Assembly (NCBI GenBank): GCA_963813155.1
Contig: CAWEYG010000003.1
Span: 928,001 to 992,000, forward strand
Source: an uncultured Acidobacteriota bacterium
GTDB lineage: Bacteria; Acidobacteriota; Thermoanaerobaculia; UBA5066; DATFVB01
Direction of reading: 5' to 3'
DNA length: 64,000 bases
The notes beneath the pieces were generated by a model that searched no databases, had not been told where the DNA came from, and saw only the letters and a program-made list of their open reading frames with translations. The position numbers were made by a program, and so were the translations under genes. This document shows positions 1 through 64,000 of this stretch, in pieces. Position 1 is the stretch's first letter. Each line of letters opens with the position of its first letter.

Positions 1-1
1 G

Positions 2-106
2 TTCACGATCGATTTCCAGGCCTGCGACGATCGGCGCTGCCTCTCACCGTCGCGACTGGAGGTCGCGGTGCCCGTCCCCGTCTCCGCCCCGAAGCCGGCG
101 CGATGA
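2..106 (+). CDS. 3' end of a protein ending in a DsbD N-terminal-like domain (partial, runs off window)
   Basis: Frame 2 reads FTIDFQACDDRRCLSPSRLEV...*; QACDDxxC matches the DsbD-alpha motif also seen in the 44086 gene (YQPCNDKQCLAP). Confidence 0.6.
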   Translation, partial: FTIDFQACDDRRCLSPSRLEVAVPVPVSAPKPAR

Positions 107-133
107 ACGAGCGAACCTGATAGAATTCGTGGA

Positions 134-664
134 GTGAATCTTCCCCATCGGATCCAGGAGCTCCTCGCCGAGCTTGCCGTTCGCGTCGAGCGGCCCACTC
201 CGGAGTCGGTGCTGTTGCCGGTCGCGAAAGAGATGGAGCCCTACCTCGGCTGCGTCCAGTTCAGCACGGAGCGGTACATGCGCCACCCCGTTCTGCTGGC
301 GCCGGAGTGGGAGGTCATGCTCATCGCCTGGGAGACGGGGCAGAAGACGCCGATCCACGATCACCGCGGCGTGATGGGCTCCATGCTGGTTTTTTCCGGC
401 AGCCTCGTCGAAGAGGTCTTCGACACGCCGGAGGACAAGCCGGCCCTGGTCGAGCGCGCCGATCGCGCCGAGGGCGACGCGTGCCTCACGAGCCCGACGC
501 TGCTGCACCGCCTCTTCCCGCGACGCGGTCGCTCCCTCTCGCTCCACATCTACCGCCCGCCCCTGCGCGAAATGGGTATCTGGGAGCCGGAGGGAATGAC
601 CGAGATTCGGGCTTCCGGGTACGACGTGTCCGCCGAGGCGTTCTCGGAACGCCGGCGCGCCTAG
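134..664 (+). CDS. cysteine dioxygenase family (cupin) protein
   Basis: TPIHDH, LHRL and SLHIY motifs; TAGAAT 7 nt before the GTG start suggests a leaderless mRNA. Confidence 0.85.
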   Translation: MNLPHRIQELLAELAVRVERPTPESVLLPVAKEMEPYLGCVQFSTERYMRHPVLLAPEWEVMLIAWETGQKTPIHDHRGVMGSMLVFSGSLVEEVFDTPEDKPALVERADRAEGDACLTSPTLLHRLFPRRGRSLSLHIYRPPLREMGIWEPEGMTEIRASGYDVSAEAFSERRRA

Positions 665-677
665 CCCGGGCGCAACC

Positions 678-1436
678 TCAAGGTCCCTTTTTCCCGAGCC
701 CCTTCTCTCCGAGCAGCGACGAGCGCTCGGGCGTTGCCGCCCTGTGGAGACCGAACGCGTCGATCGCATGCTTTCGGATGTGCTCGATCGCCTCGGGAAT
801 GGAATCCGTCAGCAGGAGAAGGTTCAAGTCGTTCTCGTCAATCGTTTTCTCGGCGACCATGCCTTTCATCAGAACCACGAGCGGCGCCCAGTAAGCCTTC
901 TCCATCACGACGACCGGAAAAGACAGGATCTTCTTCGTCTGGATGAGGGTCAGCGCTTCGAACAGCTCGTCCAGGGTCCCGATGCCGCCCGGCATTACGA
1001 CGAACGCGTAGGAATATTTCACCATCATGACCTTACGGACATAGAAGTGATGAAAGGTGACCCAGCGGTCGAGGTACGCGTTGGGCGCCTGCTCTTTCGG
1101 CAGCTCGATGTTGCACCCGACGGATGGTCCGCCCGCTTCCTGTGCGCCACGGTTCGCGGCTTCCATGATCCCCGGGCCTCCTCCCGTGAGGACCGTGAAT
1201 CCGAGGCGAACGAGCGCGGCGCCCATTTCCCGCGCGACGCCGTAGTAGGGGTGGTCCTCGTGGAAACGGGCCGAGCCGAAGACGGTCACGCACGGACCGA
1301 CGAAATGGAGGGCTCGAAATCCCTTGATGAACTCGAGAGCGATTCGGATGACCGAAAAGAGCTCGAGTCCGCGGCGCCGAGGCCCCTGAAGGATTGCCTC
1401 CGGCCGGGGATGCTGGGGCTTGCCGAATCTGTCCAC
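678..1436 (-). CDS. LOG family (TIGR00730) nucleotide phosphoribohydrolase
   Basis: VFGSAR, TGGGPGIM, PGGIGTLDE motifs. Confidence 0.9.
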   Translation of the reverse strand: MDRFGKPQHPRPEAILQGPRRRGLELFSVIRIALEFIKGFRALHFVGPCVTVFGSARFHEDHPYYGVAREMGAALVRLGFTVLTGGGPGIMEAANRGAQEAGGPSVGCNIELPKEQAPNAYLDRWVTFHHFYVRKVMMVKYSYAFVVMPGGIGTLDELFEALTLIQTKKILSFPVVVMEKAYWAPLVVLMKGMVAEKTIDENDLNLLLLTDSIPEAIEHIRKHAIDAFGLHRAATPERSSLLGEKGLGKKGP

Positions 1437-1460
1437 GGTCGGATGATAATCTCCCCCTTC

Positions 1461-2393
1461 ATGCCGAATCCGGAAAACGCCGCAATCCTCTGCCGCGACC
1501 TCAAGAAGGCCTTCGGGTCCGTTCAGGCCGTCGCCGGCGTCGACCTGACGGTGGCGCCGGGCGAGTGCTTCGGCCTACTCGGCCCCAACGGCGCCGGCAA
1601 GACGACGACGATCGAGATCCTCGAGGGGCTCACGCGGCGGGACGGCGGGGACGTGGCGATCCTCGGCCTCCGGTGGGAGGACAACCCCGTCGCCATCCGC
1701 CGCCGGATCGGAGTCTCGCTTCAGGAATCGCGAACCACGGAAAAGCTCTCCGTTTTCGAGACGCTGCGCCTCTTTCGATCCTTCTACGATCGCGGGATCG
1801 ACCCGGAAGAGGCGATGCGCTTTCTTTCGCTCGAGGAGAAACGCGACACGTGGGTCGTCAAGCTCTCCGGGGGACAAAGGCAGAGGCTCGCGGTCGCCTG
1901 CGCGCTCGTGGGCGATCCGGAAGTCCTCTTTCTCGACGAGCCGACGACGGGTCTCGACCCGCAGAGCCGCCTTCAGTTGTGGGACCGCATCCAGGCCCTC
2001 AAGGACCGCGGCAAGACCGTGCTGCTGACGACACACTACATGGAAGAGGCCGAGCGTCTCTGCGAACGGGTCGCGATCATGGATCACGGAAAGATCATCG
2101 CGGAGGGAACGCCCCCGGAGCTCATCGGCCGGCTCCAGGCGTCGAATATCCTGGAGTTCTCCACCGAGCCCGCGATGGCGGAGGCCGACGTGCACGGGAT
2201 CGCGGGCGCCCGCGAGGCGCGCGCGCGCGACGCCGGGTGGCTCGTCTCGGTCGATTCCCTCGTCGAAGCGATTCCCTCGCTCTTTCCGATCCTCGACCGA
2301 GCGGGAACGCGGCTCGTCACGCTCTCGACCCACCGCGCGACGCTCGAGGACGTGTTCGTGAGCATGACGGGAAGGGAGTTGAGAGATGAGTAA
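1461..2393 (+). CDS. ABC-2 type exporter ATP-binding protein
   Basis: Walker A GPNGAGKTT, LSGGQ signature, LDEPT; ATG at 1461 (the longer ORF upstream is antisense to the LOG gene). Confidence 0.92.
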   Translation: MPNPENAAILCRDLKKAFGSVQAVAGVDLTVAPGECFGLLGPNGAGKTTTIEILEGLTRRDGGDVAILGLRWEDNPVAIRRRIGVSLQESRTTEKLSVFETLRLFRSFYDRGIDPEEAMRFLSLEEKRDTWVVKLSGGQRQRLAVACALVGDPEVLFLDEPTTGLDPQSRLQLWDRIQALKDRGKTVLLTTHYMEEAERLCERVAIMDHGKIIAEGTPPELIGRLQASNILEFSTEPAMAEADVHGIAGAREARARDAGWLVSVDSLVEAIPSLFPILDRAGTRLVTLSTHRATLEDVFVSMTGRELRDE

Positions 2394-3429
2394 CCGTCCC
2401 GCCTCTCCGCTCCTCGAGCTGACCCGCATCCGCCTCCTCGCGTTCTTCCGCGAGCCCGGCGCCGTGTTCTGGGTGTTCGTCTTCCCCGTCCTCATGGGCC
2501 TTGCCCTCGGTTTCGCGTTTCGCGAGAAACCGCCCGAGAGAATTCCCGTGGGAATCGAGGCGGGGTCGCTTTCTTCCGCCGCGATGGAGTCCGTTTCGAA
2601 AGACCCGGATCTCGCGGTCCAGCAGTTCCTCGACGAGACGGAGGCGCGCCGCGCGCTCACGTTCGGAAAGATCGCCCTGCTCGTCGAGCCGGGGAATCCG
2701 CTGCGATACCGCTACGACCCTACGCGTCCGGACGCCAGAACCGCCCGGCTCGCGCTCGACCGCGCCGTGCAGCGCGCCGCGGGCTCCCGCGATCCCGTCG
2801 CGACCGCGCCGGAGCTCGTGCGGGAGAAGGGCTCCCGCTACATCGATTTCCTCCTGCCCGGCATCCTCGGGTTGAACCTGATGGGCACGGGAATGTGGGG
2901 AATCGGCTTCTCGGTGCTCACTTCGCGAATCAAGAAGACGCTGAAGCTGCTCGCGGCGACGCCGATGAGCAAGCGCGACTACCTCGCGAGCCATCTCCTC
3001 GGCCGCATGGCCTTCCTCGCGTTCGAGGTGCCGCTCATTCTTCTCTTCGGCGTGCTCGTCTTCGGCGTGCCGATCCGCGGGTCTCTGCTGACCCTGGCGG
3101 CGGTCTGTGTCCTCGGCGCGATTTCGTTCTCCGGGATCGGCCTCCTGACGACGGCCCGGGCGACGACGCTCGAGACCGGATCGGGGCTCATGAACCTCGT
3201 CATGATTCCGATGTGGCTGCTCTCGGGTTCGTTCTTTTCCGCCGACCGGTTTCCCCGGGCGATTCAACCGTTCATCCAGGCCCTCCCCCTGACCGCCCTG
3301 AACAACGCGCTTCGGGCGATCATGCTCGAGGGTAGGGGAATCTCCGCGATCGCCGGAGAGTGCGCGATCCTCGCGGCGTGGGGCGTCGTCACGTTCGTCG
3401 TTGCGCTGAAGATCTTCCGCTGGCAATGA
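2386..3429 (+). CDS. ABC-2 type exporter permease
   Basis: Multiple TM segments, YIDFLLPG and LSGSFF motifs; overlaps the ATPase stop. Confidence 0.9.
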   Translation: MSNRPASPLLELTRIRLLAFFREPGAVFWVFVFPVLMGLALGFAFREKPPERIPVGIEAGSLSSAAMESVSKDPDLAVQQFLDETEARRALTFGKIALLVEPGNPLRYRYDPTRPDARTARLALDRAVQRAAGSRDPVATAPELVREKGSRYIDFLLPGILGLNLMGTGMWGIGFSVLTSRIKKTLKLLAATPMSKRDYLASHLLGRMAFLAFEVPLILLFGVLVFGVPIRGSLLTLAAVCVLGAISFSGIGLLTTARATTLETGSGLMNLVMIPMWLLSGSFFSADRFPRAIQPFIQALPLTALNNALRAIMLEGRGISAIAGECAILAAWGVVTFVVALKIFRWQ

Positions 3430-4439
3430 GCGCGCCCGAGACGCTCGTTCTCGATTCCGCGGCCGTGAAACAGCTGCTCCCGATGAACGAGTGCATCGAC
3501 GCGATGGAGGCCGCGTTCCGCGCGCTGGCGGAGGGCCGGGCTCTGCTTCCGCTGCGGTCGATCCTCTGGGCCCCCGACAAGGCGGGTGCGATCGGGCTCA
3601 TGCCCGGCTATCTCGGAACGACCGCGGGCGGCCTGCTCGGCCTGAAGGCGGTGACGGTCTTCCCCGGAAATCACGGGACGGAGCTGGACTCGCACCAGGG
3701 CGTCGTCCTGCTCTTCGAGGCGCGGAACGGGCGGCTCCTCGCCGTCGTGGACGCGACGCAGATCACCTCCGTTCGAACCGCCGCCGTGAGCGCGCTCGCG
3801 ACGAAGCTCCTCTCCCGGAAGGACGCGTCCGATCTCGCGATCTTCGGCTCCGGGACCCAGGCGCGCACCCATCTCGAGGCGATGCGCGCCGTGCGCGGCA
3901 TCCGGCGCATCCGCGTCTGGAGCCGCAATCCGGACAACGCCCGCGCATTCGCCGAGCGGGAGTCGCAGAGGCACGGAGTGAGGATCGAGACGGCCGAAAC
4001 GCCGAAAAAGGCGGCGCTCGGCGCCGACATCCTCTGCACGGTGACCTCCTCCCGCGAGCCGTTCCTGCGGGGCGAGTGGCTCTCTCCCGGCGCGCACGTG
4101 AACGCCGCCGGGTCGAGCGTCGCGACTTCCCGCGAGCTCGACTCTTCGGCTGTCGCAGGTGCGCGCTATTTCTGCGACCGGCGCGAATCGACGTACGCGG
4201 AGTCGGGGGACTTCCTGTTCGCGAAGCGCGAGGGCGCCGTGACCGACGAGCATGTCCTCGGCGAAATCGGCGAGCTGCTCACGGGTCGTTGCGAGGGAAG
4301 GACGTCGCCGCTGGACGTCACGCTTTTCAAGTCGCTCGGTCTCGCGATCGAAGATCTCGCGGCCGCCGGCCACGTCTACGAGAAGGCGCGAGCGAGCGGG
4401 GCGGGCACCGCTCTTCCGATCGGCGGCGCCCGGGAATGA
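3426..4439 (+). CDS. ornithine cyclodeaminase / mu-crystallin family protein
   Basis: GLKAVTVFPGN, TSVRTAA, GSGTQA, FKSLGLAIEDL; ATGA overlap with the permease. Confidence 0.9.
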   Translation: MSAPETLVLDSAAVKQLLPMNECIDAMEAAFRALAEGRALLPLRSILWAPDKAGAIGLMPGYLGTTAGGLLGLKAVTVFPGNHGTELDSHQGVVLLFEARNGRLLAVVDATQITSVRTAAVSALATKLLSRKDASDLAIFGSGTQARTHLEAMRAVRGIRRIRVWSRNPDNARAFAERESQRHGVRIETAETPKKAALGADILCTVTSSREPFLRGEWLSPGAHVNAAGSSVATSRELDSSAVAGARYFCDRRESTYAESGDFLFAKREGAVTDEHVLGEIGELLTGRCEGRTSPLDVTLFKSLGLAIEDLAAAGHVYEKARASGAGTALPIGGARE

Positions 4440-5405
4440 AACCCCTCGGCCCGATTCCCCTCGGGGAGATCCGGGCGGCGGCCGAAAGGATCCGGGGATT
4501 CGCCGTCCGAACGCCGGCCGTGCGCCTGAACGCCGACATCTCGGATCGAGACGTCGAGATCTACCTGAAGCTCGAAAACCTCCAGCCCATCGGGTCGTTC
4601 AAGATCCGGGGAGCCTCGAACGCGATGACACTCGCGCCGCGCGAGGCTCTGGCCCGAGGCGTCTACACCGCGAGCGCCGGCAACATGGCCCAGGGCGTCG
4701 CCTACGGCGCGCGGCGGCTCGGACGTCCCGTGCACGGTGATCGTTCCGGAGCACGCGCCCGAGGCGAAGCTCGCGGCGATCACCCGGCTCGGCGGAAAAA
4801 TCGAAAAACTCCCGTTCGACCGGTGGTGGCAGGTGCTCGTCGACCACGGGACTTCCGGCCGCAAAGAGTTCTTCGTGCATCCCGTCAGCGATCCCGCCGT
4901 GATCGCGGGAAACGGAACGATCGGGCTCGAAATTCTCGAAGACGTGCCGGACGCCGACACGATCCTCGTGCCGTACGGCGGCGGAGGGTTGAGCTGCGGA
5001 ATCGCGTCGGCCGTTCGCGCGTTGAAGCCCGACGTCCGCGTCTACGGCTGCGAGGTCGAGACGGCCGCGCCGCTTGCCGCTTCTCTCCCGGCCGGCGAGC
5101 CCCGGGATGTCTCCTACACGCCGAGCTTCGTCGACGGGATCGGGGCGCGCGGCCTTCTGGCCGAGATGTGGCCCCTCGTTCGCGAGCTCCTCTCCGGATC
5201 GATCGTCTCGAGCGTTTCGGACATTGCCGCGGCCGTGAAACTCGTGGCCGAGCGCAACCGAGTGATTGCCGAAGGCGCCGCCGGCGCGGCCGTCGCGGCG
5301 GCCCTGTCCGGAAAGGTCCCGGGAAGGAAGATCGTGTGCGTCGTCTCGGGAGGAAACATCGACTCCGCGAAGCTCGCGGACATCCTGAACGGAGAGATCC
5401 CCTAG
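4436..5405 (+). CDS. PLP-dependent threonine/serine dehydratase (frameshift near 4725, probably a sequencing error)
   Basis: KLENLQPIGSFKIRG and SAGNMAQG in one frame; PYGGGGL and SGGN in the next (4737..5405). Confidence 0.85.
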
Positions 5406-5412
5406 GGAGGGA

Positions 5413-5799
5413 TCAGCCGAACAGGACCCACCGTCCGCCGCCGGTCGCGATGACGACGAGGTTCATGACGACGAGCATCAGGTCGTAGTGCCAGCCGTTC
5501 CCCTTTTTGCCCCAGAAACCCGTGTGCCAGACGAAGATTTTCTTCTGGATCGCGCCGAGCATCACGAGGATCAGGCCGGCCGCCGCGAATTGAGAGAGCA
5601 CGCCGAACGCGACACCGAGGCTGCCCGCGAGCTCGGCGACGCCGAGAAACCGCGTGAAATTCGGGCTCATGCCAATGTTCTCGGCTCGTTTCACGGGATC
5701 GCTCGCGTGGCCCCATCCGCTCCAGCCGAACACGATCGCGATCATGAGCCGCAGCGCCAGGAGGGCAGCGTCGGCGCAGGCGGCCGGAAGGTGGATCAT
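5413..5799 (-). CDS. DoxX family membrane protein
   Basis: 128 aa with 3-4 TM segments; LALRL and AELAGSLG patterns. Confidence 0.8.
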   Translation of the reverse strand: MIHLPAACADAALLALRLMIAIVFGWSGWGHASDPVKRAENIGMSPNFTRFLGVAELAGSLGVAFGVLSQFAAAGLILVMLGAIQKKIFVWHTGFWGKKGNGWHYDLMLVVMNLVVIATGGGRWVLFG

Positions 5800-5808
5800 C
5801 GATCCAGT

Positions 5809-6723
5809 CTATCTCCCCTCGCCCGAACTCCCCTTGCGCTCCTCCAGCTCCTCGAGAGTCTTCGGCCAGTCGGCGCGCAGGAGCCGGGAGAGCGCGCGGT
5901 CGGCGAGCAGCCGCCCTCCGGTCTGACATTGCGGGCAATAGTTCGCCTCGTTCTCCGCGTACACGATTCGCTGGACGGGAGTTCCGCACGCGGGACACGG
6001 CTTTCCATACCGGCCATGGACCGCCATTCCCTCCCGAAACGCCGTGACCTTTTCCGGCAGGCTTCCGCCGGACTCGCGGCGCAGGCGGTCGGTCCACTGT
6101 TCGAGCGTTTGCCGCGCCGCGTCTCCGAGACGGCCGGCCTCCTCCGGCGAGAGCTTCGAGGTCAGCTTCAGGGGCGAGAGACGCGCGGCGTGGAGGATCT
6201 CGTCCGAATACGCGTTTCCGATCCCGGAAAAAAGACGCGGGTCGGTGAGCGCGCGCTTGAGCGTGTGGTTTTCCGAACGGAGCGCGGCCTCGAACTCCTT
6301 CGGAGTGGCGCCGAGCGGCTCGATCCCGCCGCGCGACAACGCGGCGAGGGACTCGCCTCCCGAGACGAGGTGAATCGACGCGCGCTTCTTCTGGCTCGCC
6401 TCCGTCAGGAGGAGCGTGCCGCGCTCGAAATCGAGCGCGGCCAGGTGGATCCGGCCGCCGATCTTCGCGCCGCGCGGCTTCCAATGGAAGCGGCCGGCGA
6501 TCATCAGGTGGACAACGAGGAAGAGATCCCCCTCCAGAGCGAACACGATCCGCTTCCCGAGCCTCGAGACGGACAGGATCTTCTTCCCTTCGGCGGACCC
6601 GATGGGAGGATCGAACGAACGCACGACGAACGGGCTCTTGATCCGGATTTTCTCGAGGATCTTCCCTGCGAGCATTTTGTCGAGGGTCTCGACGTAGACG
6701 ACGACGTCCGGCAACTCCGGCAT
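5809..6723 (-). CDS. Fpg/Nei family DNA glycosylase/AP lyase
   Basis: N-terminal MPELPDV, HLMIAG, GIGNAYSDE (H2TH), C-terminal CPAC...CPQCQ zinc finger. Confidence 0.92.
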   Translation of the reverse strand: MPELPDVVVYVETLDKMLAGKILEKIRIKSPFVVRSFDPPIGSAEGKKILSVSRLGKRIVFALEGDLFLVVHLMIAGRFHWKPRGAKIGGRIHLAALDFERGTLLLTEASQKKRASIHLVSGGESLAALSRGGIEPLGATPKEFEAALRSENHTLKRALTDPRLFSGIGNAYSDEILHAARLSPLKLTSKLSPEEAGRLGDAARQTLEQWTDRLRRESGGSLPEKVTAFREGMAVHGRYGKPCPACGTPVQRIVYAENEANYCPQCQTGGRLLADRALSRLLRADWPKTLEELEERKGSSGEGR

Positions 6724-6779
6724 GTGGAGAATGCTGTCACAAGAGAGCCTTGATGGAATAATCGAGTCATGGTGCGTCC

Positions 6780-7555
6780 ATGAGCCCCTGGCAAATCGGG
6801 ACGATGCTCGCTTCCGCGGCCGCGGCGGGAATGATGAACGCGATGGCGGGCGGCGGCACGATCCTGACGTTCCCGGTCCTCCTTCTTCTCGGCGAATCGG
6901 CGATCACCGCGAACGCGACCTCGACCGTCGCACTCCTGCCGGGAGCGGCCGCGAGCATGGCGGGTTACCGCCGCGAGGTCGCCGACCACCGCCGCTGGCT
7001 GAAGACGCTTCTCCTTCCGAGCCTCATCGGCGGCGCGATCGGCTCGGTGCTGCTGCTCCGGACGCCCGAGCATGCGTTCGAGAAAGCTCGCTCCGTTTCT
7101 CATCCTCTTCGCGACGCTGCTTTTCCTCGTCCAGGGAGTGATTTCCCGCTGGAGCCGGGCTCACCATCCCGAGCGGCCGTCGCGCGCGCGGTTCGTTGCG
7201 ATCTCGCTCGTGCAGTTCGGGGTCGCGATCTACGGCGGATACTTCGGCGCGGGGATCGGCATTCTGATGCTGGCGGCGCTGGGGTTCCTCGGGCTCTCCG
7301 ACATCCATGCGATGAACGGCCTCAAGAACTTCTTCGGCATGTGCGTCAACGCCGTCGCCGCGGCGCTACTTCATCTTTCGCGGCGCGGTCGACTGGCCCG
7401 CGGCTCTCCTCATGGCGGGCGCGGCGATCGCGGGAGGCTACGGCGGGGCGAGATTCGCCCGCCGGATCGGCCGCGATCGCGCGAGGAAGGCCGTCGTCGT
7501 CATCGGTTTCGCGATCACCGCGCTTCTGCTCCTTCGAAGAGGGCTATGGAAATAA
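6780..7555 (+). CDS. TauE/SafE (TSUP) family sulfite exporter (frameshifts near 7090 and 7370)
   Basis: NAMAGGG, ANATST and YGGYFGAGIG motifs spread over three frames; last frame ends ...LLLRRGLWK* at 7555. Confidence 0.8.
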
Positions 7556-7594
7556 CGACAGCGGCGATGGATCTCGAACGGAGGACGCCGGCCT

Positions 7595-8326
7595 TCAGTA
7601 TCCGAGCGCTCTGGGCACGAAGGTTCCCAGGAGATAGCCGCCGCCTCCGGTGAATGCTCCAACGGCGAGGACCTCGATCGCGCTTCGCACAAGGTTGATT
7701 TTTGCCAGCTGCCCTCGAACGCATCCAATGCCGGCCAGCACGAGAAAGGTCAATCCGACCGAGACGGGAAGGGCCGCGTGGACCGGAAGGAGAAAATACG
7801 GCAAGAGCGGGACGAGCGAGCCGATGAGATACGACGTGCCGATGGTGATCCCTTCGGCGATCTGAACGGTTTTCGGCTCGGAGTCGATCCCGAGCTCTTT
7901 TTCCATCATCGTCCTCGCAAAAGCGGTGGGACTCGCCTGAAGTTTTCCCGCGATCAGTTGGGCGTCTGCTTTTTGCACCCCTTCGTTCTCGAAAAGAAGC
8001 GCGAGCTCCTCCCGCTCGTATTCAGGATTTTCCCGGATGCTGCGGTGTTCTGCCTGGATTTCCGACTGCTGGACCTGCGCTTCGGCACGGTTCGAGAGAA
8101 ACTCGCCGGCTCCCATCGAGAGCGCCCCGGCGAACGCTTCCGCGAGGCCGGCGGCGATGACGGCCCGGATGCTCCCGGTGCCCCCCGCCATGGCACTGAC
8201 AACCCCGAGCGGGACCAATAACCCGTCCATTGAGCCGAAAACGAATTGCCGAATCCGGCCTCGACGTTCGACCCGAGCCCTTTCGCCGAGAATCTTTCTC
8301 TTCTCGGCGGCTGATATCTCCGCCAT
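7595..8326 (-). CDS. VIT1/CCC1 family iron/manganese transporter
   Basis: VFGSMDGL, AGALSMGAGEFLS, Glu-rich metal-binding region, GSLVPLLPY. Confidence 0.9.
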   Translation of the reverse strand: MAEISAAEKRKILGERARVERRGRIRQFVFGSMDGLLVPLGVVSAMAGGTGSIRAVIAAGLAEAFAGALSMGAGEFLSNRAEAQVQQSEIQAEHRSIRENPEYEREELALLFENEGVQKADAQLIAGKLQASPTAFARTMMEKELGIDSEPKTVQIAEGITIGTSYLIGSLVPLLPYFLLPVHAALPVSVGLTFLVLAGIGCVRGQLAKINLVRSAIEVLAVGAFTGGGGYLLGTFVPRALGY

Positions 8327-8379
8327 GTTCATCCCCCGTTCAAGACAGTCCATTTCACACCCGGCGCGGAAACGCGCCT

Positions 8380-8395
8380 CGATGTATTTGCATCA
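8380..8395 (+). promoter_or_regulatory. candidate regulator box CGATG-TATTTG-CATCA, followed by -10 TATGGT (8418-8423)
   Basis: Near-palindrome that recurs in island intergenic regions; 22 nt gap to the -10-like hexamer. Confidence 0.55.
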
Positions 8396-8442
8396 GGCAA
8401 GGGCAGGACGGCGTGGCTATGGTCGGAGGCGGAGGAAACGCC

Positions 8443-9702
8443 ATGATGTCAGCCGTCGAGCTCGAGATCGAGCTCTTTTGCCGCGGAATTCGCGTTCGTC
8501 TGGAGGATCTCCGGGGCGAGGACGCCCGCCGCATCGCGCGGACAAGAGCCGGCCTCGGCTCGGGTCTCGAGCTCGTGATCCCGAACCGGAAAAAGAAGAT
8601 ATGGGTCAACGTTCCCGTCGCCGAGCCGTTCGCCGGGAAATCGCCGTTCCTCCTGGTCACGACGGGGAAGGTCCCGTTCGTCCACGACGAGCGGAACGGA
8701 GCCGAGTATCCCGTCGAAATCCCTTCTGAGCCGGCCTGGTACTCGCGAAGCACTGCTTCCGGGGTCGAAATGAGCCGAATCGGCGTGCTACAGGGGAACT
8801 ATCTCGGCATTTACGTTTCCAACGCGTGCCTCTACTGGGCCTCGAGCCCTTCCCGCGCGTGCAAGTTCTGCACGACGGGAAGAAACCTCGGGGTCTCGGA
8901 ACAATCGCGAAAGAAGGTCGAAGACGTCGTCGAGGTGGCCCGAGCGGCTCGGAAAGAATCCGGCTCGATTTTCACCCACTTCAACACCGGCTACCACTAC
9001 GAAGAGGTCGACCGGCTCGAGCCCATCCACGGCCTCCGGCAGGCGGAACCGTTCGTTCGCGCCGTTCGTCGGGAGGTCGGTGGATTCATCGGAGTGCAGG
9101 CGCATCCGGTGCCCCGTCGCAAGTTCGGCGAGTATGACGCGTTGATCGAGGCCGGCACGGACCACTTCTCGTTCTGCTATGAATTCGAAGACCCGGAAAC
9201 GTTTGCGCGGCTGTGCCCCGGCAAGGCGCAGACCGTCGGCCAGAAGGGTTTCTTCGAAGCGATGGAGTACACGGCGGCCGCGCTCGGCCGCGGACGCGTG
9301 TCGGGGGAGATCATCGCGGGTCCCGAGTCGATCGACGCGACCAAGCGCGGCATCGACCGGATCGTCGACGCGGGAGCTTTCCCGACCGTCTGCATCTTCC
9401 GCCCGACGCTCGGGAGCGAAATGGAGAACGTTCCGCCGCCGGATCCCGAGGCGATGAAAGAAGTCTTCGCATACCTGTATTCCGCCTGCCGCCGCGCCGG
9501 ACTGCCGATCGGCATCCTCCCGATCGAAGTTTCCCTCGTCGTTCAGCCGGAGGAGGCCGTCGAGCTCGTCAAAGACGGATTTTCGACGCGAGTGTACGAG
9601 GCAAAGCTTTCGTTGATTCGGACCCTCGCGAAGCCCTACATCGCTTGGAAGACGAGGCTCCGCGCTGCGTCGAGCCCTCGAGCTAATTCCCCGGCCTCCT
9701 GA
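8443..9702 (+). CDS. radical SAM protein with expanded CX10CX2C motif (MSMEG_0568-like)
   Basis: CLYWASSPSRACKFC; RTRAGLGSG; CPGK; FRPTLGS; GGAGGA RBS before ATG 8443. Confidence 0.8.
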   Translation: MMSAVELEIELFCRGIRVRLEDLRGEDARRIARTRAGLGSGLELVIPNRKKKIWVNVPVAEPFAGKSPFLLVTTGKVPFVHDERNGAEYPVEIPSEPAWYSRSTASGVEMSRIGVLQGNYLGIYVSNACLYWASSPSRACKFCTTGRNLGVSEQSRKKVEDVVEVARAARKESGSIFTHFNTGYHYEEVDRLEPIHGLRQAEPFVRAVRREVGGFIGVQAHPVPRRKFGEYDALIEAGTDHFSFCYEFEDPETFARLCPGKAQTVGQKGFFEAMEYTAAALGRGRVSGEIIAGPESIDATKRGIDRIVDAGAFPTVCIFRPTLGSEMENVPPPDPEAMKEVFAYLYSACRRAGLPIGILPIEVSLVVQPEEAVELVKDGFSTRVYEAKLSLIRTLAKPYIAWKTRLRAASSPRANSPAS

Positions 9703-10132
9703 GCGTCCTCATGTAACGCACGACTTCCAGGATCTGGCGATCCGAAAGTGTGCGTCCGTACGGAGGCATAAGCGGAGAAAGGCCGATGCCGTTGCCACCG
9801 CGTCGGACCGCGTCCTCGAGCTGCTCGTCGAGGCGGCTCTTCTGGAACGCGGGGTCCGAGAGATCCTTTGGCTTCGGATCGAGGTTGAACGCATTGAAGC
9901 CGTCGCCCGCCCCGGTCTCGCCATGGCAGGTCTGGCAGTAGTAGGCAAAGACCATTTTCGCCAGCCGCAGCTCGTAGGAGGCCGAAGGGGCGGGGGATGG
10001 GGCCTCGGGGCTCTGCAGGTTGTTCGCGACGTTGGCAGCCACGTTTTTCGAGACCCGCGCGCCGACCGACCGCCGGCCGCATCCGGAGCCGGAAATCAGG
10101 ATGAGCGCGGCCGCGAGAAGTCGCGCCTTCAT
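9683..10132 (-). CDS. lipoprotein monoheme class I cytochrome c
   Basis: Signal peptide with lipobox GSGC, CQTCH, distal Met in LMPPY; overlaps the octaheme gene stop. Confidence 0.85.
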   Translation of the reverse strand: MKARLLAAALILISGSGCGRRSVGARVSKNVAANVANNLQSPEAPSPAPSASYELRLAKMVFAYYCQTCHGETGAGDGFNAFNLDPKPKDLSDPAFQKSRLDEQLEDAVRRGGNGIGLSPLMPPYGRTLSDRQILEVVRYMRTLRRPGN

Positions 10133-12132
10133 TTCGAAGCCTGCGCCGCGGCCGTCGGGGGAAGGCTCTCGAGGTACGACGTGATCCTCAGCGCGTCTGT
10201 GTCGGACAGGCCGTAGTTCGGGCAACGGACGTCGGCCCTCCAGCGTTGCGGCCCCTTCATCCAGTAGTAGACCCACCCCGGCCGGAGCCGCTTCGGGGTA
10301 TCCGTGAGAGGGGGTCCGACGTACCCGCCCGAAGCCCCGAGGATGTGGCAGCCCCGGCAACCGAGAGTGATGTAGAGACGCGATCCCTCGGAGGCGTCCG
10401 AGTCGCCCGCCGGCCGGCCGGCGAAGGGGTCCTCGGCGATCGCGGGATCGACGTAGAAATTCTGGATCGCGTCGGCGAGCAGCGCGGCCTGCTCGCGCGT
10501 GATCCGGAGCGACGGCATCCGTTCTTCGAGGATCGGGCGCAGCGTGTACGGCGCCGCGAGGTAGTCGACGAGCCACTCTCGTTTCACCTTGCTTCCCTCG
10601 AAGGTCAGAGGCGCCGTCGAGATGTCCTCGCCCCGGTCGCCAATCCGGTGGCAGGAGAGACAGCGGTAGCTTTCGACGAGCTTGCCGATCTGCCCGCCCG
10701 GGAGGAGGGCCGGCGCCGCCGTCGATTCCACGCGATAGCGTTCGGGAGGCGGCTCGGAGCCGAGCGAGAGAAGCGCCGTGACGACTGCGCGCGCATCCTC
10801 CGCATTCAAGCCGTAAGACGGCATCTTCAGACCCTGCGCGAAGGACCGGGGCGCGTCGATTTTCGCCGCGAGCCAGGCGGGAAGCGTCCTCGGAATGTCG
10901 GTTCGGCGCCCGAAGTCCAGGGACGAAGCCTTCTTGTCGCCAATCCCAGCGAGGTCCGGGCCGAACTTCTCGCCCCGGCCCGAAACCGACGGGTCATGGC
11001 ACGAGAGACATCCGGAAGTCCGAAAGACCTTCTCGCCCTTCTCGGCGAGAGTTTGATTGACCCGGATCGGCTCGAGGACGTTGGCCGGAGCTTCGAAATC
11101 GCGAAAGTCCTGCTCGAGGTAGGCCACGACATCGCGCGATTCGGCCTCGGAGAAGTTGAAGCGGGGCATCCGCGTCCTCGGATTGAACGCCTGGGGATTG
11201 CGGAGGAAGGCGAGCAGCCACCCGCGGGTCGCCGCGGTGGCGACGTGCGAGAGCTCCGGCGCCGCGCCCTTTCCTTTTCCTTCCACGGTATGGCAGGTGA
11301 TGCAGCGCGATTCGGAAAAGAGCTTCTTTCCGGCCGCGGGATCGCCCGGGGCCTCCTGTTCCGCGGCCCGAATCTGTCGCGCGAGCAGGTCGGGAGCGGC
11401 GAGACTGAACACATAGTGCGCCAGCTCCTCGACGCTGTCGCCCGCCAGATGGAAGTTCGGCATCGTGGCATTGGGATCGACGCCATGCGGGTCCCTGAGC
11501 CACTGGCGCAGCCAGATCCCTCCCGTTTTCATCGACTCCGCCGCGAGCGGCGGGGCTTCGGACACGAAATCTCCGTGACCGGGAACCGAGTGGCAGGCAT
11601 AGCAGCCCTTCCGGGCCATCAGCTCGCGGCCGCGGGAGAGGGTCGGCGCCTCCGGCACGGCCGCGGTGAAATGGCAACGGCCGCATCCTCCTTCGAGAAA
11701 GGAAAGGGGCAGCATCGGCGGCCCGGCGTCCCGCGCGGTCCCGTGGGCGTCCTCGAGATCGGTTGCGAGCCCCTGCCCTCCGTGGCACGACGTGCAGCCG
11801 AATCGGTCGAAATCTGCGGGCGTGTGGGCGGTTCGGGAATGAAAACCGTACGGTTCGGGAGCGCCGGCCAAGACCGCGTCGGCCGCCCCGAGGTGGCAGG
11901 TCGTGCACCTGTCCACGCGATCGTTGAAGTCGCGCAGCCAGAATTGCTGAATGGCCACCGGACGGCTCGAATACTCGCGCGCCGACTTGAGGTTTTTCGC
12001 CCGGGACGCCGCGAGCGCGAAATAACGGCGCTGAATCCCGCGATACGGCCGCAGGACGTTCTTGACCGGCGAGACCGCGAGGACCGCGAGGAAGATCACG
12101 CTGGTCGCGGCGAAGATTCGTCGGAGCGGCAC
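10129..12132 (-). CDS. membrane-anchored octaheme cytochrome c (Rieske/cytb-associated)
   Basis: N-terminal hydrophobic anchor; 8 CxxCH (CTTCH, CTSCH, CGRCH, CYACH, CITCH, CLSCH x2, CRGCH); repeated MP distal-ligand motifs. Confidence 0.9.
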   Translation of the reverse strand: MPLRRIFAATSVIFLAVLAVSPVKNVLRPYRGIQRRYFALAASRAKNLKSAREYSSRPVAIQQFWLRDFNDRVDRCTTCHLGAADAVLAGAPEPYGFHSRTAHTPADFDRFGCTSCHGGQGLATDLEDAHGTARDAGPPMLPLSFLEGGCGRCHFTAAVPEAPTLSRGRELMARKGCYACHSVPGHGDFVSEAPPLAAESMKTGGIWLRQWLRDPHGVDPNATMPNFHLAGDSVEELAHYVFSLAAPDLLARQIRAAEQEAPGDPAAGKKLFSESRCITCHTVEGKGKGAAPELSHVATAATRGWLLAFLRNPQAFNPRTRMPRFNFSEAESRDVVAYLEQDFRDFEAPANVLEPIRVNQTLAEKGEKVFRTSGCLSCHDPSVSGRGEKFGPDLAGIGDKKASSLDFGRRTDIPRTLPAWLAAKIDAPRSFAQGLKMPSYGLNAEDARAVVTALLSLGSEPPPERYRVESTAAPALLPGGQIGKLVESYRCLSCHRIGDRGEDISTAPLTFEGSKVKREWLVDYLAAPYTLRPILEERMPSLRITREQAALLADAIQNFYVDPAIAEDPFAGRPAGDSDASEGSRLYITLGCRGCHILGASGGYVGPPLTDTPKRLRPGWVYYWMKGPQRWRADVRCPNYGLSDTDALRITSYLESLPPTAAAQASK

Positions 12133-12141
12133 GTTTCCTCC

Positions 12142-12846
12142 CTAGAACCCGGTTCCCGCGTTCCAGGGCCAGACGAACGACCAGCCGGGGCCGCGAAAGA
12201 AAGTCCCGATGGCCGTGAGGATCGTGGCGATCATCACGAACCAGGTCATGATCCATTCGGGCAGCGTCACGCCCGAGAGAACGCGCCGGAGGCGGCCCCC
12301 CTGCTCCCCTCCGCGCGCGGCGAACATCGCGGCCGCGACGAGAACCGTGGGCACCACGACCGGCCAGCAACCTGAGGCTCCGAAGGCCACGACAAGTGCT
12401 CCGGTGGCGGCGACCAGCGCGATCGCCTGCTTCCTGCCTTTTCCAGCCCAGAGCGGGCCCGCCGTCAGGTTGATCCGGGCATAGGGAATGACGACGAGGG
12501 AGATCACGACGAGAGCCGGCAGCAGAACGCCGGCGACGATCGGCGGAAAATAGTGGAGAAGCTCCTGAAGTCCGAGAAAGTACCAGGGGGCCTTCGCGGG
12601 ATTCGGCGTCTCGAGCGGATTGGCGATTCCTTCCAGCGGCGCGTCGAACGCGAATGCCGCGACTGCTAGCGCGATTACCACGACCTGGAACAGGATGATC
12701 TCGCGAAGGATCAGGTGGGGAAAGGTCATCACGTATCGCTCGTCGTCCCGGCGGACGGCCGGCCGCATCTGCGGGTTCAGGAGCGCGACCCGGATCGGAA
12801 CGGCGAGCGGGTCGTTGGATTCGACGAGGTCGATCTCGCGGCTCAT
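12142..12846 (-). CDS. Rieske/cytb complex subunit IV (C-terminal half of split cytochrome b)
   Basis: [32 protein letters not shown] (PEWY-equivalent), FFRGPGW. Confidence 0.88.
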
Positions 12847-13628
12847 GGAAGATCCTCCTCTCGTAGCTCATCTTCCGGCGGGCCGCCGTCTTCTTCGGGG
12901 GGACCCTGCACCCCGCCGTCCTTGCGGACTCGCCAAACGTGAACCGAGACGAACAGGAGCAGCGCAACCGGAAGCACGACGCAGTGGAGGACGTAGAAGC
13001 GGAGCAGGGCGTTTTCCGACACGACGTTTCCGCCCAGCAGCAGGAAGCGAACCTTGTCGCCGATGAAAGGCGCCTGTTTCGCCATGTTCGTCCCGACCGA
13101 GACGCCCCAGAAGGCGAGCTGGTCCCACGGCAGGAGATAGCCCGTGTACGAGAGAAGAAGAGTCAGGATCAGGAGGACGACGCCGATGACCCAGTTGAAT
13201 TGGCGCGGCGGCCGATAGGCCCGGTGGTAGAAGACGCGGAGCATGTGGAGAATCGCCGCGAAGACCATCGCGTGCGCGGCCCATCGGTGGAGGTTTCTCA
13301 GGAAGAGCCCGTTGTCCACGACGTAGTGGAGCTCTTTCATGTCCTTGTAGGCCTGGGGAACGGAGGGATGATAGTAGAACATCAGCAGGACGCCCGTCGC
13401 GACGAGAATGGCCGAGCAGGCGAGCGCGATTCCCCCGAGCCAGTAGGTGTGCCGGAAGAGGAGGGTCTTTTCGCGGACCTTGACCGGATGAACGTGGAGA
13501 AACAGGTTCCCGAAGATGATGAGCGATCGGTTCAGGTTCGTGTCGGCTACGCCGTGCCGCACGATCGAGCGATAGACCGAAGTCTCGCGAATTCTGCGCC
13601 AGAGCATTTCCATCGTCGATTCCTTCAT
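12843..13628 (-). CDS. cytochrome b6-like N-terminal subunit of Rieske/cytb complex
   Basis: RNLHRWAAH...[18 protein letters not shown]-x14-H (b6-type spacing); ATG 13628 overlaps the Rieske stop. Confidence 0.92.
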
Positions 13629-14080
13629 GCTTTGAACAGCTTTCCGTGCGGAATCACGATGCTCGTGTCGACCAGGAGATTCCCCGCCGCGTCGGAAGTC
13701 ACCTCGAGCCAGGGAAGCGGACGGGGAGCGGGGCCGTGGGAGACGTTGCCCTCCAGATCGAAGCGGCTCCCGTGGCAGGGGCAGGCGATCGCTCCCTCGT
13801 CGGAAACGAATCGCGTAATGCAGCCGAGATGCGTGCAAACGGCGGAAAGGGCGTAGATCCCGCCCGGCCCCCCAATGACGTAGGCCTTCTGCTCCTTGTT
13901 GAAACGGACCGTGCCTTCCGGATAGTCGCCCGAGCCTCCCGCGCGAAACGTGGTCGGCGGTTCGAACAGGACCTTCGGCTTGAGGTAGTCGAGCGTCACC
14001 ACGCCGGAACCGAGCGCAGCCGCCGCGCAAGCGCCGACTCCGATGCGAGCGAGAAAGTCCCGCCGGCTCGACTCGTCCAT
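13625..14080 (-). CDS. Rieske [2Fe-2S] protein
   Basis: Tat motif SRRDFL, CTHLGC and [15 protein letters not shown]; alternative TTG start at 14116. Confidence 0.93.
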
Positions 14081-14108
14081 CTCGCGCAGATTCGGATCTC
14101 TCGCGCCG

Positions 14109-15938
14109 TCAGGCAACAGCGTCCCCCTTCCTCCCAAAACTCTGCATCGTGATCGTTCCGGCCGGACACCGGGCGGCGCACAGGCCGCAGCGAATGCAGA
14201 CGGTCTCGTCCTTCAGAAAAATCGCCCCCTCGCGCCGGCCCTCGATGACGATCGGCGCGATTTCGCGCGCGGCCGGCGACCCTCGCCGGATTAAGGCCTG
14301 CGGAAGGATCTCGATGCAGTTCTCCGGGCAGATGTCCTGGCATCCGCCGCAGAGGATGCATTCCGTTCCCTGGGAGGCGCTCTCTTCGAAGATCGTGTTC
14401 GTCCAGCAATGGAGGCAGCGGGAGCCCTCGAGCCGAGCCTGCTTCTCGGAAAAGCACTCCTCGACCTCCGCGATTCCGATCCGGCGGGCGATCGGCCGGG
14501 TCGGAGGCTTCTGGCGCGGGAGGCCCTCGAAATCCAGAGGTTTGGCATAGCGGCCATGGACGTCGATCTCGACCTCGATCTCGGGCTCGTTGCGCGGACG
14601 GCCGCGCAGGAATTCGTCGATCGACCGCGCCGCCTTCTTTCCGTCCGCGATCGCGTTGATCGCGATCCGGGGACCGAACGCCGCGTCGCCGCCGGTGTAC
14701 ACGCCCGGCGCCGTCGTCGCGAGCGTGTCGGGGTTCATCGTGATCCGGCCCCCTTTGATCGCAATACCGTCTTCCGGGCGGAGAAACGAGAAGTCACCCG
14801 TCTGGCCGATCGCCATGATCGCGGTATCGGCCTCCAAAACGGTTTCCGAACCCTCCAGAAATTGAGGTGAAAAACGGCCAGACTCGTCGAAAACCCGCGA
14901 GACCTTCCGGAATTCGATTCCCGTCAGGCCGGACGGTCCGCCGAGAAAACGGCTGGGCCCGAGCCGATGTCGGAAACGAATCCCCTCCGAGGAAGCCTCT
15001 TCGATCTCGTCGCCGGCGGCGGGCATCTCCGCCTCGGATTCGAGGCAGCAGACCGTCACCTCGCGGGCGCCGAACCGGACGGCGCTCCTGGCGACGTCGA
15101 GCGCCTGCACGATCGACAGATTGCGCTCCGTGTTGACCTGCTCCCCGGCCCGGGCCGCCGTGCGGGCGACGTCGAGGGCGACGTTGCCGCCGCCGATCAC
15201 GACGACGCGCCGGCCCATTTCGAGCTTGTAGCCGAGGTTGATGTTCAAGAGATAGTCGATCCCCCGGAGCACGCCGTCGAGTTCGACGCCCGGGATCGTC
15301 AGGTCCCGGCTCCGCATCGCCCCCACGCCGAGAAAGACGGACCGAAATCCCTGCGCCTGCAGGTCCGAGATCGTGAAGTCGGTCCCCAGTCTGGTGTTGG
15401 TCTTCAGCTCGACGCCCAGGGAAAGGATCGCGTTGATCTCGAGCTGGATGATCGCCCGCGGCAAGCGATACTCGGGCACGCCGAGGCGGAGCATGCCCCC
15501 GGCCACGGGAGCTCCTTCGAAGATCGTCACCGGATACCCCATGATCGCCAGGTCATGCGCGCACGCGAGGCCCGCCGGGCCCGATCCGATCACCGCGACT
15601 TTCTCCGCATAGCGGTCACGTCGGGCTCCGAAGATCTCCGTCAGTACCGAAAAGTCCATCATGCTTTCGACACCGAACTTTTCCGTGACGAAGCGCTTGA
15701 GGGCGCGGATCGAGATCGGAGCGTCGAGCTCCCCCCTTCGGCAGACGCTCTCGCAGGGCGCCGCGCAGATCCTTCCGCAGATCGAGGCGAGCGGGTTGGG
15801 CTTTCGAGCCACCGCGTAGGCTTCCCGGAACTTCCCCTGCGCGATCAGGGCCACATACTTCCCCGCTTCGGTGTGGACCGGGCAGGCCCACTTGCAGGGA
15901 AAGTTCCGTTCCAGCCATTCGACGTTGACGCCGGTCAC
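14109..15938 (-). CDS. GltD/NfnB-like FAD/NAD(P)-binding oxidoreductase with C-terminal 2x[4Fe-4S] ferredoxin domain
   Basis: PCKWACPVH, CGRICAAPCESVC, GSGPAG, GGMLRLGVPEYRLP, GGGNVA, RCLHC, CILCGGCQDICP, CIRCGLCAARCP; GTG at 15938. Confidence 0.9.
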   Translation of the reverse strand: MTGVNVEWLERNFPCKWACPVHTEAGKYVALIAQGKFREAYAVARKPNPLASICGRICAAPCESVCRRGELDAPISIRALKRFVTEKFGVESMMDFSVLTEIFGARRDRYAEKVAVIGSGPAGLACAHDLAIMGYPVTIFEGAPVAGGMLRLGVPEYRLPRAIIQLEINAILSLGVELKTNTRLGTDFTISDLQAQGFRSVFLGVGAMRSRDLTIPGVELDGVLRGIDYLLNINLGYKLEMGRRVVVIGGGNVALDVARTAARAGEQVNTERNLSIVQALDVARSAVRFGAREVTVCCLESEAEMPAAGDEIEEASSEGIRFRHRLGPSRFLGGPSGLTGIEFRKVSRVFDESGRFSPQFLEGSETVLEADTAIMAIGQTGDFSFLRPEDGIAIKGGRITMNPDTLATTAPGVYTGGDAAFGPRIAINAIADGKKAARSIDEFLRGRPRNEPEIEVEIDVHGRYAKPLDFEGLPRQKPPTRPIARRIGIAEVEECFSEKQARLEGSRCLHCWTNTIFEESASQGTECILCGGCQDICPENCIEILPQALIRRGSPAAREIAPIVIEGRREGAIFLKDETVCIRCGLCAARCPAGTITMQSFGRKGDAVA

Positions 15939-15949
15939 ACGATGTCCCG

Positions 15950-17299
15950 TCAGAACACGAATCTCGCCAGGACGTACAGGGTATTGTTGTCGCTCGCATT
16001 GCGCCCGGAACCGTCGTAATTCGTCTTCGCGCCGTTGAACTTCGTATAGACCGTGTACTGCGCGGCGAGCTGGCAGTTCTGAACCGGCCACCAGGATACG
16101 TTCGCGATGTAACCCGAGCTGTTCGGGCTGCCGGTCGCGCTTCCGCTGAGATCCGCCGGGGCGAAGAGAAGCGTGTCCGGAGTCCCGGTGACGTTGAACA
16201 AGCCGATTCCTGCCGAGTAGCGGTTCCCCAGATGGTAGTTGGCGCTGGCCGCCACCGAGCTCAGGTGGTGCTTCTCCCGATCGGCACCGCCCTGGTCGAA
16301 GCTCCCGGTCAGGGTCGAATTCTCGCGGATGTATGTCCCGCGCAGCGAGAGAACGTCCGTTCGGAACAGCGTTTGGTCGTATTGCGTGTCTGCTCCCCAA
16401 TCGGTGAACTCGTCCTCGGGGCCCGAGACGGAATTCGGGTTGGACTTCACGCGCATGCCGAAGCCTCCGACCTCCAGGAAATTGTTTCCCGCGATCGTCT
16501 GCTGCCACGCGACCCGCCAGTAGGGAGCGACACCGCGAATGTTGACGGCAAAGCCCTCGCCCGACGTCGGGGCAGGACTCCCCACGTGATCCGAGCGGTA
16601 GAGCGTTCCCGCGAGGTAGAGATGGTCATCCCACATCGCATAAGCACCGAGGCCCGCCACATCCTGGCCGAGACTCGCGATGATCGGAGCCGCTGTCGGG
16701 GTCGGTGCGGAGTCGCTCGCCATGAACGGATAGCCCCAGGCCGGTGTCGTGTTCCAGAGATCCTCGACGGTCGGATTGTTGTTGAGCGTCAAACCGTAAA
16801 CGAGCTCTTTGCCTCCCATCTTCGTCAAGTTGGCATAGCGCACGTCGCTATTGTCGATGCTGAAGTGATCGTCCTGCTTGGTGTAGGTCACCTGCACGAA
16901 GCTGCCAATGTGCGTCGTCCAGGCGCCGGAAAGAAAGAGCGAGATGTCCTGCGGGAATTCGACGTTCCCATTCTGCGTGCCGGGTTGAGTCTTGTTTGTG
17001 TGCGTGTAAGAGGTTTCCAACCACGCGGAAAGAGGAAGGGTCTTGAGCAGGTTGAGGCCGGCATGGGTTTCCTTCGGCTCGTTTACGACCGCTGGCGTCT
17101 CCTGGGCGCGGTCCGTGTAGCCCAGCAGCTTGAACCGCCGGCCAGCGCTGTTGAGCTCGGGAGGAGTGGTATGGCAGCCGTTACACGCAAGTCCCGTCTG
17201 TCGAGCGAAGCTCGGGACAGATTGCGCGGTCGAGCGAAACAAGACGGCGACGGCAAAGGACACGGCGACGACGAACAGGAACGAATAGCGGTTCTTCAT
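15950..17299 (-). CDS. cyc2: Cyc2-type monoheme cytochrome-porin fusion (outer membrane)
   Basis: Signal peptide, then SVPSFARQTGLACNGCHTTPPELNSAGRRFKLLGY, matching the Cyc2 signature (PxFARQT, CxxCH, PxL, GRxFK); beta-strand-rich remainder; C-terminal Phe. Confidence 0.88.
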   Translation of the reverse strand: MKNRYSFLFVVAVSFAVAVLFRSTAQSVPSFARQTGLACNGCHTTPPELNSAGRRFKLLGYTDRAQETPAVVNEPKETHAGLNLLKTLPLSAWLETSYTHTNKTQPGTQNGNVEFPQDISLFLSGAWTTHIGSFVQVTYTKQDDHFSIDNSDVRYANLTKMGGKELVYGLTLNNNPTVEDLWNTTPAWGYPFMASDSAPTPTAAPIIASLGQDVAGLGAYAMWDDHLYLAGTLYRSDHVGSPAPTSGEGFAVNIRGVAPYWRVAWQQTIAGNNFLEVGGFGMRVKSNPNSVSGPEDEFTDWGADTQYDQTLFRTDVLSLRGTYIRENSTLTGSFDQGGADREKHHLSSVAASANYHLGNRYSAGIGLFNVTGTPDTLLFAPADLSGSATGSPNSSGYIANVSWWPVQNCQLAAQYTVYTKFNGAKTNYDGSGRNASDNNTLYVLARFVF

Positions 17300-17301
17300 C
17301 T

Positions 17302-17877
17302 CTACCTCGCGATTTCAAAGTCCGCCGTCGTGGCGCCTTTCACCGTGACGGCCTTCTGGGTTCCTTTCGCTTTCGGATGCCAGACCTTGACCGTGTAAGC
17401 ACCATCGGGAACGTCGGCAATCCGGAACGAACCGTCCGCCTTTGTGACCGCAAAATACGGAGTCGGAACCGCTGCGACAAAGCCTTCCATCTCGGGATGG
17501 ACCTTGCAGAGGAGTGTGGCGACGCACTCTTTCTTGAACGTGTAGCTCTTGGTCTGCCCCTTGGGCCACGTGCCGAGATTGAACTTGTCGGCGCAGGCAT
17601 CCGGGGAGTACACGTTGTGCAGGACGGCGTCGGAATTGAGAAAATCCACGGTCGTTCCGACGAGCACTGGGACGACGTGCGGACTGAAGATCAGGTTCGC
17701 CTGGTCCATCTTCGCGTGAGCGGTCGGCGCGGGAAACGTCTTCCCCGACTCGACGGCGTAAACCACCGCGTCGGCGCTGTCGCGGGTCCCCTTCACCTTC
17801 ACTTTTCCCTGGATCTCACCCGCGAGAAGGGGTGCGCCAACGCTCAGAATCACTACTGCGATCAAATTATTCTTCAT
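17302..17877 (-). CDS. secreted cupredoxin-like protein with carboxypeptidase-regulatory-like domain
   Basis: Signal peptide; HNVYS...CKVHPEM gives type-1 Cu ligands His/Cys/His/Met; GAYTVKVWHP; AAGGAG RBS. Confidence 0.82.
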   Translation of the reverse strand: MKNNLIAVVILSVGAPLLAGEIQGKVKVKGTRDSADAVVYAVESGKTFPAPTAHAKMDQANLIFSPHVVPVLVGTTVDFLNSDAVLHNVYSPDACADKFNLGTWPKGQTKSYTFKKECVATLLCKVHPEMEGFVAAVPTPYFAVTKADGSFRIADVPDGAYTVKVWHPKAKGTQKAVTVKGATTADFEIAR

Positions 17878-17959
17878 TGAGACCAACTCCTTTCAACACC
17901 ACAGATTCTGTCGCCCCGGGAGGTCCGATCCCATCCCGCAAGCTCACCGAATTACGTAG

Positions 17960-18652
17960 TTAAACCTCACCAGGCAAGAGGATGCGTTTCTGGAACGCGA
18001 AGGCGACTGCCTCGGCCTTCGAGTGGAGCTCGAGCTTGTCGAGGATGTTCTGGATGTGGTTGCGTGCCGTCAGGTGCGAGATATGGAGCCGATCCGCGAT
18101 CTCGGGCGTTGCCCGGCCGGCCGCGAGCATGCCGAGCACTTCGACTTCACGGGCCGTGAGCTTCCGGGCACGAGCGTCGGGCGACTCCCGGACGACGGAG
18201 AGCATCGATCGCGGCGGTATGGCAGGTTCTTCCGAGTCCTTCGGCTCCCTCCGGTCGGAGAGCTGAGGTTGAAGGATATGAGCGAGATAGAAGCGATCGG
18301 GAGGCCCGGATCCGACATTGAGGATGCTCACGTCCGCGACGATGCTCGCGCCTCCCTTCGCTTGGAGAGTCAGGCCGAAATGTCGGACAGGCTCGCCGCG
18401 GAAGGCCATCTGCGTGACCGGACAGGTCTCGGCGCAGTAGCGGTTCCCGTGGACGTCGCTGCCCTCCAACATCCCGGCGCAGCTGGCCCCCAGGGCTTCC
18501 TCCTCGCTGTAACCGAAGAGGTGCTCTGCGCTGTGGTTCCAGAAAACGATCCGGTTGCGCCGGTCGGTGGCGAAAACGGGCTCGGGCGAATGCTCGAGCG
18601 CCGAGAAAAGAGCGGCGACGTCGCCCGGGAGCTGAGCGGTGCCGAACCTCAT
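17960..18652 (-). CDS. PAS domain + LuxR/NarL HTH transcriptional regulator
   Basis: IVFWNHSAEHLFGY (PAS), C-x14-C-x3-C, LTAREVEVL...IADRLHIS..TARNH. Confidence 0.9.
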   Translation of the reverse strand: MRFGTAQLPGDVAALFSALEHSPEPVFATDRRNRIVFWNHSAEHLFGYSEEEALGASCAGMLEGSDVHGNRYCAETCPVTQMAFRGEPVRHFGLTLQAKGGASIVADVSILNVGSGPPDRFYLAHILQPQLSDRREPKDSEEPAIPPRSMLSVVRESPDARARKLTAREVEVLGMLAAGRATPEIADRLHISHLTARNHIQNILDKLELHSKAEAVAFAFQKRILLPGEV

Positions 18653-19038
18653 CCGATTTTCGCGTTCTTGTTCAGGATCTCCCGGCAAAATCCTTCGAGC
18701 TCCTGATTCGTGAACTCGTTCCAGCCGTCGCAGGTGTCGTGCTCGCGCAGCTGTGCGTCGCAGGAGAGCGGAACGCGGTCCACGATCTGGCGCGCGAGCT
18801 GCCACTTGTTGGCGAGGTCCTCGATCTCCTCCCGGCTCGCCTTCGGGTTCCGGCGAGTGAGCCAGTCATGACGGTCGCGGAACTCCTCGTCCGAAAGGCG
18901 GCGAAATCCCCGGCAGAAGACGCCTTTCTCGGTCGCGACCTGACACATCGAGTGTTCGTCGTCCGTCATCGCGAGCAGGGTCTCGCGCAAGCGGCGAATC
19001 GCTTCGGCGCGCGATATCGAAGTTGTGATTGGCCCCAT
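18649..19038 (-). CDS. Cys/His-containing hypothetical protein coupled to the PAS-LuxR gene
   Basis: 129 aa ORF with GAGG RBS and ATGA overlap; HSMC, FCRGF, SCD, HDTCDGW. Confidence 0.7.
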   Translation of the reverse strand: MGPITTSISRAEAIRRLRETLLAMTDDEHSMCQVATEKGVFCRGFRRLSDEEFRDRHDWLTRRNPKASREEIEDLANKWQLARQIVDRVPLSCDAQLREHDTCDGWNEFTNQELEGFCREILNKNAKIG

Positions 19039-19107
19039 AAAAACCTCCTCGGCTCGAAGGAACGCTGTTCCCGTCTTCGATGATGCGAGAGGCCTGGCAC
19101 GGGGGCA

Positions 19108-19123
19108 TGATGTGAACTCATCA
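19108..19123. promoter_or_regulatory. perfect palindromic box TGATG-TGAACT-CATCA, with a second copy TGATGCGTTTGCAGGA at 19138-19153
   Basis: Lies in the divergent intergenic region between the Cys-rich/PAS-LuxR genes and the USP gene. Confidence 0.65.
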
Positions 19124-19187
19124 AATGTCTCCGAAACTGATGCGTTTGCAGGAGGCGCCCGCGATCGGATCGCGCGACGATCGCGTC

Positions 19188-20126
19188 ATGAACGAAGAAC
19201 CGAAAATCCGCGTATTGCTCCCCATGGTGCCGGAAGAGGCGACCGCCAACGTCGGTCGGCTCGTTCGCGCGTTTTTCCGCCCCGACCTGGCCGTGCTTCG
19301 GCCCTTCTACGCCGCGCGCCCGCTGCAGGCGGAAGTCTTCCTTCCCGAAGCGTCGGCGGCTCTGCCGGAGCTCTACCGTCTCGACCTCGAGGCAAGGCTG
19401 GCCGCCGGAGATCAGCTGAAGAAGGCGGTGGCTCCTCTGGCCGAGGCGGGCTACACGACGGAGCCGGACGTCGTCTCGGCAGCGCCGATCGAGGCGGTCA
19501 TGAACGAGATCGGGGCCTGGCGCGCCGATATGACCGTCCTCCGGACGAGCCGGGTCTCGCGGCAGGAAGGCCGAATCGGACACATGACGTCGAGCCTCGC
19601 GCGAAGCGCGAGCTGCCCCATTCTGACGTACCGCGACGTTCCCGAATCGTACCGGGTGAGAAGAGTCCTCATCGCGACGGATTTCTCGGAAAGCTCGCGG
19701 GCGAGCGCCGACTGGGGAATGGCCATGGCGGAACTGGCGCAGGCCGAAGCGCACCTGCTCTACGTCGTCGCGCGGCACGGAACGCGAAAGCTCGACTCCG
19801 CGCTCGTGCTCAGGGAAGGGACCGACGAAATCGCCCGCTGGAGGAAGCGGATAAATCCCGCGTTTCCCCGCCCGTTGACCGACGCCCACGTGATCTCGGC
19901 CGAATACCCGGCGGAGGGAATTCTGAACTTTGCGACGGATTCCGCGTTCGACCTGGTCGTTCTCGCCGGCACGGGCCGGACGGCCCTGGGCGGGATGCTC
20001 CTCGGCTCCAACGCCCGGGCAGTCGTCCGCTGGAGCGATCGCCCGGTGCTCCTTGTCCCCAATTCGAACCGTATTTCGGCAGCCTTGGTCCTCGGAAAGA
20101 TGCTCGTCGGTGTCTCGAGCCGCTGA
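19188..20126 (+). CDS. tandem universal stress protein (USP)
   Basis: RVLIATDFSESS, DLVVLAGTGR, LLGSNARAVVR..PVLLV; start could be further upstream (19125/19140). Confidence 0.88.
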   Translation: MNEEPKIRVLLPMVPEEATANVGRLVRAFFRPDLAVLRPFYAARPLQAEVFLPEASAALPELYRLDLEARLAAGDQLKKAVAPLAEAGYTTEPDVVSAAPIEAVMNEIGAWRADMTVLRTSRVSRQEGRIGHMTSSLARSASCPILTYRDVPESYRVRRVLIATDFSESSRASADWGMAMAELAQAEAHLLYVVARHGTRKLDSALVLREGTDEIARWRKRINPAFPRPLTDAHVISAEYPAEGILNFATDSAFDLVVLAGTGRTALGGMLLGSNARAVVRWSDRPVLLVPNSNRISAALVLGKMLVGVSSR

Positions 20127-20131
20127 GCCCC

Positions 20132-20147
20132 TAATTCATTCGCATCA
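20132..20147 (+). promoter_or_regulatory. candidate regulator box TAATT-CATTCG-CATCA
   Basis: Right half-site CATCA conserved; left half TAATT is the same as in the 34599 site. Confidence 0.4.
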
Positions 20148-20182
20148 TGACTCCGGGCAGCACGAGCGAGGAAGATCCCATT

Positions 20183-20707
20183 ATGAGAGCTCTTCGAATC
20201 GTTTCTCGTCTGGGACTCCTGGCACTCACCCTGAACGCCTGCTCGACGCTCCGGATCGCCGTGGATTACGACAAGTCGGTCGATTTCGCGAAATACCGGA
20301 CCTACAAATGGATCGAGAACGCGCCTCCGCCGGAAAACGCATTGGTGATGAAGAGATTCCGCGCGGTGATCGAGCACCGGCTGGTCGCGAAGGGCTTCAC
20401 GAAGTCCGATCGCCCGGATCTGCTGATCGCGCTTCAGACGCATCGAGCTCTGGAAACTGTCTTTCGAACCGATGTTGAGCGCTGGGGTTACGGACCGGGA
20501 TGGTGGAGGGGAAACATCGCCTTTACGCGGCCCGAACAGATCCCCGTCGGGACCCTCGTCCTCGATCTCGTCGACGCCCGCTCCAACGAGCTGGTCTGGC
20601 GGGGAGTCGCGCGTCGCCTGATCGATCCCGAGGCGTCCTCTGAAAAAAGAGACCGCCACGCTGAAGAAACGATCGATCGGCTCCTCGAGAACTTCCCGCC
20701 GCGATGA
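20183..20707 (+). CDS. DUF4136-type lipoprotein
   Basis: Lipobox LNAC; DYD..VDFAKYRTYKW; GTLVLDLVDARSNELVWRG. Confidence 0.85.
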   Translation: MRALRIVSRLGLLALTLNACSTLRIAVDYDKSVDFAKYRTYKWIENAPPPENALVMKRFRAVIEHRLVAKGFTKSDRPDLLIALQTHRALETVFRTDVERWGYGPGWWRGNIAFTRPEQIPVGTLVLDLVDARSNELVWRGVARRLIDPEASSEKRDRHAEETIDRLLENFPPR

Positions 20708-21027
20708 CGGTCGCCGTTCAGCCCTCGCGATGCTCAGTCGCCTTGATGAAAGCGGATCTGAACCCGGTGCACGCCAACATCCTCCTCGCCTGCCCTGGCT
20801 GCGGTCATTCGACCGGACTCCTCACGCTCCATCCCTCCTGGCGCTGCGCCCGATGCCGGGTGCACTGGCAATTGAAAATGTGCCGGCACTGCCACCGGCA
20901 TCTCGCGATGGGAGAGGACGGCCCCTTCTGTACGGACGGGCTCCGGCGCGGGACAGGCCGCGCGGCAACGGCTTCGCCCACCGCTCACGACAAGGTGTTG
21001 CAACAAGCTAAACGCTTGCGATCTTGA
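20704..21027 (+). CDS. small Cys-rich (zinc-ribbon-like) hypothetical protein
   Basis: CPGC, CARC, CRHC pairs; ATGA overlap with the upstream gene. Confidence 0.45.
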   Translation: MTVAVQPSRCSVALMKADLNPVHANILLACPGCGHSTGLLTLHPSWRCARCRVHWQLKMCRHCHRHLAMGEDGPFCTDGLRRGTGRAATASPTAHDKVLQQAKRLRS

Positions 21028-21061
21028 GAAAACTCAGTTTGACCCAGAAGGAGAGTTCGTC

Positions 21062-21454
21062 ATGAAAGGTTTTGTGGAAGACATCGAGAGTCTCGCTGTC
21101 ACAAACGGTGAGTTTCGCCGGGTGCTTTACACGGCAAAGCACTGCCAGCTCGTCCTCATGTCGCTAAAACCCAAGGAAGAGATCGGGGCGGAAGTCCACC
21201 ATCTCGACCAGTTCTTTCGCGTGGAGGAAGGAAGCGGTCAGGCGATTCTCGATGGCGTTCGGACGGCGATCCGAGCGGGCTTCGCGGTCGTCGTTCCGGC
21301 CGGAGCGAATCACAACATCATCAATACCGGCAGCGTTCCGCTGAAGCTCTACACGCTCTACGCGCGCCCAAATCATCGCGACGGCGTCGTCCACCATACG
21401 CGCGACGACGCGGAAGCCGACAACGAGCACTTCGACGGCAGGACCACAGAATAG
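21062..21454 (+). CDS. cupin domain protein
   Basis: FRRVLYT, EIGAEVH..DQFFRVEEG, VPAGANHNIIN; AGGAG RBS. Confidence 0.9.
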   Translation: MKGFVEDIESLAVTNGEFRRVLYTAKHCQLVLMSLKPKEEIGAEVHHLDQFFRVEEGSGQAILDGVRTAIRAGFAVVVPAGANHNIINTGSVPLKLYTLYARPNHRDGVVHHTRDDAEADNEHFDGRTTE

Positions 21455-21615
21455 AGAGCCAAATCGGGCGACCGCCTCCACGGCGGACCGCAGGAGGCGC
21501 AACCCACCGGGCGGCCGAGGACCGATCGATGCCCTGGGGTGTGAGACCGGCGAAGCTGTGAGAAATCGGTCGGTGGATCGCGGGCTCCCGCGAGGGGCGT
21601 CTCTTGCCGAACTCG

Positions 21616-22062
21616 TTAACGGGGAGAGCCCGATTTTCTCCGCGGTCCGCGCCCTTTCATGATCCACCTTTTCGATTTCGTGACCGGGCGCTCCGCGCCC
21701 TTACCGATCAACGTCAACAAATCGGTCGTCGTCACGATACCGACGAGCTTGCCGTTCTCAACGACCGGAAGGCTGCCGATCGATCGCCCTCGCATCAGGT
21801 TTGCGGCTTCCCGGAGCGTCGTTTCCTTTCGCGCGGTCACGACCGACGAGGTCATCACGTCGGCAACCGTCCGGTTCTTCCGATACTCGGGATCAGCGAA
21901 ACCGCCCATGTCGCGGTCGGAGAGAATCCCCACGATTTCCGAACCGCGTGTGACGACCAGATGGTGGATTCGACTCTGTGTCAGCCGGTTCCATGCCTGT
22001 TCCGCCGACATCCCGGCATCGACGGTCTCGACCTTCTTGTTCATGACCTCTTCGAGTCTCAT
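21616..22062 (-). CDS. CBS domain pair protein
   Basis: IHHLVV...GILSDRD and IGSLPVV...GIVTTTDL. Confidence 0.88.
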   Translation of the reverse strand: MRLEEVMNKKVETVDAGMSAEQAWNRLTQSRIHHLVVTRGSEIVGILSDRDMGGFADPEYRKNRTVADVMTSSVVTARKETTLREAANLMRGRSIGSLPVVENGKLVGIVTTTDLLTLIGKGAERPVTKSKRWIMKGRGPRRKSGSPR

Positions 22063-22155
22063 TCCTCGCGCTCCCTTCCGTATGGAATTCCCTGTATATT
22101 CAAAGACCTTGGAAACACATTCGGAATCGCCTTTCGAGAACAAGCGGGAGGCCCG

Positions 22156-22611
22156 GTGAGAGTCGAACAACTGATGCGAAAGCGGGTGGAAACAATCCGC
22201 GAGGACGGCTCGACCGAGGAAGCCCTGAAACGGATGCGCCTTCGCAAGCTCCGGCACCTCGTTGTCGTCCGAGAGGGTGAGGTCGTCGGGATCGTATCGG
22301 ACCGCGATCTTGCCGGCCTGCTCGTGGGAGACCTTCGACTGGACCGATCGATTTCGCAGGTCATGAGCCTTGGAGTCGCTGTCGTTGGACCGGAGACCAA
22401 GATCGAAGACGCCGCGCGTCTCATGCGTCGGCGAAAGATTGGCGCCTTGCCGGTCGTGTATGGTCGAAAACTCATCGGAATCCTCACTGCGTCTGACCTT
22501 CTTGAACTGTTGAGCCGCGTCATGACAAAGCCTCGTCAAAAACGACGCCCGCGGCATCATCCCAAGAGGTCTCGAGACTCCACAACTCGCCGCATCGCAG
22601 CGAAAAGATGA
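22156..22611 (+). CDS. CBS domain pair protein (divergent paralog)
   Basis: LRHLVV...GIVSDRD and IGALPVV...GILTASDL; GGAGG before the GTG. Confidence 0.85.
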   Translation: MRVEQLMRKRVETIREDGSTEEALKRMRLRKLRHLVVVREGEVVGIVSDRDLAGLLVGDLRLDRSISQVMSLGVAVVGPETKIEDAARLMRRRKIGALPVVYGRKLIGILTASDLLELLSRVMTKPRQKRRPRHHPKRSRDSTTRRIAAKR

Positions 22612-22659
22612 AAAAAGAGCGTGGCCGTCGCGGGGGCGACAGCCACGCGCCTGCCGGGC

Positions 22660-23340
22660 TCAGAAGTACGGCTCGATTCTGAGCCGATCGACGACCTGCT
22701 GCACTCCGGAAGCGTGTTGAACAGCTCCGAGAACGGCGTCCTTTTCCGGCCAGGAGTGAACCCTTCCCTCGAGGACCACCTTTCCGTCGTCGACGTCCGC
22801 GTCGATCCGATCCGCTTCGCGCTCGGCTCGGCGCTCGAGCGTGTCTTCGATCGCTTTCCGGAGCTTCACGGGATCCGCGCTCTTCCTCGCGACCGTGATG
22901 TTGTTGATCACGCCCCGAACGCCGAGAAGCCTCCGGACGGCGCTCTCGACCTCGTCGCGGTCGAAAAGAGACTCGACGCCTCCTTCGAGCGTCACCCATC
23001 CACTGGCGACGGTCGATCGGACCTTCGTGTCATCGACAAACGAGTCCCACTCGAGAGCGCGTCGGACCGCGAGAGCGATGTCCGGGTCAGTCCGAACGAG
23101 GCTCCCGGGGATCTGAACCTGGATGTCGTCGGCGACATCCAGCACGCCGCTCACCCGGTGCGCCGCCTGGCGCGCCGCGAGCTTCTTCGCGTAGCTGTCG
23201 ACGTTGCCTGTCAGGGCCACGATCCCGTTCTTGACGGACACACCGATCTCCGTTTGTTTGACTCTCGTGTCCCAACGCAACTCTGCCAGAACGTCCTGCT
23301 GAACTTGTGAATCGGTCCGAGTCATTGTCATGGTTGCCAT
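22660..23340 (-). CDS. triple BON domain protein
   Basis: Three repeats of V..G.V.L.G.V...AA..V.GV..V...I; AGGAGG RBS. Confidence 0.9.
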   Translation of the reverse strand: MATMTMTRTDSQVQQDVLAELRWDTRVKQTEIGVSVKNGIVALTGNVDSYAKKLAARQAAHRVSGVLDVADDIQVQIPGSLVRTDPDIALAVRRALEWDSFVDDTKVRSTVASGWVTLEGGVESLFDRDEVESAVRRLLGVRGVINNITVARKSADPVKLRKAIEDTLERRAEREADRIDADVDDGKVVLEGRVHSWPEKDAVLGAVQHASGVQQVVDRLRIEPYF

Positions 23341-23395
23341 ATCGGCCTCCTTTCGATTACGCCGCCAGTTTTCCCCCGTGCAAACCGGCTCACAA

Positions 23396-23411
23396 TGATG
23401 CAAACGCTTCA
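23396..23411 (-). promoter_or_regulatory. candidate regulator box TGAAG-CGTTTG-CATCA upstream of the BON gene
   Basis: One mismatch to TGATG-N6-CATCA; AAAACT -10-like hexamer 23 nt downstream. Confidence 0.6.
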
Positions 23412-23491
23412 ATTTCGCCATTTCGCAAATTCCACATCTGATGCAATTGGAGGATTGTTCATCGGCGGGTCGAGGCGGCATTCTCATCGTC

Positions 23492-24751
23492 ATGGAGTCG
23501 GTTCATGCCGCCAGGCCGGTCCGCGGGGCCGTTGGGGTTCACGACCTGGGGACTCTGTTCGACCTGGCTTTCCGGGCGCTTTTCCAGAACAAGATGCGAT
23601 CGGCGCTGACGATGCTCGGGATCATCATCGGCGTGGGTTGCGTCATCGCGATGATGGGGATCGGAGAAGGCGCCTCCCGATCGATTCAGTCGCAAATCAG
23701 TTCCCTGGGCTCGAATTTCATCATGCTCATGCCCGGAGCCTCGACTCAGGGGGGTGCCCGCATCTTCACGGGGCAATCGACGATTACGGAGGAGGATGCG
23801 GCGGCCATCCGGCAGGAATGTCCCTCGGTCGCCTACGTCTCCCCGACGGTTCGAGGCGCGGCGCAGCTGATCGCCGGAGAGACCAACTGGGGGACTCGCA
23901 TCCAGGGCGCCGGAGTCGAATGGCCTTACGTGCGCTCGTGGAACACCGTGAAGGGAGCGTTCTTCGCGGATTCCGACGTTCGCGCGGCGACGAAGGTCTG
24001 CGTGCTCGGGGCGACCGTCTCCGACAACCTCTTTCCGGACGCCGAGGCTGTCGAACAGATCGTTCGGATCAACCATGTTCCCTTCAAGGTCGTCGGCATC
24101 CTCGACCGGAAGGGAGCGACGATGATGGGCGACCAGGATGATGTGGTTATCGCTCCTTACACGACAGTCATGAAGCGGCTGACCGGGGCCACGAAACTCG
24201 ACATGATCTTTGTTTCCGCGGCATCGGCTAACCTCGTGGGGCAGGCGCAAAAGGAGATCGAAATCCTCCTGAGACAGCGGCATCACCTTGCGGCGGGTCA
24301 GGACTCCGATTTCACGATGCGGTCGCAGGAGGAGTTCGCACAGATGACCCAGGAATCCTCCCGGACTCTCTCGCTGCTGCTCGCGTGCTCCGCGGCGATC
24401 TCGTTGCTCGTCGGCGGCATCGGGATCATGAACATCATGCTCGTCGCCGTCAGCGAGCGGACGCACGAGATCGGTCTCCGCCGGGCTCTCGGAGCGCGCT
24501 CTCGACAGGTTCTCCTCCAGTTCCTGATCGAGGCGGTGACCCTTTCCGCGTTGGGAGGGATCGTCGGCGTCGCGCTCGGAATTGGCGCATCGCGAATCAT
24601 CGGGCGGCGGGGCGGCTTGCCGGTCGAGCTCAACGCCGCCGCAATTCTGGTGGCTTTCGGATTCTCGGCTGCCGTCGGGATTTTCTTCGGTTTCTATCCC
24701 GCCCGCAAAGCGTCGCGACTGAACCCCGTGGAAGCGCTGCGATACGAATGA
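23492..24751 (+). CDS. MacB/FtsX-like ABC transporter permease (no ATPase or adaptor adjacent)
   Basis: RSALTMLGIIIGV, GGIGIMNIMLVAVSERTHEIGLRRALGA, FGFYPARKASRLNPVEALRYE. Confidence 0.9.
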   Translation: MESVHAARPVRGAVGVHDLGTLFDLAFRALFQNKMRSALTMLGIIIGVGCVIAMMGIGEGASRSIQSQISSLGSNFIMLMPGASTQGGARIFTGQSTITEEDAAAIRQECPSVAYVSPTVRGAAQLIAGETNWGTRIQGAGVEWPYVRSWNTVKGAFFADSDVRAATKVCVLGATVSDNLFPDAEAVEQIVRINHVPFKVVGILDRKGATMMGDQDDVVIAPYTTVMKRLTGATKLDMIFVSAASANLVGQAQKEIEILLRQRHHLAAGQDSDFTMRSQEEFAQMTQESSRTLSLLLACSAAISLLVGGIGIMNIMLVAVSERTHEIGLRRALGARSRQVLLQFLIEAVTLSALGGIVGVALGIGASRIIGRRGGLPVELNAAAILVAFGFSAAVGIFFGFYPARKASRLNPVEALRYE

Positions 24752-24812
24752 CGGACCTCGCGGTCGAAACCTTCCGCCTGAGCCCAAATTTCCGCGAAAC
24801 GGAGGAGTGCCA

Positions 24813-25581
<769 letters not shown>

Positions 25582-25642
25582 TTCGAAAATGATGAATCTG
25601 AGGGATTCCTCCAACCGCGCCCGATGAGAAAGGGTGACGTCC

Positions 25643-25795
25643 ATGAATGACGCAAAGATTCGAGTTTTGCTTCCCCTGGTGCCCGAAGCGGCGTTCGCCG
25701 ACGTCAGTCGTCTCGCTCGGGCGTCGGCCGGCCCGAACGGAGTCCCGGCGGCTTCGATCCTGGAAAAGGCTAACGCCACCGCGATGACCCATTGA
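25643..25795 (+). pseudogene. truncated paralog of the USP gene at 19188
   Basis: MNDAKIRVLLPLVPEAAFADVSRLARA versus MNEEPKIRVLLPMVPEEATANVGRLVRA; stops after 50 codons. Confidence 0.65.
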
Positions 25796-25840
25796 GTCGA
25801 TGATCCGGTCGATGACCGGTCACCTGTTATGCTGAGCGCC

Positions 25841-26503
25841 ATGTCGTCCGCTGTCCACGAAGCGATCGATCTGCTCTCCAAGAGCGGCGAAGCCGCTTTT
25901 GCGATCGACTCCGGCGACCGGATCGTCTACTGGAACCGCGGCTGCGAGGAGCTTCTCGGCTTCGAACCGCAGAAGGTCCTGGGAAAGCACTGCTACGACG
26001 TCATGGGCGGTCGCGACGAGAACGGAAACGTCTATTGCTACCGAAACTGCCCCGTCGCCGACCAGGCGCGGAACGACCACTTGCCGGAAGTGCATCCCTT
26101 CCACCTGCTCGTCAAGGACAAGGCCGGGAAGGAAAAGCGGCTCGCCGTTTCGATGTTTTCCGTTCCGGCCGTCCGGCCGACCCTCTCCGCCGTCATTCAC
26201 GTCATCCGCGAGGAGGGATCCGCGCCTTCGCCGCTCGAGAAGAGCCTCGCGAAAGCCTCGGAGGGTATGCCCGCGCCCCGCTGGCCGTTGACGACCTCGG
26301 AAGGCCAGAAGGTCGAGCTGACCGCGCGCGAGAAGGAGATCCTTCGCTGCCTCGCGGAAGGCCTGTCGACTCCCGCGATCTCGGACCGGCTCTTCATCGC
26401 GCCAGTGACCGTTCGAAACCACGTCCAGAACCTCCTGCACAAGCTCGACGTCCACACGAAGCTCGCCGCGGTCGTCTTCGCCTACCGCAACCAGCTGATC
26501 TGA
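25841..26503 (+). CDS. PAS domain + LuxR/NarL HTH regulator (paralog of 17960..18652)
   Basis: IVYWNRGCEELLGF, C-x14-C-x3-C, LTAREKEIL...TVRNH; TG-n-TATGCT 7 nt before ATG 25841. Confidence 0.9.
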   Translation: MSSAVHEAIDLLSKSGEAAFAIDSGDRIVYWNRGCEELLGFEPQKVLGKHCYDVMGGRDENGNVYCYRNCPVADQARNDHLPEVHPFHLLVKDKAGKEKRLAVSMFSVPAVRPTLSAVIHVIREEGSAPSPLEKSLAKASEGMPAPRWPLTTSEGQKVELTAREKEILRCLAEGLSTPAISDRLFIAPVTVRNHVQNLLHKLDVHTKLAAVVFAYRNQLI

Positions 26504-26604
26504 CCACTGGCGAGGGCCGCCGAGCGGGTGACCGGCGGCGAATGCCTTCCGCCTGCCCGCTGGAGTGACACTGCCTCCTCTCGCTGCGAGATATTCTCGG
26601 CTCG

Positions 26605-28293
26605 GTGAATCCGACTCCCGGCCCAACGCCGGCATTTCTGCCGAAATCGTTCGTCGCCCTCCGGGGCTACTCGCGCCGTCAATTCCTGGCCGACCTTCAG
26701 GCGGGACTCGTCGTCGGCATCGTCGCGATCCCCCTCGCGCTCGCGTTCGCGATCGCTTCCGGAGTCTCCCCGGAGAAAGGTCTCGTCACGGCCGTCGTCG
26801 CCGGCTTCCTGATCTCGCTCCTCGGCGGAAGCCGGGTTCAGATCGGAGGCCCCACCGGAGCGTTCGTGGTGATCGTCTACGGCATCGTCCAGAAATACGG
26901 CGTGGACGGGCTCGCCGTCTGCACTCTCCTTGCGGGCATTCTGCTCGTCGCGATGGGGTTCGCCCGGTTCGGCGGGGCAATCAAGTTCATTCCCTATCCG
27001 GTCGTCACCGGATTCACGAGCGGCATCGCCGTCATCATTTTTTCTTCGGAAGTGAAGGACCTGTTCGGCCTCCGGATGGGGGCCGTTCCCTCGCCGTTTC
27101 TCGAGAAGTGGGCGGCATTCGGCAAGGCGTTCGCCTCGTTCTCCCCCGCCGCCGTAGGCGTTTCCACGGGATCGCTCGCGATCCTGATCTTCTGGCCGCG
27201 GATTTCGAAGAAGATTCCGGGACCGATCGTCGCGATTCTCGCCGCGACGGCCGCCGTCGCCGTATTCAAGATCCCGGTCGAGACGATCGGGTCGCGGTTC
27301 GGGGGGTTCCACGCGTCGATCCCGGCGCCGCGCTTTCCGCCCCTGAGCCTCTCGCGGGTGCGGGAGCTGTTTTCTCCCGCGGTGACCGTCGCCCTCCTCG
27401 CGGGGATCGAGTCGCTTCTCTCGGCCGTCGTCGCCGACGGCATGATCGGCAGCCGCCACAAGTCGAACCTGGAGCTCGTCGCGCAGGGCGTCGGGAACAT
27501 CGCGTCGTCGCTTTTCGGCGGCATACCGGCCGCGGGCGCAATCGCCCGCACCGCGACGAACGTCAAGAACGGGGGACGCACTCCCGTCGCCGGCATGATT
27601 CATTCGGCCACCCTGCTGTTCGTGCTTCTCCTCTTCGGCCGGTGGGCCAGTCTCATTCCGCTCGCGACGCTCGCCGCGGTCCTCGCGGTTGTCGCCTACC
27701 ACATGAGCGAATGGCGGTCCTTCGCGACTCTCCTGCGGACGCCGCGAAGCGATGTCCTGGTCCTGTTGACCACGTTCCTCCTGACCGTGCTCGTCGACCT
27801 CTCGGTCGCCGTGCAGGTGGGGGTCGTTCTCGCCGCCTTCCTTTTCATGAAGCGGATGGCCGACGTCACCAACGTCGGGGCGATTACCCGCGAGTTCGAG
27901 GAGTCGCCCGACGGCATGATGTCGGCGGACCCGGGCGGCGTCGCCCGGCGCACGATTCCCCCGGGAGTCGAGGTTTACGAGATCAACGGCCCTTTCTTCT
28001 TCGGAGCCGCCGACAAAATCAAAGACGTGCTCCAGTTCGTGGCAAAGAAACCGAAGGTCTTCATCCTCCGGCTGAGGAACGTTCCCGCCATCGACGCAAC
28101 CGGGATCCACGTGCTCGACGACCTGCATGAGAGCTTCGTGCGAAAGGGGATCGTGTTCCTGATCGCCGGCCTCCAGGCCCAGCCCTTCGCCGCGCTCGAC
28201 CGCGCGGGCCGGCTCGACCGGTACGGCCGCGAGAACCTCGCAGGCGACCTCGACGAAGCTCTTGAAAAGGCCAGGGCTTCCACCGCGAAATGA
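26605..28293 (+). CDS. SulP/SLC26 anion transporter with STAS domain
   Basis: DLQAGLVVGIVAIPLALAFA, GGPTGAF, ESLLS, GAIART, NGPFFFG, IDATG. Confidence 0.93.
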   Translation: MNPTPGPTPAFLPKSFVALRGYSRRQFLADLQAGLVVGIVAIPLALAFAIASGVSPEKGLVTAVVAGFLISLLGGSRVQIGGPTGAFVVIVYGIVQKYGVDGLAVCTLLAGILLVAMGFARFGGAIKFIPYPVVTGFTSGIAVIIFSSEVKDLFGLRMGAVPSPFLEKWAAFGKAFASFSPAAVGVSTGSLAILIFWPRISKKIPGPIVAILAATAAVAVFKIPVETIGSRFGGFHASIPAPRFPPLSLSRVRELFSPAVTVALLAGIESLLSAVVADGMIGSRHKSNLELVAQGVGNIASSLFGGIPAAGAIARTATNVKNGGRTPVAGMIHSATLLFVLLLFGRWASLIPLATLAAVLAVVAYHMSEWRSFATLLRTPRSDVLVLLTTFLLTVLVDLSVAVQVGVVLAAFLFMKRMADVTNVGAITREFEESPDGMMSADPGGVARRTIPPGVEVYEINGPFFFGAADKIKDVLQFVAKKPKVFILRLRNVPAIDATGIHVLDDLHESFVRKGIVFLIAGLQAQPFAALDRAGRLDRYGRENLAGDLDEALEKARASTAK

Positions 28294-28306
28294 ATCGTTT
28301 GCATCA
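28291..28306 (+). promoter_or_regulatory. candidate regulator box TGAAT-CGTTTG-CATCA, followed by extended -10 TGC-CACAAT
   Basis: 22 nt gap to CACAAT (28329-28334), the same spacing as at 8380. Confidence 0.6.
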
Positions 28307-28350
28307 GGGCGCGCTATGAGAGAATTGCCACAATCGCGAAGGAGGTTCCC

Positions 28351-28647
28351 ATGAACTCGACACGAAAGATGGCGGTGGCGTTTGCGGCGCTTTACGTCGC
28401 GCTCGCGCTGCTGCAGGGCCCGGCGTGGGGAAAGCCCCTCTGGGTGAAAAAAGTCAAGGACCTGGGCTATCCGGCGCAGAATTGCCTCTATTGCCACTCC
28501 GAAAAACTTCCGAAGAAGGATTCGTTCAAGCCGGATCAGTTGAACGACCGCGGAAAATGGCTCTTCGCGAAGAAGCAGGAGCTGAAGGCGAACGAAGTCG
28601 ACGTGGAATGGTTGAAGGACTATCCCGGAGGTAAGGAGCAGAAGTGA
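28351..28647 (+). CDS. small secreted monoheme cytochrome c
   Basis: Signal peptide, CLYCH, AGGAGG RBS. Confidence 0.8.
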   Translation: MNSTRKMAVAFAALYVALALLQGPAWGKPLWVKKVKDLGYPAQNCLYCHSEKLPKKDSFKPDQLNDRGKWLFAKKQELKANEVDVEWLKDYPGGKEQK

Positions 28648-29285
28648 GCCTGGGCGCGGTCCACCCCACCGGGTGGATTGGAACGTCCACGGAGTGGGCG
28701 CAAGGCCTCGGCATCGCGCTCGTTCTCATCGACCTCGGCCTTGCTCCTGGGAACGTGGATCGCTTCCCACCGTCGGGGGCTCACGTCGCATCTCAAGCAA
28801 AACCTCGTTCTGGGAATCGCGGTCCTTCCGATCGCCGTCGTCTTTCTCGGTTACTCGTACGGGCTCGAGAAATCCAAGAGCGTCGAAGCCTGCGGCGCTT
28901 GCCACGTGATGACCGCCTACGTCGCCGATCTCCGGATCCCGCGAGCGATTCGCTGGCCGCCACCCACTACAAGAACCGTTACATTCAGGAGAATCACTGC
29001 TATACCTGCCACAGCGATTACGGAATGTTCGGGACCGTGAAGGCCAAGTGGGAGGGGCTCGGGCATGTGGTCCATTACACGCTGCACGATTACAAGCTGC
29101 CGTTGAAGATCCATCATCCCTACTCGAACCTGCGTTGCCTCGGTTGCCACGGCGAGTCTCAAAAGTTTCTCGACCCGAAGAAGCATTCCGCCGAAGACCA
29201 GCGAAACCTGATCGCCGGCCAGATGTCCTGTCTCGACTGCCACGGCCCCGCTCATCCCAAGTTCGAGTTGAAGGCATCCCGATGA
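28644..29285 (+). CDS. NapC/NirT (CymA-like) membrane tetraheme cytochrome c (frameshifts near 28745 and 28938)
   Basis: N-terminal TM helices; SKSVEACGACHVM in one frame, then CYTCH, CLGCH, CLDCH. Confidence 0.75.
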   Translation: MSLGAVHPTGWIGTSTEWAQGLGIALVLIDLGLAPGNVDRFPPSGAHVASQAKPRSGNRGPSDRRRLSRLLVRAREIQERRSLRRLPRDDRLRRRSPDPASDSLAATHYKNRYIQENHCYTCHSDYGMFGTVKAKWEGLGHVVHYTLHDYKLPLKIHHPYSNLRCLGCHGESQKFLDPKKHSAEDQRNLIAGQMSCLDCHGPAHPKFELKASR

Positions 29286-29491
29286 CGGAAACTCCCCGTC
29301 CTTCCGCCCTCGATCGCGCGTCGATCGCTTTCACCGTCGCGGGGCTCCTCGTGTGTCTCGCTCTTCTCGTTCGCGAGACTCCCTATACCCTGACGGCGTT
29401 CATGTTCCTGGCGCAGCCGCTCATCGCCGTGGGGTTCCTGCTGTTCGTGGTTCGCGTCGTTCGCGACCTGCGCCGCAAAGACCTGATCTAG
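29282..29491 (+). CDS. small two-TM membrane protein
   Basis: 69 aa, two hydrophobic segments, ATGA overlap with the tetraheme gene. Confidence 0.6.
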   Translation: MTETPRPSALDRASIAFTVAGLLVCLALLVRETPYTLTAFMFLAQPLIAVGFLLFVVRVVRDLRRKDLI

Positions 29492-29517
29492 AGATTGCGT
29501 CCCCTGCACCGGGAGCC

Positions 29518-31456
29518 CTACTGGTGCCAGCGCAGGAAAATGCCGTAGCGGTTCGCGTCGTACGAACCGAGGCCGTTCTCCGCGGCCAGGGACTCCCGGT
29601 ACTTGTCCCGTCGCCACTCGGCGATGAACGACGCATTCTTCGTCACGTCGACCGAGGCGCGGATGCTCGCGCGGTCGATCTTGAACGGGAACGAACCGTC
29701 GTTCTCGGAACTGTCCGTACGCGCCGTCGATCGAGACGGGAGATAGCAGGAGCGAGAGGCCGCCCTCGAGGGAACGGCCGTCTTCCTTGTGAATCGAGCG
29801 GTCCGGGGCGAGGGTCTGAGGAACGACGAACAGGATCTTGCTGTCTGCCTGATATTTCTCGGCGGAAAGGTGCAGGCGAATGAACTTTGGCCGGCCACCC
29901 CTCGACGGTCCCCCCGTACTGGCGGATCCGGCCGTCGTAGCCGATCCCCGTCCTGTCGTTCGAGGCGTCGATCTGCTCGGCGGTCGCGCTCAGCTGGAAG
30001 ACCTGCTTCAGGCTCCACGCCGCGCGAAGGCGATACCGATCGCGGTCGAGGAAGTCCGTTCGAAGGACGGGTTCGTCGGCGCGCTCGCGGCGGTAATCGG
30101 CTCCGAGCGTCACGCCGCTCTGCGAAAAGGTCGCCCCGGCGTCGAGTGTCTTGATCTTTCGATGAAACGTCCCGCCCTGTCCGCCGGGAAGGACGATTTC
30201 CGACGGGTCTTCGTCGACGGTGACGTCCTGATTCGTCTGCGACCATCCGGCCCGCACCGCGAAGGGTCCGAATCGGCGAGCCTCGATCCTCGCGTCGAAC
30301 ACCTCGTCGGTCCGTTCGATCGCGGTGTCGGCCTGCAGGACCGAGAGAAGATTCTTCGGGTCCACGCCGCCGAACGTCACCGAGTCGAGATACAGGCTGG
30401 AGACGAGCGCGAAGCCGTCGAGCTCGGTGTGGTTCTTCGAGTAGCCGGCGATGAAGTCGATCCCTTCGGCGAGGTTCGCCTCGACCCGGCCGCTTCCCCG
30501 CCACATCGTGTTGCGGGCGCGGGCGGACGTCGTGTCGGAGAGGCCGCCGAAGAACCGGCTGATCTCGAACGACACGAGGTTTCCGGAGAGATCTTCCGCG
30601 GACGACGTGTCGGCCTCCGCCGCGGCATGGATGTACGAGCCGACGAGCTTGATTCGATCGCCGAGCCTTCCGGTTACGTACGCGCTCGTCACCGGCGTGT
30701 TCGCGTCGTCTTTCGTCGTTCGGTTGAAATCGTTCAGGGAAACGGGCACCCCGAGGACCGTTCCCGGGTCGTTGCCGTTCCCGGCCCCCGCCACGAGACC
30801 CTGGGTCTCGACTTCGTGGAGCTTCCTCCAGCCCTGGATGACCTGCCCCGAGATCGGCCCGGCGTCGAACGCCGCGCCGACCCGGAATTCCTCGTCCCGG
30901 TCGTCGAGCCGGTCGGTGAGACGGAACTCGTCCTCCCCGACATGGTAAGTGTTTCGGCCCGGCCCCTCGTCGCGGTTCCGCGTGTATCCGAGGATCGGCG
31001 TGATCACGGCGCCGGGGAACAGCCTCAACTCGACGTCGAGAACGTTGCGAGTCCGGCTGTACGTCTGTTCGCCCGGCACGATCCCGTCGCCGAGAAGCGG
31101 ATTCGCGAAACCGGGAAGAGCGCTGTAGAGCTCCGTTCGCCGATAGCTCAGTTGAAGGTCGTACTTGCCCGAGAGGCCCGAGCGGACGTTCAGCGACCCG
31201 GCCGGACCCGCGCCGAGGTCGCTCGCGTCGACGCGGAACGTGTCGAAGAATGAGGTCGGTCCGGGTGCGGTCACCAGGAAGGACCGCAGAAGGAATCCTT
31301 CTCGCTCGTTGATCTGGCTGCGGTACATCTGCTCGTTGCCGGAGACGTCGACGAAGCGGTATCCCATCTCGAGGTCGAGAGGAAGGGCCTGCGCGGAGAC
31401 AAAGCGTCCCGCGCGACCGCGACAGCGGCGGCGAAGAGGCGGCGGGCGTTCTTCAT
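29518..31456 (-). CDS. mtrB: MtrB/PioB-like outer-membrane beta-barrel (frameshifts near 31420, 29880, 29700)
   Basis: Follows the decaheme gene; GYRFVDVSGNEQMYRSQIN start; alternating beta-strand pattern; ends YGIFLRWHQ. Confidence 0.7.
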
Positions 31457-31466
31457 CTGTTCTCTC

Positions 31467-32402
31467 TCACTTCAGGAGCGTCGGCGACCGGTTCGAGCCG
31501 TGGATCGCCGTGTGGCAGGTCGTGCAGTTCTGGTATCGCGGCAGCAGGAGGTTGTGAAACGACGGCGGCTGCGATCCCAGCGTCGTCGCCGTCAGATTCG
31601 AGTGGCACTCGAGGCAGAGCTGGTCGACCCGGGCGCGGATCAGCTGCCGCGGGTTCGACGAGCCGTGCGGCTGATGACAGCTCATGCAGTCTCCGGCCAC
31701 GCCCGAGACGTGCTCGAAGACGAACGGTCCGCGTTTCTCCGCATGGCAGGACACGCACGGCAACTCGTCCGCCCGGGTGCGGCGGAGCGCCGACTCGCCG
31801 CGCTTTCCGTGCGGGTCGTGGCAGGAAGCGCAGTTCATTCCTCCCTCGAGGCGATGCGCGAACGGCTTGTCGCGGAACGACGCGGCCTGGCCCGGATGGC
31901 AGGAGGCGCAGAGAACGACCGATTCCTTCTTGAGAAGAGAGGCCGCCTTCGGTTCCGACGCGTGCAGGGAATGGCAGCTCAGGCAATTGACCGCCGCGGA
32001 GTTGGCGTGAACGCTGTTTCGGCGGGAGCGATGGTCCGTCGTCTGGTCGTGGCAGGTCAGGCAGAACGCCGCGCCGTCGGGACCGCGCATCGGGCGGGCA
32101 ACGGGCTTCTCGCCGGACGAGGCGACATGCTCCGCCGTCTCGCCGTGGCACGTCGCGCAGACGGCGTCTCCCGTGATCCCTTTCTTCGCGAGACTCAGAA
32201 GATGCCCGTGCGGATTCCGCGCAAAGACTTTCGCTTCGTCGTGGCAGTCGGCGCACGCGACCGTCTCCACTTTCGCCGGGGCCGGAGCTTCGACAGGGGG
32301 AGTCGGCTTGTCCGCCGCCTGCTCGGCTGCAAGCAGAGAAAGAGAGGCGGCGCCGAGTCCGAAGACCAGGAACGCCGCCAGGACTCCCCGATTGCTCTTC
32401 AT
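31467..32402 (-). CDS. mtrA: MtrA/DmsE family periplasmic decaheme cytochrome c
   Basis: Signal peptide; 10 CxxCH; CHAEKRGPFVFEH, CHQPHGS, CTTCHTAIHGSN signature. Confidence 0.88.
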   Translation of the reverse strand: MKSNRGVLAAFLVFGLGAASLSLLAAEQAADKPTPPVEAPAPAKVETVACADCHDEAKVFARNPHGHLLSLAKKGITGDAVCATCHGETAEHVASSGEKPVARPMRGPDGAAFCLTCHDQTTDHRSRRNSVHANSAAVNCLSCHSLHASEPKAASLLKKESVVLCASCHPGQAASFRDKPFAHRLEGGMNCASCHDPHGKRGESALRRTRADELPCVSCHAEKRGPFVFEHVSGVAGDCMSCHQPHGSSNPRQLIRARVDQLCLECHSNLTATTLGSQPPSFHNLLLPRYQNCTTCHTAIHGSNRSPTLLK

Positions 32403-32433
32403 TTCGCCCTCTTCGATCCGACGCGCCTCCGGA

Positions 32434-34546
32434 CTATCGAGCGTGGACCTTGTCGACCGCGAAGTCGTCGTCGGCCGCGTGGCACGACGCGCAGGACTTC
32501 GCCGAAGGGCGCGGTCATCACGAACGCGTGAGCCGCCGCTTCCTGGGTGTCGTGGCAACCCAGGCAGGCCGCCGCCGTCGTCTGCTGGGGCGTGTACCAC
32601 TCCTGCGGCGGAGGAGGAGTCTGAACCGCGAGGTTCGTCAGCGGCAGCGGGGGCGTGTACGTTCCCGCCAGGTGGCACTTCTGGCAATCGCGCAGATCAC
32701 CGGGAAAACGCACGTCGTTGAAGTTGTTCACGCTTCCGCCGAATCCGTAGATCGTGAAGTCCTTCGTGAGGTTCTCGCCCCGGTGAATGTGATGGATCAG
32801 CCGCTGGAACGAGATCGACTCGGGCGAGCCCTTGCCCGCCGGGCGCTGGGAGCCGTCGTTTGCGTTCGGATTGTGGCACGCGACGCACTCTTCGATCACG
32901 AAACGCTGGCCGCCATGGAGCGCGAGCCTGTCGTGGCAGACGTTGCATTTCGCGATGTCGACGACGGCGCGGCGGGGAACCGGGCTTGCGTCGGTCACCG
33001 GGAAATAGAAGATGGGATTGGTCGCGCCTTCGGTGACGGACGGATTCTGGTCCGAGTCGCCGACGTTGATCATCACGGTGCGACGGACGTCCATGCTCGC
33101 GAGCCATGTCCCGGAGGCGCTCTGCGGCAGAGCCTCTTTCAGCGTGTACGTGGCGATCGTTCCGTTGAAAGACGCGCCGTCGGCTCGCTCGCGGAACGGG
33201 GACGCGAGGCTGTAGTCGACCGTCGGGCCGCCGACGACGACGTTGACGTTCGAGCCGAGCGTCTTCGGATCGACGACGGTGCCGTCGTTGTTCGTGATCT
33301 TGAACGTGACCGTCGGCGTCTGGCCCGGCTGCGAGTTCGTGACGCTCAGGATCTGGGCGTTCAGCCCCTTGAGCTGAGTCGACTTGAGCGGAATCGTGTG
33401 GGCGCCGATGACGGATGCATCGAACTCGACCCCCTGGGGCTGATGGCACGTTGCGCACTTCGTGTCGTCGAGTTGAATCCCCCCCTTGTGATTCGCGCCG
33501 GTCACGAAATTCAGGTCGTCGTGGCACGAGCCGCACGCGGCGGCCCCGGGATACGTGTAGTAGTTCGGGCCCTGCGTGGCGGAAGCCACGTGGCACTTCG
33601 TGCAATTGCGGACGTCCTGGGGAAACTCGACAGTCGAGAAGTCGTTCACGCTCTGGCCGAACCCGATGATCTGGTACGGAGTGCCGGCCTGGACGCTCGG
33701 CAGGTTCGCGCCGTCGTGGATCTTGTGGATCAGGACCTTGAAGTCGACGGTGTTTCCCGTGTCCGGGTCGACGGTCTGGGGCTGGTGGCAAAGGACGCAG
33801 AGCTTGACGTCCTGGCGCGCTCCGCCGTGAGCCGAGAGCGGATCGTGGCAGCTGTTGCAGGCGGCGTTGTTCGTTTTGTCCCAGACGTCCGTGACGGCGG
33901 CGCTGTCCGGCCGAAAGTCGAATTCGACGTTCGCGTAGTAATTCTTGTCCAGGATCGCGGGGGTGACCAGGTCGCGCGTCGCGTAGATGCCGAGCGTCGT
34001 GGTCTTCGTCCGGTCGAAGCTCGCGGGAAGGGCCGTCTTGAATCGGTAGGTCGCGTGCCCGAGGCCGAGGTCGGTGAAGCCCGCGTTGCCGGCCGCGTCG
34101 GTGCCCGCCTGAATCGCGGTCACTCCCGGATGCGGGCTCGACGTCGGAGTCGTCACGGTTCGCGTCGTGTACGCGGTGTAGTGTCGTGTCGCCGGATCCC
34201 ACCACGCAAGAATGAAGCTCGGGCTGACGGCGCCCGGCGTGACATTTCCGAGGCGATCGAGCGGCTGGCCCTTGTCGTCGGTCAGCGAAAAGTCGACGAC
34301 GGGCCGGAGATCAGCCGGGATCGTGATGCTGTTGACCGTCACGTGGAGGCCGGGCCGTATGTATCCGATCTGGTCCTCGGACATGTAGAGCTCGGCATCG
34401 TTCGGGCTGTAGACCTTTCGCGCGTTGGCGGAGCCGCTCCTTCCGCCGAAAGTCGGGAGGTTGGGGTTCACCACGCCGAGGCGAACCGGAACAGCAATGC
34501 CGGCCGCCGAAACCCCGAGGAAGATGGCCCGTTTGAAAAAATGCAT
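32434..34546 (-). CDS. mtrC: OmcA/MtrC family decaheme cytochrome c (frameshift near 32505)
   Basis: 5+5 heme arrangement separated by beta-rich domains; CNSCHDPLSAHGG, LIHKIH, RRAVVDIAKCNVCH, LIHHIH; the 10th heme ESCASCH and stop at 32434 appear after a 1-nt correction. Confidence 0.85.
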
Positions 34547-34598
34547 GACCAACCTCCAAACCTGCCGCAAGTCTGCGCCGGACCCGCCCGGACAAGCA

Positions 34599-34614
34599 TG
34601 ATGCAATCGAATTA
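34599..34614 (-). promoter_or_regulatory. candidate regulator box TAATT-CGATTG-CATCA upstream of mtrC
   Basis: Conserved TTGCATCA half; CAGACT -10-like hexamer 23 nt downstream. Confidence 0.5.
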
Positions 34615-34756
34615 GTTGTTTGGGACCGGAGCGGGTCGCTCTGTCGCATTTATCCTACGCCCGATCTCACGGCTTTTGTTCGGATCGGTCCAGCGTCGGA
34701 CGGCCGTTTTCGCTCAAATCGCTTGAAACAATCGACCTCTCGTCCACCCGGGGTCG

Positions 34757-35893
34757 TCAGGCCCGCAGGCGAGACGGGAAATCGATCACTTTCGCGCCGA
34801 GGAGCCGCTTGATCGACCGGAGAGCGTCCAGCTCCGGGAGGGGCGAGATCCGCACGATATCGGCGATGCTGGATCGCCCGTCCATGCGCGAAACGACGAA
34901 CCCGTCCGCGGGGCTCAGCGACAGGCGCTCCAGCGCTTCGACACCGATCGCGACGACCGGCACGTCGCCCGGATGGATCGACTCGTAGATCTCTTTCTTG
35001 AGCCGATCCCCGGACCGGCCGAGCTCCTCGGACAGCCCCGGCAGATCCGGGCTCACCGCGTGCAGCCCTTCGAGGATTTGAACCGCCTTTCCCCAGTCGC
35101 CCCGCTGTCCCGCCGAGACGGCCTCCGCGAGATTCATCTCGAGCCGCTTCCGGCGGTTCGGCGCGGACGTGACATCGCTCGGCCGGGCGGCGCCGGCCGC
35201 GACGAGATTCCAGATGCTTTCCAGAATCGCGTACCGGCTGAAGGGCAGGCTCTCCATGACTTCTTCGACGTTTCGCTGGCCGTCGAGCAGAGGAAGAGAG
35301 TACCGCCCGATTCCCCGGCCGCCGTCGTTCGTGTCGGCCGGCGGAGGAGCTCCGGTCGGCTCGAAGATCGCGCCGGGGTGAATCCGGGTTCGGAGGGCGT
35401 TCCAGCCGTCGACCCGGCGCGTGCCTTCGAGGGCGATCGCGATGGGATCGATACTGATCGACACGAGCTTCGAAGCGGGAAACGCGACCTGTTCGAAATC
35501 GAACGAGCCCTCGTTCCAGAGGAAGATGTCGCAAACGATGTCGAAGGTCTTGTAGGTCAGAGTCGCGACCGCCAGTTCGCTCGTGATCTTCTCCACCATG
35601 ACGAGGATCGCGCCGACCATGATCCCCGTTTCCCGCTGGATCATCAGGGCCTTGTCGACGTCTTCCTCCGTGCAATGGCCGAGCCGAACCAGATATTTCC
35701 CGTAGTAGTCGCGCGGGTCGTTGGAAGCGCACGCGATGATCCGCCCGTCCTGGAGAAAAATCCTGCGCTCGGCGTTCTGGCTCGGATTTCGAGCGGTGAT
35801 GACCCCCGACCGGCGGGCAGTTCGCGCCCATTGAATCAGGTCGGCCATCGACATGCTCGAAAAGCTGCCGGAAAGCGATACGGCGCCGCTCAT
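34757..35893 (-). CDS. DUF4388 (PATAN-like) domain protein
   Basis: LSGSFSSMSMADLIQW...RSG, IFLQDGRI, FLWNEGSFDF; C-terminal FVVSRMDG. Confidence 0.8.
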   Translation of the reverse strand: MSGAVSLSGSFSSMSMADLIQWARTARRSGVITARNPSQNAERRIFLQDGRIIACASNDPRDYYGKYLVRLGHCTEEDVDKALMIQRETGIMVGAILVMVEKITSELAVATLTYKTFDIVCDIFLWNEGSFDFEQVAFPASKLVSISIDPIAIALEGTRRVDGWNALRTRIHPGAIFEPTGAPPPADTNDGGRGIGRYSLPLLDGQRNVEEVMESLPFSRYAILESIWNLVAAGAARPSDVTSAPNRRKRLEMNLAEAVSAGQRGDWGKAVQILEGLHAVSPDLPGLSEELGRSGDRLKKEIYESIHPGDVPVVAIGVEALERLSLSPADGFVVSRMDGRSSIADIVRISPLPELDALRSIKRLLGAKVIDFPSRLRA

Positions 35894-36645
35894 TTTCCGA
35901 GGCGTGCCAGCGGGCGAATTTCGATTCCCGCTTCCTGAAGCCGGGCCCGGATCGCCTTCGCGAACGACGCAGCGCCCGGAGTGTCGCCGTGCAGGCAGAT
36001 CGTCTGAACCCTGACGGAGAGACGCGCGCCGTTCGAAGCCCGTACGGACTCGTCGGCCACGAGAGAAAGCGCCTGCGCGGCCGCCTTTTCGGCCGAATCG
36101 AACACGGCGCCTTCGACTCCCCGGGAAGCGAGCGTCCCGTCTTCCAGGTAGAGCCGGTCGGCAAAACCCTCCCCCGCGACGCGCAACCCCATTCGGCGAG
36201 CCTCGTCGAGGAGAGGCGATCCCGCCTGGCCGACGACGATCCACGCCGGCTGCCGGCGCGCGACTGTCTCGAGGAAGCAGCGCGCGATGTCGCTCCGGCG
36301 ATTGGCCCCGTGGTAGAGCGCTCCGTGCGGCTTGATGTGCGAAAGAACGGCCCCCGTGTCCGAAGCCGCTTCGAGAAGCGAGTCGATCTGTTCGGAGATC
36401 GTCGCGGAGAGCTCTGCAAGCGTCAGCGGCATCTCCCGGCGGCCGAAGTTCTTCCGGTCGGGGAAACCGGGGTGGGCGCCGCACGCGACTCCGAGGCGCC
36501 TGGCCGCGGACAGGGTCGATCGCATCGTCTCCGGGCTGCCGGCATGCGCGCCACAGGCGACGTTGCACGACGTGAGAAAGGGAAGGAGCGCCTCGTCGTC
36601 GAACCCCTCCCCCAGGTCCGCGTTCAGATCGACTTCCCTTCTCAT
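35890..36645 (-). CDS. pxpA: 5-oxoprolinase subunit A (LamB/YcsF)
   Basis: DLNADLGEG, NVACGAHAG, HIKPHGALY, TICLHGD. Confidence 0.93.
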   Translation of the reverse strand: MRREVDLNADLGEGFDDEALLPFLTSCNVACGAHAGSPETMRSTLSAARRLGVACGAHPGFPDRKNFGRREMPLTLAELSATISEQIDSLLEAASDTGAVLSHIKPHGALYHGANRRSDIARCFLETVARRQPAWIVVGQAGSPLLDEARRMGLRVAGEGFADRLYLEDGTLASRGVEGAVFDSAEKAAAQALSLVADESVRASNGARLSVRVQTICLHGDTPGAASFAKAIRARLQEAGIEIRPLARLGK

Positions 36646-37592
36646 TCGGCGCTTCCTTCCAGGATCATTTCCCGTTCGCGCCGCGCCCGCAAGGCTTCCT
36701 CGAGCGTGACTTCCCGGAAGCGGACGACGCCGCCCGGCCGGAGCTGGCCGGCGATTCCCAGATCGGCGGAAATGACCCCGGCAATTCTCGCATAGCCGCC
36801 CGTGACAGGCCCTTCCGGCATGTGCACGATGGGCTCGCCTCCGGGAGGAACCTGAACGGCTCCAGCGACCGATCCCTCGGGAGCCATCTCCGGAAGCGCG
36901 TCCGATCCCCCGGCGACCGCTTCGACCGCCGCCGAAAGCCGCTCTCCCTCGAGGCGCAGGCCCATGCGGTTCGAGCGCGACGAAACCCGAAACTCCGCCT
37001 CGAAAAAGCGGCGGACCGCTTCCGGAGGAAAGCTCTCCCGCTGGGGCCCCGAAATCACCCGCAGCTCGGCCGGGGAGGTCGGGAGCGAGAACGACTCCAA
37101 ACCGCGCGGCCTCGCCGCCGGCCCCTCCAGGACGGCGATCGCGTCGTCTTTCTCGAGCCTGCGTCCCTTCCATCCGCCGAACCCGGCCGATAGGTGCGTC
37201 GATCGGCTGCCCAGGACCTCCGGGACATCGACGCCTCCCGCGAGCGCGAGGTAGGTTCGAAAGCCGGCTCGGGCAGCGCCGAACTCGAGAACGTCTCCCG
37301 CGGCAAGCTGCCCGGAAGAGGCCGGATCGAACACCGAACCGTTCCGGAGAACCGGCATGTCCGCTCCCGCGACGGCGATTCGGATTTCCTTCACGACCTC
37401 GAAGCGGGCTCCCGAGGCGGTCATCTCCAGAAGCGCGGCCCCTTCCGGGTTGCCGGCCCGGGCGTTCGCGAGGCGCGCCGAGTAAGGGTCCGCCGCGCCG
37501 GACGGAGCGATTCCCCACCGCCGGCAACGGGGCCTCCCGAGGTCCTGGACGGTCGTCAGCAGTCCCGCGTGGAGCACGCGAAGCGCGATCAC
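36642..37592 (-). CDS. pxpC: 5-oxoprolinase subunit C
   Basis: TTVQDLGR, LGSRST, SNRMGLRL, GAVQVPPGGEP, TGGY. Confidence 0.9.
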   Translation of the reverse strand: MIALRVLHAGLLTTVQDLGRPRCRRWGIAPSGAADPYSARLANARAGNPEGAALLEMTASGARFEVVKEIRIAVAGADMPVLRNGSVFDPASSGQLAAGDVLEFGAARAGFRTYLALAGGVDVPEVLGSRSTHLSAGFGGWKGRRLEKDDAIAVLEGPAARPRGLESFSLPTSPAELRVISGPQRESFPPEAVRRFFEAEFRVSSRSNRMGLRLEGERLSAAVEAVAGGSDALPEMAPEGSVAGAVQVPPGGEPIVHMPEGPVTGGYARIAGVISADLGIAGQLRPGGVVRFREVTLEEALRARREREMILEGSAE

Positions 37593-38317
37593 GGCCAGGC
37601 TCCGCCGTCCGCGAGCGCTCCGAATCGCCATTCCTCGATCGGAACGAACTTCACGCGGTCTCCGGCCCAGAGCCGCACCGGCGGATTTCGCGACGGCTCG
37701 AAAAGCGGCAGCGGAGTGCGGCCGATCAACCGCCAGCCCCCGGGCGTCGTCGAGGGGTAAATCCCGGTGTACGAGCCGCCGATCGCGACCGAGCCCCACG
37801 GAACGGACAGGCGAGGAGTCTCGAGACGGGGAGACGCGAGCGACTCCGGCAGGCCCGTCAGGTAAGCGAATCCGGGAGTGAAGCCGAGGAACGCGACCCG
37901 GTATTCCGCCGCGGAATGAACCTGCGCAAAATCTCCGGCGCCCATTCCCCTTGCCGCCGCGACTTCCTCGAGGTCGATCCCGGCGTTGGACCCGTAGCAG
38001 ACCGGAATCTCGTGCAGCCGCGGAGCGGGAAGCGCCGCGAAGTCGTTCTCCCAGAACCGCGCCAGGCGCAGGGCGGAGGACCGGTCGAACCGGAGCGGGT
38101 CGAAAACGACGAGCACGCTCCGGGCGCCGACGACGCACTCTTCGAAGCCGGGGAGCGGCGTCCGGTCGAGCCGTTCCGCGATCGATCTCGCCTTCCGGTT
38201 GGCGTCGAGGTCGGATGCGGCGGGCCAATCGAGGAGCAGCGCCCCGTCGCCGAGCGGGCGCGTTCGGCGTCCGTCCCGCGACGGCTCGGTGCTGGATTCG
38301 TCTTCGGACTTGCGCAT
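37589..38317 (-). CDS. pxpB: 5-oxoprolinase subunit B
   Basis: PLGDGALL, IPVCYG, FLGFTPGFAYL, YPSTTPGGWRLIGRT. Confidence 0.92.
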   Translation of the reverse strand: MRKSEDESSTEPSRDGRRTRPLGDGALLLDWPAASDLDANRKARSIAERLDRTPLPGFEECVVGARSVLVVFDPLRFDRSSALRLARFWENDFAALPAPRLHEIPVCYGSNAGIDLEEVAAARGMGAGDFAQVHSAAEYRVAFLGFTPGFAYLTGLPESLASPRLETPRLSVPWGSVAIGGSYTGIYPSTTPGGWRLIGRTPLPLFEPSRNPPVRLWAGDRVKFVPIEEWRFGALADGGAWP

Positions 38318-38363
38318 CTCGGGAAACCGGGACGCGAGTCTAGCAGGCCCTTCTGTCGGTGAT

Positions 38364-38906
38364 CTATCCGTGAGGAGGCGGGGGCGGAGGCGGGGACTCG
38401 AGCATCGGCGCGGGCCCCTCGGGAACGTTCGTCGGAGCCGGGCCCTCCGGGACGTTCGTCGGGGCGGGACCTTCGTACACCTTGCCCGAAGGAGGAAACG
38501 CGAACGTCCTGCCGACCCGGTAGTCGTTTGGCGACGCCGGATACGGTTCCCCGACTCCGGGTCGATAGGGGCTCTGTTTCAACAGCTCATCGGGTTTTCG
38601 ACGGCGCGCCGCGTGAAGTTGCTCCGCGACGACTTTCTGGTTCCGGGCAGCGGCGGCCGGAGAGGTCGGACCGAGCACGACGGCATCGCCCGGTTTTCCG
38701 GGCATCGCCGCCTGCCGAATCCGCGCGACGTCCGAAACCCGGATGCTCATCAAGGTTCCGTCCGCGGTCCGGAAGACGTACCGTCCGGATCGCTCGCCAG
38801 GCTTCGCCGCCGACCAGTACGTCACTCCCCCCTTCAGGTCGATTCGATAGGAAGCAGGAGAGGCGGGGAGGAGAAGGATCGCGATCAGACCCAGCATCGC
38901 CTTCAT
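38364..38906 (-). CDS. secreted hypothetical protein with Pro-rich repetitive tail
   Basis: Signal peptide MKAMLGLIAILLLPASPA; EGPAPTNVP repeats and poly-Pro. Confidence 0.65.
   Translation of the reverse strand: MKAMLGLIAILLLPASPASYRIDLKGGVTYWSAAKPGERSGRYVFRTADGTLMSIRVSDVARIRQAAMPGKPGDAVVLGPTSPAAAARNQKVVAEQLHAARRRKPDELLKQSPYRPGVGEPYPASPNDYRVGRTFAFPPSGKVYEGPAPTNVPEGPAPTNVPEGPAPMLESPPPPPPPHG
38406..38475 (-). repeat. 27-bp coding tandem repeat (EGPAPTNVP, about 2.5 copies)
   Basis: Visible in both DNA and protein. Confidence 0.7.
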
Positions 38907-38965
38907 GAAGTTTCCAACTCCTTGCCGGAGAAAGAAATTCCCCCGGGACGCCATAGAATGCCGCG

Positions 38966-41149
38966 GTGCCGCCGAAATCTTCTCTCCGGGCTTCCGCCTC
39001 GCCGGCGGGCCTGGGCCATACCAAGCCGAAACACTTCCGGGAAATGGCCCGGGTTGCCTGGGAAAACAGGGACCAGCTTCCCTACGCGTGGAGAATCCTC
39101 CGCCAGGGCACCTGCGACGGCTGCGCGCTCGGCACGTCCGGGATGACGGACTGGACGATTCCCGGAACGCACCTCTGCATGGTCCGGCTGGAGCTGATGC
39201 GAATCAACACGGCTCCCGCCCTCGACCCGAAGGTCCTTCGCGACGTCGGCCGGCTTTCCGCCCTCACCTCCCGCGAGCTGCGCGAGCTGGGCCGCCTGCC
39301 GAGCCCGATGATCCGGCGCGCGGGAGAACCGGGGTTTCGGGAGATCTCGTGGGAGGAGGCCTTCGACGCGGCGGCGGAGAAGATCCGAGCCGCCGACCCG
39401 GGGCGATTTGCCGTCTACCTGACCTCGCGCGGAATCCTGAACGAGCACTATTACGCCGCCCAGAAGGCCGCGCGGTTCCTCGGCACGAATCACGTCGACA
39501 ACTCTGCCCGGCTATGCCACGCGGCCTCGACCGCCGCGATGAAGAAGACGGTCGGGCACGGCGCGACGACGTGCAGCTATTCCGACTGGCTCGGGACCGA
39601 CCTCATCGTCTTCTTCGGAGCCAACGCGGCGAACAACCAGCCCGTGACGATGAAATACCTCGTCGAGGCGCGCCGCCGGGGGGCTCGCGTCGCGGTCGTC
39701 AATCCCTATCGGGAACCGGGACTGGATCGCTACTGGGTCCCCTCGGTTCCCGAGTCGGCGCTGTTCGGCACGAAGATGACCGACGAATGGTTTCCCGTCC
39801 ACACGGGCGGGGACCTGGCCTTCCTGCTGGGAGTCTTCCGGATCCTGTGCGAAGAGGAGTGGATCGACCGGGCATTCATCGAGAAGTCCACTACCGGCTT
39901 CGACGAGGCGCGCGCCGCCGCGCTCCGCGCGCCGTGGGACGCTCTCGAATCGGGCTCGGGAGCGACGCCCGCGGAGATGCGCCGATTCGCGGAAATGCTC
40001 CGCGACGCCCCAAACGCCGTGTTCGTCTGGTCGATGGGCCTGACCCAGCACGTGCACGGAACGCAGACGGTCGAAGCCCTCGTCAACGTCGGTCTCGCCC
40101 GCCACTACGTCGGCCGCGAGAACAACGGCCTCATGCCGATCCGCGGGCACTCCGGCGTGCAGGGAGGCGCCGAGGTCGGCTGCGTGCCGAACCTCGAGCC
40201 CGCGACCCGGGAGCGGTTCCGGCGCTCCTGGGGGTTCGAGCTGCCCGACTCGAAGGGATACTCGGCCGCGGAGCAGGTCGAAGCCGCGGCTCGCGGCGAC
40301 ATCGACGTCTTCTGGATCGTCGGCGGAAATTTTCTGGAGACGCTTCCCGACCCGGCCCGGACGCGAACAGCCCTCGAACGCGCGGGGACGCGTATCCACC
40401 ACGACGTCGTCCTCTCCCCGCAGATGCTCGTTCCCGCGCGGGAGACCGTTCTTCTCTTCCCCGCCACGACGCGGTACGAGTCGCCGGGCGGAGGGACCGA
40501 GACCTCGACCGAACGCCGGATCATTTTCTCGCCGGAAGTCGCGGGGCGGAGGATCGGCGGCGCGAAGCCGGAGTGGGAGGTCTTCGGCGAGGTTGCGCGG
40601 CGAGCTCGCCCCGGCGACGCGAACCTTCTTCGCATCGATTCGTCGGAGCAGCTTCGCGAGGAGATCTCGGCGGCTGTCCCTCTCTACGCGGGAATCGAAC
40701 GCCTGCGGCGAGCGGGAGACCAGTTCCAGTGGGGCGGTTCGCGGCTTTTTTCCGACGGGGTGTTCGCGACCTCCGACGGGAAGGCGAGATTCTCCGCTCT
40801 CGCCGTTCCCGCTCGCGAGCCCCGCCGCCCCTTCCGGCTCTCCACCCGGCGGGGAAAGCAGTTCAATTCGATGGTCCAGCGCGAAGTCGACCCCTTGAAT
40901 GGAGCCAAACGAAGCGACGTTCTGATCTGTCCCTCCGACGCGGCGTCGCTCGGGGTCCGCGAAGGCGAAGGCGTTCGCCTCGTCTCCGACACCGGCAACC
41001 TTCGGGCGACCGTCAAGATCGCCCCGATCAAGGACGGCAACCTCCAGGTCCACTGGCCCGAAGGGCTCGTCCTGCTGCCCGCGGATCGCATCGACCCCGA
41101 GTCTCTCGAGCCCGACTACAACACGACGGTCACCGTCGAAAAGGTGTGA
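38966..41149 (+). CDS. FdhF/YdeP family molybdopterin oxidoreductase
   Basis: CDGCALG, NSARLCH, PIRGHSGVQGG, STRRGKQFNSM; TAGAAT 6 nt before the GTG. Confidence 0.9.
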   Translation: MPPKSSLRASASPAGLGHTKPKHFREMARVAWENRDQLPYAWRILRQGTCDGCALGTSGMTDWTIPGTHLCMVRLELMRINTAPALDPKVLRDVGRLSALTSRELRELGRLPSPMIRRAGEPGFREISWEEAFDAAAEKIRAADPGRFAVYLTSRGILNEHYYAAQKAARFLGTNHVDNSARLCHAASTAAMKKTVGHGATTCSYSDWLGTDLIVFFGANAANNQPVTMKYLVEARRRGARVAVVNPYREPGLDRYWVPSVPESALFGTKMTDEWFPVHTGGDLAFLLGVFRILCEEEWIDRAFIEKSTTGFDEARAAALRAPWDALESGSGATPAEMRRFAEMLRDAPNAVFVWSMGLTQHVHGTQTVEALVNVGLARHYVGRENNGLMPIRGHSGVQGGAEVGCVPNLEPATRERFRRSWGFELPDSKGYSAAEQVEAAARGDIDVFWIVGGNFLETLPDPARTRTALERAGTRIHHDVVLSPQMLVPARETVLLFPATTRYESPGGGTETSTERRIIFSPEVAGRRIGGAKPEWEVFGEVARRARPGDANLLRIDSSEQLREEISAAVPLYAGIERLRRAGDQFQWGGSRLFSDGVFATSDGKARFSALAVPAREPRRPFRLSTRRGKQFNSMVQREVDPLNGAKRSDVLICPSDAASLGVREGEGVRLVSDTGNLRATVKIAPIKDGNLQVHWPEGLVLLPADRIDPESLEPDYNTTVTVEKV

Positions 41150-41174
41150 TGTACGATTCCAAAGGAGGAAGCGC

Positions 41175-41765
41175 ATGAGATTCATTCTCGGAGTCATCGT
41201 CGGCATCGGCGGTTTTCTCGCGGTCGGATACTTCGCCGCGACGAGCGGGCGCATCAGCGTCGCCGCGACGAACCACGGGGGAATCAACGACGCGATCGAT
41301 CACTGGCTCGGCGAGGTTTCCGATCGGTCGATCGAGAAGCACGCCCCGCAGAAGACCAATCCCTTCGCGAACGATCCCGCCGCGCTTGCCGTGGGCCTGT
41401 CTCACTACAAGGAAAACTGCCTCGATTGTCACGGGGCCCGGTCCCTCGACGGCGCGGAGTTCTCGAAGGGCCTCAACCCCGCTCCTCCGATGCTCGACAT
41501 GAAGGGGACCCAGAAGATGAGCGATGGCCAGCTGTTCTGGATCGTCTCGAACGGCATCCGGATGACGGGCATGCCGGCATTTTCCCCCACGCATTCCGAG
41601 GCCGAGATCTGGAAGATCGTGGCCTTCGTCCACCACCTCCCGCAATTGACCGACGCCGAGGTCGCGAAGCTCAAGCAGGGACGGGAAGAGCCGGAAGAAC
41701 ACCACAAGGAGGCGGGCGGCGCTGCCGGCGAAAACATCCATCCCGAGGGCGCGGCGCACTCCTAG
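41175..41765 (+). CDS. membrane-anchored monoheme cytochrome c
   Basis: N-terminal TM, CLDCH, GIRMTGMPAF. Confidence 0.88.
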   Translation: MRFILGVIVGIGGFLAVGYFAATSGRISVAATNHGGINDAIDHWLGEVSDRSIEKHAPQKTNPFANDPAALAVGLSHYKENCLDCHGARSLDGAEFSKGLNPAPPMLDMKGTQKMSDGQLFWIVSNGIRMTGMPAFSPTHSEAEIWKIVAFVHHLPQLTDAEVAKLKQGREEPEEHHKEAGGAAGENIHPEGAAHS

Positions 41766-41782
41766 CCCGTCGCGCGCACCCG

Positions 41783-42934
41783 ATGCCCGTCCCCTTCTCT
41801 CCCGAAGAGCTCCGCCGCTATTCCCGGCATCTCCTCATGCCCGAGGTCGGACTGGCCGGGCAGCAGAAGCTCCGGGCGGCGCGCGTGTTGTGCGTCGGAG
41901 CGGGAGGCCTCGGATCGCCGCTTGCGCTCTACCTCGCGGCGGCCGGCGTGGGAACGCTCGGAATGGTGGACTTCGATGTCGTTGAGGAATCCAACCTCCA
42001 CCGCCAGATTCTTTACGGCACGAGAGACGTCGGCCGCCGGAAGCTGCAGTCGGCGGAAGAAAGGATCCGTGACGCCAATCCGCACGTCCGCTTCGTCCCG
42101 TTCGAGCAAAGACTGACCTCGGCGAACGCGCTCGAGATCTTCCGCCAGTTCGACGTCGTTGCGGACGGCACCGACAACTTCCCCACCCGCTACCTCATCA
42201 ATGACGCCTGCGTGATGACGGGCAAGCCGAACGTCTACGCTTCGATCTATCGGTTCGAGGGGCAGGCGTCGGTCTTCGCCGCGCCCGGCGGGCCCTGCTA
42301 CCGCTGCCTCTACCCCGAGCCGCCGCCTCCCGGAATGGTTCCCTCGTGCGCGGAAGGAGGAGTCCTCGGGATCCTGCCCGGCCTGCTCGGCGTCATCCAG
42401 GCAACCGAGACCGTGAAGCTCGTCCTCGGCGCGGGCTCGTCGCTCGTCGGCCGCCTGCTGCTCGTCGACGCCCTCGGCATGAAGTTTCGCGAAGTCAGGC
42501 TCCGGAAAAACCCCGACTGCGTCGTCTGCGGGCCGAGCCCGTCCGTTCGCGAGCTCGTCGACTACGAGGCGTTCTGCGGTGTCTCGAACGTGGGAGCGGA
42601 GCGGGTCCCCGAGGGAGTGCCGTCGGTGAGCGTGGAGGATCTCAAGAAGGAGATCGATGGCGGCGAGAAGCTCGTCATCCTCGACGTGCGGGAGCCCCAC
42701 GAAATCGAAATCAGCTCGCTGCCCGGCTCAGTCAGAATCCCCCTCGGCTCGCTCCCGGAGAACCTGAACCGCCTTTCGACCGCGGACGAAATCGTCGTCC
42801 ACTGCCGCACGGGAGCGCGAAGCGCCCGCGCCGTCGAGCTCCTTCGGCAGTCGGGATTCCGGAAGGTCCGAAACCTCACGGGCGGAATCGACCGGTGGGC
42901 GCAGGCGATCGACCCGACGATGGCGAGGTATTGA
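41783..42934 (+). CDS. moeB: molybdopterin-synthase adenylyltransferase with rhodanese domain (MoeB/MoeZ)
   Basis: RYSRH, GAGGLG, SNLHRQ, CYRC, SCAEGGVLG, rhodanese HCRTGARS. Confidence 0.93.
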   Translation: MPVPFSPEELRRYSRHLLMPEVGLAGQQKLRAARVLCVGAGGLGSPLALYLAAAGVGTLGMVDFDVVEESNLHRQILYGTRDVGRRKLQSAEERIRDANPHVRFVPFEQRLTSANALEIFRQFDVVADGTDNFPTRYLINDACVMTGKPNVYASIYRFEGQASVFAAPGGPCYRCLYPEPPPPGMVPSCAEGGVLGILPGLLGVIQATETVKLVLGAGSSLVGRLLLVDALGMKFREVRLRKNPDCVVCGPSPSVRELVDYEAFCGVSNVGAERVPEGVPSVSVEDLKKEIDGGEKLVILDVREPHEIEISSLPGSVRIPLGSLPENLNRLSTADEIVVHCRTGARSARAVELLRQSGFRKVRNLTGGIDRWAQAIDPTMARY

Positions 42935-42941
42935 GCGCGCG

Positions 42942-43017
42942 TGGTGCCCAGGGACGGAATTGAACCGCCGACGCAGGGATTTTCAGTCCCTCGCTCTACC
43001 GACTGAGCTACCTGGGC
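42942..43017 (-). tRNA. tRNA-Phe (GAA)
   Basis: GCCCAGGTAGCTCAG...GGGA-CTGAAAA-TCCC...GGTTCAATT...GGGCACCA. Confidence 0.97.
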
Positions 43018-43168
43018 AAAGGCGCGAGCCGACAAGACTCCAGTCGCGAGGCGGGCAAAATAACAGAGGGGCATCCCCCCGTCAATCCGGGGTAAGCTTT
43101 CCGGGAATGCGCTCGACAGCCGAAACGTTTTGCAGCCTGACCGAAAACCGTCGTTCAGCGGAGGATTT

Positions 43169-44089
43169 TTGAAAACAACCACCATCGCCGCCGCTCTCAT
43201 CGCGGCCTCCTTCGCGGGCCCCGTGTTCGCGCAGAACGCCCCTCCCGCGCCGCAATCCGCCGCGCCGGCGCCGGCCGCCGCAACGATCGCGCCGCCGGGC
43301 GTTCCCGGCCGCGCGATCTGGGCGAAGACTTACGACGAAGCGCTTCAGCGCGCGAAGGACCAGGGAAAAGTCGTGTTCGTCGAGTTCGCCCAGAAAAAAT
43401 GCGGAAACTGCTTCCGGATGGATGGACTCCTCTATCCGTCCGTCAACTTCGAGATGGCGCTTCTCCGGATGGTGCCGGTCAAGCTCGACCTCGATGGCGT
43501 CGAAGCCGCGCCGCTCAAGAACCGGTATCAGATCAACCAGACGCCCGCGATTCTCGTCGTTTCGCCCGGAGGCGCTCTGATTTTTCGAATGGTCGGGTTC
43601 GACAGCGACCGAGCCTTCTACACTCACCTCCACAATTCGATGACCGACTGGGACCATCTGAACGTGAAGCTCATCCACGAGCCGGAAACGATCAACGACC
43701 CGAAAGCCGAGCTCCAGCTGGGAATGGAGCTGTTCCGGCGCTTCGATTCCGAAGAAGCAATCCCGCGTCTCCAACGCGCCGCTTCGCCGAAGGCCCCGGC
43801 CGCCACCCGGGAGGAAGCCCTCGCGTATCTCGCCTCGGCGCAGATGGAGCGCGAGCGCTTCGCGGAGGCGGGAGCCACGGTTGACACTCTCCTCAAGATC
43901 ACGAAAAACGCCGGACAGCGCGAGAAGGCCGAGCTCTTCCGGGCTCAGCTCGCGCTCGCCCAGGGCAAGCGCGACGAGGCGCGGCGGGAGTTTCAGGCTT
44001 TCCTGACCCGTCACCCCGAGAGCAAGCTCAAGGACCAGGCGAAGACGTACCTCGATCAGATGGGCTCCGATCAGCCGAAATCGGAATGA
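43169..44089 (+). CDS. secreted thioredoxin-fold protein with TPR-like C-terminus
   Basis: Signal peptide, CGNC, cis-Pro QTP, helical TPR-like tail; GGAGGA before the TTG. Confidence 0.75.
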   Translation: MKTTTIAAALIAASFAGPVFAQNAPPAPQSAAPAPAAATIAPPGVPGRAIWAKTYDEALQRAKDQGKVVFVEFAQKKCGNCFRMDGLLYPSVNFEMALLRMVPVKLDLDGVEAAPLKNRYQINQTPAILVVSPGGALIFRMVGFDSDRAFYTHLHNSMTDWDHLNVKLIHEPETINDPKAELQLGMELFRRFDSEEAIPRLQRAASPKAPAATREEALAYLASAQMERERFAEAGATVDTLLKITKNAGQREKAELFRAQLALAQGKRDEARREFQAFLTRHPESKLKDQAKTYLDQMGSDQPKSE

Positions 44090-45831
44090 AGACCCTCGCC
44101 GCCGCACTCCTGCTCGTCGGCGGATCGCTTTCCGCGCAGCCCGCGGCATCGCTCGTCGAAGTCCGGGCGTCCGTTTCGCCCGCCACCGTCGCCCCGGGCG
44201 GGACCTTCTCCCTCGTCGTCGCGGCGAATCTCCGCGCCGGGTGGCACGTGAATGCCCACCAGCCCTCGGAGGATTACCTGATCGCCACCAACGTGGCCCT
44301 CGAGCCGCCCGCCGGAATCACGTTTTCCGAGCTCCACTACCCTGCAGCGAAACAGGTGAAATTCTCGTTCGCCGAAAAGCCGCTCGCCGTCTACGAAGGC
44401 ACGATCACCGTTACCGGGCAGGGCGCGGTCACTTCGACTTCCGCGGCAGGGCCTCGCGAAATCGCCGGAACGTTTTCCTATCAACCCTGCAATGACAAGC
44501 AGTGCCTGGCCCCCGCCCGGGTGCCCTTCCGTGCCTCGATCTCCGTGGCCCCGGCCGCACGGAGAGGCGCGGGCGCAGGACCGACCTCGGCGTCCAGGCC
44601 CGCTGGACCCGGCGACGCGGCGAACGGCGGTGCGGATCTCGCGGCCGTGCTCTCGTCGAAAGGCCTCGCCCTGTTCTTCGCATTTCTCTTTTTGGGGGGA
44701 CTCGCGCTCAACCTGACGCCGTGCGTCTACCCGATCATTCCGATCACGATCGGGTTCTTCGGCGGGCAGTCGGCGGGGAAAGCGGGCCGGCCTTTCGGCC
44801 TCGCGTCGGTCTACGTCCTCGGAATGGCGCTGACGTATTCGGCGCTCGGCGTTGCGGCGGCGCTTTCGGGCAAGCTTTTTGGCTCAGCCCTTCAGTCGCC
44901 ATGGGTGCTCGCCGGAATCGCGGCCGTGCTCGTCGCCCTCTCGCTTTCCATGTTCGGCCTGTACGACATCAATCCGCCGCGCTTCCTGATGAACCGCGCG
45001 GGAGCGAAAACCGGAATCGGCGGCGCGTTCGGAATGGGATTGCTCGTCGGGGTCGTGGCGGCGCCCTGCCTGGGCCCTTTCGTTCTGGGCCTGCTGACGT
45101 TCGTCGCGGCAAGGCGCGATCCTCTTCTCGGATTCGCGATGTTTTTCGTTCTCTCTCTCGGCCTGGGCCTTCCGTACCTCTTCCTGGCGACGTTTTCCGG
45201 CGCGCTCGCGAAGCTTCCGAAAGCGGGCGCCTGGATGGTCGAGATCAAGAAGGTCTTCGGTTTCGTTCTTCTCGCGATGGCGGCGTATTTCCTCAAGACC
45301 GTTCTCCCGGAGCCGCTGCGGAGCTGGCTGCTTCCGGCGATTCTCGCGATCGGGGGGGCCTTCGTCCTCGTCGGCATTCTGAAGGCCCGAGTTCCCGGCG
45401 TCGCCCGCGCGGCCGTCGCGGGAAGCGGCATCGTTCTTCTCGCGGGGGCCGCGCATTTCACTCCCCGTCCCGCCGCCGGGGCGGCGCGTCTGGCTTTCCA
45501 GCCGTTTCACGCGAGCGCCGGAGCCGCCGGTGGCCGGCCGTCGATGATCGATTTCGCCGCCGACTGGTGCATTCCATGCCACGAGCTCGAGGACGTGACC
45601 TTCGCCGATCCGCGGGTACGCCAGGCTCTTTCCGGGATGACGCTCTACAAGGCCGACATGACGCGCGGCGACTCGCCCGAGGCGATCGACCTCTCCGGAC
45701 GCTTCGGAATCGTCGGCATGCCGACGATCGTTTTTCTCGACGCCGGCGGAAAAGAAGTCCCCGGTTCGCGCCTCGTCGGCTTCGAGCCTCCGGACCGGTT
45801 TCTCGAGCGCGTCGCGAAGCTGGGGTCCTGA
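44086..45831 (+). CDS. dsbD: thiol:disulfide interchange protein DsbD
   Basis: YQPCNDKQC, LTPCVYP, AAPCLGP, ADWCIPC. Confidence 0.92.
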   Translation: MKTLAAALLLVGGSLSAQPAASLVEVRASVSPATVAPGGTFSLVVAANLRAGWHVNAHQPSEDYLIATNVALEPPAGITFSELHYPAAKQVKFSFAEKPLAVYEGTITVTGQGAVTSTSAAGPREIAGTFSYQPCNDKQCLAPARVPFRASISVAPAARRGAGAGPTSASRPAGPGDAANGGADLAAVLSSKGLALFFAFLFLGGLALNLTPCVYPIIPITIGFFGGQSAGKAGRPFGLASVYVLGMALTYSALGVAAALSGKLFGSALQSPWVLAGIAAVLVALSLSMFGLYDINPPRFLMNRAGAKTGIGGAFGMGLLVGVVAAPCLGPFVLGLLTFVAARRDPLLGFAMFFVLSLGLGLPYLFLATFSGALAKLPKAGAWMVEIKKVFGFVLLAMAAYFLKTVLPEPLRSWLLPAILAIGGAFVLVGILKARVPGVARAAVAGSGIVLLAGAAHFTPRPAAGAARLAFQPFHASAGAAGGRPSMIDFAADWCIPCHELEDVTFADPRVRQALSGMTLYKADMTRGDSPEAIDLSGRFGIVGMPTIVFLDAGGKEVPGSRLVGFEPPDRFLERVAKLGS

Positions 45832-45849
45832 CCGGAACCTGGCAGCCTG

Positions 45850-46557
45850 CTAGACCTTTCCCAGCTTCTCGAGCGTCGCGCGGGCCGCCTGGCGCTGGGC
45901 CTCTTTCTTGGAGGGCCCGTACCCCTGAGCGAACGCCTCTCCGTTCCAGACGACCTGGATCAGAAACGTTTTTTCGTGGTCCGGCCCCGATTCCTCGACG
46001 ACGCGGTACTCGGGAAGCGGAAGGCCGAGCCGCTGAGCGGTTTCCTGGAGGGACGTCTTGTAATCCTGAAACGACAGATCCGCGAGGTTGATCGCGGCGA
46101 CGTCGGACTCGAACACGCGGGAGATGAAAGGGCCCACGGCGGGGAGGCCCCCGTCCAGATAGATGGCCGCGAAGATCGCCTCCATCGCGTCCGCGAGGAG
46201 CGAGTCCTTGCTCGACCCCCCGGATCGCGCTTCGCCGGAGCCGAGGCGCAGGAAGGTCCCGAGGTCGAGATCTTTCGCCTTCTGGGACAGCGTCGCGGCG
46301 GATACCAGGTGCGCCTTGATTTTCGAGAGCGATCCTTCCTGGAGCGCGGGAAAGCTCTTGAAGATCAGCTCCCCGATGACGAATCCCAGCACCGCATCCC
46401 CCAGGAATTCGAGAGTCTCGTTGTGCTGGACGCGCGGCGCGCGGTTCTCGTTCGCGTAGGACCGATGCGTCAGCGCCCGCATGAGCATCGCCGGATCGCG
46501 GAAGGTGTAGCCCAGACGCCGTTCGAGCGCGCTCCAGGGCTGGCGGGATGCGTTCAC
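45850..46557 (-). CDS. rnc: ribonuclease III
   Basis: [19 protein letters not shown], ds[11 protein letters not shown]...[10 protein letters not shown]. Confidence 0.95.
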
Positions 46558-49062
46558 GCGGACCTCTCCTCGCGCTCCAGAAGGGCACGGAGCTCCTCCG
46601 GCGGGATCGGACGACAGAAGAGAAACCCCTGCATTCCATCGCACCCGAGAGCCCGCAGAATCTCGCGCTGCTCCTCGGTTTCCACCCCCTCCGCGATCAC
46701 GCGAAGCCCGATCCCGTGCGCCAGATCGATCACCGCCCGCACGACCGCGCCGTCCTTTCGATCCGCGACCATCTCGCGAACGAAAGCCCGGTCGATCTTG
46801 AGCGTGTCGAGGGGAAATCGCTTCAGGTAACCCAGGGAAGAATAGCCCGTCCCGAAGTCATCCATCGTGATGCCGAGGCCGAGATTCTTGAGGCGCCGGA
46901 GAGTCGAAAGCACCTGCTCGGCATTGTCCATCGCGACGCTCTCGGTGATTTCGAGGTCCAGCAAGGAAGGATTGAGGCCCGCATCGTCCAGCGTCTCCGC
47001 GATCTGCGACACGAGCCCCTGCTGCTGAAACTGCCGCGCCGACAGGTTCACCGACATCCGGATGGAAGGAAGGCCCGCGTCGAGCCATTCCCGCAGCTGG
47101 CGGCACGCCGTTCGAAGAACCCAGGCTCCGATCGGAAGGATCAGGCCCGTCTCCTCCGCGAGAGGGATGAATTCCGAAGGCGGAGTGAGGCCGTCCGGCG
47201 ATCGCTTCCAGTAGATCAGAGCTTCCACTCCCTCGACCTTCGACGTCGCCAGATTGATCTGCGGCTGGTAGAGCAAGGTGAATTCGTCGTTGCGAAGCGC
47301 CGCTCGAACGTCATTCTCCAGCTTCATCCGGACCTGTGCCCGTTCGTTGAGCTCCCGCGTGTAGAGTTGATAATTGTCGCGGCCGCGCTCCTTGGCCCGG
47401 TACATCGCGATATCGGCGTTCCGCACGAGCGTCTCGGCGTCGTGACCGTCGAACGGATACAGGCTCACGCCGATGCTCGCGGTTATGAACAGCTCCTGCC
47501 CGCCGACCTCGAAAGATTTCTTGAAGCTGTTCAGAATTCGTTCCGCGATTCTGACCGCGTCGGCCACTTGCATCACGTTCGGGATCAGCAGAATGAACTC
47601 GTCGCCACCCAGCCGGGCGAGCGTGTCCCCTTCCCACAGCAGGGCCTGAATGCGCGCGGCGATCTCCCGCAGCAACTGATCGCCGATGGAGTGGCCGAGC
47701 GAGTCGTTGATGACCTTGAACCGGTCGAGGTCGACGAAAAAGACGGCCAGGCCCCCGCCGACCCGATGAGCCTGGGCGACGGACAGGGTCAGGCGATCCT
47801 GGAAGAGAAGGCGATTCGGGAGATCGGTCAGCGGATCGTGAAACGCGAGGTGCTTGATCTGCTCCTCGGCGCGCTTGCTCTCGATCGCGGCCGCGACATG
47901 CTGCGACACGAAAGTCAGCAGCTCCGTCTCCTTCTCCGTGAAGCGGGTCTTTTCGGTGTAGCTCTGGACGACGATCGCGCCGAACGTGCGCCCGCCGCTC
48001 CTCAGGGGCGCTCCCAGCCAGTCGATCGAAGGCGAGCCCACGGGCTCCACCTCGCCGCGAGCGAGCAGCTCGTCGAACACCTCCGGGGGCGCGAGGAGGG
48101 GCTGGCCCGTTCGGAGGACGAGCTCCGTCAGTCCCTTCTTGAGAGGCCGTCGGCGGGGGCTGCGCGTCGTGCTCGTCGACCAGATAGGGGAAGCTCAGCG
48201 TGCCCGCCGCGGCATCGTGAAGGGCGATGTAGAAGTTCCGGGCGTCCATGAGCTCCCCGACGATTCGGTGGACTGCGCCGTAGACCTCGCCGAGGTCGGT
48301 CGCTGCCGCCGTCTCCTCCGCAATGCGGTAGAGCGCCGACTGAAGTTTCTCGGACTTTCGGCGTTCGGTGACATCCAGGAGCGTGCCGACGACCGCGGGA
48401 CTTCCGCCGTACTCCATCAACGAGCAGAGGACCTCGACGTCGATTTCGGTTCCGTCGTTCCTTCGGCCGCGAAACGCGGAGTGAAGGCTTTCGGCGGAGC
48501 CGTCCACCTGATGGAGCAGGAACTCCGTCACCGCCGACCGGTCGCCCGGCGCCACGACCTCGGAAATGGGGCGAGCGGTCAGTTCCTCCGCGCTGAAGCC
48601 GAAGATTTCGGCCATCTTCGGGTTCGCGTACACGAACACGCCCTCGCGGGCGATGAAGACGCCCGACAACGATCCCTCGACGAGCGTCCTGTACTTGGAT
48701 TCCGCTTCGCGGAGCGCCGTCGTGTCGTGAACGATCGAATGAAGAACCGTCCGCCCCTCGAGATCGATCGGGCTCGAGTGCACCTCGATGTCGCGAATCT
48801 CCCCGGACGCGAGCCGATGCATGAAGTGGAAGGAGTTTCGCTGTTCCGCGACCGCCCGCCGGAGCTCCCGCTGGATCTCTTCGGGCGAGGCCGTGTTGAG
48901 ATGGCCGATCGATTTCGTCTTCAGCTCCTCGCGCGAATAGCCGTAATACTCGCAAGCGGCCGGGTTCGCGTCCAGGATGCGGCCGGTTTCGGGGTCGAGC
49001 AGCAGCTGCACGGCGCGGTTGCGCTCGAACATCTGCCGAAAGATGTCCGCCGGCCGGCTCAT
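46554..49062 (-). CDS. PAS-PAS-GAF-GGDEF-EAL signalling protein (frameshift near 48140)
   Basis: Two PAS domains and a GAF domain in one frame; intact GGDEF, EAL and DDFGTGYSS in the next. Confidence 0.88.
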
Positions 49063-49832
49063 CGTCGGACGAAGAGCCTCTCGAAGTTCGAGCTCGTCGC
49101 CGCCGCGACTTCTTCGAGCGCGGCCCCTTTCACCTCCGCGAGCTTTCGAGCCGTCTCGACGACGAAGGCGGGCTCGCACCGCTTTCCCCGGTGGGGAACG
49201 GGAGCCAGAAACGGAGCGTCGGTTTCGACGAGCATCTCGGACAGCGGGAGCCCGCGCGCGCTCTCCCGGATGTTCTCGGCGCCCTTGAACGTCAGCATCC
49301 CGGAGAACGAAATCCTGTAGCCGAGACCGATCGCCCGGAGGCCAAAATCCGAGTCCTCGGTGAACGAGTGGAAGACGCCCGCGTTCTCGCGCGGCCCGGA
49401 GGCTTCGAGAATCTCCAGCATCACGGCGCCGGACTCTCGGTTGTGGAGGAGCGCCGGCAGGGAGTGTTCCCGGGCGAACCCGAGCTGCGCCCGAAAACCG
49501 GCGAGCTGGGCCTCGCGCGCGGAGTGCTCGTAGTGAAAATCCAATCCGATCTCCCCGATCGCGACGGTCTTGCGCGAAGCGAGCAGACCCTCCAGAATCT
49601 TCAAATCGCGATCCGGATCGAACTCCGCGGTCTCGTGGGGATGGACGCCGACGGCCGCAAAGAGGCGATCGTCGCCTTCTGCGAGCTCCACCGCCCTCCT
49701 CGAGTCTTCCACGGTGGTTCCGGGGATCAGCACCCGGCCGACGCCGGCCTGTTCCGCGCGCGAGAGAACGTCGTGCAGCTCCGCGGGGGGCAGCATCTGG
49801 ACGTGGCCGTGCGAGTCGCAGAGCATTCCCAT
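49059..49832 (-). CDS. tatD: TatD family nuclease
   Basis: DSHGH, GVHPH, GEIGLD, HSF, ETDAPFL. Confidence 0.93.
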   Translation of the reverse strand: MGMLCDSHGHVQMLPPAELHDVLSRAEQAGVGRVLIPGTTVEDSRRAVELAEGDDRLFAAVGVHPHETAEFDPDRDLKILEGLLASRKTVAIGEIGLDFHYEHSAREAQLAGFRAQLGFAREHSLPALLHNRESGAVMLEILEASGPRENAGVFHSFTEDSDFGLRAIGLGYRISFSGMLTFKGAENIRESARGLPLSEMLVETDAPFLAPVPHRGKRCEPAFVVETARKLAEVKGAALEEVAAATSSNFERLFVRR

Positions 49833-49837
49833 CCGGC

Positions 49838-51752
49838 CTACTTGACCGCCGTTCCGGGAGGAACCTCCGACTCGGGCGCCAGGAGAACCGGTTCGCCGCT
49901 GTCGGGAAGCGAGGCGGCGAGGACCATCCCGTTGGATTGCTGCCCCATGAGAGTCGCGGGTTGGAGGTTCGCGACGATGATGACGGTCTTCCCGACGAGC
50001 TGTTCGGGCGAGTAGCGGGTCGCAATTCCGGCCACGATCTGGCGCCTCTCGCTGCCGAGATCGACCTCGAGGCGCATCAGTTTCTTCGATTTCGGCACCG
50101 GTTCCGCCGCCACGATCCGGGCCGTCCGGAGCTCGATCTTTCGAAACTCGTCGATCGTGATCTTCGAGGGGCTTTCCGGCTTCTCCTCCTGCTCCATCGT
50201 CAATCCTTCCTTCTTTTCGAAATATTCGTTGGGATCGGCCCGGGGAAAGAGGGGCGCGGCTTCCGGCAGCGGCTTCCCGGTGGGCAGCTGGCCCCAGTCC
50301 AACTCCGCACCGGCCGGCGGGGAACCCGCCCCGAGGGCGGCAAGGGCCTTCGGCGACATCGAGGGCAACGCCGGCGCGAGGGCCGCCGCAGCGATCCGCG
50401 CGCCTTCCGTGGAAGCGTACAGGATCTGCGCGAGGCGCGACGTGGCGCCTTCGAGGCGAGCCATTTTCCACGGCTGTTTCGACGCGAGATAGCCGTCGAC
50501 CGTCTTCAAGAGGGCCGCGACCGCTTCGAGACCGCGGGAAAACTCGAATCGTTCGAACGATTCGGAGAGAACGCGCACCGCCTCCTCCGCCGCCGGGCGG
50601 ATCTCGTCGCCGTCGCCAGCCTCGGGAGGAGTTCCACCGAACGAGTTCCGGCAGAGCTGCGCGACCCGCGAGACCGCGTTTCCCAGGCCGTTCGCGAGAT
50701 CGGCGTTGTAACGGTCGAGGAAGGCTTCGTCCGAGAAATTCGCATCCGCCCCGAAAACCATCTCGCGAAGGAGGAAATACCTCAACGCGTCGGGACCGAA
50801 TCGCGCGACCAGGGCGTCGGGCCGAACGACGTTTCCCGTCGTCTTCGACATCTTCCTTTCGTCGCGGAGCCACCAGCCGTGGACGCAGATCCGCGAAGGA
50901 AGCGGCAGTCCCGCCGAGAGCAGGAATGCGGGCCAGTACACCGAATGGAACCGCAGGATGTCCTTCCCGACGACGTGGATCCGCTCTGCCGGCGGGATCC
51001 GCCCAATAGCGGCGGTACTTCGAGTCGTCCGGGCCGCCGAACCCGAGCGCGGTGATGTAGTTCGCCAGAGCGTCGAGCCAGACGTAGACGACATGGCCCG
51101 GGTGGTTGGGAAACGGAATGCCCCACGACAGGTTCGTGCGCGAGACCGAAAGGTCTTTCAGGCCGGATTCGACGAACGAGCGCACCTCGTTGAAGCGGGA
51201 TTCCGGTGACACGAAATCCGGATGATCGCGGAAGTGAGCGAGCAACGCGTCCTGGTGGCGCGACAGGCGGAAAAACACGTTTTCCTCCGACTGCCACGCG
51301 CACGGGGTTCGATGGTCGGGGCAAAGCTTCCCGTCGACGAGCTCCTTTTCGGTGTAATACGTTTCGCACGCGGTGCAGTACCAGCCCTCGTGGCGCGCCG
51401 TGTAGAGGTCCCCGGCGGCCTCGACTCGCCGGATCAGCTCGAGAACGCCGAGCCGGTGCCTTTCTTCCGTCGTTCGGATGAAATCGTCGTTCGTGATCGA
51501 AAGCGTCTTCCACCAGTCGTGGTACCGCGAGACGACACGGTCCGCCAGCTCGAGCGGAGAGATGCCCCTCTCGGCGGCGGCGCGCTCGATTTTCTGGCCG
51601 TGCTCGTCGGTCCCGGTGAGAAAGTAGACGTCTTCCCCCCGGGCCCGGCGAAAACGCGCGACCGTGTCGGCCACGAGCGTCGTGTAGAGATGACCGACGT
51701 GAGGGAGGTCGTTCACATAGTAGATCGGCGTCGTGACGTAGTACTTTCCCAT
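49838..51752 (-). CDS. metG: methionine--tRNA ligase (frameshift near 50995)
   Basis: TTPIYYVN..HVGH, GTDEHG, GKDILRFH, KMSKT, C-terminal tRNA-binding domain. Confidence 0.95.
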
Positions 51753-51759
51753 CGGTAGG

Positions 51760-52440
51760 CTAGAGAACTCCCCGCTCCTTGAGCGAAACGCAGCCGGTCC
51801 GGCCGACGATCACGTGGTCGAGGAGCCGGATTCCGAGCGACTCCGCGGCCCGCCGGAGGCGCCGGGTGAATTCCACGTCTTCGGCCGACGGGGCCGGGTC
51901 TCCCGACGGGTGATTGTGGTACAAAATCACCGCCGCCGCATCTTCCAGCAGGGCGTTCTTGCAGATCTCGCGGGGCTCCACGAGCGCCCGGTCGAGCGTT
52001 CCGCGATAGCACTCCAGGTCTTTGATCAGCCGGTGCTTCGCGTCGAGGAGAAGGGCGCCCGTGCGCTCCTGAGTGTGGCGGCCGTGGTTGGCGGTCAGAT
52101 AGGACTCGACGACTTCCGGATTGGAAAATTTCAGCCGCTCGACCTTCTCGTTGGAGACGCGCTTCGCGAGCTCGAGGGCAGCCGCGAGCGTGACGGCCTG
52201 AACCGGGCCGAGCCGGTTCCCTTTGACGAGCTGGGGCACCGACAGCGTCGCGAGCCGGCCGACCCCGCCGGCCTCCGCGAGGATCGCCTGCGCGAGCGCG
52301 AGAGCGCCTTCGCCCTTCTTTCCGGTCCTCAACAGGATCGCGAGCAACTCCTCGGTCTTCAACGCCTCCGCCCCGAGCCGCGCCAGGCGCTCTCGCGGGC
52401 GCTCGTTCGAAGGAAGGTCCCGCAAAAGGGATGTCTTCAT
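51760..52440 (-). CDS. radC: RadC/JAB domain protein
   Basis: RPRERL, ELLAILLRTG, HNHPSGDPAPSAED, LLDH. Confidence 0.93.
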   Translation of the reverse strand: MKTSLLRDLPSNERPRERLARLGAEALKTEELLAILLRTGKKGEGALALAQAILAEAGGVGRLATLSVPQLVKGNRLGPVQAVTLAAALELAKRVSNEKVERLKFSNPEVVESYLTANHGRHTQERTGALLLDAKHRLIKDLECYRGTLDRALVEPREICKNALLEDAAAVILYHNHPSGDPAPSAEDVEFTRRLRRAAESLGIRLLDHVIVGRTGCVSLKERGVL

Positions 52441-53552
52441 CGAGCGAGCTCGCGGTACAGGTCTTCGATCCGGCGGAGACGAACGTCCGAGGAGAAGCCG
52501 GCCTCGACGCGCTTCCGGGCGGCCTGGGCGAGCCGCCGGCTCCGTTCACGGTCCGTCGCGATCGCGACGATCGCCCGGGCAACCGCCTCGGGATCCCGGA
52601 CCGGAACGAGAAGGCCCGACTCCTGGTCCACGACGAGCTCGGGGTTGCCGCCCGCGGCGGTCGCGATCACCGGCTTCTCGAGCGCCATCGCTTCGCGAAT
52701 GGTCCCCGTGACACCGAGCCCTTCATAGGACAGGTCGATTGCCGCGTCGGCCGCCATCAGGACGTCCGGCATGTCATAGCGGAAACCGACCGGCAGAACC
52801 GCGTCGCCGACTCCCCGGCTCGCCGCATAGTCGGCGACTTCCTTTTTCTGTTCTTCGCTCTTGCATGCCACGATCGCCGTCCTCAACCGGGGCACCGACT
52901 TCCGGGCGATGGCTGTCGCTTCGACGAGGTGTTTCCACCCTTTCCATTCGCGGGCGCCGACCTGAACGAGCAGAAACTCTTCCGGGCCGATCCCCCACTC
53001 GGCGCGCACCTTTCCGCGGTCGAGGCGGGCGGGATCGAAAACCGCGGGATCGACCCCCGCGTAGATGACCCTCACCTGGCCGGCCCTCAGCCTGCCGGAC
53101 TGGACGATGACCCTCTTGATGTCCTCGCACACCGTGACAACCGCGCCGAGCCGCACATGGAACTTGATGCGATTGAAGGCATCGAGCGGGAACGACACTC
53201 CGCGGTTGACGACGATCGCGGGACGGCGCGGCCCGAGAAACGTCGCCTCGAGCGCAATCGAGTGCGCGATTCCCTTGTGGACGTGAACGACCTCCACCTC
53301 TCGTTCGCGATAGACCCGCGCCAGTCGGAGCGCCGAACCGACGTCGAACTCGTTGCGCATCGGAAGCGCCAGAAAGTCGACGCCCGCCGCCCGGCACCTG
53401 TCGCGGATCTGCCCGTCTCCGCGGGAAACCACCGCGACCCGGTGCCCGCGCCGGCTCAGGTTCTCGGCGAGCTGAAACATCTGCACGACCGAGCCCGTGT
53501 TGAAATGTCCCTTCTCGAGGACCTGAAGGACCGAGAGCGGCCGGAAGCTCAT
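52437..53552 (-). CDS. glycosyltransferase family 4
   Basis: EGLGVTGTIREAMALEKPVIATAAGGNPE; own ATG at 53552. Confidence 0.85.
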   Translation of the reverse strand: MSFRPLSVLQVLEKGHFNTGSVVQMFQLAENLSRRGHRVAVVSRGDGQIRDRCRAAGVDFLALPMRNEFDVGSALRLARVYREREVEVVHVHKGIAHSIALEATFLGPRRPAIVVNRGVSFPLDAFNRIKFHVRLGAVVTVCEDIKRVIVQSGRLRAGQVRVIYAGVDPAVFDPARLDRGKVRAEWGIGPEEFLLVQVGAREWKGWKHLVEATAIARKSVPRLRTAIVACKSEEQKKEVADYAASRGVGDAVLPVGFRYDMPDVLMAADAAIDLSYEGLGVTGTIREAMALEKPVIATAAGGNPELVVDQESGLLVPVRDPEAVARAIVAIATDRERSRRLAQAARKRVEAGFSSDVRLRRIEDLYRELAR

Positions 53553-53561
53553 CGGAGAGAA

Positions 53562-54590
53562 CTCAACGGTGACGACGATCTTTCCATGCTGCTTGCCGGA
53601 TTCCATGCGTTCGAACGCCTGGCGGACCGATTCGACCGGCAGGACCGAATCCACCCGCGGGCGCAGCCGGCCCGCGAACACGGCGGAAAGAAGCGACCGG
53701 AACTCGCGATCGTTCGCCATCGTCGAGCCCAGGATCGAGATCTGATTCCAGAAGATCAGCCGGATTTCTTCCTTCGGGTTCGGCCCGGAGGTCGCTCCGC
53801 AGGTCACGATGCGCCCTCCCCTGGCCACGCTCCTCAAAGATATCATCCAGGTGGAGTCGCCCACGGTGTCGACCACGACGTCGCATCCTCGCTTTTGCGT
53901 GGTCCCGGAGACCGCTTTGCGGACGTCTTCGTCCCGATAGTTCCATGCCTGTTCCGCGCCGGCCGCGCGGGCCGCCGCGAGCTTTTCCGGCTCGGACGAC
54001 GTCACGAAGACGCGGGCGCCCGCGAGCAGCGCGATTTCGAGCGCGGCCCAGGCGACGCCCCCGCCGATCCCGTGAATCAGGACGGTCTCGCCCGGGCGCA
54101 GGACCGCCCGGCCGATGAGCATCCTCCAGGCGGTCTGGTAGGCGAGGGGAAACGCGGCCGCCTGCTCGAACGACATCGAGTCGGGAATCCGAAAGACGTT
54201 GCGAGCGGGCAGCGCGACCCGTTCCGCGAAGGTCCCCGCGACGTGCTCGCCCAGGAGCCTGTATTTCACGCACAGGCTCTGCTCTCCGCCGCGGCAGAAT
54301 TCGCAGGCGTTGCAATAGAGCCCGGGCTGAATCAGGACCCGGTCGCCGACCTGCAGAGATTCGACGTCCGGGCCGAGCGACTCGACCACGCCGGCGCCGT
54401 CCGAGCCCGGAATGTGCGGCAGCGCGATCGGAACGTTCGGAAGACCGTCGCGAACGAAGATATCGAGATGATTCATCGCCGCGGCGCGGATCCGGACGAC
54501 CGCGTCCCCCGGGCCGGGCCGGGGATCGGGCCGTTCGCCGATTCGCAGCACTTCGTTGCCGCCGTGAGAGTCGAAGTAAACGGCTTTCAT
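53562..54590 (-). CDS. zinc-binding (MDR) dehydrogenase; stop codon probably lost by a 1-nt error
   Basis: NHLD, PGSDGAG, CNACEFC...C structural Zn site, ILGSTM, GKIVV terminus. Confidence 0.85.
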
Positions 54591-54612
54591 GCTTTCCCTT
54601 TCCGTTCGGCCA

Positions 54613-56181
54613 TCAGTTCAAGTAGCCGAGGGACTTGAGCTTCCGCAGGTATTCCCGCCCCGAAGCCGATTCCTCCGCCGCGGGTTCGCGCGAGGTCCGG
54701 GTCCCGAAGGTGGGAACCCGGCGTTCCTCGAGCGCTCCGGCCGCGAAGAGACCGGAAAGCGGAGAGCCCTCGAGGTCGCGCGCCGGCGGAATCCCGAGGC
54801 GCGCGAGAATGGTCGGGGCGAGATCCTCGGCGCGAGCCGGCGTTCGCGACGAGCCGGTCGCCGCCGAATCGACGAACGCGGCGGCCCCCTCATCTCCCGC
54901 CCGGCCGGCATCCACGATGATCCAGAGACTCTCCTCGCCCGCCTTCGCCCTCTGCATCTCCTCCTGCACGAATCGGCGCGCGCCGTCGGAGAGACCTTCG
55001 CGATCGATGTCGGCCCCGGGCAGGTAGATCGCCGAAAGCAGCGGCCGGACCCGGAGCCGCGCCTCGCGCAGCCGGGCGACCGCATATTCGTCGACTTCCG
55101 CGCCCGAGCGCGCCCGTGCGGCGATCTCGGAGTTGTCGACGACTTCAGCGCCCGCAACTTTTTCGGAAGCCCACCAGTTCACCGCCGAGGTCGCGATTCC
55201 GCAGCGGTTAGCGACCTCCCAGAACGCGTAGGCGCGGCGTTCCGCGCCGGAGACCGGAAGGCGGCCGGCGACGCCCGCCCAGCGCAGCGGGCCCCGAAAG
55301 GCCCACCCGGTGAACAACGGCGGGCGAACGGCCGTCGTTCCGAGCAGCGACGCGCGTTCGAATGCCGCCACGCCGTGCCTCGAGGGAGAGACTCCGGTCG
55401 CAATCGTGCTCCAGATCTCAGGCGGAGGACCGGTCCGGCGCCGCCAGGAGACCGAAGGAGCGCCCGGAGCCAGGAGCGCGAGAGATTGAGGTGCGACGCC
55501 GTCGAGACCAACGACGAGGAGCGGAATTCGCCGTTGAGACACCGTCACGTTCGGAAACCGCGCCTCCCCGCTCCCTCTCCACGCGGACATCGAGGAAGCC
55601 GCGAGCACCAGGATCAGCGCGATGACCGAGCCGCGGCGGAACGCCGGCCGGTCCGGAAGAGAAACGTGGCGCCGCAGCGTCAACGACAGCGACGTCGCGC
55701 GAGCCGCCCGCGCGAAATAGAACGCGGTGATACAAACCGGAATGAGGGCGAGGACGGGATGACCCCGGCCCCCCGCGGGAAGTCGGCGCACGCCGACGGC
55801 ATAGAACGCGAAGACGAGCGCCGCCGCCGCCGCCCCCGCGAGCGCCGCCGTGCGATTCGGACGTTCCGGAGCGCGGACCGCTCGGGAAAGGAGATAGAGC
55901 GCCGCGCCCGCGGCGGCGGCGGGAAGAAGCTCGACCGCAAAGAGAACCGCGAAGAGCAGAAATACTCCGGCGGCCGGCGCGGCGGCGCCCCGCGACGCGA
56001 CGGCGGCAGCCGAAGCCGTCGCCAGGGCCACGGCGCCGGAAACGACGGTCGGAGCGATCGCGCCCGACGCGCGTGGCGCGGTGAAGATCGCCCGTTCGAG
56101 GCCCGCGTCGAGGTAGCCCTGCGAACGAAGCCTTTCGCGAACCTTCTCGAGCGTCGGGGAAGGAGCGTTTTCGGCGCTCAT
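54613..56181 (-). CDS. membrane protein with alkaline phosphatase/sulfatase-like C-terminal domain
   Basis: TM cluster, VVGLDG, WSTIATG, DLAPTIL, LKSLGYL terminus. Confidence 0.75.
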   Translation of the reverse strand: MSAENAPSPTLEKVRERLRSQGYLDAGLERAIFTAPRASGAIAPTVVSGAVALATASAAAVASRGAAAPAAGVFLLFAVLFAVELLPAAAAGAALYLLSRAVRAPERPNRTAALAGAAAAALVFAFYAVGVRRLPAGGRGHPVLALIPVCITAFYFARAARATSLSLTLRRHVSLPDRPAFRRGSVIALILVLAASSMSAWRGSGEARFPNVTVSQRRIPLLVVGLDGVAPQSLALLAPGAPSVSWRRRTGPPPEIWSTIATGVSPSRHGVAAFERASLLGTTAVRPPLFTGWAFRGPLRWAGVAGRLPVSGAERRAYAFWEVANRCGIATSAVNWWASEKVAGAEVVDNSEIAARARSGAEVDEYAVARLREARLRVRPLLSAIYLPGADIDREGLSDGARRFVQEEMQRAKAGEESLWIIVDAGRAGDEGAAAFVDSAATGSSRTPARAEDLAPTILARLGIPPARDLEGSPLSGLFAAGALEERRVPTFGTRTSREPAAEESASGREYLRKLKSLGYLN

Positions 56182-57069
56182 GATCGGCGGTCCCGCAGCG
56201 CGTACGCGAGGTCGGCGAGCGGACCGGCGCGGCGCCCGAGAGGCGAGACGGCGGCCGCCGACGCTTCCGTGAGCTCTCCCGGCGATCGTTCGGGCGATGT
56301 CGGGGCCGAGGATTTTCGCGAAATTCGCCCGATGCCCCTCTCCGCGCGCTTTCTTTCCCGTCCGGGCCTGGTCTCCCTCGACCTCGAGGAGGTCGTCGAC
56401 GATCTGAAACGCAAGGCCGAGGTTCTTCGCGTATCGGGTCATCGCCTCGATCTCTTCCTCCGACGCGCGCGCCGCGATCGCTCCTCCGCGCGCCGCCGCC
56501 ACGAAGAGCTCGCCCGTCTTGAGAGCATGGATTCGCTCGAGCTCGTCGAGCCCGGCGCGCAGAGGGTCCGACGAGAGGTCCGCGTCCTGCCCGCGGCAGC
56601 AGCCCTTTTCGCCCGAAGCCCGCGCGAGCTCGGCGACGAGGCGCGACCGAATTCGCGGAGGCAAGCCGGGGGCCGCGGCGAGAATCTCGAACGCTCGATT
56701 GATCAGCGAAATTGCCGCGAGGATCGCCGTCGACTCGCCGAACTGCCGGTGGAGCGCCGGGGCCCCGCGCCGCACGGAGCCGTCGTCCATGGACGGAAGG
56801 TCGTCGAAGACGAGCGACGCCGCATGGACCGCCTCGATCGCGACCCCCAGATCGAGCAGGGGCTCTTCGGGCCCGCGAAAGAGAAGGCCGGACGCGACGG
56901 CGACGAGCGCTCGAATCCTCTTGCCGGAGGAGAGGAGAGCCCCTCGCATCGCCTGAGAAAGCCGCGAGTCGTCCCCCGGGAGCGACGCGGCCAATCTTTG
57001 GTCGAGAGCAGGACGAAACCGGTTCGAGAATCTCTCGAAGGAATGGGCCGGCTTCCGGACTGGGGTCAA
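56178..57069 (-). CDS. ispA: polyprenyl diphosphate synthase (frameshift near 56270)
   Basis: GKRIR, DDLPSMDD...RRG, GQDADL, KTG, FQIVDDLL; start approximate. Confidence 0.85.
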
Positions 57070-57407
57070 GCTCCGAAGCTGGCGACGGCTTCCGATTCGA
57101 CTTCGTACACGTCGAAAACGGTGATCAACTGGGTCACGGTGAGGACGTCCTGGATCTTCGGCGGCAGGTGGAGAAGACGCAACTTTCCGCCCTTGTTCGT
57201 CACCGTGGTGTAGCAGCCGACCAGTTCGCCGATTCCGGAAGAGTCGATAGCGGTCACTTCCTTCATTTCGACGAGAATGTTGGTCTTTCCCGATTCGAGG
57301 AGCTTCGTGATCGTGTCCCGGAGTTGAATATCGCCCGAACCGATCGTGATCTTGCCCTTCAACTCGATGATCGCCACGTTTCCCGAATCCCTCAAGTTCG
57401 CCTTCAT
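57066..57407 (-). CDS. anti-sigma factor antagonist (STAS)
   Basis: IDSSGIGELV phosphoacceptor motif; GGAGG RBS. Confidence 0.92.
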   Translation of the reverse strand: MKANLRDSGNVAIIELKGKITIGSGDIQLRDTITKLLESGKTNILVEMKEVTAIDSSGIGELVGCYTTVTNKGGKLRLLHLPPKIQDVLTVTQLITVFDVYEVESEAVASFGA

Positions 57408-57421
57408 TCCTGGGCCTCCTC

Positions 57422-57859
57422 TTAATCCTGTCCGGCGGCAACCAATTTCTTTTCGAGCACGACCTGGGTGCCGCCGAGCGAGAAATCGTATCGTACATCG
57501 TCCATGAACGTCTTCATGTAGAAAATGCCCCGTCCCGAAGTCTTCAGGCGATTCTCCGGCGCGAGCGGATCAGCCACATCGTCCGGCCGGAAGCCCTGGC
57601 CTTCGTCCCCGATCCGCATCCGAAAAACGTCGCCATCGACCTCCATCGTGATCGAGACCCTTTTCTCGGCATCTCCCGCGTTTCCGTGCTTGATCGCGTT
57701 CGCCATGCCTTCCCGCAACGCCATCGAGATCGCGTGCGTCGTGTCGGCGGAAAGCTTCCACGGCTTCAGGATGTGGTCGCAGATGTACTGCGCGAGCTCG
57801 ATGTTGTCGAACGAGCTCGCGATCGAGAGGGTCACGGGAGGAACTTGCTGCGTTTTCAT
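57422..57859 (-). CDS. anti-sigma factor / Ser kinase (RsbW-like HATPase)
   Basis: EGMANAIKHGN, DEGQGF, GRGIFYMKTFMD. Confidence 0.9.
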   Translation of the reverse strand: MKTQQVPPVTLSIASSFDNIELAQYICDHILKPWKLSADTTHAISMALREGMANAIKHGNAGDAEKRVSITMEVDGDVFRMRIGDEGQGFRPDDVADPLAPENRLKTSGRGIFYMKTFMDDVRYDFSLGGTQVVLEKKLVAAGQD

Positions 57860-57907
57860 TTCCTTGATTTCGCACGAAAGATACTCGATATGCGAGAATG
57901 CGGCAAG

Positions 57908-59068
57908 ATGGCAGGTGGCGGGTTTCGCCGGGTCCGGTGGACCGGGCTCGTGGTGCTCCTGGCCGCCTGGGCGGCCGCGGCGGAGGAATCCCCGAAGCTG
58001 GAATTGGCCCAAAAAACGGTCGAAAAGGTCCGCGGGCGCCAGTTCAAGCGTCCCGTTCCGGCCGAAGAAATCGACGCGGCGAGGCTCCGATCCGATCTCG
58101 CAAAAAAGTTCGACGAGGGCCTCGCGACGGACAGCGAAGCCTACTTCCGCTCCCTCGCCGCGCTGGGGGCGATCTCCGACGGGGACCTCGTCAACCTCCG
58201 GGACCGCCTCCTCGATTTCTACGGGTCCCAGGTCCTCGCCTTCTACGACCCCTCGGTCGGGAAATTCTTCATCTCCCGGTCGGGCCGGGAGAGGCTCTCG
58301 GGCTTCGGAGACTCCGAAGAGACCCTTCTCCTCACGCACGAGCTGACACACGCTCTTCAGGACCAGACGCTCTCCCTCGACCGGCGGATGCGAGCTCTGC
58401 GAGACGACGGCGACGCGGCGCTCGCTCTCCAGAGCCTGCTCGAGGGAGAGGCGACGGAGGTCATGATCGAGGGCGCCGTCGGCGAAATCCCGGATGCGGA
58501 AGAGGGAATCGAGGCGGCGCTCGCGCCCCTCCTGACCGCGGGACTGGCCGACCTCGATCCGGAAGCGAAGAACGTCCCCGAGTTCTTCACCCAGCAGCTC
58601 TTTTTCCCGTACAGCGACGGCACGGCCTACGTCCGCGCGTTCAAGAAACGCGGCGGGTGGAAAGCGATCGACCGGCTCTGGATCGAACCGCCGGGTTCGA
58701 CGGCGGAGATTCTCCATCCGGGATCGAAGATCGCCGCCGCCGCGAATCTCCTGCCCGAGCGTCTCGCCGCCCCTCCCGGCGCCACGCTCGCGTACCGGGA
58801 CACTCTCGGCGAGTGGACCCTCCGTTTTCTCCTGCGCCGCGCCGGGGCCCCCGACCCGGACAAGCTGGCCGCCGCGTGGCGGGGAGATCGGTTCGCGTTC
58901 TTCCGGAAGGGAGACCGGGTCGTCTACGCCGGGAGGATTCGGACGACGGACGCTTCCTCGGCGGCAACGATCCTCGCCGCCTGGGTGAAGGTTTCTCCCG
59001 GCTCGCGAGGCGTCGTTCGCGGCAGCGACCTCGTCGTCTTCACGGGCTACGAACAACCGCCGATCTGA
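57908..59068 (+). CDS. secreted putative zinc metallopeptidase-like protein
   Basis: Signal peptide; AFYDP, HELTHALQDQ, LLEGEAT, FPYSDG, STAEILHP. Confidence 0.75.
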   Translation: MAGGGFRRVRWTGLVVLLAAWAAAAEESPKLELAQKTVEKVRGRQFKRPVPAEEIDAARLRSDLAKKFDEGLATDSEAYFRSLAALGAISDGDLVNLRDRLLDFYGSQVLAFYDPSVGKFFISRSGRERLSGFGDSEETLLLTHELTHALQDQTLSLDRRMRALRDDGDAALALQSLLEGEATEVMIEGAVGEIPDAEEGIEAALAPLLTAGLADLDPEAKNVPEFFTQQLFFPYSDGTAYVRAFKKRGGWKAIDRLWIEPPGSTAEILHPGSKIAAAANLLPERLAAPPGATLAYRDTLGEWTLRFLLRRAGAPDPDKLAAAWRGDRFAFFRKGDRVVYAGRIRTTDASSAATILAAWVKVSPGSRGVVRGSDLVVFTGYEQPPI

Positions 59069-59174
59069 CCCGAGGGCTCGCCCCCCTCACCCGGCGCGCT
59101 CGTGGCGCGCCACCCTCGCGCTGACACTGCCTCAAAGGCTGCCCGCGGGGAGAGGGAAATCGGACGGAGAGCTC

Positions 59175-59955
59175 TTAGAGTCCGAGCGCGAACGGTATCA
59201 GGACGAAGATCTCGAACGCGTCGAAGGCTCCGTGCGCGACGACGGCCGGCAGGACGTTTCGATACAACTCGAACGTCAGCGCGAGCACCGAAGCGAGGAT
59301 GAAGATGCCCACGAGCAGAAGCGGCTGCCCGTACACGCCGTGCGCGAGCGTGAAGAAGATCGTGGCGCCGACCGCGCCGATCCGCGGTTGCAGGAACGAC
59401 CGAAAGAACGCCTCTTCGAAAACCATCGCCGAGACGACGATCGCGATCTTGAAGGCGACGGGCAGCGCCAGGATCCACGGGATCACGGGCGAGATCTCCG
59501 GCTTCGCCGCCGCTCCCCCGTGCGTGCCGATCGCAAGCTGGAGCACGAGCATTCCCGCGATCGAAACTCCCCAGGCGAAAGCGGCGATGGGAAATCCGAT
59601 CAGCAGGAGCCGCACCGGCCGGTCGGTTCGAATCGCGAGAAAATCGACCAGCGGCCCTGCGGCCCGACAGAAAGTAGTAGACGACCAGGAAAACGAGGAA
59701 GACGGCGTGGAGCGCGAAAGCCGAAGCGAGCGACAACTCCTTCGGCGTCGCCGGACGCCCGGACAAACCCACGGAGAACGGAGCGACCACGCAAACCAGC
59801 AGAACCAGCACCAGGAGGAAGATCGCGGCGTGCCTTCGAGCGGGGGTCGGGAACGCGTCGCGGTCGAATCCGCCCCGCCGGAGCCCCCGGGTGAGAAAGA
59901 CCGTCACGGAGAGCACTCCGATCAGGAACAGGATCCCGAAAACGGCGAGATTCAC
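59175..59955 (-). CDS. CPBP (Abi/CAAX) intramembrane metalloprotease (frameshift near 59650)
   Basis: EEAFFR, FTLAH, AHGAFD. Confidence 0.82.
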
Positions 59956-60110
59956 GCGCGCAGCAGTTGGGAGGCTCGCGCCGAGAGATCGGTCGCGATC
60001 AAGATGTCCGCCGATTCGCTTTTTGCCACTTCGACGCGCAGATTACCACGACTGGATCGAGGTCCCCGCCGGGACCGAATCGCGCTCCGTTTGTTAGAAT
60101 CGTCGCATTC

Positions 60111-60185
60111 GGGCGGTTAGCTCAGCGGTAGAGCGCCTGCTTTACACGCAGGATGTCGCAGGTTCGAATCCTGCACCGCCTACCA
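60111..60185 (+). tRNA. tRNA-Val (TAC)
   Basis: GGGCGGTTAGCTCAG...CCTGC-TTTACAC-GCAGG...GGTTCGAATCC...CCA; TAGAAT at 60095. Confidence 0.97.
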
Positions 60186-60220
60186 ATCTATCGTACTGGC
60201 GTCGGCCGCCGGGAAACGCT

Positions 60221-61546
60221 TCATCTCTGGCCGTGCGGCGGAGGCGGCTCCTTGTCCTTCTTGGGAGGCGGTTGCTTTCCCTTGCCGGGAGGAGGCCCTC
60301 CATGCGAGCCGCCCGCGGAGGAATGCCCGGCGTCGGCGCCGGAATGCGCCGCGTTCCCAGACGCGGCGCCGTGCTGCACCGGAGCGTCGCGAACGACCTC
60401 CCGCGGGGGAGGAGCCTGCGCCGCCTCGTGGTGCGGAGGCGGGGGCGGGGGCTCGTGATGCTGCAGCGCCTTGTGTTCCTGAGGCGCGGCCTTGTGTTCC
60501 TGCTGCACCGTCTCATGCTGCTGCACGGCCTTGTGCTCCGGCGGCGTCTTGTGTTCCTGCTGCACCGTCTCGTGCTGCTGCACGGCTTTGTGTTCCTGAG
60601 GTGCGGCTTTGTATTCCTGCGCGGTCTCATGTTGCCGAGGCGCCGTCTTGTGCTCCAGCGGCGCCGTCGCGTGTTGCTCGTGGACGGTCCGTTTCTCGGT
60701 CCCGGCGGGGTGCTGTTCGATCTTCGCTCCGCCCCCTGCCCGCGCTCCGCCGGCCGCGGCTCCCCCGTTCTTCGACACCGCGTGAAACTGCCGCGATCGA
60801 TCCGTCGCGGGGGCGATCACTCCGAGCCTGCTCCCCTTCTGCGCGCCCCCGGCCAAAATCGACGTCGGGCTGACTCGCGCCACGGACACGTTCTGATGCG
60901 GGATACGGGTGTGGGCCACCTGTTCGATCCGCTGGACCGACGGTCCGCGGTTCACGAGGAAACCGCCGGACACGCCGAAATTCGTCGTCCTTTGCCGGCT
61001 CTGCTGAAAGACTTCGGCGTTTCTCGTCCGGGGAATTCGGGCCGACGAAATCTCCACGCCGACGAACCGATTCGTCGGGACGAAGACGTAGTTCGTCTGC
61101 GAAACGACGATCGCGGACCCGGAGTACCCGGAATACGACATGTTGATCGAGGGAGGAATCGGCGCCCAGCCCACATAGCTGTCGCCGTAGCACCAGGTCA
61201 CCCAGGCGGGCGCCCAGACGGTCCCGGGAATCCAGACCCATCCGTAGCCAGACTCCCACACCCACGTTCCGTAGTGGTAGGGCATGCCTCCCCACCGATC
61301 GTGAGACACCCAGGTCCAGCCGTAGTCCGTGTAAGCCCATTCGCCGACGGTGTACGGCTGCCAGTCCGAAGAAACTTCGGATGGCCTCCAGCAGGTGCCG
61401 TAGGAAGGCACGTCGACCCAGGATCCGTACGGATCCAGATCGTTCTGGAACATGGAAATGCTCACCGAGACGCCCGCGTCGGCGCGAGCCGACAACAGCG
61501 CAACGACAGCCACCACGAGAATGGATCGAGTCAAAATGCTCTTCAT
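60221..61546 (-). CDS. secreted DUF6600-type protein with repetitive Q/H/E/K tail
   Basis: Signal peptide; LDPYGSW, WQPY..GEW, PYHYGTW, WAPAWV. Confidence 0.8.
   Translation of the reverse strand: MKSILTRSILVVAVVALLSARADAGVSVSISMFQNDLDPYGSWVDVPSYGTCWRPSEVSSDWQPYTVGEWAYTDYGWTWVSHDRWGGMPYHYGTWVWESGYGWVWIPGTVWAPAWVTWCYGDSYVGWAPIPPSINMSYSGYSGSAIVVSQTNYVFVPTNRFVGVEISSARIPRTRNAEVFQQSRQRTTNFGVSGGFLVNRGPSVQRIEQVAHTRIPHQNVSVARVSPTSILAGGAQKGSRLGVIAPATDRSRQFHAVSKNGGAAAGGARAGGGAKIEQHPAGTEKRTVHEQHATAPLEHKTAPRQHETAQEYKAAPQEHKAVQQHETVQQEHKTPPEHKAVQQHETVQQEHKAAPQEHKALQHHEPPPPPPHHEAAQAPPPREVVRDAPVQHGAASGNAAHSGADAGHSSAGGSHGGPPPGKGKQPPPKKDKEPPPPHGQR
60450..60685 (-). repeat. degenerate ~21-bp coding tandem repeat (QEHKAAP / QQHETV)
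   Basis: Repeating ttgtgttcctg and tgctgctgcac units. Confidence 0.75.
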
Positions 61547-61613
61547 GACAGTCCCTCGAGAAGGCTGGTCAGCAACAAGTGTGCCATGAGAGACGCCGCA
61601 GAACGAGAATCGC

Positions 61614-61642
61614 TTGACCTGCGTCCCCCGGTCGCATATCGT
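61614..61642 (+). promoter_or_regulatory. sigma70-type promoter of tRNA-Asp
   Basis: TTGACC-17 nt-TATCGT. Confidence 0.7.
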
Positions 61643-61655
61643 TCCCTTTCTTCGC

Positions 61656-61733
61656 GGGGCTGTAGTTCAGTTTGGTTAGAACGCCGGCCTGTCACGCCGG
61701 AGGTCGCGGGTTCGAACCCCGTCGGCCCCGCCA
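61656..61733 (+). tRNA. tRNA-Asp (GTC)
   Basis: GGGGCTGTAGTTCAG...CCGGC-CTGTCAC-GCCGG...GGTTCGAACCC...GCCA. Confidence 0.97.
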
Positions 61734-61884
61734 GTTCGACTCGCTACGCTTCGTGAATCGGCGCTTCGCGCCGACGAACTGGCGCATCTAATCTGGGGGA
61801 AGAATCCGCCAGACCCCCTCCCGATGTTGCGAGTTCTTTTCGGCGAGCGAGGAACTGCCGGGCGCCGCCACGGGCCGAGCGAAC

Positions 61885-63933
61885 TCAGGCGGCCCCGGTC
61901 TCGAGCTTCGTGAGCGCCTCGTCGGTCGCCAGCAGGATCAGCCGGTCGCCGCGCTGGAGCCGGTCCGTCGCCGAAGGAACGAACCGGCGTTCGAGCCCGT
62001 CGCGCCCGAGACGCTTGACCGCGAGGATCGTCACCCCGAACCGGCTCCGAAAATTCGCCTCGGACACGGTGCGCCCGTAGTACTCGGGCGGCACGTCGAT
62101 TTGCGACAACCGGTGCCGCTCGGGCAGCTCGAAGTAATCCACCTCGCGGCCGCCCTCGCCCCCGTGGCCGATCTTCGCGAACAGCCGGCTCTGCCGAAGG
62201 GCCTCGCGCTCGAAGGCCCCGAGCAGGTCGCGGCGCGTCACCATGCCCAGGAACTTTCTCTCCTTTTCCGAGGAAACGACCGGCAGCCAGCCGAGATCGC
62301 GGAGCCAGAGCTTTTCGTTGACCGACGAGAGCGGCTCCTCGGGCGTCACGAAGGGAATCTCGCGGACGAGGTCGCCCGCGATCACGAGATGCGAGAGCGC
62401 CGGGTCGGAGAGCTCCGGGTCGCCGAGAACATCCTTCAAATCGTGCAGGTCGATGACCCCCAGCAGGTTGCCTCCCGAGTCACCGACGAAGAGATAGAAG
62501 GCCCGCGTCTCCAAAAACGTTCGGACGATTTCCGGCAGCGGGACCGTCTGAGGGATCAGGTGAATGTCGGTTCGCATGATCTCCTTGACGCGCATGCTCG
62601 CGAGCGCTGTCGACTCCGGCGTCTCGCTCCACTCCACGCCCGATTCGCGGAGCTCCTCGACGTAGACCGATTCCTTCTCGAACACCTTCGCTCCGGAGAT
62701 GGCCAGGATCGAGACGATCATCATCGGGAGCACGACGTTTCCATCCTGCGTGAGCTCGAACATCATCACGATCGCGAGAAACGGCGCGCGGGTCGTGCCC
62801 GCCAGCATCCCCCCCATCCCGAGAAGCGCGTAGGCGGACACGGGCGCCGAGACGTGCGGGAAGAGCGTTTCCACGACGATCGCGACGGAACCGCCCAACG
62901 CCGCGCCGACCATCAACGCAGGCGTGAACACGCCGCCGACCCCTCCCGAGCCGATCGTGAGCGCCGTCGCCAGAATTTTGCACGCAAAAATCGCGACGAA
63001 GAACCAGAGGATGGGTTTCATCGCGAGGAGATGATTGGTCCCTTCGAAACCGTTCCCCCAGACCTCCGGAAAGGCGAAGGCGAGCCCTCCGACGCCGAGC
63101 CCGCCGAGAGCCATCCTCCACTCGTCCCGCCAGCCCAGCCGGAGAAACATCTTCTTCGAGAATCGAAGCGTTCTCATGAACAGGACCGAACCGAGCCCGG
63201 CCAGAAGCCCGACGGCAATGTACGGAACGGTCTCGCGCACGGACCCGATCTCGAAGGTCGGCATCCGGTACAGCGGCTCGTTCCCCAGGACGGCGCGGGT
63301 CAGCAGAGCCGACACGAAAGCGGAAACGATCGCGGGGCCGAACACCGCCATCGTGAACGACCCGATGACGAGCTCCACGACGAACAGCGTCGCGGAAAAC
63401 GGCGTGTTGTACGCGCCGGCGACGCCGGCGGCCATCCCGCACGCGACGAGCACGCGGGCCCGCTCCGGCGAGACCTGGACGGCGCGCGCCACGACGGAGG
63501 AAAACGCCGCGCCCATCTGGATGATCGGGCCCTCGCGCCCTTCCGAGCCTCCGGTCGAGATCACGAGAGCCGAAGAAGCCGTTCGCGCGAGCGATTGCCG
63601 AAATCGAACCGTGCGGCGGCCCACGGCCACGACCTCCATGATCTGCGCGATTCCCATGGTTCCCCCGGTCCGCACGAAGACGCGGGCGATGACGCCGCCG
63701 GCCAGGCCCCCAAGAGTCGGGATCAGGAGCCGGGCGAGGTAAGGAAGGGCCGCGGCTCCTCGGACGATGTCGGACGTGCCCGTGAGGCGCTCCGTGAGCG
63801 CCTGCGTGAACCAGCGAAACACAATCGCGCCGGCGGCCCCGAGGACTCCCACGAGGACCGCCAGCGCCAGAAACTGCGTGTTCGGATCCCGCCAGAAAAG
63901 CCGGGCGAAACGGATCCGGCTACTCGTCCCCAC
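61885..63933 (-). CDS. ClC family chloride channel/antiporter with CBS pair and TrkA-C domain
   Basis: GREGP, GVFTP, FELT, two CBS domains, GVTILAVKR...GDRL. Confidence 0.92.
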   Translation of the reverse strand: MGTSSRIRFARLFWRDPNTQFLALAVLVGVLGAAGAIVFRWFTQALTERLTGTSDIVRGAAALPYLARLLIPTLGGLAGGVIARVFVRTGGTMGIAQIMEVVAVGRRTVRFRQSLARTASSALVISTGGSEGREGPIIQMGAAFSSVVARAVQVSPERARVLVACGMAAGVAGAYNTPFSATLFVVELVIGSFTMAVFGPAIVSAFVSALLTRAVLGNEPLYRMPTFEIGSVRETVPYIAVGLLAGLGSVLFMRTLRFSKKMFLRLGWRDEWRMALGGLGVGGLAFAFPEVWGNGFEGTNHLLAMKPILWFFVAIFACKILATALTIGSGGVGGVFTPALMVGAALGGSVAIVVETLFPHVSAPVSAYALLGMGGMLAGTTRAPFLAIVMMFELTQDGNVVLPMMIVSILAISGAKVFEKESVYVEELRESGVEWSETPESTALASMRVKEIMRTDIHLIPQTVPLPEIVRTFLETRAFYLFVGDSGGNLLGVIDLHDLKDVLGDPELSDPALSHLVIAGDLVREIPFVTPEEPLSSVNEKLWLRDLGWLPVVSSEKERKFLGMVTRRDLLGAFEREALRQSRLFAKIGHGGEGGREVDYFELPERHRLSQIDVPPEYYGRTVSEANFRSRFGVTILAVKRLGRDGLERRFVPSATDRLQRGDRLILLATDEALTKLETGAA

Positions 63934-64000
63934 TCTCCTCCTCCTCCTCGTCTTCCCCGGCGAAGAAGTAGGTATCTCCGCATCGCTGGCCGCAGAAGTC
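63920..64000 (-). CDS. 3' end of a small Cys-containing acidic protein (partial)
   Basis: DFCGQRCGDTYFFAGEDEEEEESGDE*; overlaps the ClC start. Confidence 0.4.
   Translation of the reverse strand, partial: DFCGQRCGDTYFFAGEDEEEEESGDE

Follow-up and report, generated by a model that had tools for sequence, protein, structure and literature searches.

Gene organization of the flavoprotein operon

The window analysed here is a 64,000-nt stretch of one contig (CAWEYG010000003.1, positions 928,001 to 992,000) from an uncultured Acidobacteriota bacterium. Within it, a gene at 14109..15938 on the minus strand (read from 15938 to 14109, GTG start) encodes a 609-aa NfnA/StnC-type Fe-S flavoprotein with matches to Pfam Pyr_redox_2, Fer4_20, and Fer4_7. 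The coordinates in the original prediction were correct, and the strand is minus, as it is for all neighbouring genes described below. Downstream of the flavoprotein gene are those of: (i) a Rieske [2Fe-2S] protein with a twin-arginine signal (13625..14137; NCBIfam Rieske and TAT matches); (ii) a cytochrome b6-like four-helix cytochrome b of 261 aa (12843..13628; Pfam Cytochrome_B); (iii) a subunit IV-like membrane protein of 234 aa (12142..12846; Pfam Cytochrom_B_C and NCBIfam ExtQ-like); (iv) a membrane-anchored octahaem cytochrome c of 667 aa, assigned by Pfam cytochrome c families and a count of eight CXXCH motifs (10129..12132); and (v) a monohaem cytochrome c lipoprotein of 149 aa (9683..10132), with Pfam and NCBIfam cytochrome c matches, a lipobox, one CXXCH, and a weak match to cytochrome-579. 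Genes of the operon overlap by 4 nt or stand 9 nt apart, with 4-nt overlaps at the Rieske/cytochrome b and cytochrome b/subunit IV junctions; the Rieske gene starts either with a TTG at 14137, which gives a 29-nt overlap with the flavoprotein gene, or with an ATG at 14080. The genes for the flavoprotein and the membrane subunits form one tightly coupled operon.

Box II of the Rieske protein reads CPCHGSRF, which is of the Ser/Phe type. In the cytochrome b, for which cytochrome b6 (6rqf_I, E 4.7e-42) is the best solved relative, four His ligate the haems and the N-terminus is longer, with an invariant His45. At the haem cn position it carries W63 and no Cys, with the Y-C-LGG of b6 aligned to Y-W-LGG.

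Upstream of the flavoprotein gene, 15950..17299 encodes a 449-aa product that begins with a signal peptide, has its only CXXCH at residue 39, and continues in a long beta-rich body to a terminal Phe (...ARFVF). No family match was found for this product in Pfam or NCBIfam, and its Atlas neighbours are unnamed 'cytochrome c family' clusters of about 454 aa near porin families; from its architecture, we take it to be a putative Cyc2-like fused cytochrome-porin. Next is a gene (17302..17886) for a secreted cupredoxin, in which a C-x2-H-x2-M copper site is combined with a CarboxypepD_reg-like domain (Pfam Copper-bind and CarboxypepD_reg; weak NCBIfam match to amicyanin/halocyanin). A PAS-LuxR regulator (17960..18805; Pfam GerE and PAS) is encoded upstream of the operon and is conserved in the closer related loci, with 50-67% identity by tblastn in most of them.

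Domain build and cofactor sites of the flavoprotein

The flavoprotein combines Rossmann domains for FAD and NAD(H) with four predicted [4Fe-4S] clusters. Its best solved relatives by sequence were 9bov_A (identical in sequence to 9bp5), 9n5u_A, and 8oh5_C, and the same chains headed the Foldseek search (9n5u_A, 9bov_A, 8oh5_C) with an AF2 model of mean pLDDT 88.8, in which confidence was low at the duplicated helix described below (residues 276-290 below 50). The N-terminus (MTGVNVEWLERNFPC, read directly from the sequence) has no hydrophobic stretch, consistent with the earlier statement that a signal peptide is missing. Also as stated earlier, the N-terminal CxxC of GltD-like proteins is absent: the first Cys lies 14 residues after the start (FPC15KWAC19P) with none before it, and in 19 relatives the stretch of upstream sequence inspected held no CxxC ahead of any possible start codon, the farthest of these being 105 residues upstream.

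The missing segment was found elsewhere in the protein. The motif RC508LHC511 is placed after the FAD/NAD domain and before the 2x[4Fe-4S] domain, at the end of a permuted segment (residues 473-513; 14400..14522). A profile of these residues matched the N-termini of 4ylf_B (E 4.8e-6), 5jca_L, 5vj7_A, 6s6s_G, 7mfm_I, and 2vdc_G, as well as the segment that follows the FAD domain in 9bov_A, 8oh5_C, and 9n5u_A; nine of the ten matches fit a permutation in their N-terminal or post-FAD placement. Residues 473-513 are homologous to the N-terminal residues 7-47 of NfnB/NfnL/GltD. As judged from these alignments, the CxxC segment missing from the N-terminus sits after the FAD domain by a circular permutation common to the solved NfnA/StnC enzymes.

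The cluster ligands could be assigned in outline. The two-cluster domain (residues 13-88; 15675..15902; Fer4_20) contains C15, C19, C54, C58, C62, C66, and Lys81. The C-terminal 2x[4Fe-4S] ferredoxin-like domain (residues 525-597; 14148..14366; Fer4_7, Fer4, and Cys conservation) contains C527/530/533/537 and C581/584/587/591, carries an insert of about 40 residues, and is presumed to be the docking and wire end of the protein. Sixteen Cys are conserved in the full-length relatives, with 14 counted in 63 of 63 and the last four in 62 of 63, and Lys81 is invariant in sets of 84 and 67 sequences. When aligned to 9bov_A, C19/C58/C62/K81 fall onto Cys108/Cys147/Cys151/Lys170, which are named as cluster ligands in the available text of PMC11829005. 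Since Lys81 is invariant and aligned with a ligating Lys, it is predicted to be the fourth ligand of the FAD-proximal [4Fe-4S] cluster, together with Cys19, Cys58, and Cys62, while Cys15 and Cys66 are predicted to hold a second cluster with the relocated Cys508 and Cys511, the ligation being read from alignments and papers rather than from coordinates. The 16 Cys and Lys81 would fit four [4Fe-4S] clusters, one of them Cys3Lys, in agreement with the cytoplasmic flavoprotein of about four clusters that was first proposed.

The nucleotide site differs from that of NADPH-dependent relatives. After G249GGNVA, the position of the canonical YRR reads C298-L299-E300-S301, as noted before, within CCLES (residues 297-301; 15036..15050). 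An x-L-E-x is present in 64 of the 65 related loci with residues at this position, with YRRS in a single distant member (L059), and L-E replaces R-R in 71 of 101 parsed representatives; the NADPH-type YRR is kept in L059 and in five representatives that bear the insert described next. By a general rule, an acidic residue in place of the two Arg would mark an NADH-type nucleotide site, and the NAD(H) preference suggested in the original prediction is plausible.

A duplicated Rossmann helix (residues 254-290; 15069..15179) is inserted in the NAD-binding beta-alpha-beta unit. The repeat is real: ALDVARTA (254-261) recurs as ALDVARSA (279-286) after a linker, noted as 13 residues, and when the protein sequence was shuffled 300 times, an equally similar pair of 8-mers appeared once. 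By HMMER, one helix of each solved relative aligned to both copies. The second copy is present, more or less diverged, in 65 of 67 aligned relatives, the other two being gapped there, and the repeat is even more exact in a sister clade (AYDVARSA twice). Direct reading of the DNA revealed that only a 12-nt identical core is common to the two copies, which is consistent with an old rather than a recent duplication. The helix duplication is conserved and predates the split of the family into different operon contexts.

Judged from its sequence, the flavoprotein is an NfnL-like module that is permuted as in NfnA/StnC and contains domains for FAD and for an NAD-type nucleotide. The original prediction had treated its oddities as peculiar rearrangements of one gene. 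Each was instead found to be a conserved family trait; modules of the NfnA/StnC type are normally built with both the permutation and the Lys ligand. A recent or gene-specific rearrangement was ruled out by conservation in the relatives.

Conservation of context and relationship to described systems

The genes around the flavoprotein gene were compared among related loci. Counted over the loci informative for each gene, the Rieske gene followed the flavoprotein gene without exception (62 of 62), and cytochrome b (60 of 60), subunit IV (57 of 57), and multihaem cytochrome c (51 of 51) were likewise always present. The cupredoxin was present in 53 of 62. More distant Acidobacteriota matches had both Rieske and cytochrome b genes downstream in 23 of 35 cases and the Rieske gene only in one more, and one ORF (P0030, 773 aa) was a flavoprotein::Rieske fusion. 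Hence the proposed link to Rieske/cytochrome b held for the orthologs, with the Rieske gene next in line at all 62 informative loci; the finding named beforehand as counting against it, homologs that usually lack these genes, did not emerge among them.

Related clades revealed other contexts. In one, nosZ was directly downstream in all five loci tested, and quinol oxidation is therefore the expected direction for the membrane complex of that clade. In a sister clade the flavoprotein gene lies inside a cbb3 oxidase cluster, flanked by ccoG and the copper ATPase gene ccoI; no CcoG homolog is adjacent in the Rieske-linked clades. CcoG is a cupric reductase that needs a cytoplasmic donor. The family is linked to three sinks: N2O reductase, the cbb3 oxidase cluster, and the Cyc2/cupredoxin chain. 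The complex is common in soil Acidobacteriota and also occurs in other phyla; orthologs 77-78% identical, with the same operon, are present in Geothrix terrae, G. campi, and G. oryzisoli. The data sets listed for the operon were soil and rhizosphere DNA metagenomes, with no RNA set among them. Its distribution is patchy (39 of 301 sampled Acidobacteriota genomes), which was counted against the best explanation. Our literature searches found no description of the acidobacterial or cbb3-linked form.

Compared by described features and within the available text of its report, the closest described system comes from anammox bacteria, whose Rieske/cytochrome b complex includes an NAD(P) oxidoreductase subunit. 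According to that text (PMC12954380), Kuenenia stuttgartiensis has two such complexes (Kuste4569-4574 and Kustd1480-1485), with Kuste4570 and Kustd1483 as the NAD(P) oxidoreductase subunits. As described, these subunits resemble the flavoprotein in that: (i) they are encoded inside an operon of Rieske protein, split b6-type cytochrome b, subunit IV, and multihaem cytochrome c; (ii) they are cytoplasmic, with four Fe-S clusters forming a path to FAD; (iii) their proximal cluster has three Cys instead of four, with a buried Lys nearby, a likeness that holds here at the sequence level; and (iv) their nearest solved structure is Caldicellulosiruptor NfnABC (9bp5). The Rieske protein here is of the same Ser/Phe type as Kustd1480, for which +335 mV was measured according to the same text, and the N-terminal His43/His62 of the Kuenenia cytochrome b, which could hold an extra haem, may be compared with the invariant His45. 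The systems differ in gene order, with the flavoprotein gene preceding the Rieske gene here; in periplasmic partners, which here are the Cyc2-like porin-cytochrome, cupredoxin, and monohaem cytochrome c rather than an HAO-like octahaem protein; in the Trp at the position where the Kuenenia proteins are reported to have the haem cn Cys; and in the host, here a heterotroph-like soil acidobacterium. The nucleotide site here is L-E, and the likeness to the Kuenenia subunits is drawn from their description, not their sequences. When the homology search was run with the distant member L059, no anammox names were among the 120 matches listed, which were either nameless or carried uninformative names.

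The Bfu-type NfnA/StnC proteins (9bov/9bp5, 9n5u, and 8oh5) are the best matches in both sequence and fold and share the Lys-ligated proximal cluster and the CxxC-bearing segment after the FAD domain; this common permutation and ligand provide a structural template for the flavoprotein. In the available text of PMC11829005, PMC12018979, and PMC10482914, the FAD of their NfnL-like domain is non-bifurcating, a hydride-to-single-electron converter that feeds the cluster chain. The flavoprotein lacks their N-terminal [2Fe-2S], their C-terminal NuoG/Fdh-like domain, and the BfuB/BfuC partner genes, and has its own 2x[4Fe-4S] domain, L-E in place of YRR, and a 25-residue insert with the duplicated helix. 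It ends after the dicluster domain, and its gene is surrounded by respiratory genes. It has the NfnA/StnC module yet is not a member of the Bfu-type family. Homology to GltD, NfnB (NfnL), and dihydropyrimidine dehydrogenase (E 1e-46 to 1e-75) extends over the two Rossmann domains and the two-cluster Fer4_20, but those proteins have a one-piece N-terminal C-x2-C...C-x3-CP where the CxxC segment is permuted in the flavoprotein, which also has Lys for the Glu/Gln ligand, CLES instead of YRR, and no GltB or NfnA(S) partner.

A further parallel is cyclic electron flow, in which ferredoxin/FNR feeds the n-side of cytochrome b6f. There, too, a b6-type complex exchanges n-side electrons by a flavoprotein/Fe-S route linked to NAD(P). 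However, the partner in that system is loosely bound and works with soluble ferredoxin and haem cn, whereas here the Fe-S flavoprotein is encoded in the operon and the haem cn Cys is missing.

Proposed role and direction of electron flow

From these sequence comparisons, the flavoprotein is very probably the subunit that would bind NAD(H) on the cytoplasmic side (n-side) of an anammox-type complex of Rieske protein, cytochrome b6, subunit IV, and octahaem cytochrome c, an unusual respiratory enzyme of the complex III type. This assignment is based on the gene linkage, the overlaps, the fused ORF, and the match to the described anammox subunits. Its function is best read as that of a predicted NAD(H):Fe-S wire, one that does not bifurcate and that sits at the cytoplasmic surface of a complex oxidising quinol. 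The dicluster domain would bind the cytochrome b dimer from the n-side and pass single electrons to or from the b haems, perhaps by way of an extra haem on the invariant His45, as modelled for Kuenenia, while the FAD would interconvert one-electron and hydride chemistry without itself bifurcating. A complex prediction of two cytochrome b with flavoprotein residues 440-609, using custom alignments, scored 0.00 and allows no conclusion either way.

As to direction, we tentatively favour, as close to an even call, NAD+ reduction through Qo-site bifurcation over NADH input. Menaquinol would be oxidised at Qo, with one electron passing downhill by way of the high-potential Rieske protein, the two cytochromes c (octahaem and monohaem), and the cupredoxin to a strong oxidant; candidates for this oxidant are a terminal oxidase and, by way of the Cyc2-like porin, an acceptor outside the cell. 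The low-potential electron would pass from the b haems through the four clusters to FAD and NAD+, and the complex would yield NADH from quinol without proton-motive force. This direction is suggested by the pairing of the family with high-potential sinks (nosZ, the cupredoxin here, and the cbb3 cluster in the sister clade), by a Rieske class that ranks above the usual menaquinol class, and by the YRR members (L059 and the five insert-bearing representatives), which suit the production of reductant. It is weakened by the cytochrome b, which lacks the haem cn Cys reported for Kuenenia, and by the host. The host genome encodes NDH-1 in two or three copies and three haem-copper oxidases, RuBisCO was not found in it at 90.8% completeness, and the organism is likely a heterotroph; the need for quinol-driven NAD+ reduction in such a cell with NDH-1 is not obvious, and the L-E site is of the type expected for catabolic NADH.

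The opposite direction for the same subunit, in which NADH is oxidised at FAD and its electrons are delivered to the b haems and the Qi site, appears less likely. In that case the complex would act as an NADH:cytochrome c oxidoreductase with fixed wiring (or as NADH:quinone plus quinol:cytochrome c oxidoreductase), much as ferredoxin/FNR feeds the n-side of cytochrome b6f. Such input would be thermodynamically easy with any acceptor and is consistent with the NADH-type site, again by the general rule, and with a likely heterotroph whose catabolism makes NADH. In the cbb3 clusters of the sister clade, a donor that oxidises NAD(P)H would make sense next to CcoG/CcoI, which suggests this direction for a close relative, and a second Rieske/cytochrome b cluster in the host genome, with its own cytoplasmic polyferredoxin, shows n-side Fe-S partners to be common in the lineage. 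However, a single-FAD NDH-2 would suffice for this purpose, so that a four-cluster wire with a possible extra haem looks over-built, and NDH-1 is already present in multiple copies. In addition, NADPH-type members exist although NADPH is an unusual respiratory donor, and neither the raised Rieske class nor the constant very high-potential sinks would be needed.

The copper proteins in all three gene contexts, and the ccoG and ccoI that flank the gene in the sister clade, also fit a maturation or maintenance reductase without energy coupling, for example one that reduces copper for the neighbouring cupredoxin, NosZ, or cbb3. This role is improbable, as the invariant neighbours are the Rieske and cytochrome b genes rather than the cupredoxin, CcoG is not encoded next to the Rieske-linked forms, and the anammox complexes are described without a copper enzyme in the available text of PMC12954380; high-potential enzymes often contain copper, which confounds the association. 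Flavin-based bifurcation among quinone, NAD(P), and soluble ferredoxin, as first suggested, draws on the homology to NfnB/NfnL with its bifurcating FAD and on the ferredoxin-like domain but is highly improbable, given that the flavoprotein is of the Lys-ligated NfnA/StnC type and not the Glu-ligated NfnL type, that its nearest solved relatives carry an FAD described as non-bifurcating, that the operon contains neither BfuB/C genes nor one for the small partner (NfnS/NfnA) found in the NfnSL enzyme, and that the dicluster domain, as a fused part terminating a linear chain, looks like a wire.

A pathway running 'uphill' from Fe(II) to NAD+ within one complex was rejected because Rieske-side electrons cannot reach the NAD+ potential without quinol chemistry at Qo; it is also countered by the nosZ-linked relatives running in the quinol-oxidising direction.

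That a Rieske/cytochrome b complex reduces NAD(P)+ by Qo-site bifurcation was proposed for anammox bacteria and has been a question since then, argued in the available text of PMC12954380 (2025) from redox potentials and AlphaFold models. The arrangement has been known in anammox bacteria without being understood, and it occurs here in a soil acidobacterium with cultured relatives that carry the same operon. Anammox bacteria are not known to be available in pure culture, while the presence of the complex in named Geothrix strains opens the hypothesis to ordinary biochemistry and genetics. It is possible, if rather short of probable, that NAD+ reduction by Qo-site bifurcation represents a general and widespread third mode of complex III chemistry, in which a very oxidising sink allows the low-potential Qo electron to be exported to make NAD(P)H. 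If so, this electron would not be recycled to Qi but sent through a haem/Fe-S wire, without proton-motive force, wherever the complex is coupled to N2O reductase, an oxygen reductase, a cupredoxin/Cyc2 chain, or the HAO-type enzymes of anammox. Further adaptations of one plug-in module would then be seen in the duplicated Rossmann helix and in the sister clade linked to cbb3/CcoG, and cultured Geothrix would be the first tractable system for proof.

Permuted architecture and predicted cluster ligands of the flavoprotein

All sequence features listed by the original prediction were found in the 609-residue flavoprotein (15938 to 14109, - strand, GTG start). The N-terminal CxxC was absent, with the protein starting 14 residues before FPC15KWAC19P; no CxxC was detected upstream of this start, where the frame overlaps the Cyc2-like gene, or in the inspected sequence before the candidate starts of 19 relatives (starts lying as far as 105 residues ahead of the first Cys). 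An RC508LHC511 motif lies after the FAD/NAD domain and before a two-cluster ferredoxin domain, the position of the YRR motif reads C298-L299-E300-S301, and the helix ALDVARTA (residues 254-261) recurs at a spacing of 25 residues as ALDVARSA (residues 279-286). These oddities had been taken as rearrangements of one gene; instead, they represent the normal build of a known permuted, Lys-ligated NfnL-like module.

The closest solved sequences were NfnL-like domains of Bfu-type enzymes (9bov_A, E 1e-97; 9n5u_A, E 2e-92; and 8oh5_C, E 4e-81), below which ranked classical NfnL, NfnB, GltD, and DPD. A Foldseek search with the AlphaFold2 model (mean pLDDT 88.8, pTM 0.88) returned the same relative order, and GltD or NfnB was thus rejected as the best solved relative, since the Bfu-type domains score better by both sequence and Foldseek. 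A sequence profile covering residues about 473-513, built from the window protein and 17 relatives and searched against all PDB sequences, gave ten matches: (i) six to the N-terminus (residues 7-47) of NfnB, NfnL, Xfn or GltD (4ylf_B, E 4.8e-6; 5jca_L, 1e-4; 5vj7_A, 1e-4; 6s6s_G; 7mfm_I; and 2vdc_G); (ii) three to post-FAD sequence in 9bov_A, 8oh5_C, and 9n5u_A; and (iii) a stray cytochrome c (E 0.19). Because this segment matches both the canonical N-termini and the post-FAD segments of NfnA/StnC, the canonical N-terminal CxxC segment has been relocated behind the flavin domain, a circular permutation common to the window protein and NfnA/StnC.

Cysteine conservation was scored in the 63 full-length relatives among 67 loci. 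Cys 15, 19, 54, 58, 62, 66, 508, 511, 527, 530, 533, and 537 were invariant and Cys 581, 584, 587, and 591 were kept in 62 of the 63, for a total of sixteen conserved Cys. The FAD-proximal cluster of NfnA/StnC-type enzymes is described as coordinated by three Cys and a Lys (PMC11829005, PMC12018979, PMC10482914), the ligands in the Caldicellulosiruptor enzyme being Cys108/147/151 and Lys170 (PMC11829005). By sequence alignment these residues correspond to C19, C58, C62, and K81 of the window protein, and K81 was invariant in 84 diverse sequences and in all 67 loci sequences that have a residue at this position. For the second cluster we infer C15, C66, C508, and C511, and possibly C54, as ligands. 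The FAD within NfnA/StnC's NfnL-like domain is described as a non-bifurcating flavin (PMC12018979, PMC10482914), and the flavoprotein is likewise predicted to be a cytoplasmic, non-bifurcating protein of NfnA/StnC type whose four clusters form a linear chain.

Nucleotide site and duplicated helix

The x-L-E-x type was detected at the YRR position in 64 of the 65 loci with residues there (two of the 67 were dropped as gapped or partial), with YRRS in the other locus, L059. Sites were also tallied in 150 representatives of the 50%-identity clusters closest to the window protein; 71 were of L-E type (33 with the canonical 30-residue spacing and 38 with a longer insert), 29 of YRR type (24 and 5, respectively), and one of another type (with a longer insert, none at canonical spacing), while 49 fell outside the parsing pattern. 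With 71 of the tallied representatives of L-E type, CLES is a common state within the superfamily. An acidic residue right after the second Rossmann strand usually denotes preference for NAD over NADP, as in lipoamide dehydrogenase versus glutathione reductase, and it is reasonable to predict that the window protein prefers NADH.

A second-helix match as good as ALDVARTA/ALDVARSA arose in 1 of 300 shuffles of the protein, and each solved relative has one such helix, which HMMER placed against both copies. The duplication is old, as the DNA of the two copies shares an identical core of only 12 nt. The insert with the second helix was found in all Rieske-linked relatives at variable length, and a sister clade linked to cbb3 oxidases carries AYDVARSA in both copies. 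The AlphaFold2 model shows the first helix continuing out of the glycine loop and gives a pLDDT <50 for residues 276-290. The putative NADH-type site is clade-wide, and the duplicated helix is conserved.

Operon and distribution of the module

The operon is tight, with all genes co-directional (- strand) and junctions of either a 4-nt overlap or a 9-nt gap. Upstream of the flavoprotein gene are a PAS-LuxR regulator (17960-18805), a secreted cupredoxin (17302-17886), and a Cyc2-like protein (15950-17299) with a signal peptide, a single CXXCH (residue 39), and a long beta-rich body with terminal Phe, for which no curated family match was found. Downstream are a twin-arginine Rieske protein (13625-14137; a possible 29-nt overlap with the flavoprotein stop), a b6-type cytochrome b (12843-13628), subunit IV (12142-12846), an octahaem cytochrome c (10129-12132), and a monohaem cytochrome c lipoprotein (9683-10132). 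Sequencing runs found to contain the operon were DNA metagenomes from soil and rhizosphere, with no RNA run among them. A divergent 490-aa ORF (8230-9702, +) with coding-like codon bias and no Pfam match lies just beyond the operon end. Elsewhere in the window (65% G+C) are a second PAS-LuxR regulator (25829-26503, +) with the domain build of the one upstream of the operon, and a molybdopterin oxidoreductase (38966-41149, +) followed by a monohaem cytochrome c (41175-41765, +). An MtrC/MtrF-like outer-membrane multihaem cytochrome (32399-34606, -) adjoins a 574-aa ORF (29643-31367, -), without any family match and possibly its porin; the pair is more extracellular electron-transfer equipment in the window.

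The genome (3.8 Mb, 90.8% complete) has its closest relatives among Acidobacteriota of Thermoanaerobaculia/Holophagae type. It encodes a second Rieske/cytochrome b cluster (G000:C5:239059-246061; L107:1060-8062), in which the place of the flavoprotein is taken by a free-standing polyferredoxin of 150 aa and a HEAT-repeat protein; after these come Rieske, cytochrome b, a subunit IV-like ORF, and a multihaem cytochrome c of 889 aa. One more cytochrome b, the third (contig C1, 515 aa), is fused to a cytochrome c domain.

The 67 loci were gathered by peptide patterns from the window protein, which favors closer relatives (45-86% identity); five break off too early downstream of the flavoprotein gene and were excluded from downstream counts. 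Among informative loci, a Rieske ORF was directly downstream in 62/62, with cytochrome b in 60/60, subunit IV in 57/57, and multihaem cytochrome c in 51/51; upstream, cupredoxin was found in 53/62 and a Cyc2-like gene in 45/54. In a less biased sample, 301 Acidobacteriota genomes were searched with the window protein (E <= 1e-150). Only 39 genomes, from 32 of 186 genera, gave a match, and the module is thus patchy across Acidobacteriota. Context was examined for 35 of 42 matches (the window's own gene excluded), leaving out the seven closest (74-78% identity). Rieske and cytochrome b were directly downstream in 23 of the 35; one (L081:2950-6947) had a small 136-aa Rieske gene and then an Alginate_exp-type outer-membrane barrel, not cytochrome b.

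The other 11 matches (L090, L091, and L093-L101; 44-47% identical) form the sister clade and shared a constant order of ccoP-like, ccoN, ccoO, a 102-aa ORF, the flavoprotein paralog, ccoG, and ccoI, placing the paralog inside cbb3 oxidase clusters at all 11 loci (e.g., L096:2048-10840). These proteins keep the permuted build, the Lys, the L-E site, and the exact AYDVARSA duplication. CcoG is a cupric reductase that needs electrons from a cytoplasmic donor, for which the paralog is a candidate. In a tree of 58 rows from a quick maximum-likelihood search, the cbb3-linked group was one clade (support 100) and, jointly with the Rieske-linked proteins, was set apart from fused NfnA-like and FlpD-fused representatives (support 100); its placement inside Rieske-linked diversity had weak support and long branches. 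No description of the acidobacterial or cbb3-linked form was found in the searchable literature; Kartal 2013, ten Brink 2013, and de Almeida 2016 may be relevant here.

In one Rieske-linked clade, which includes L059 with its NADPH-type YRRS site, nosZ followed the operon immediately in 5/5 tested loci (L059, L060, L064, L083, and L084), in the order flavoprotein, Rieske, cytochrome b, subunit IV, multihaem c, and nosZ (e.g., L064:8001-16930, with nosD next). Close relatives of the L059 protein (P0272-P0283, about 750 aa) carry an N-terminal response-regulator receiver domain, and P0166 has the same module fused to an MvhD/FlpD domain; given these fusions, the module is built into several different systems. 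P0030, a 773-aa ORF from a single cluster, joins the flavoprotein (81% identical) to Rieske; it may be a frameshift, and a fusion would be topologically possible, with a cytoplasmic domain, membrane anchor, and periplasmic Rieske.

Comparison with anammox complexes and proposed direction of electron flow

The NAD(P) oxidoreductase subunits of Kuenenia Rieske/cytochrome b complexes (Kuste4570 and Kustd1483) are described as having four clusters on the way to FAD, the proximal one without a fourth Cys and with a buried Lys nearby, and NfnABC (9bp5, identical in sequence to 9bov_A) as closest structure (PMC12954380). The same source reports that cytochrome b is split and of b6 type and is accompanied by subunit IV and by cytochromes c with six or eight haems; an additional b haem is predicted, with His43/His62 of the two cytochrome b copies as its ligands, and the Rieske potentials are given as +303 mV and, for a Ser/Phe protein, +335 mV (PMC12954380). 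Compared on these described features, which carry the putative orthology, the window operon agrees with the Kuenenia complexes on every testable feature. Its Rieske protein reads CPCHGSRF, like the Ser/Phe protein, and its cytochrome b has an N-terminus about 27 residues longer than b6, with N41, L44, H45, and K50 invariant (cf. His43/His62). Unlike Kuenenia, it has Trp63 at the haem cn Cys position of cytochrome b6, a Cys that is reportedly retained in two cytochromes b of Kuenenia (PMC3509893), and it is paired on the periplasmic side with a Cyc2-like porin-cytochrome and a cupredoxin.

The flavoprotein would dock on the cytochrome b dimer at its n-side, trading electrons with the b haems. 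In the nosZ-linked relatives, electrons would pass from quinol through Rieske and cytochrome c to N2O reductase, a quinol-oxidising direction suggested by the one-way nature of N2O reduction, and the window operon would share this membrane direction. For the n-side we tentatively favor, at a little under even chances, the anammox proposal that the low-potential Qo electron exits via the cluster wire and reduces NAD+. This is favored because (i) strongly oxidising sinks invariably accompany the family; (ii) the Rieske class is above the usual menaquinol type (SF-type, 200-230 mV by correlation; PMC3509893); (iii) NADPH-type members exist; and (iv) a four-cluster wire exceeds the needs of an NDH-2-like input. 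The last point also weighs against the opposite flow, from NADH towards Qi, which is judged somewhat less likely. Counting against NAD+ reduction are the NADH-type nucleotide site, the CcoG-adjacent sister clade with its suggested NAD(P)H-oxidising role, and a host that looks heterotrophic from its genes, with NDH-1, three haem-copper oxidases, and no RuBisCO detected at 90.8% completeness. A role of the flavoprotein in maturation is improbable. The original interpretation stood as to a cytoplasmic Fe-S flavoprotein with four clusters in a Rieske/cytochrome b operon; its flavin-based bifurcation with ferredoxin did not, and is very improbable indeed. The main value of the finding is that cultured Geothrix strains (L018, L022, and L030) carry the same operon, which makes the n-side question testable.
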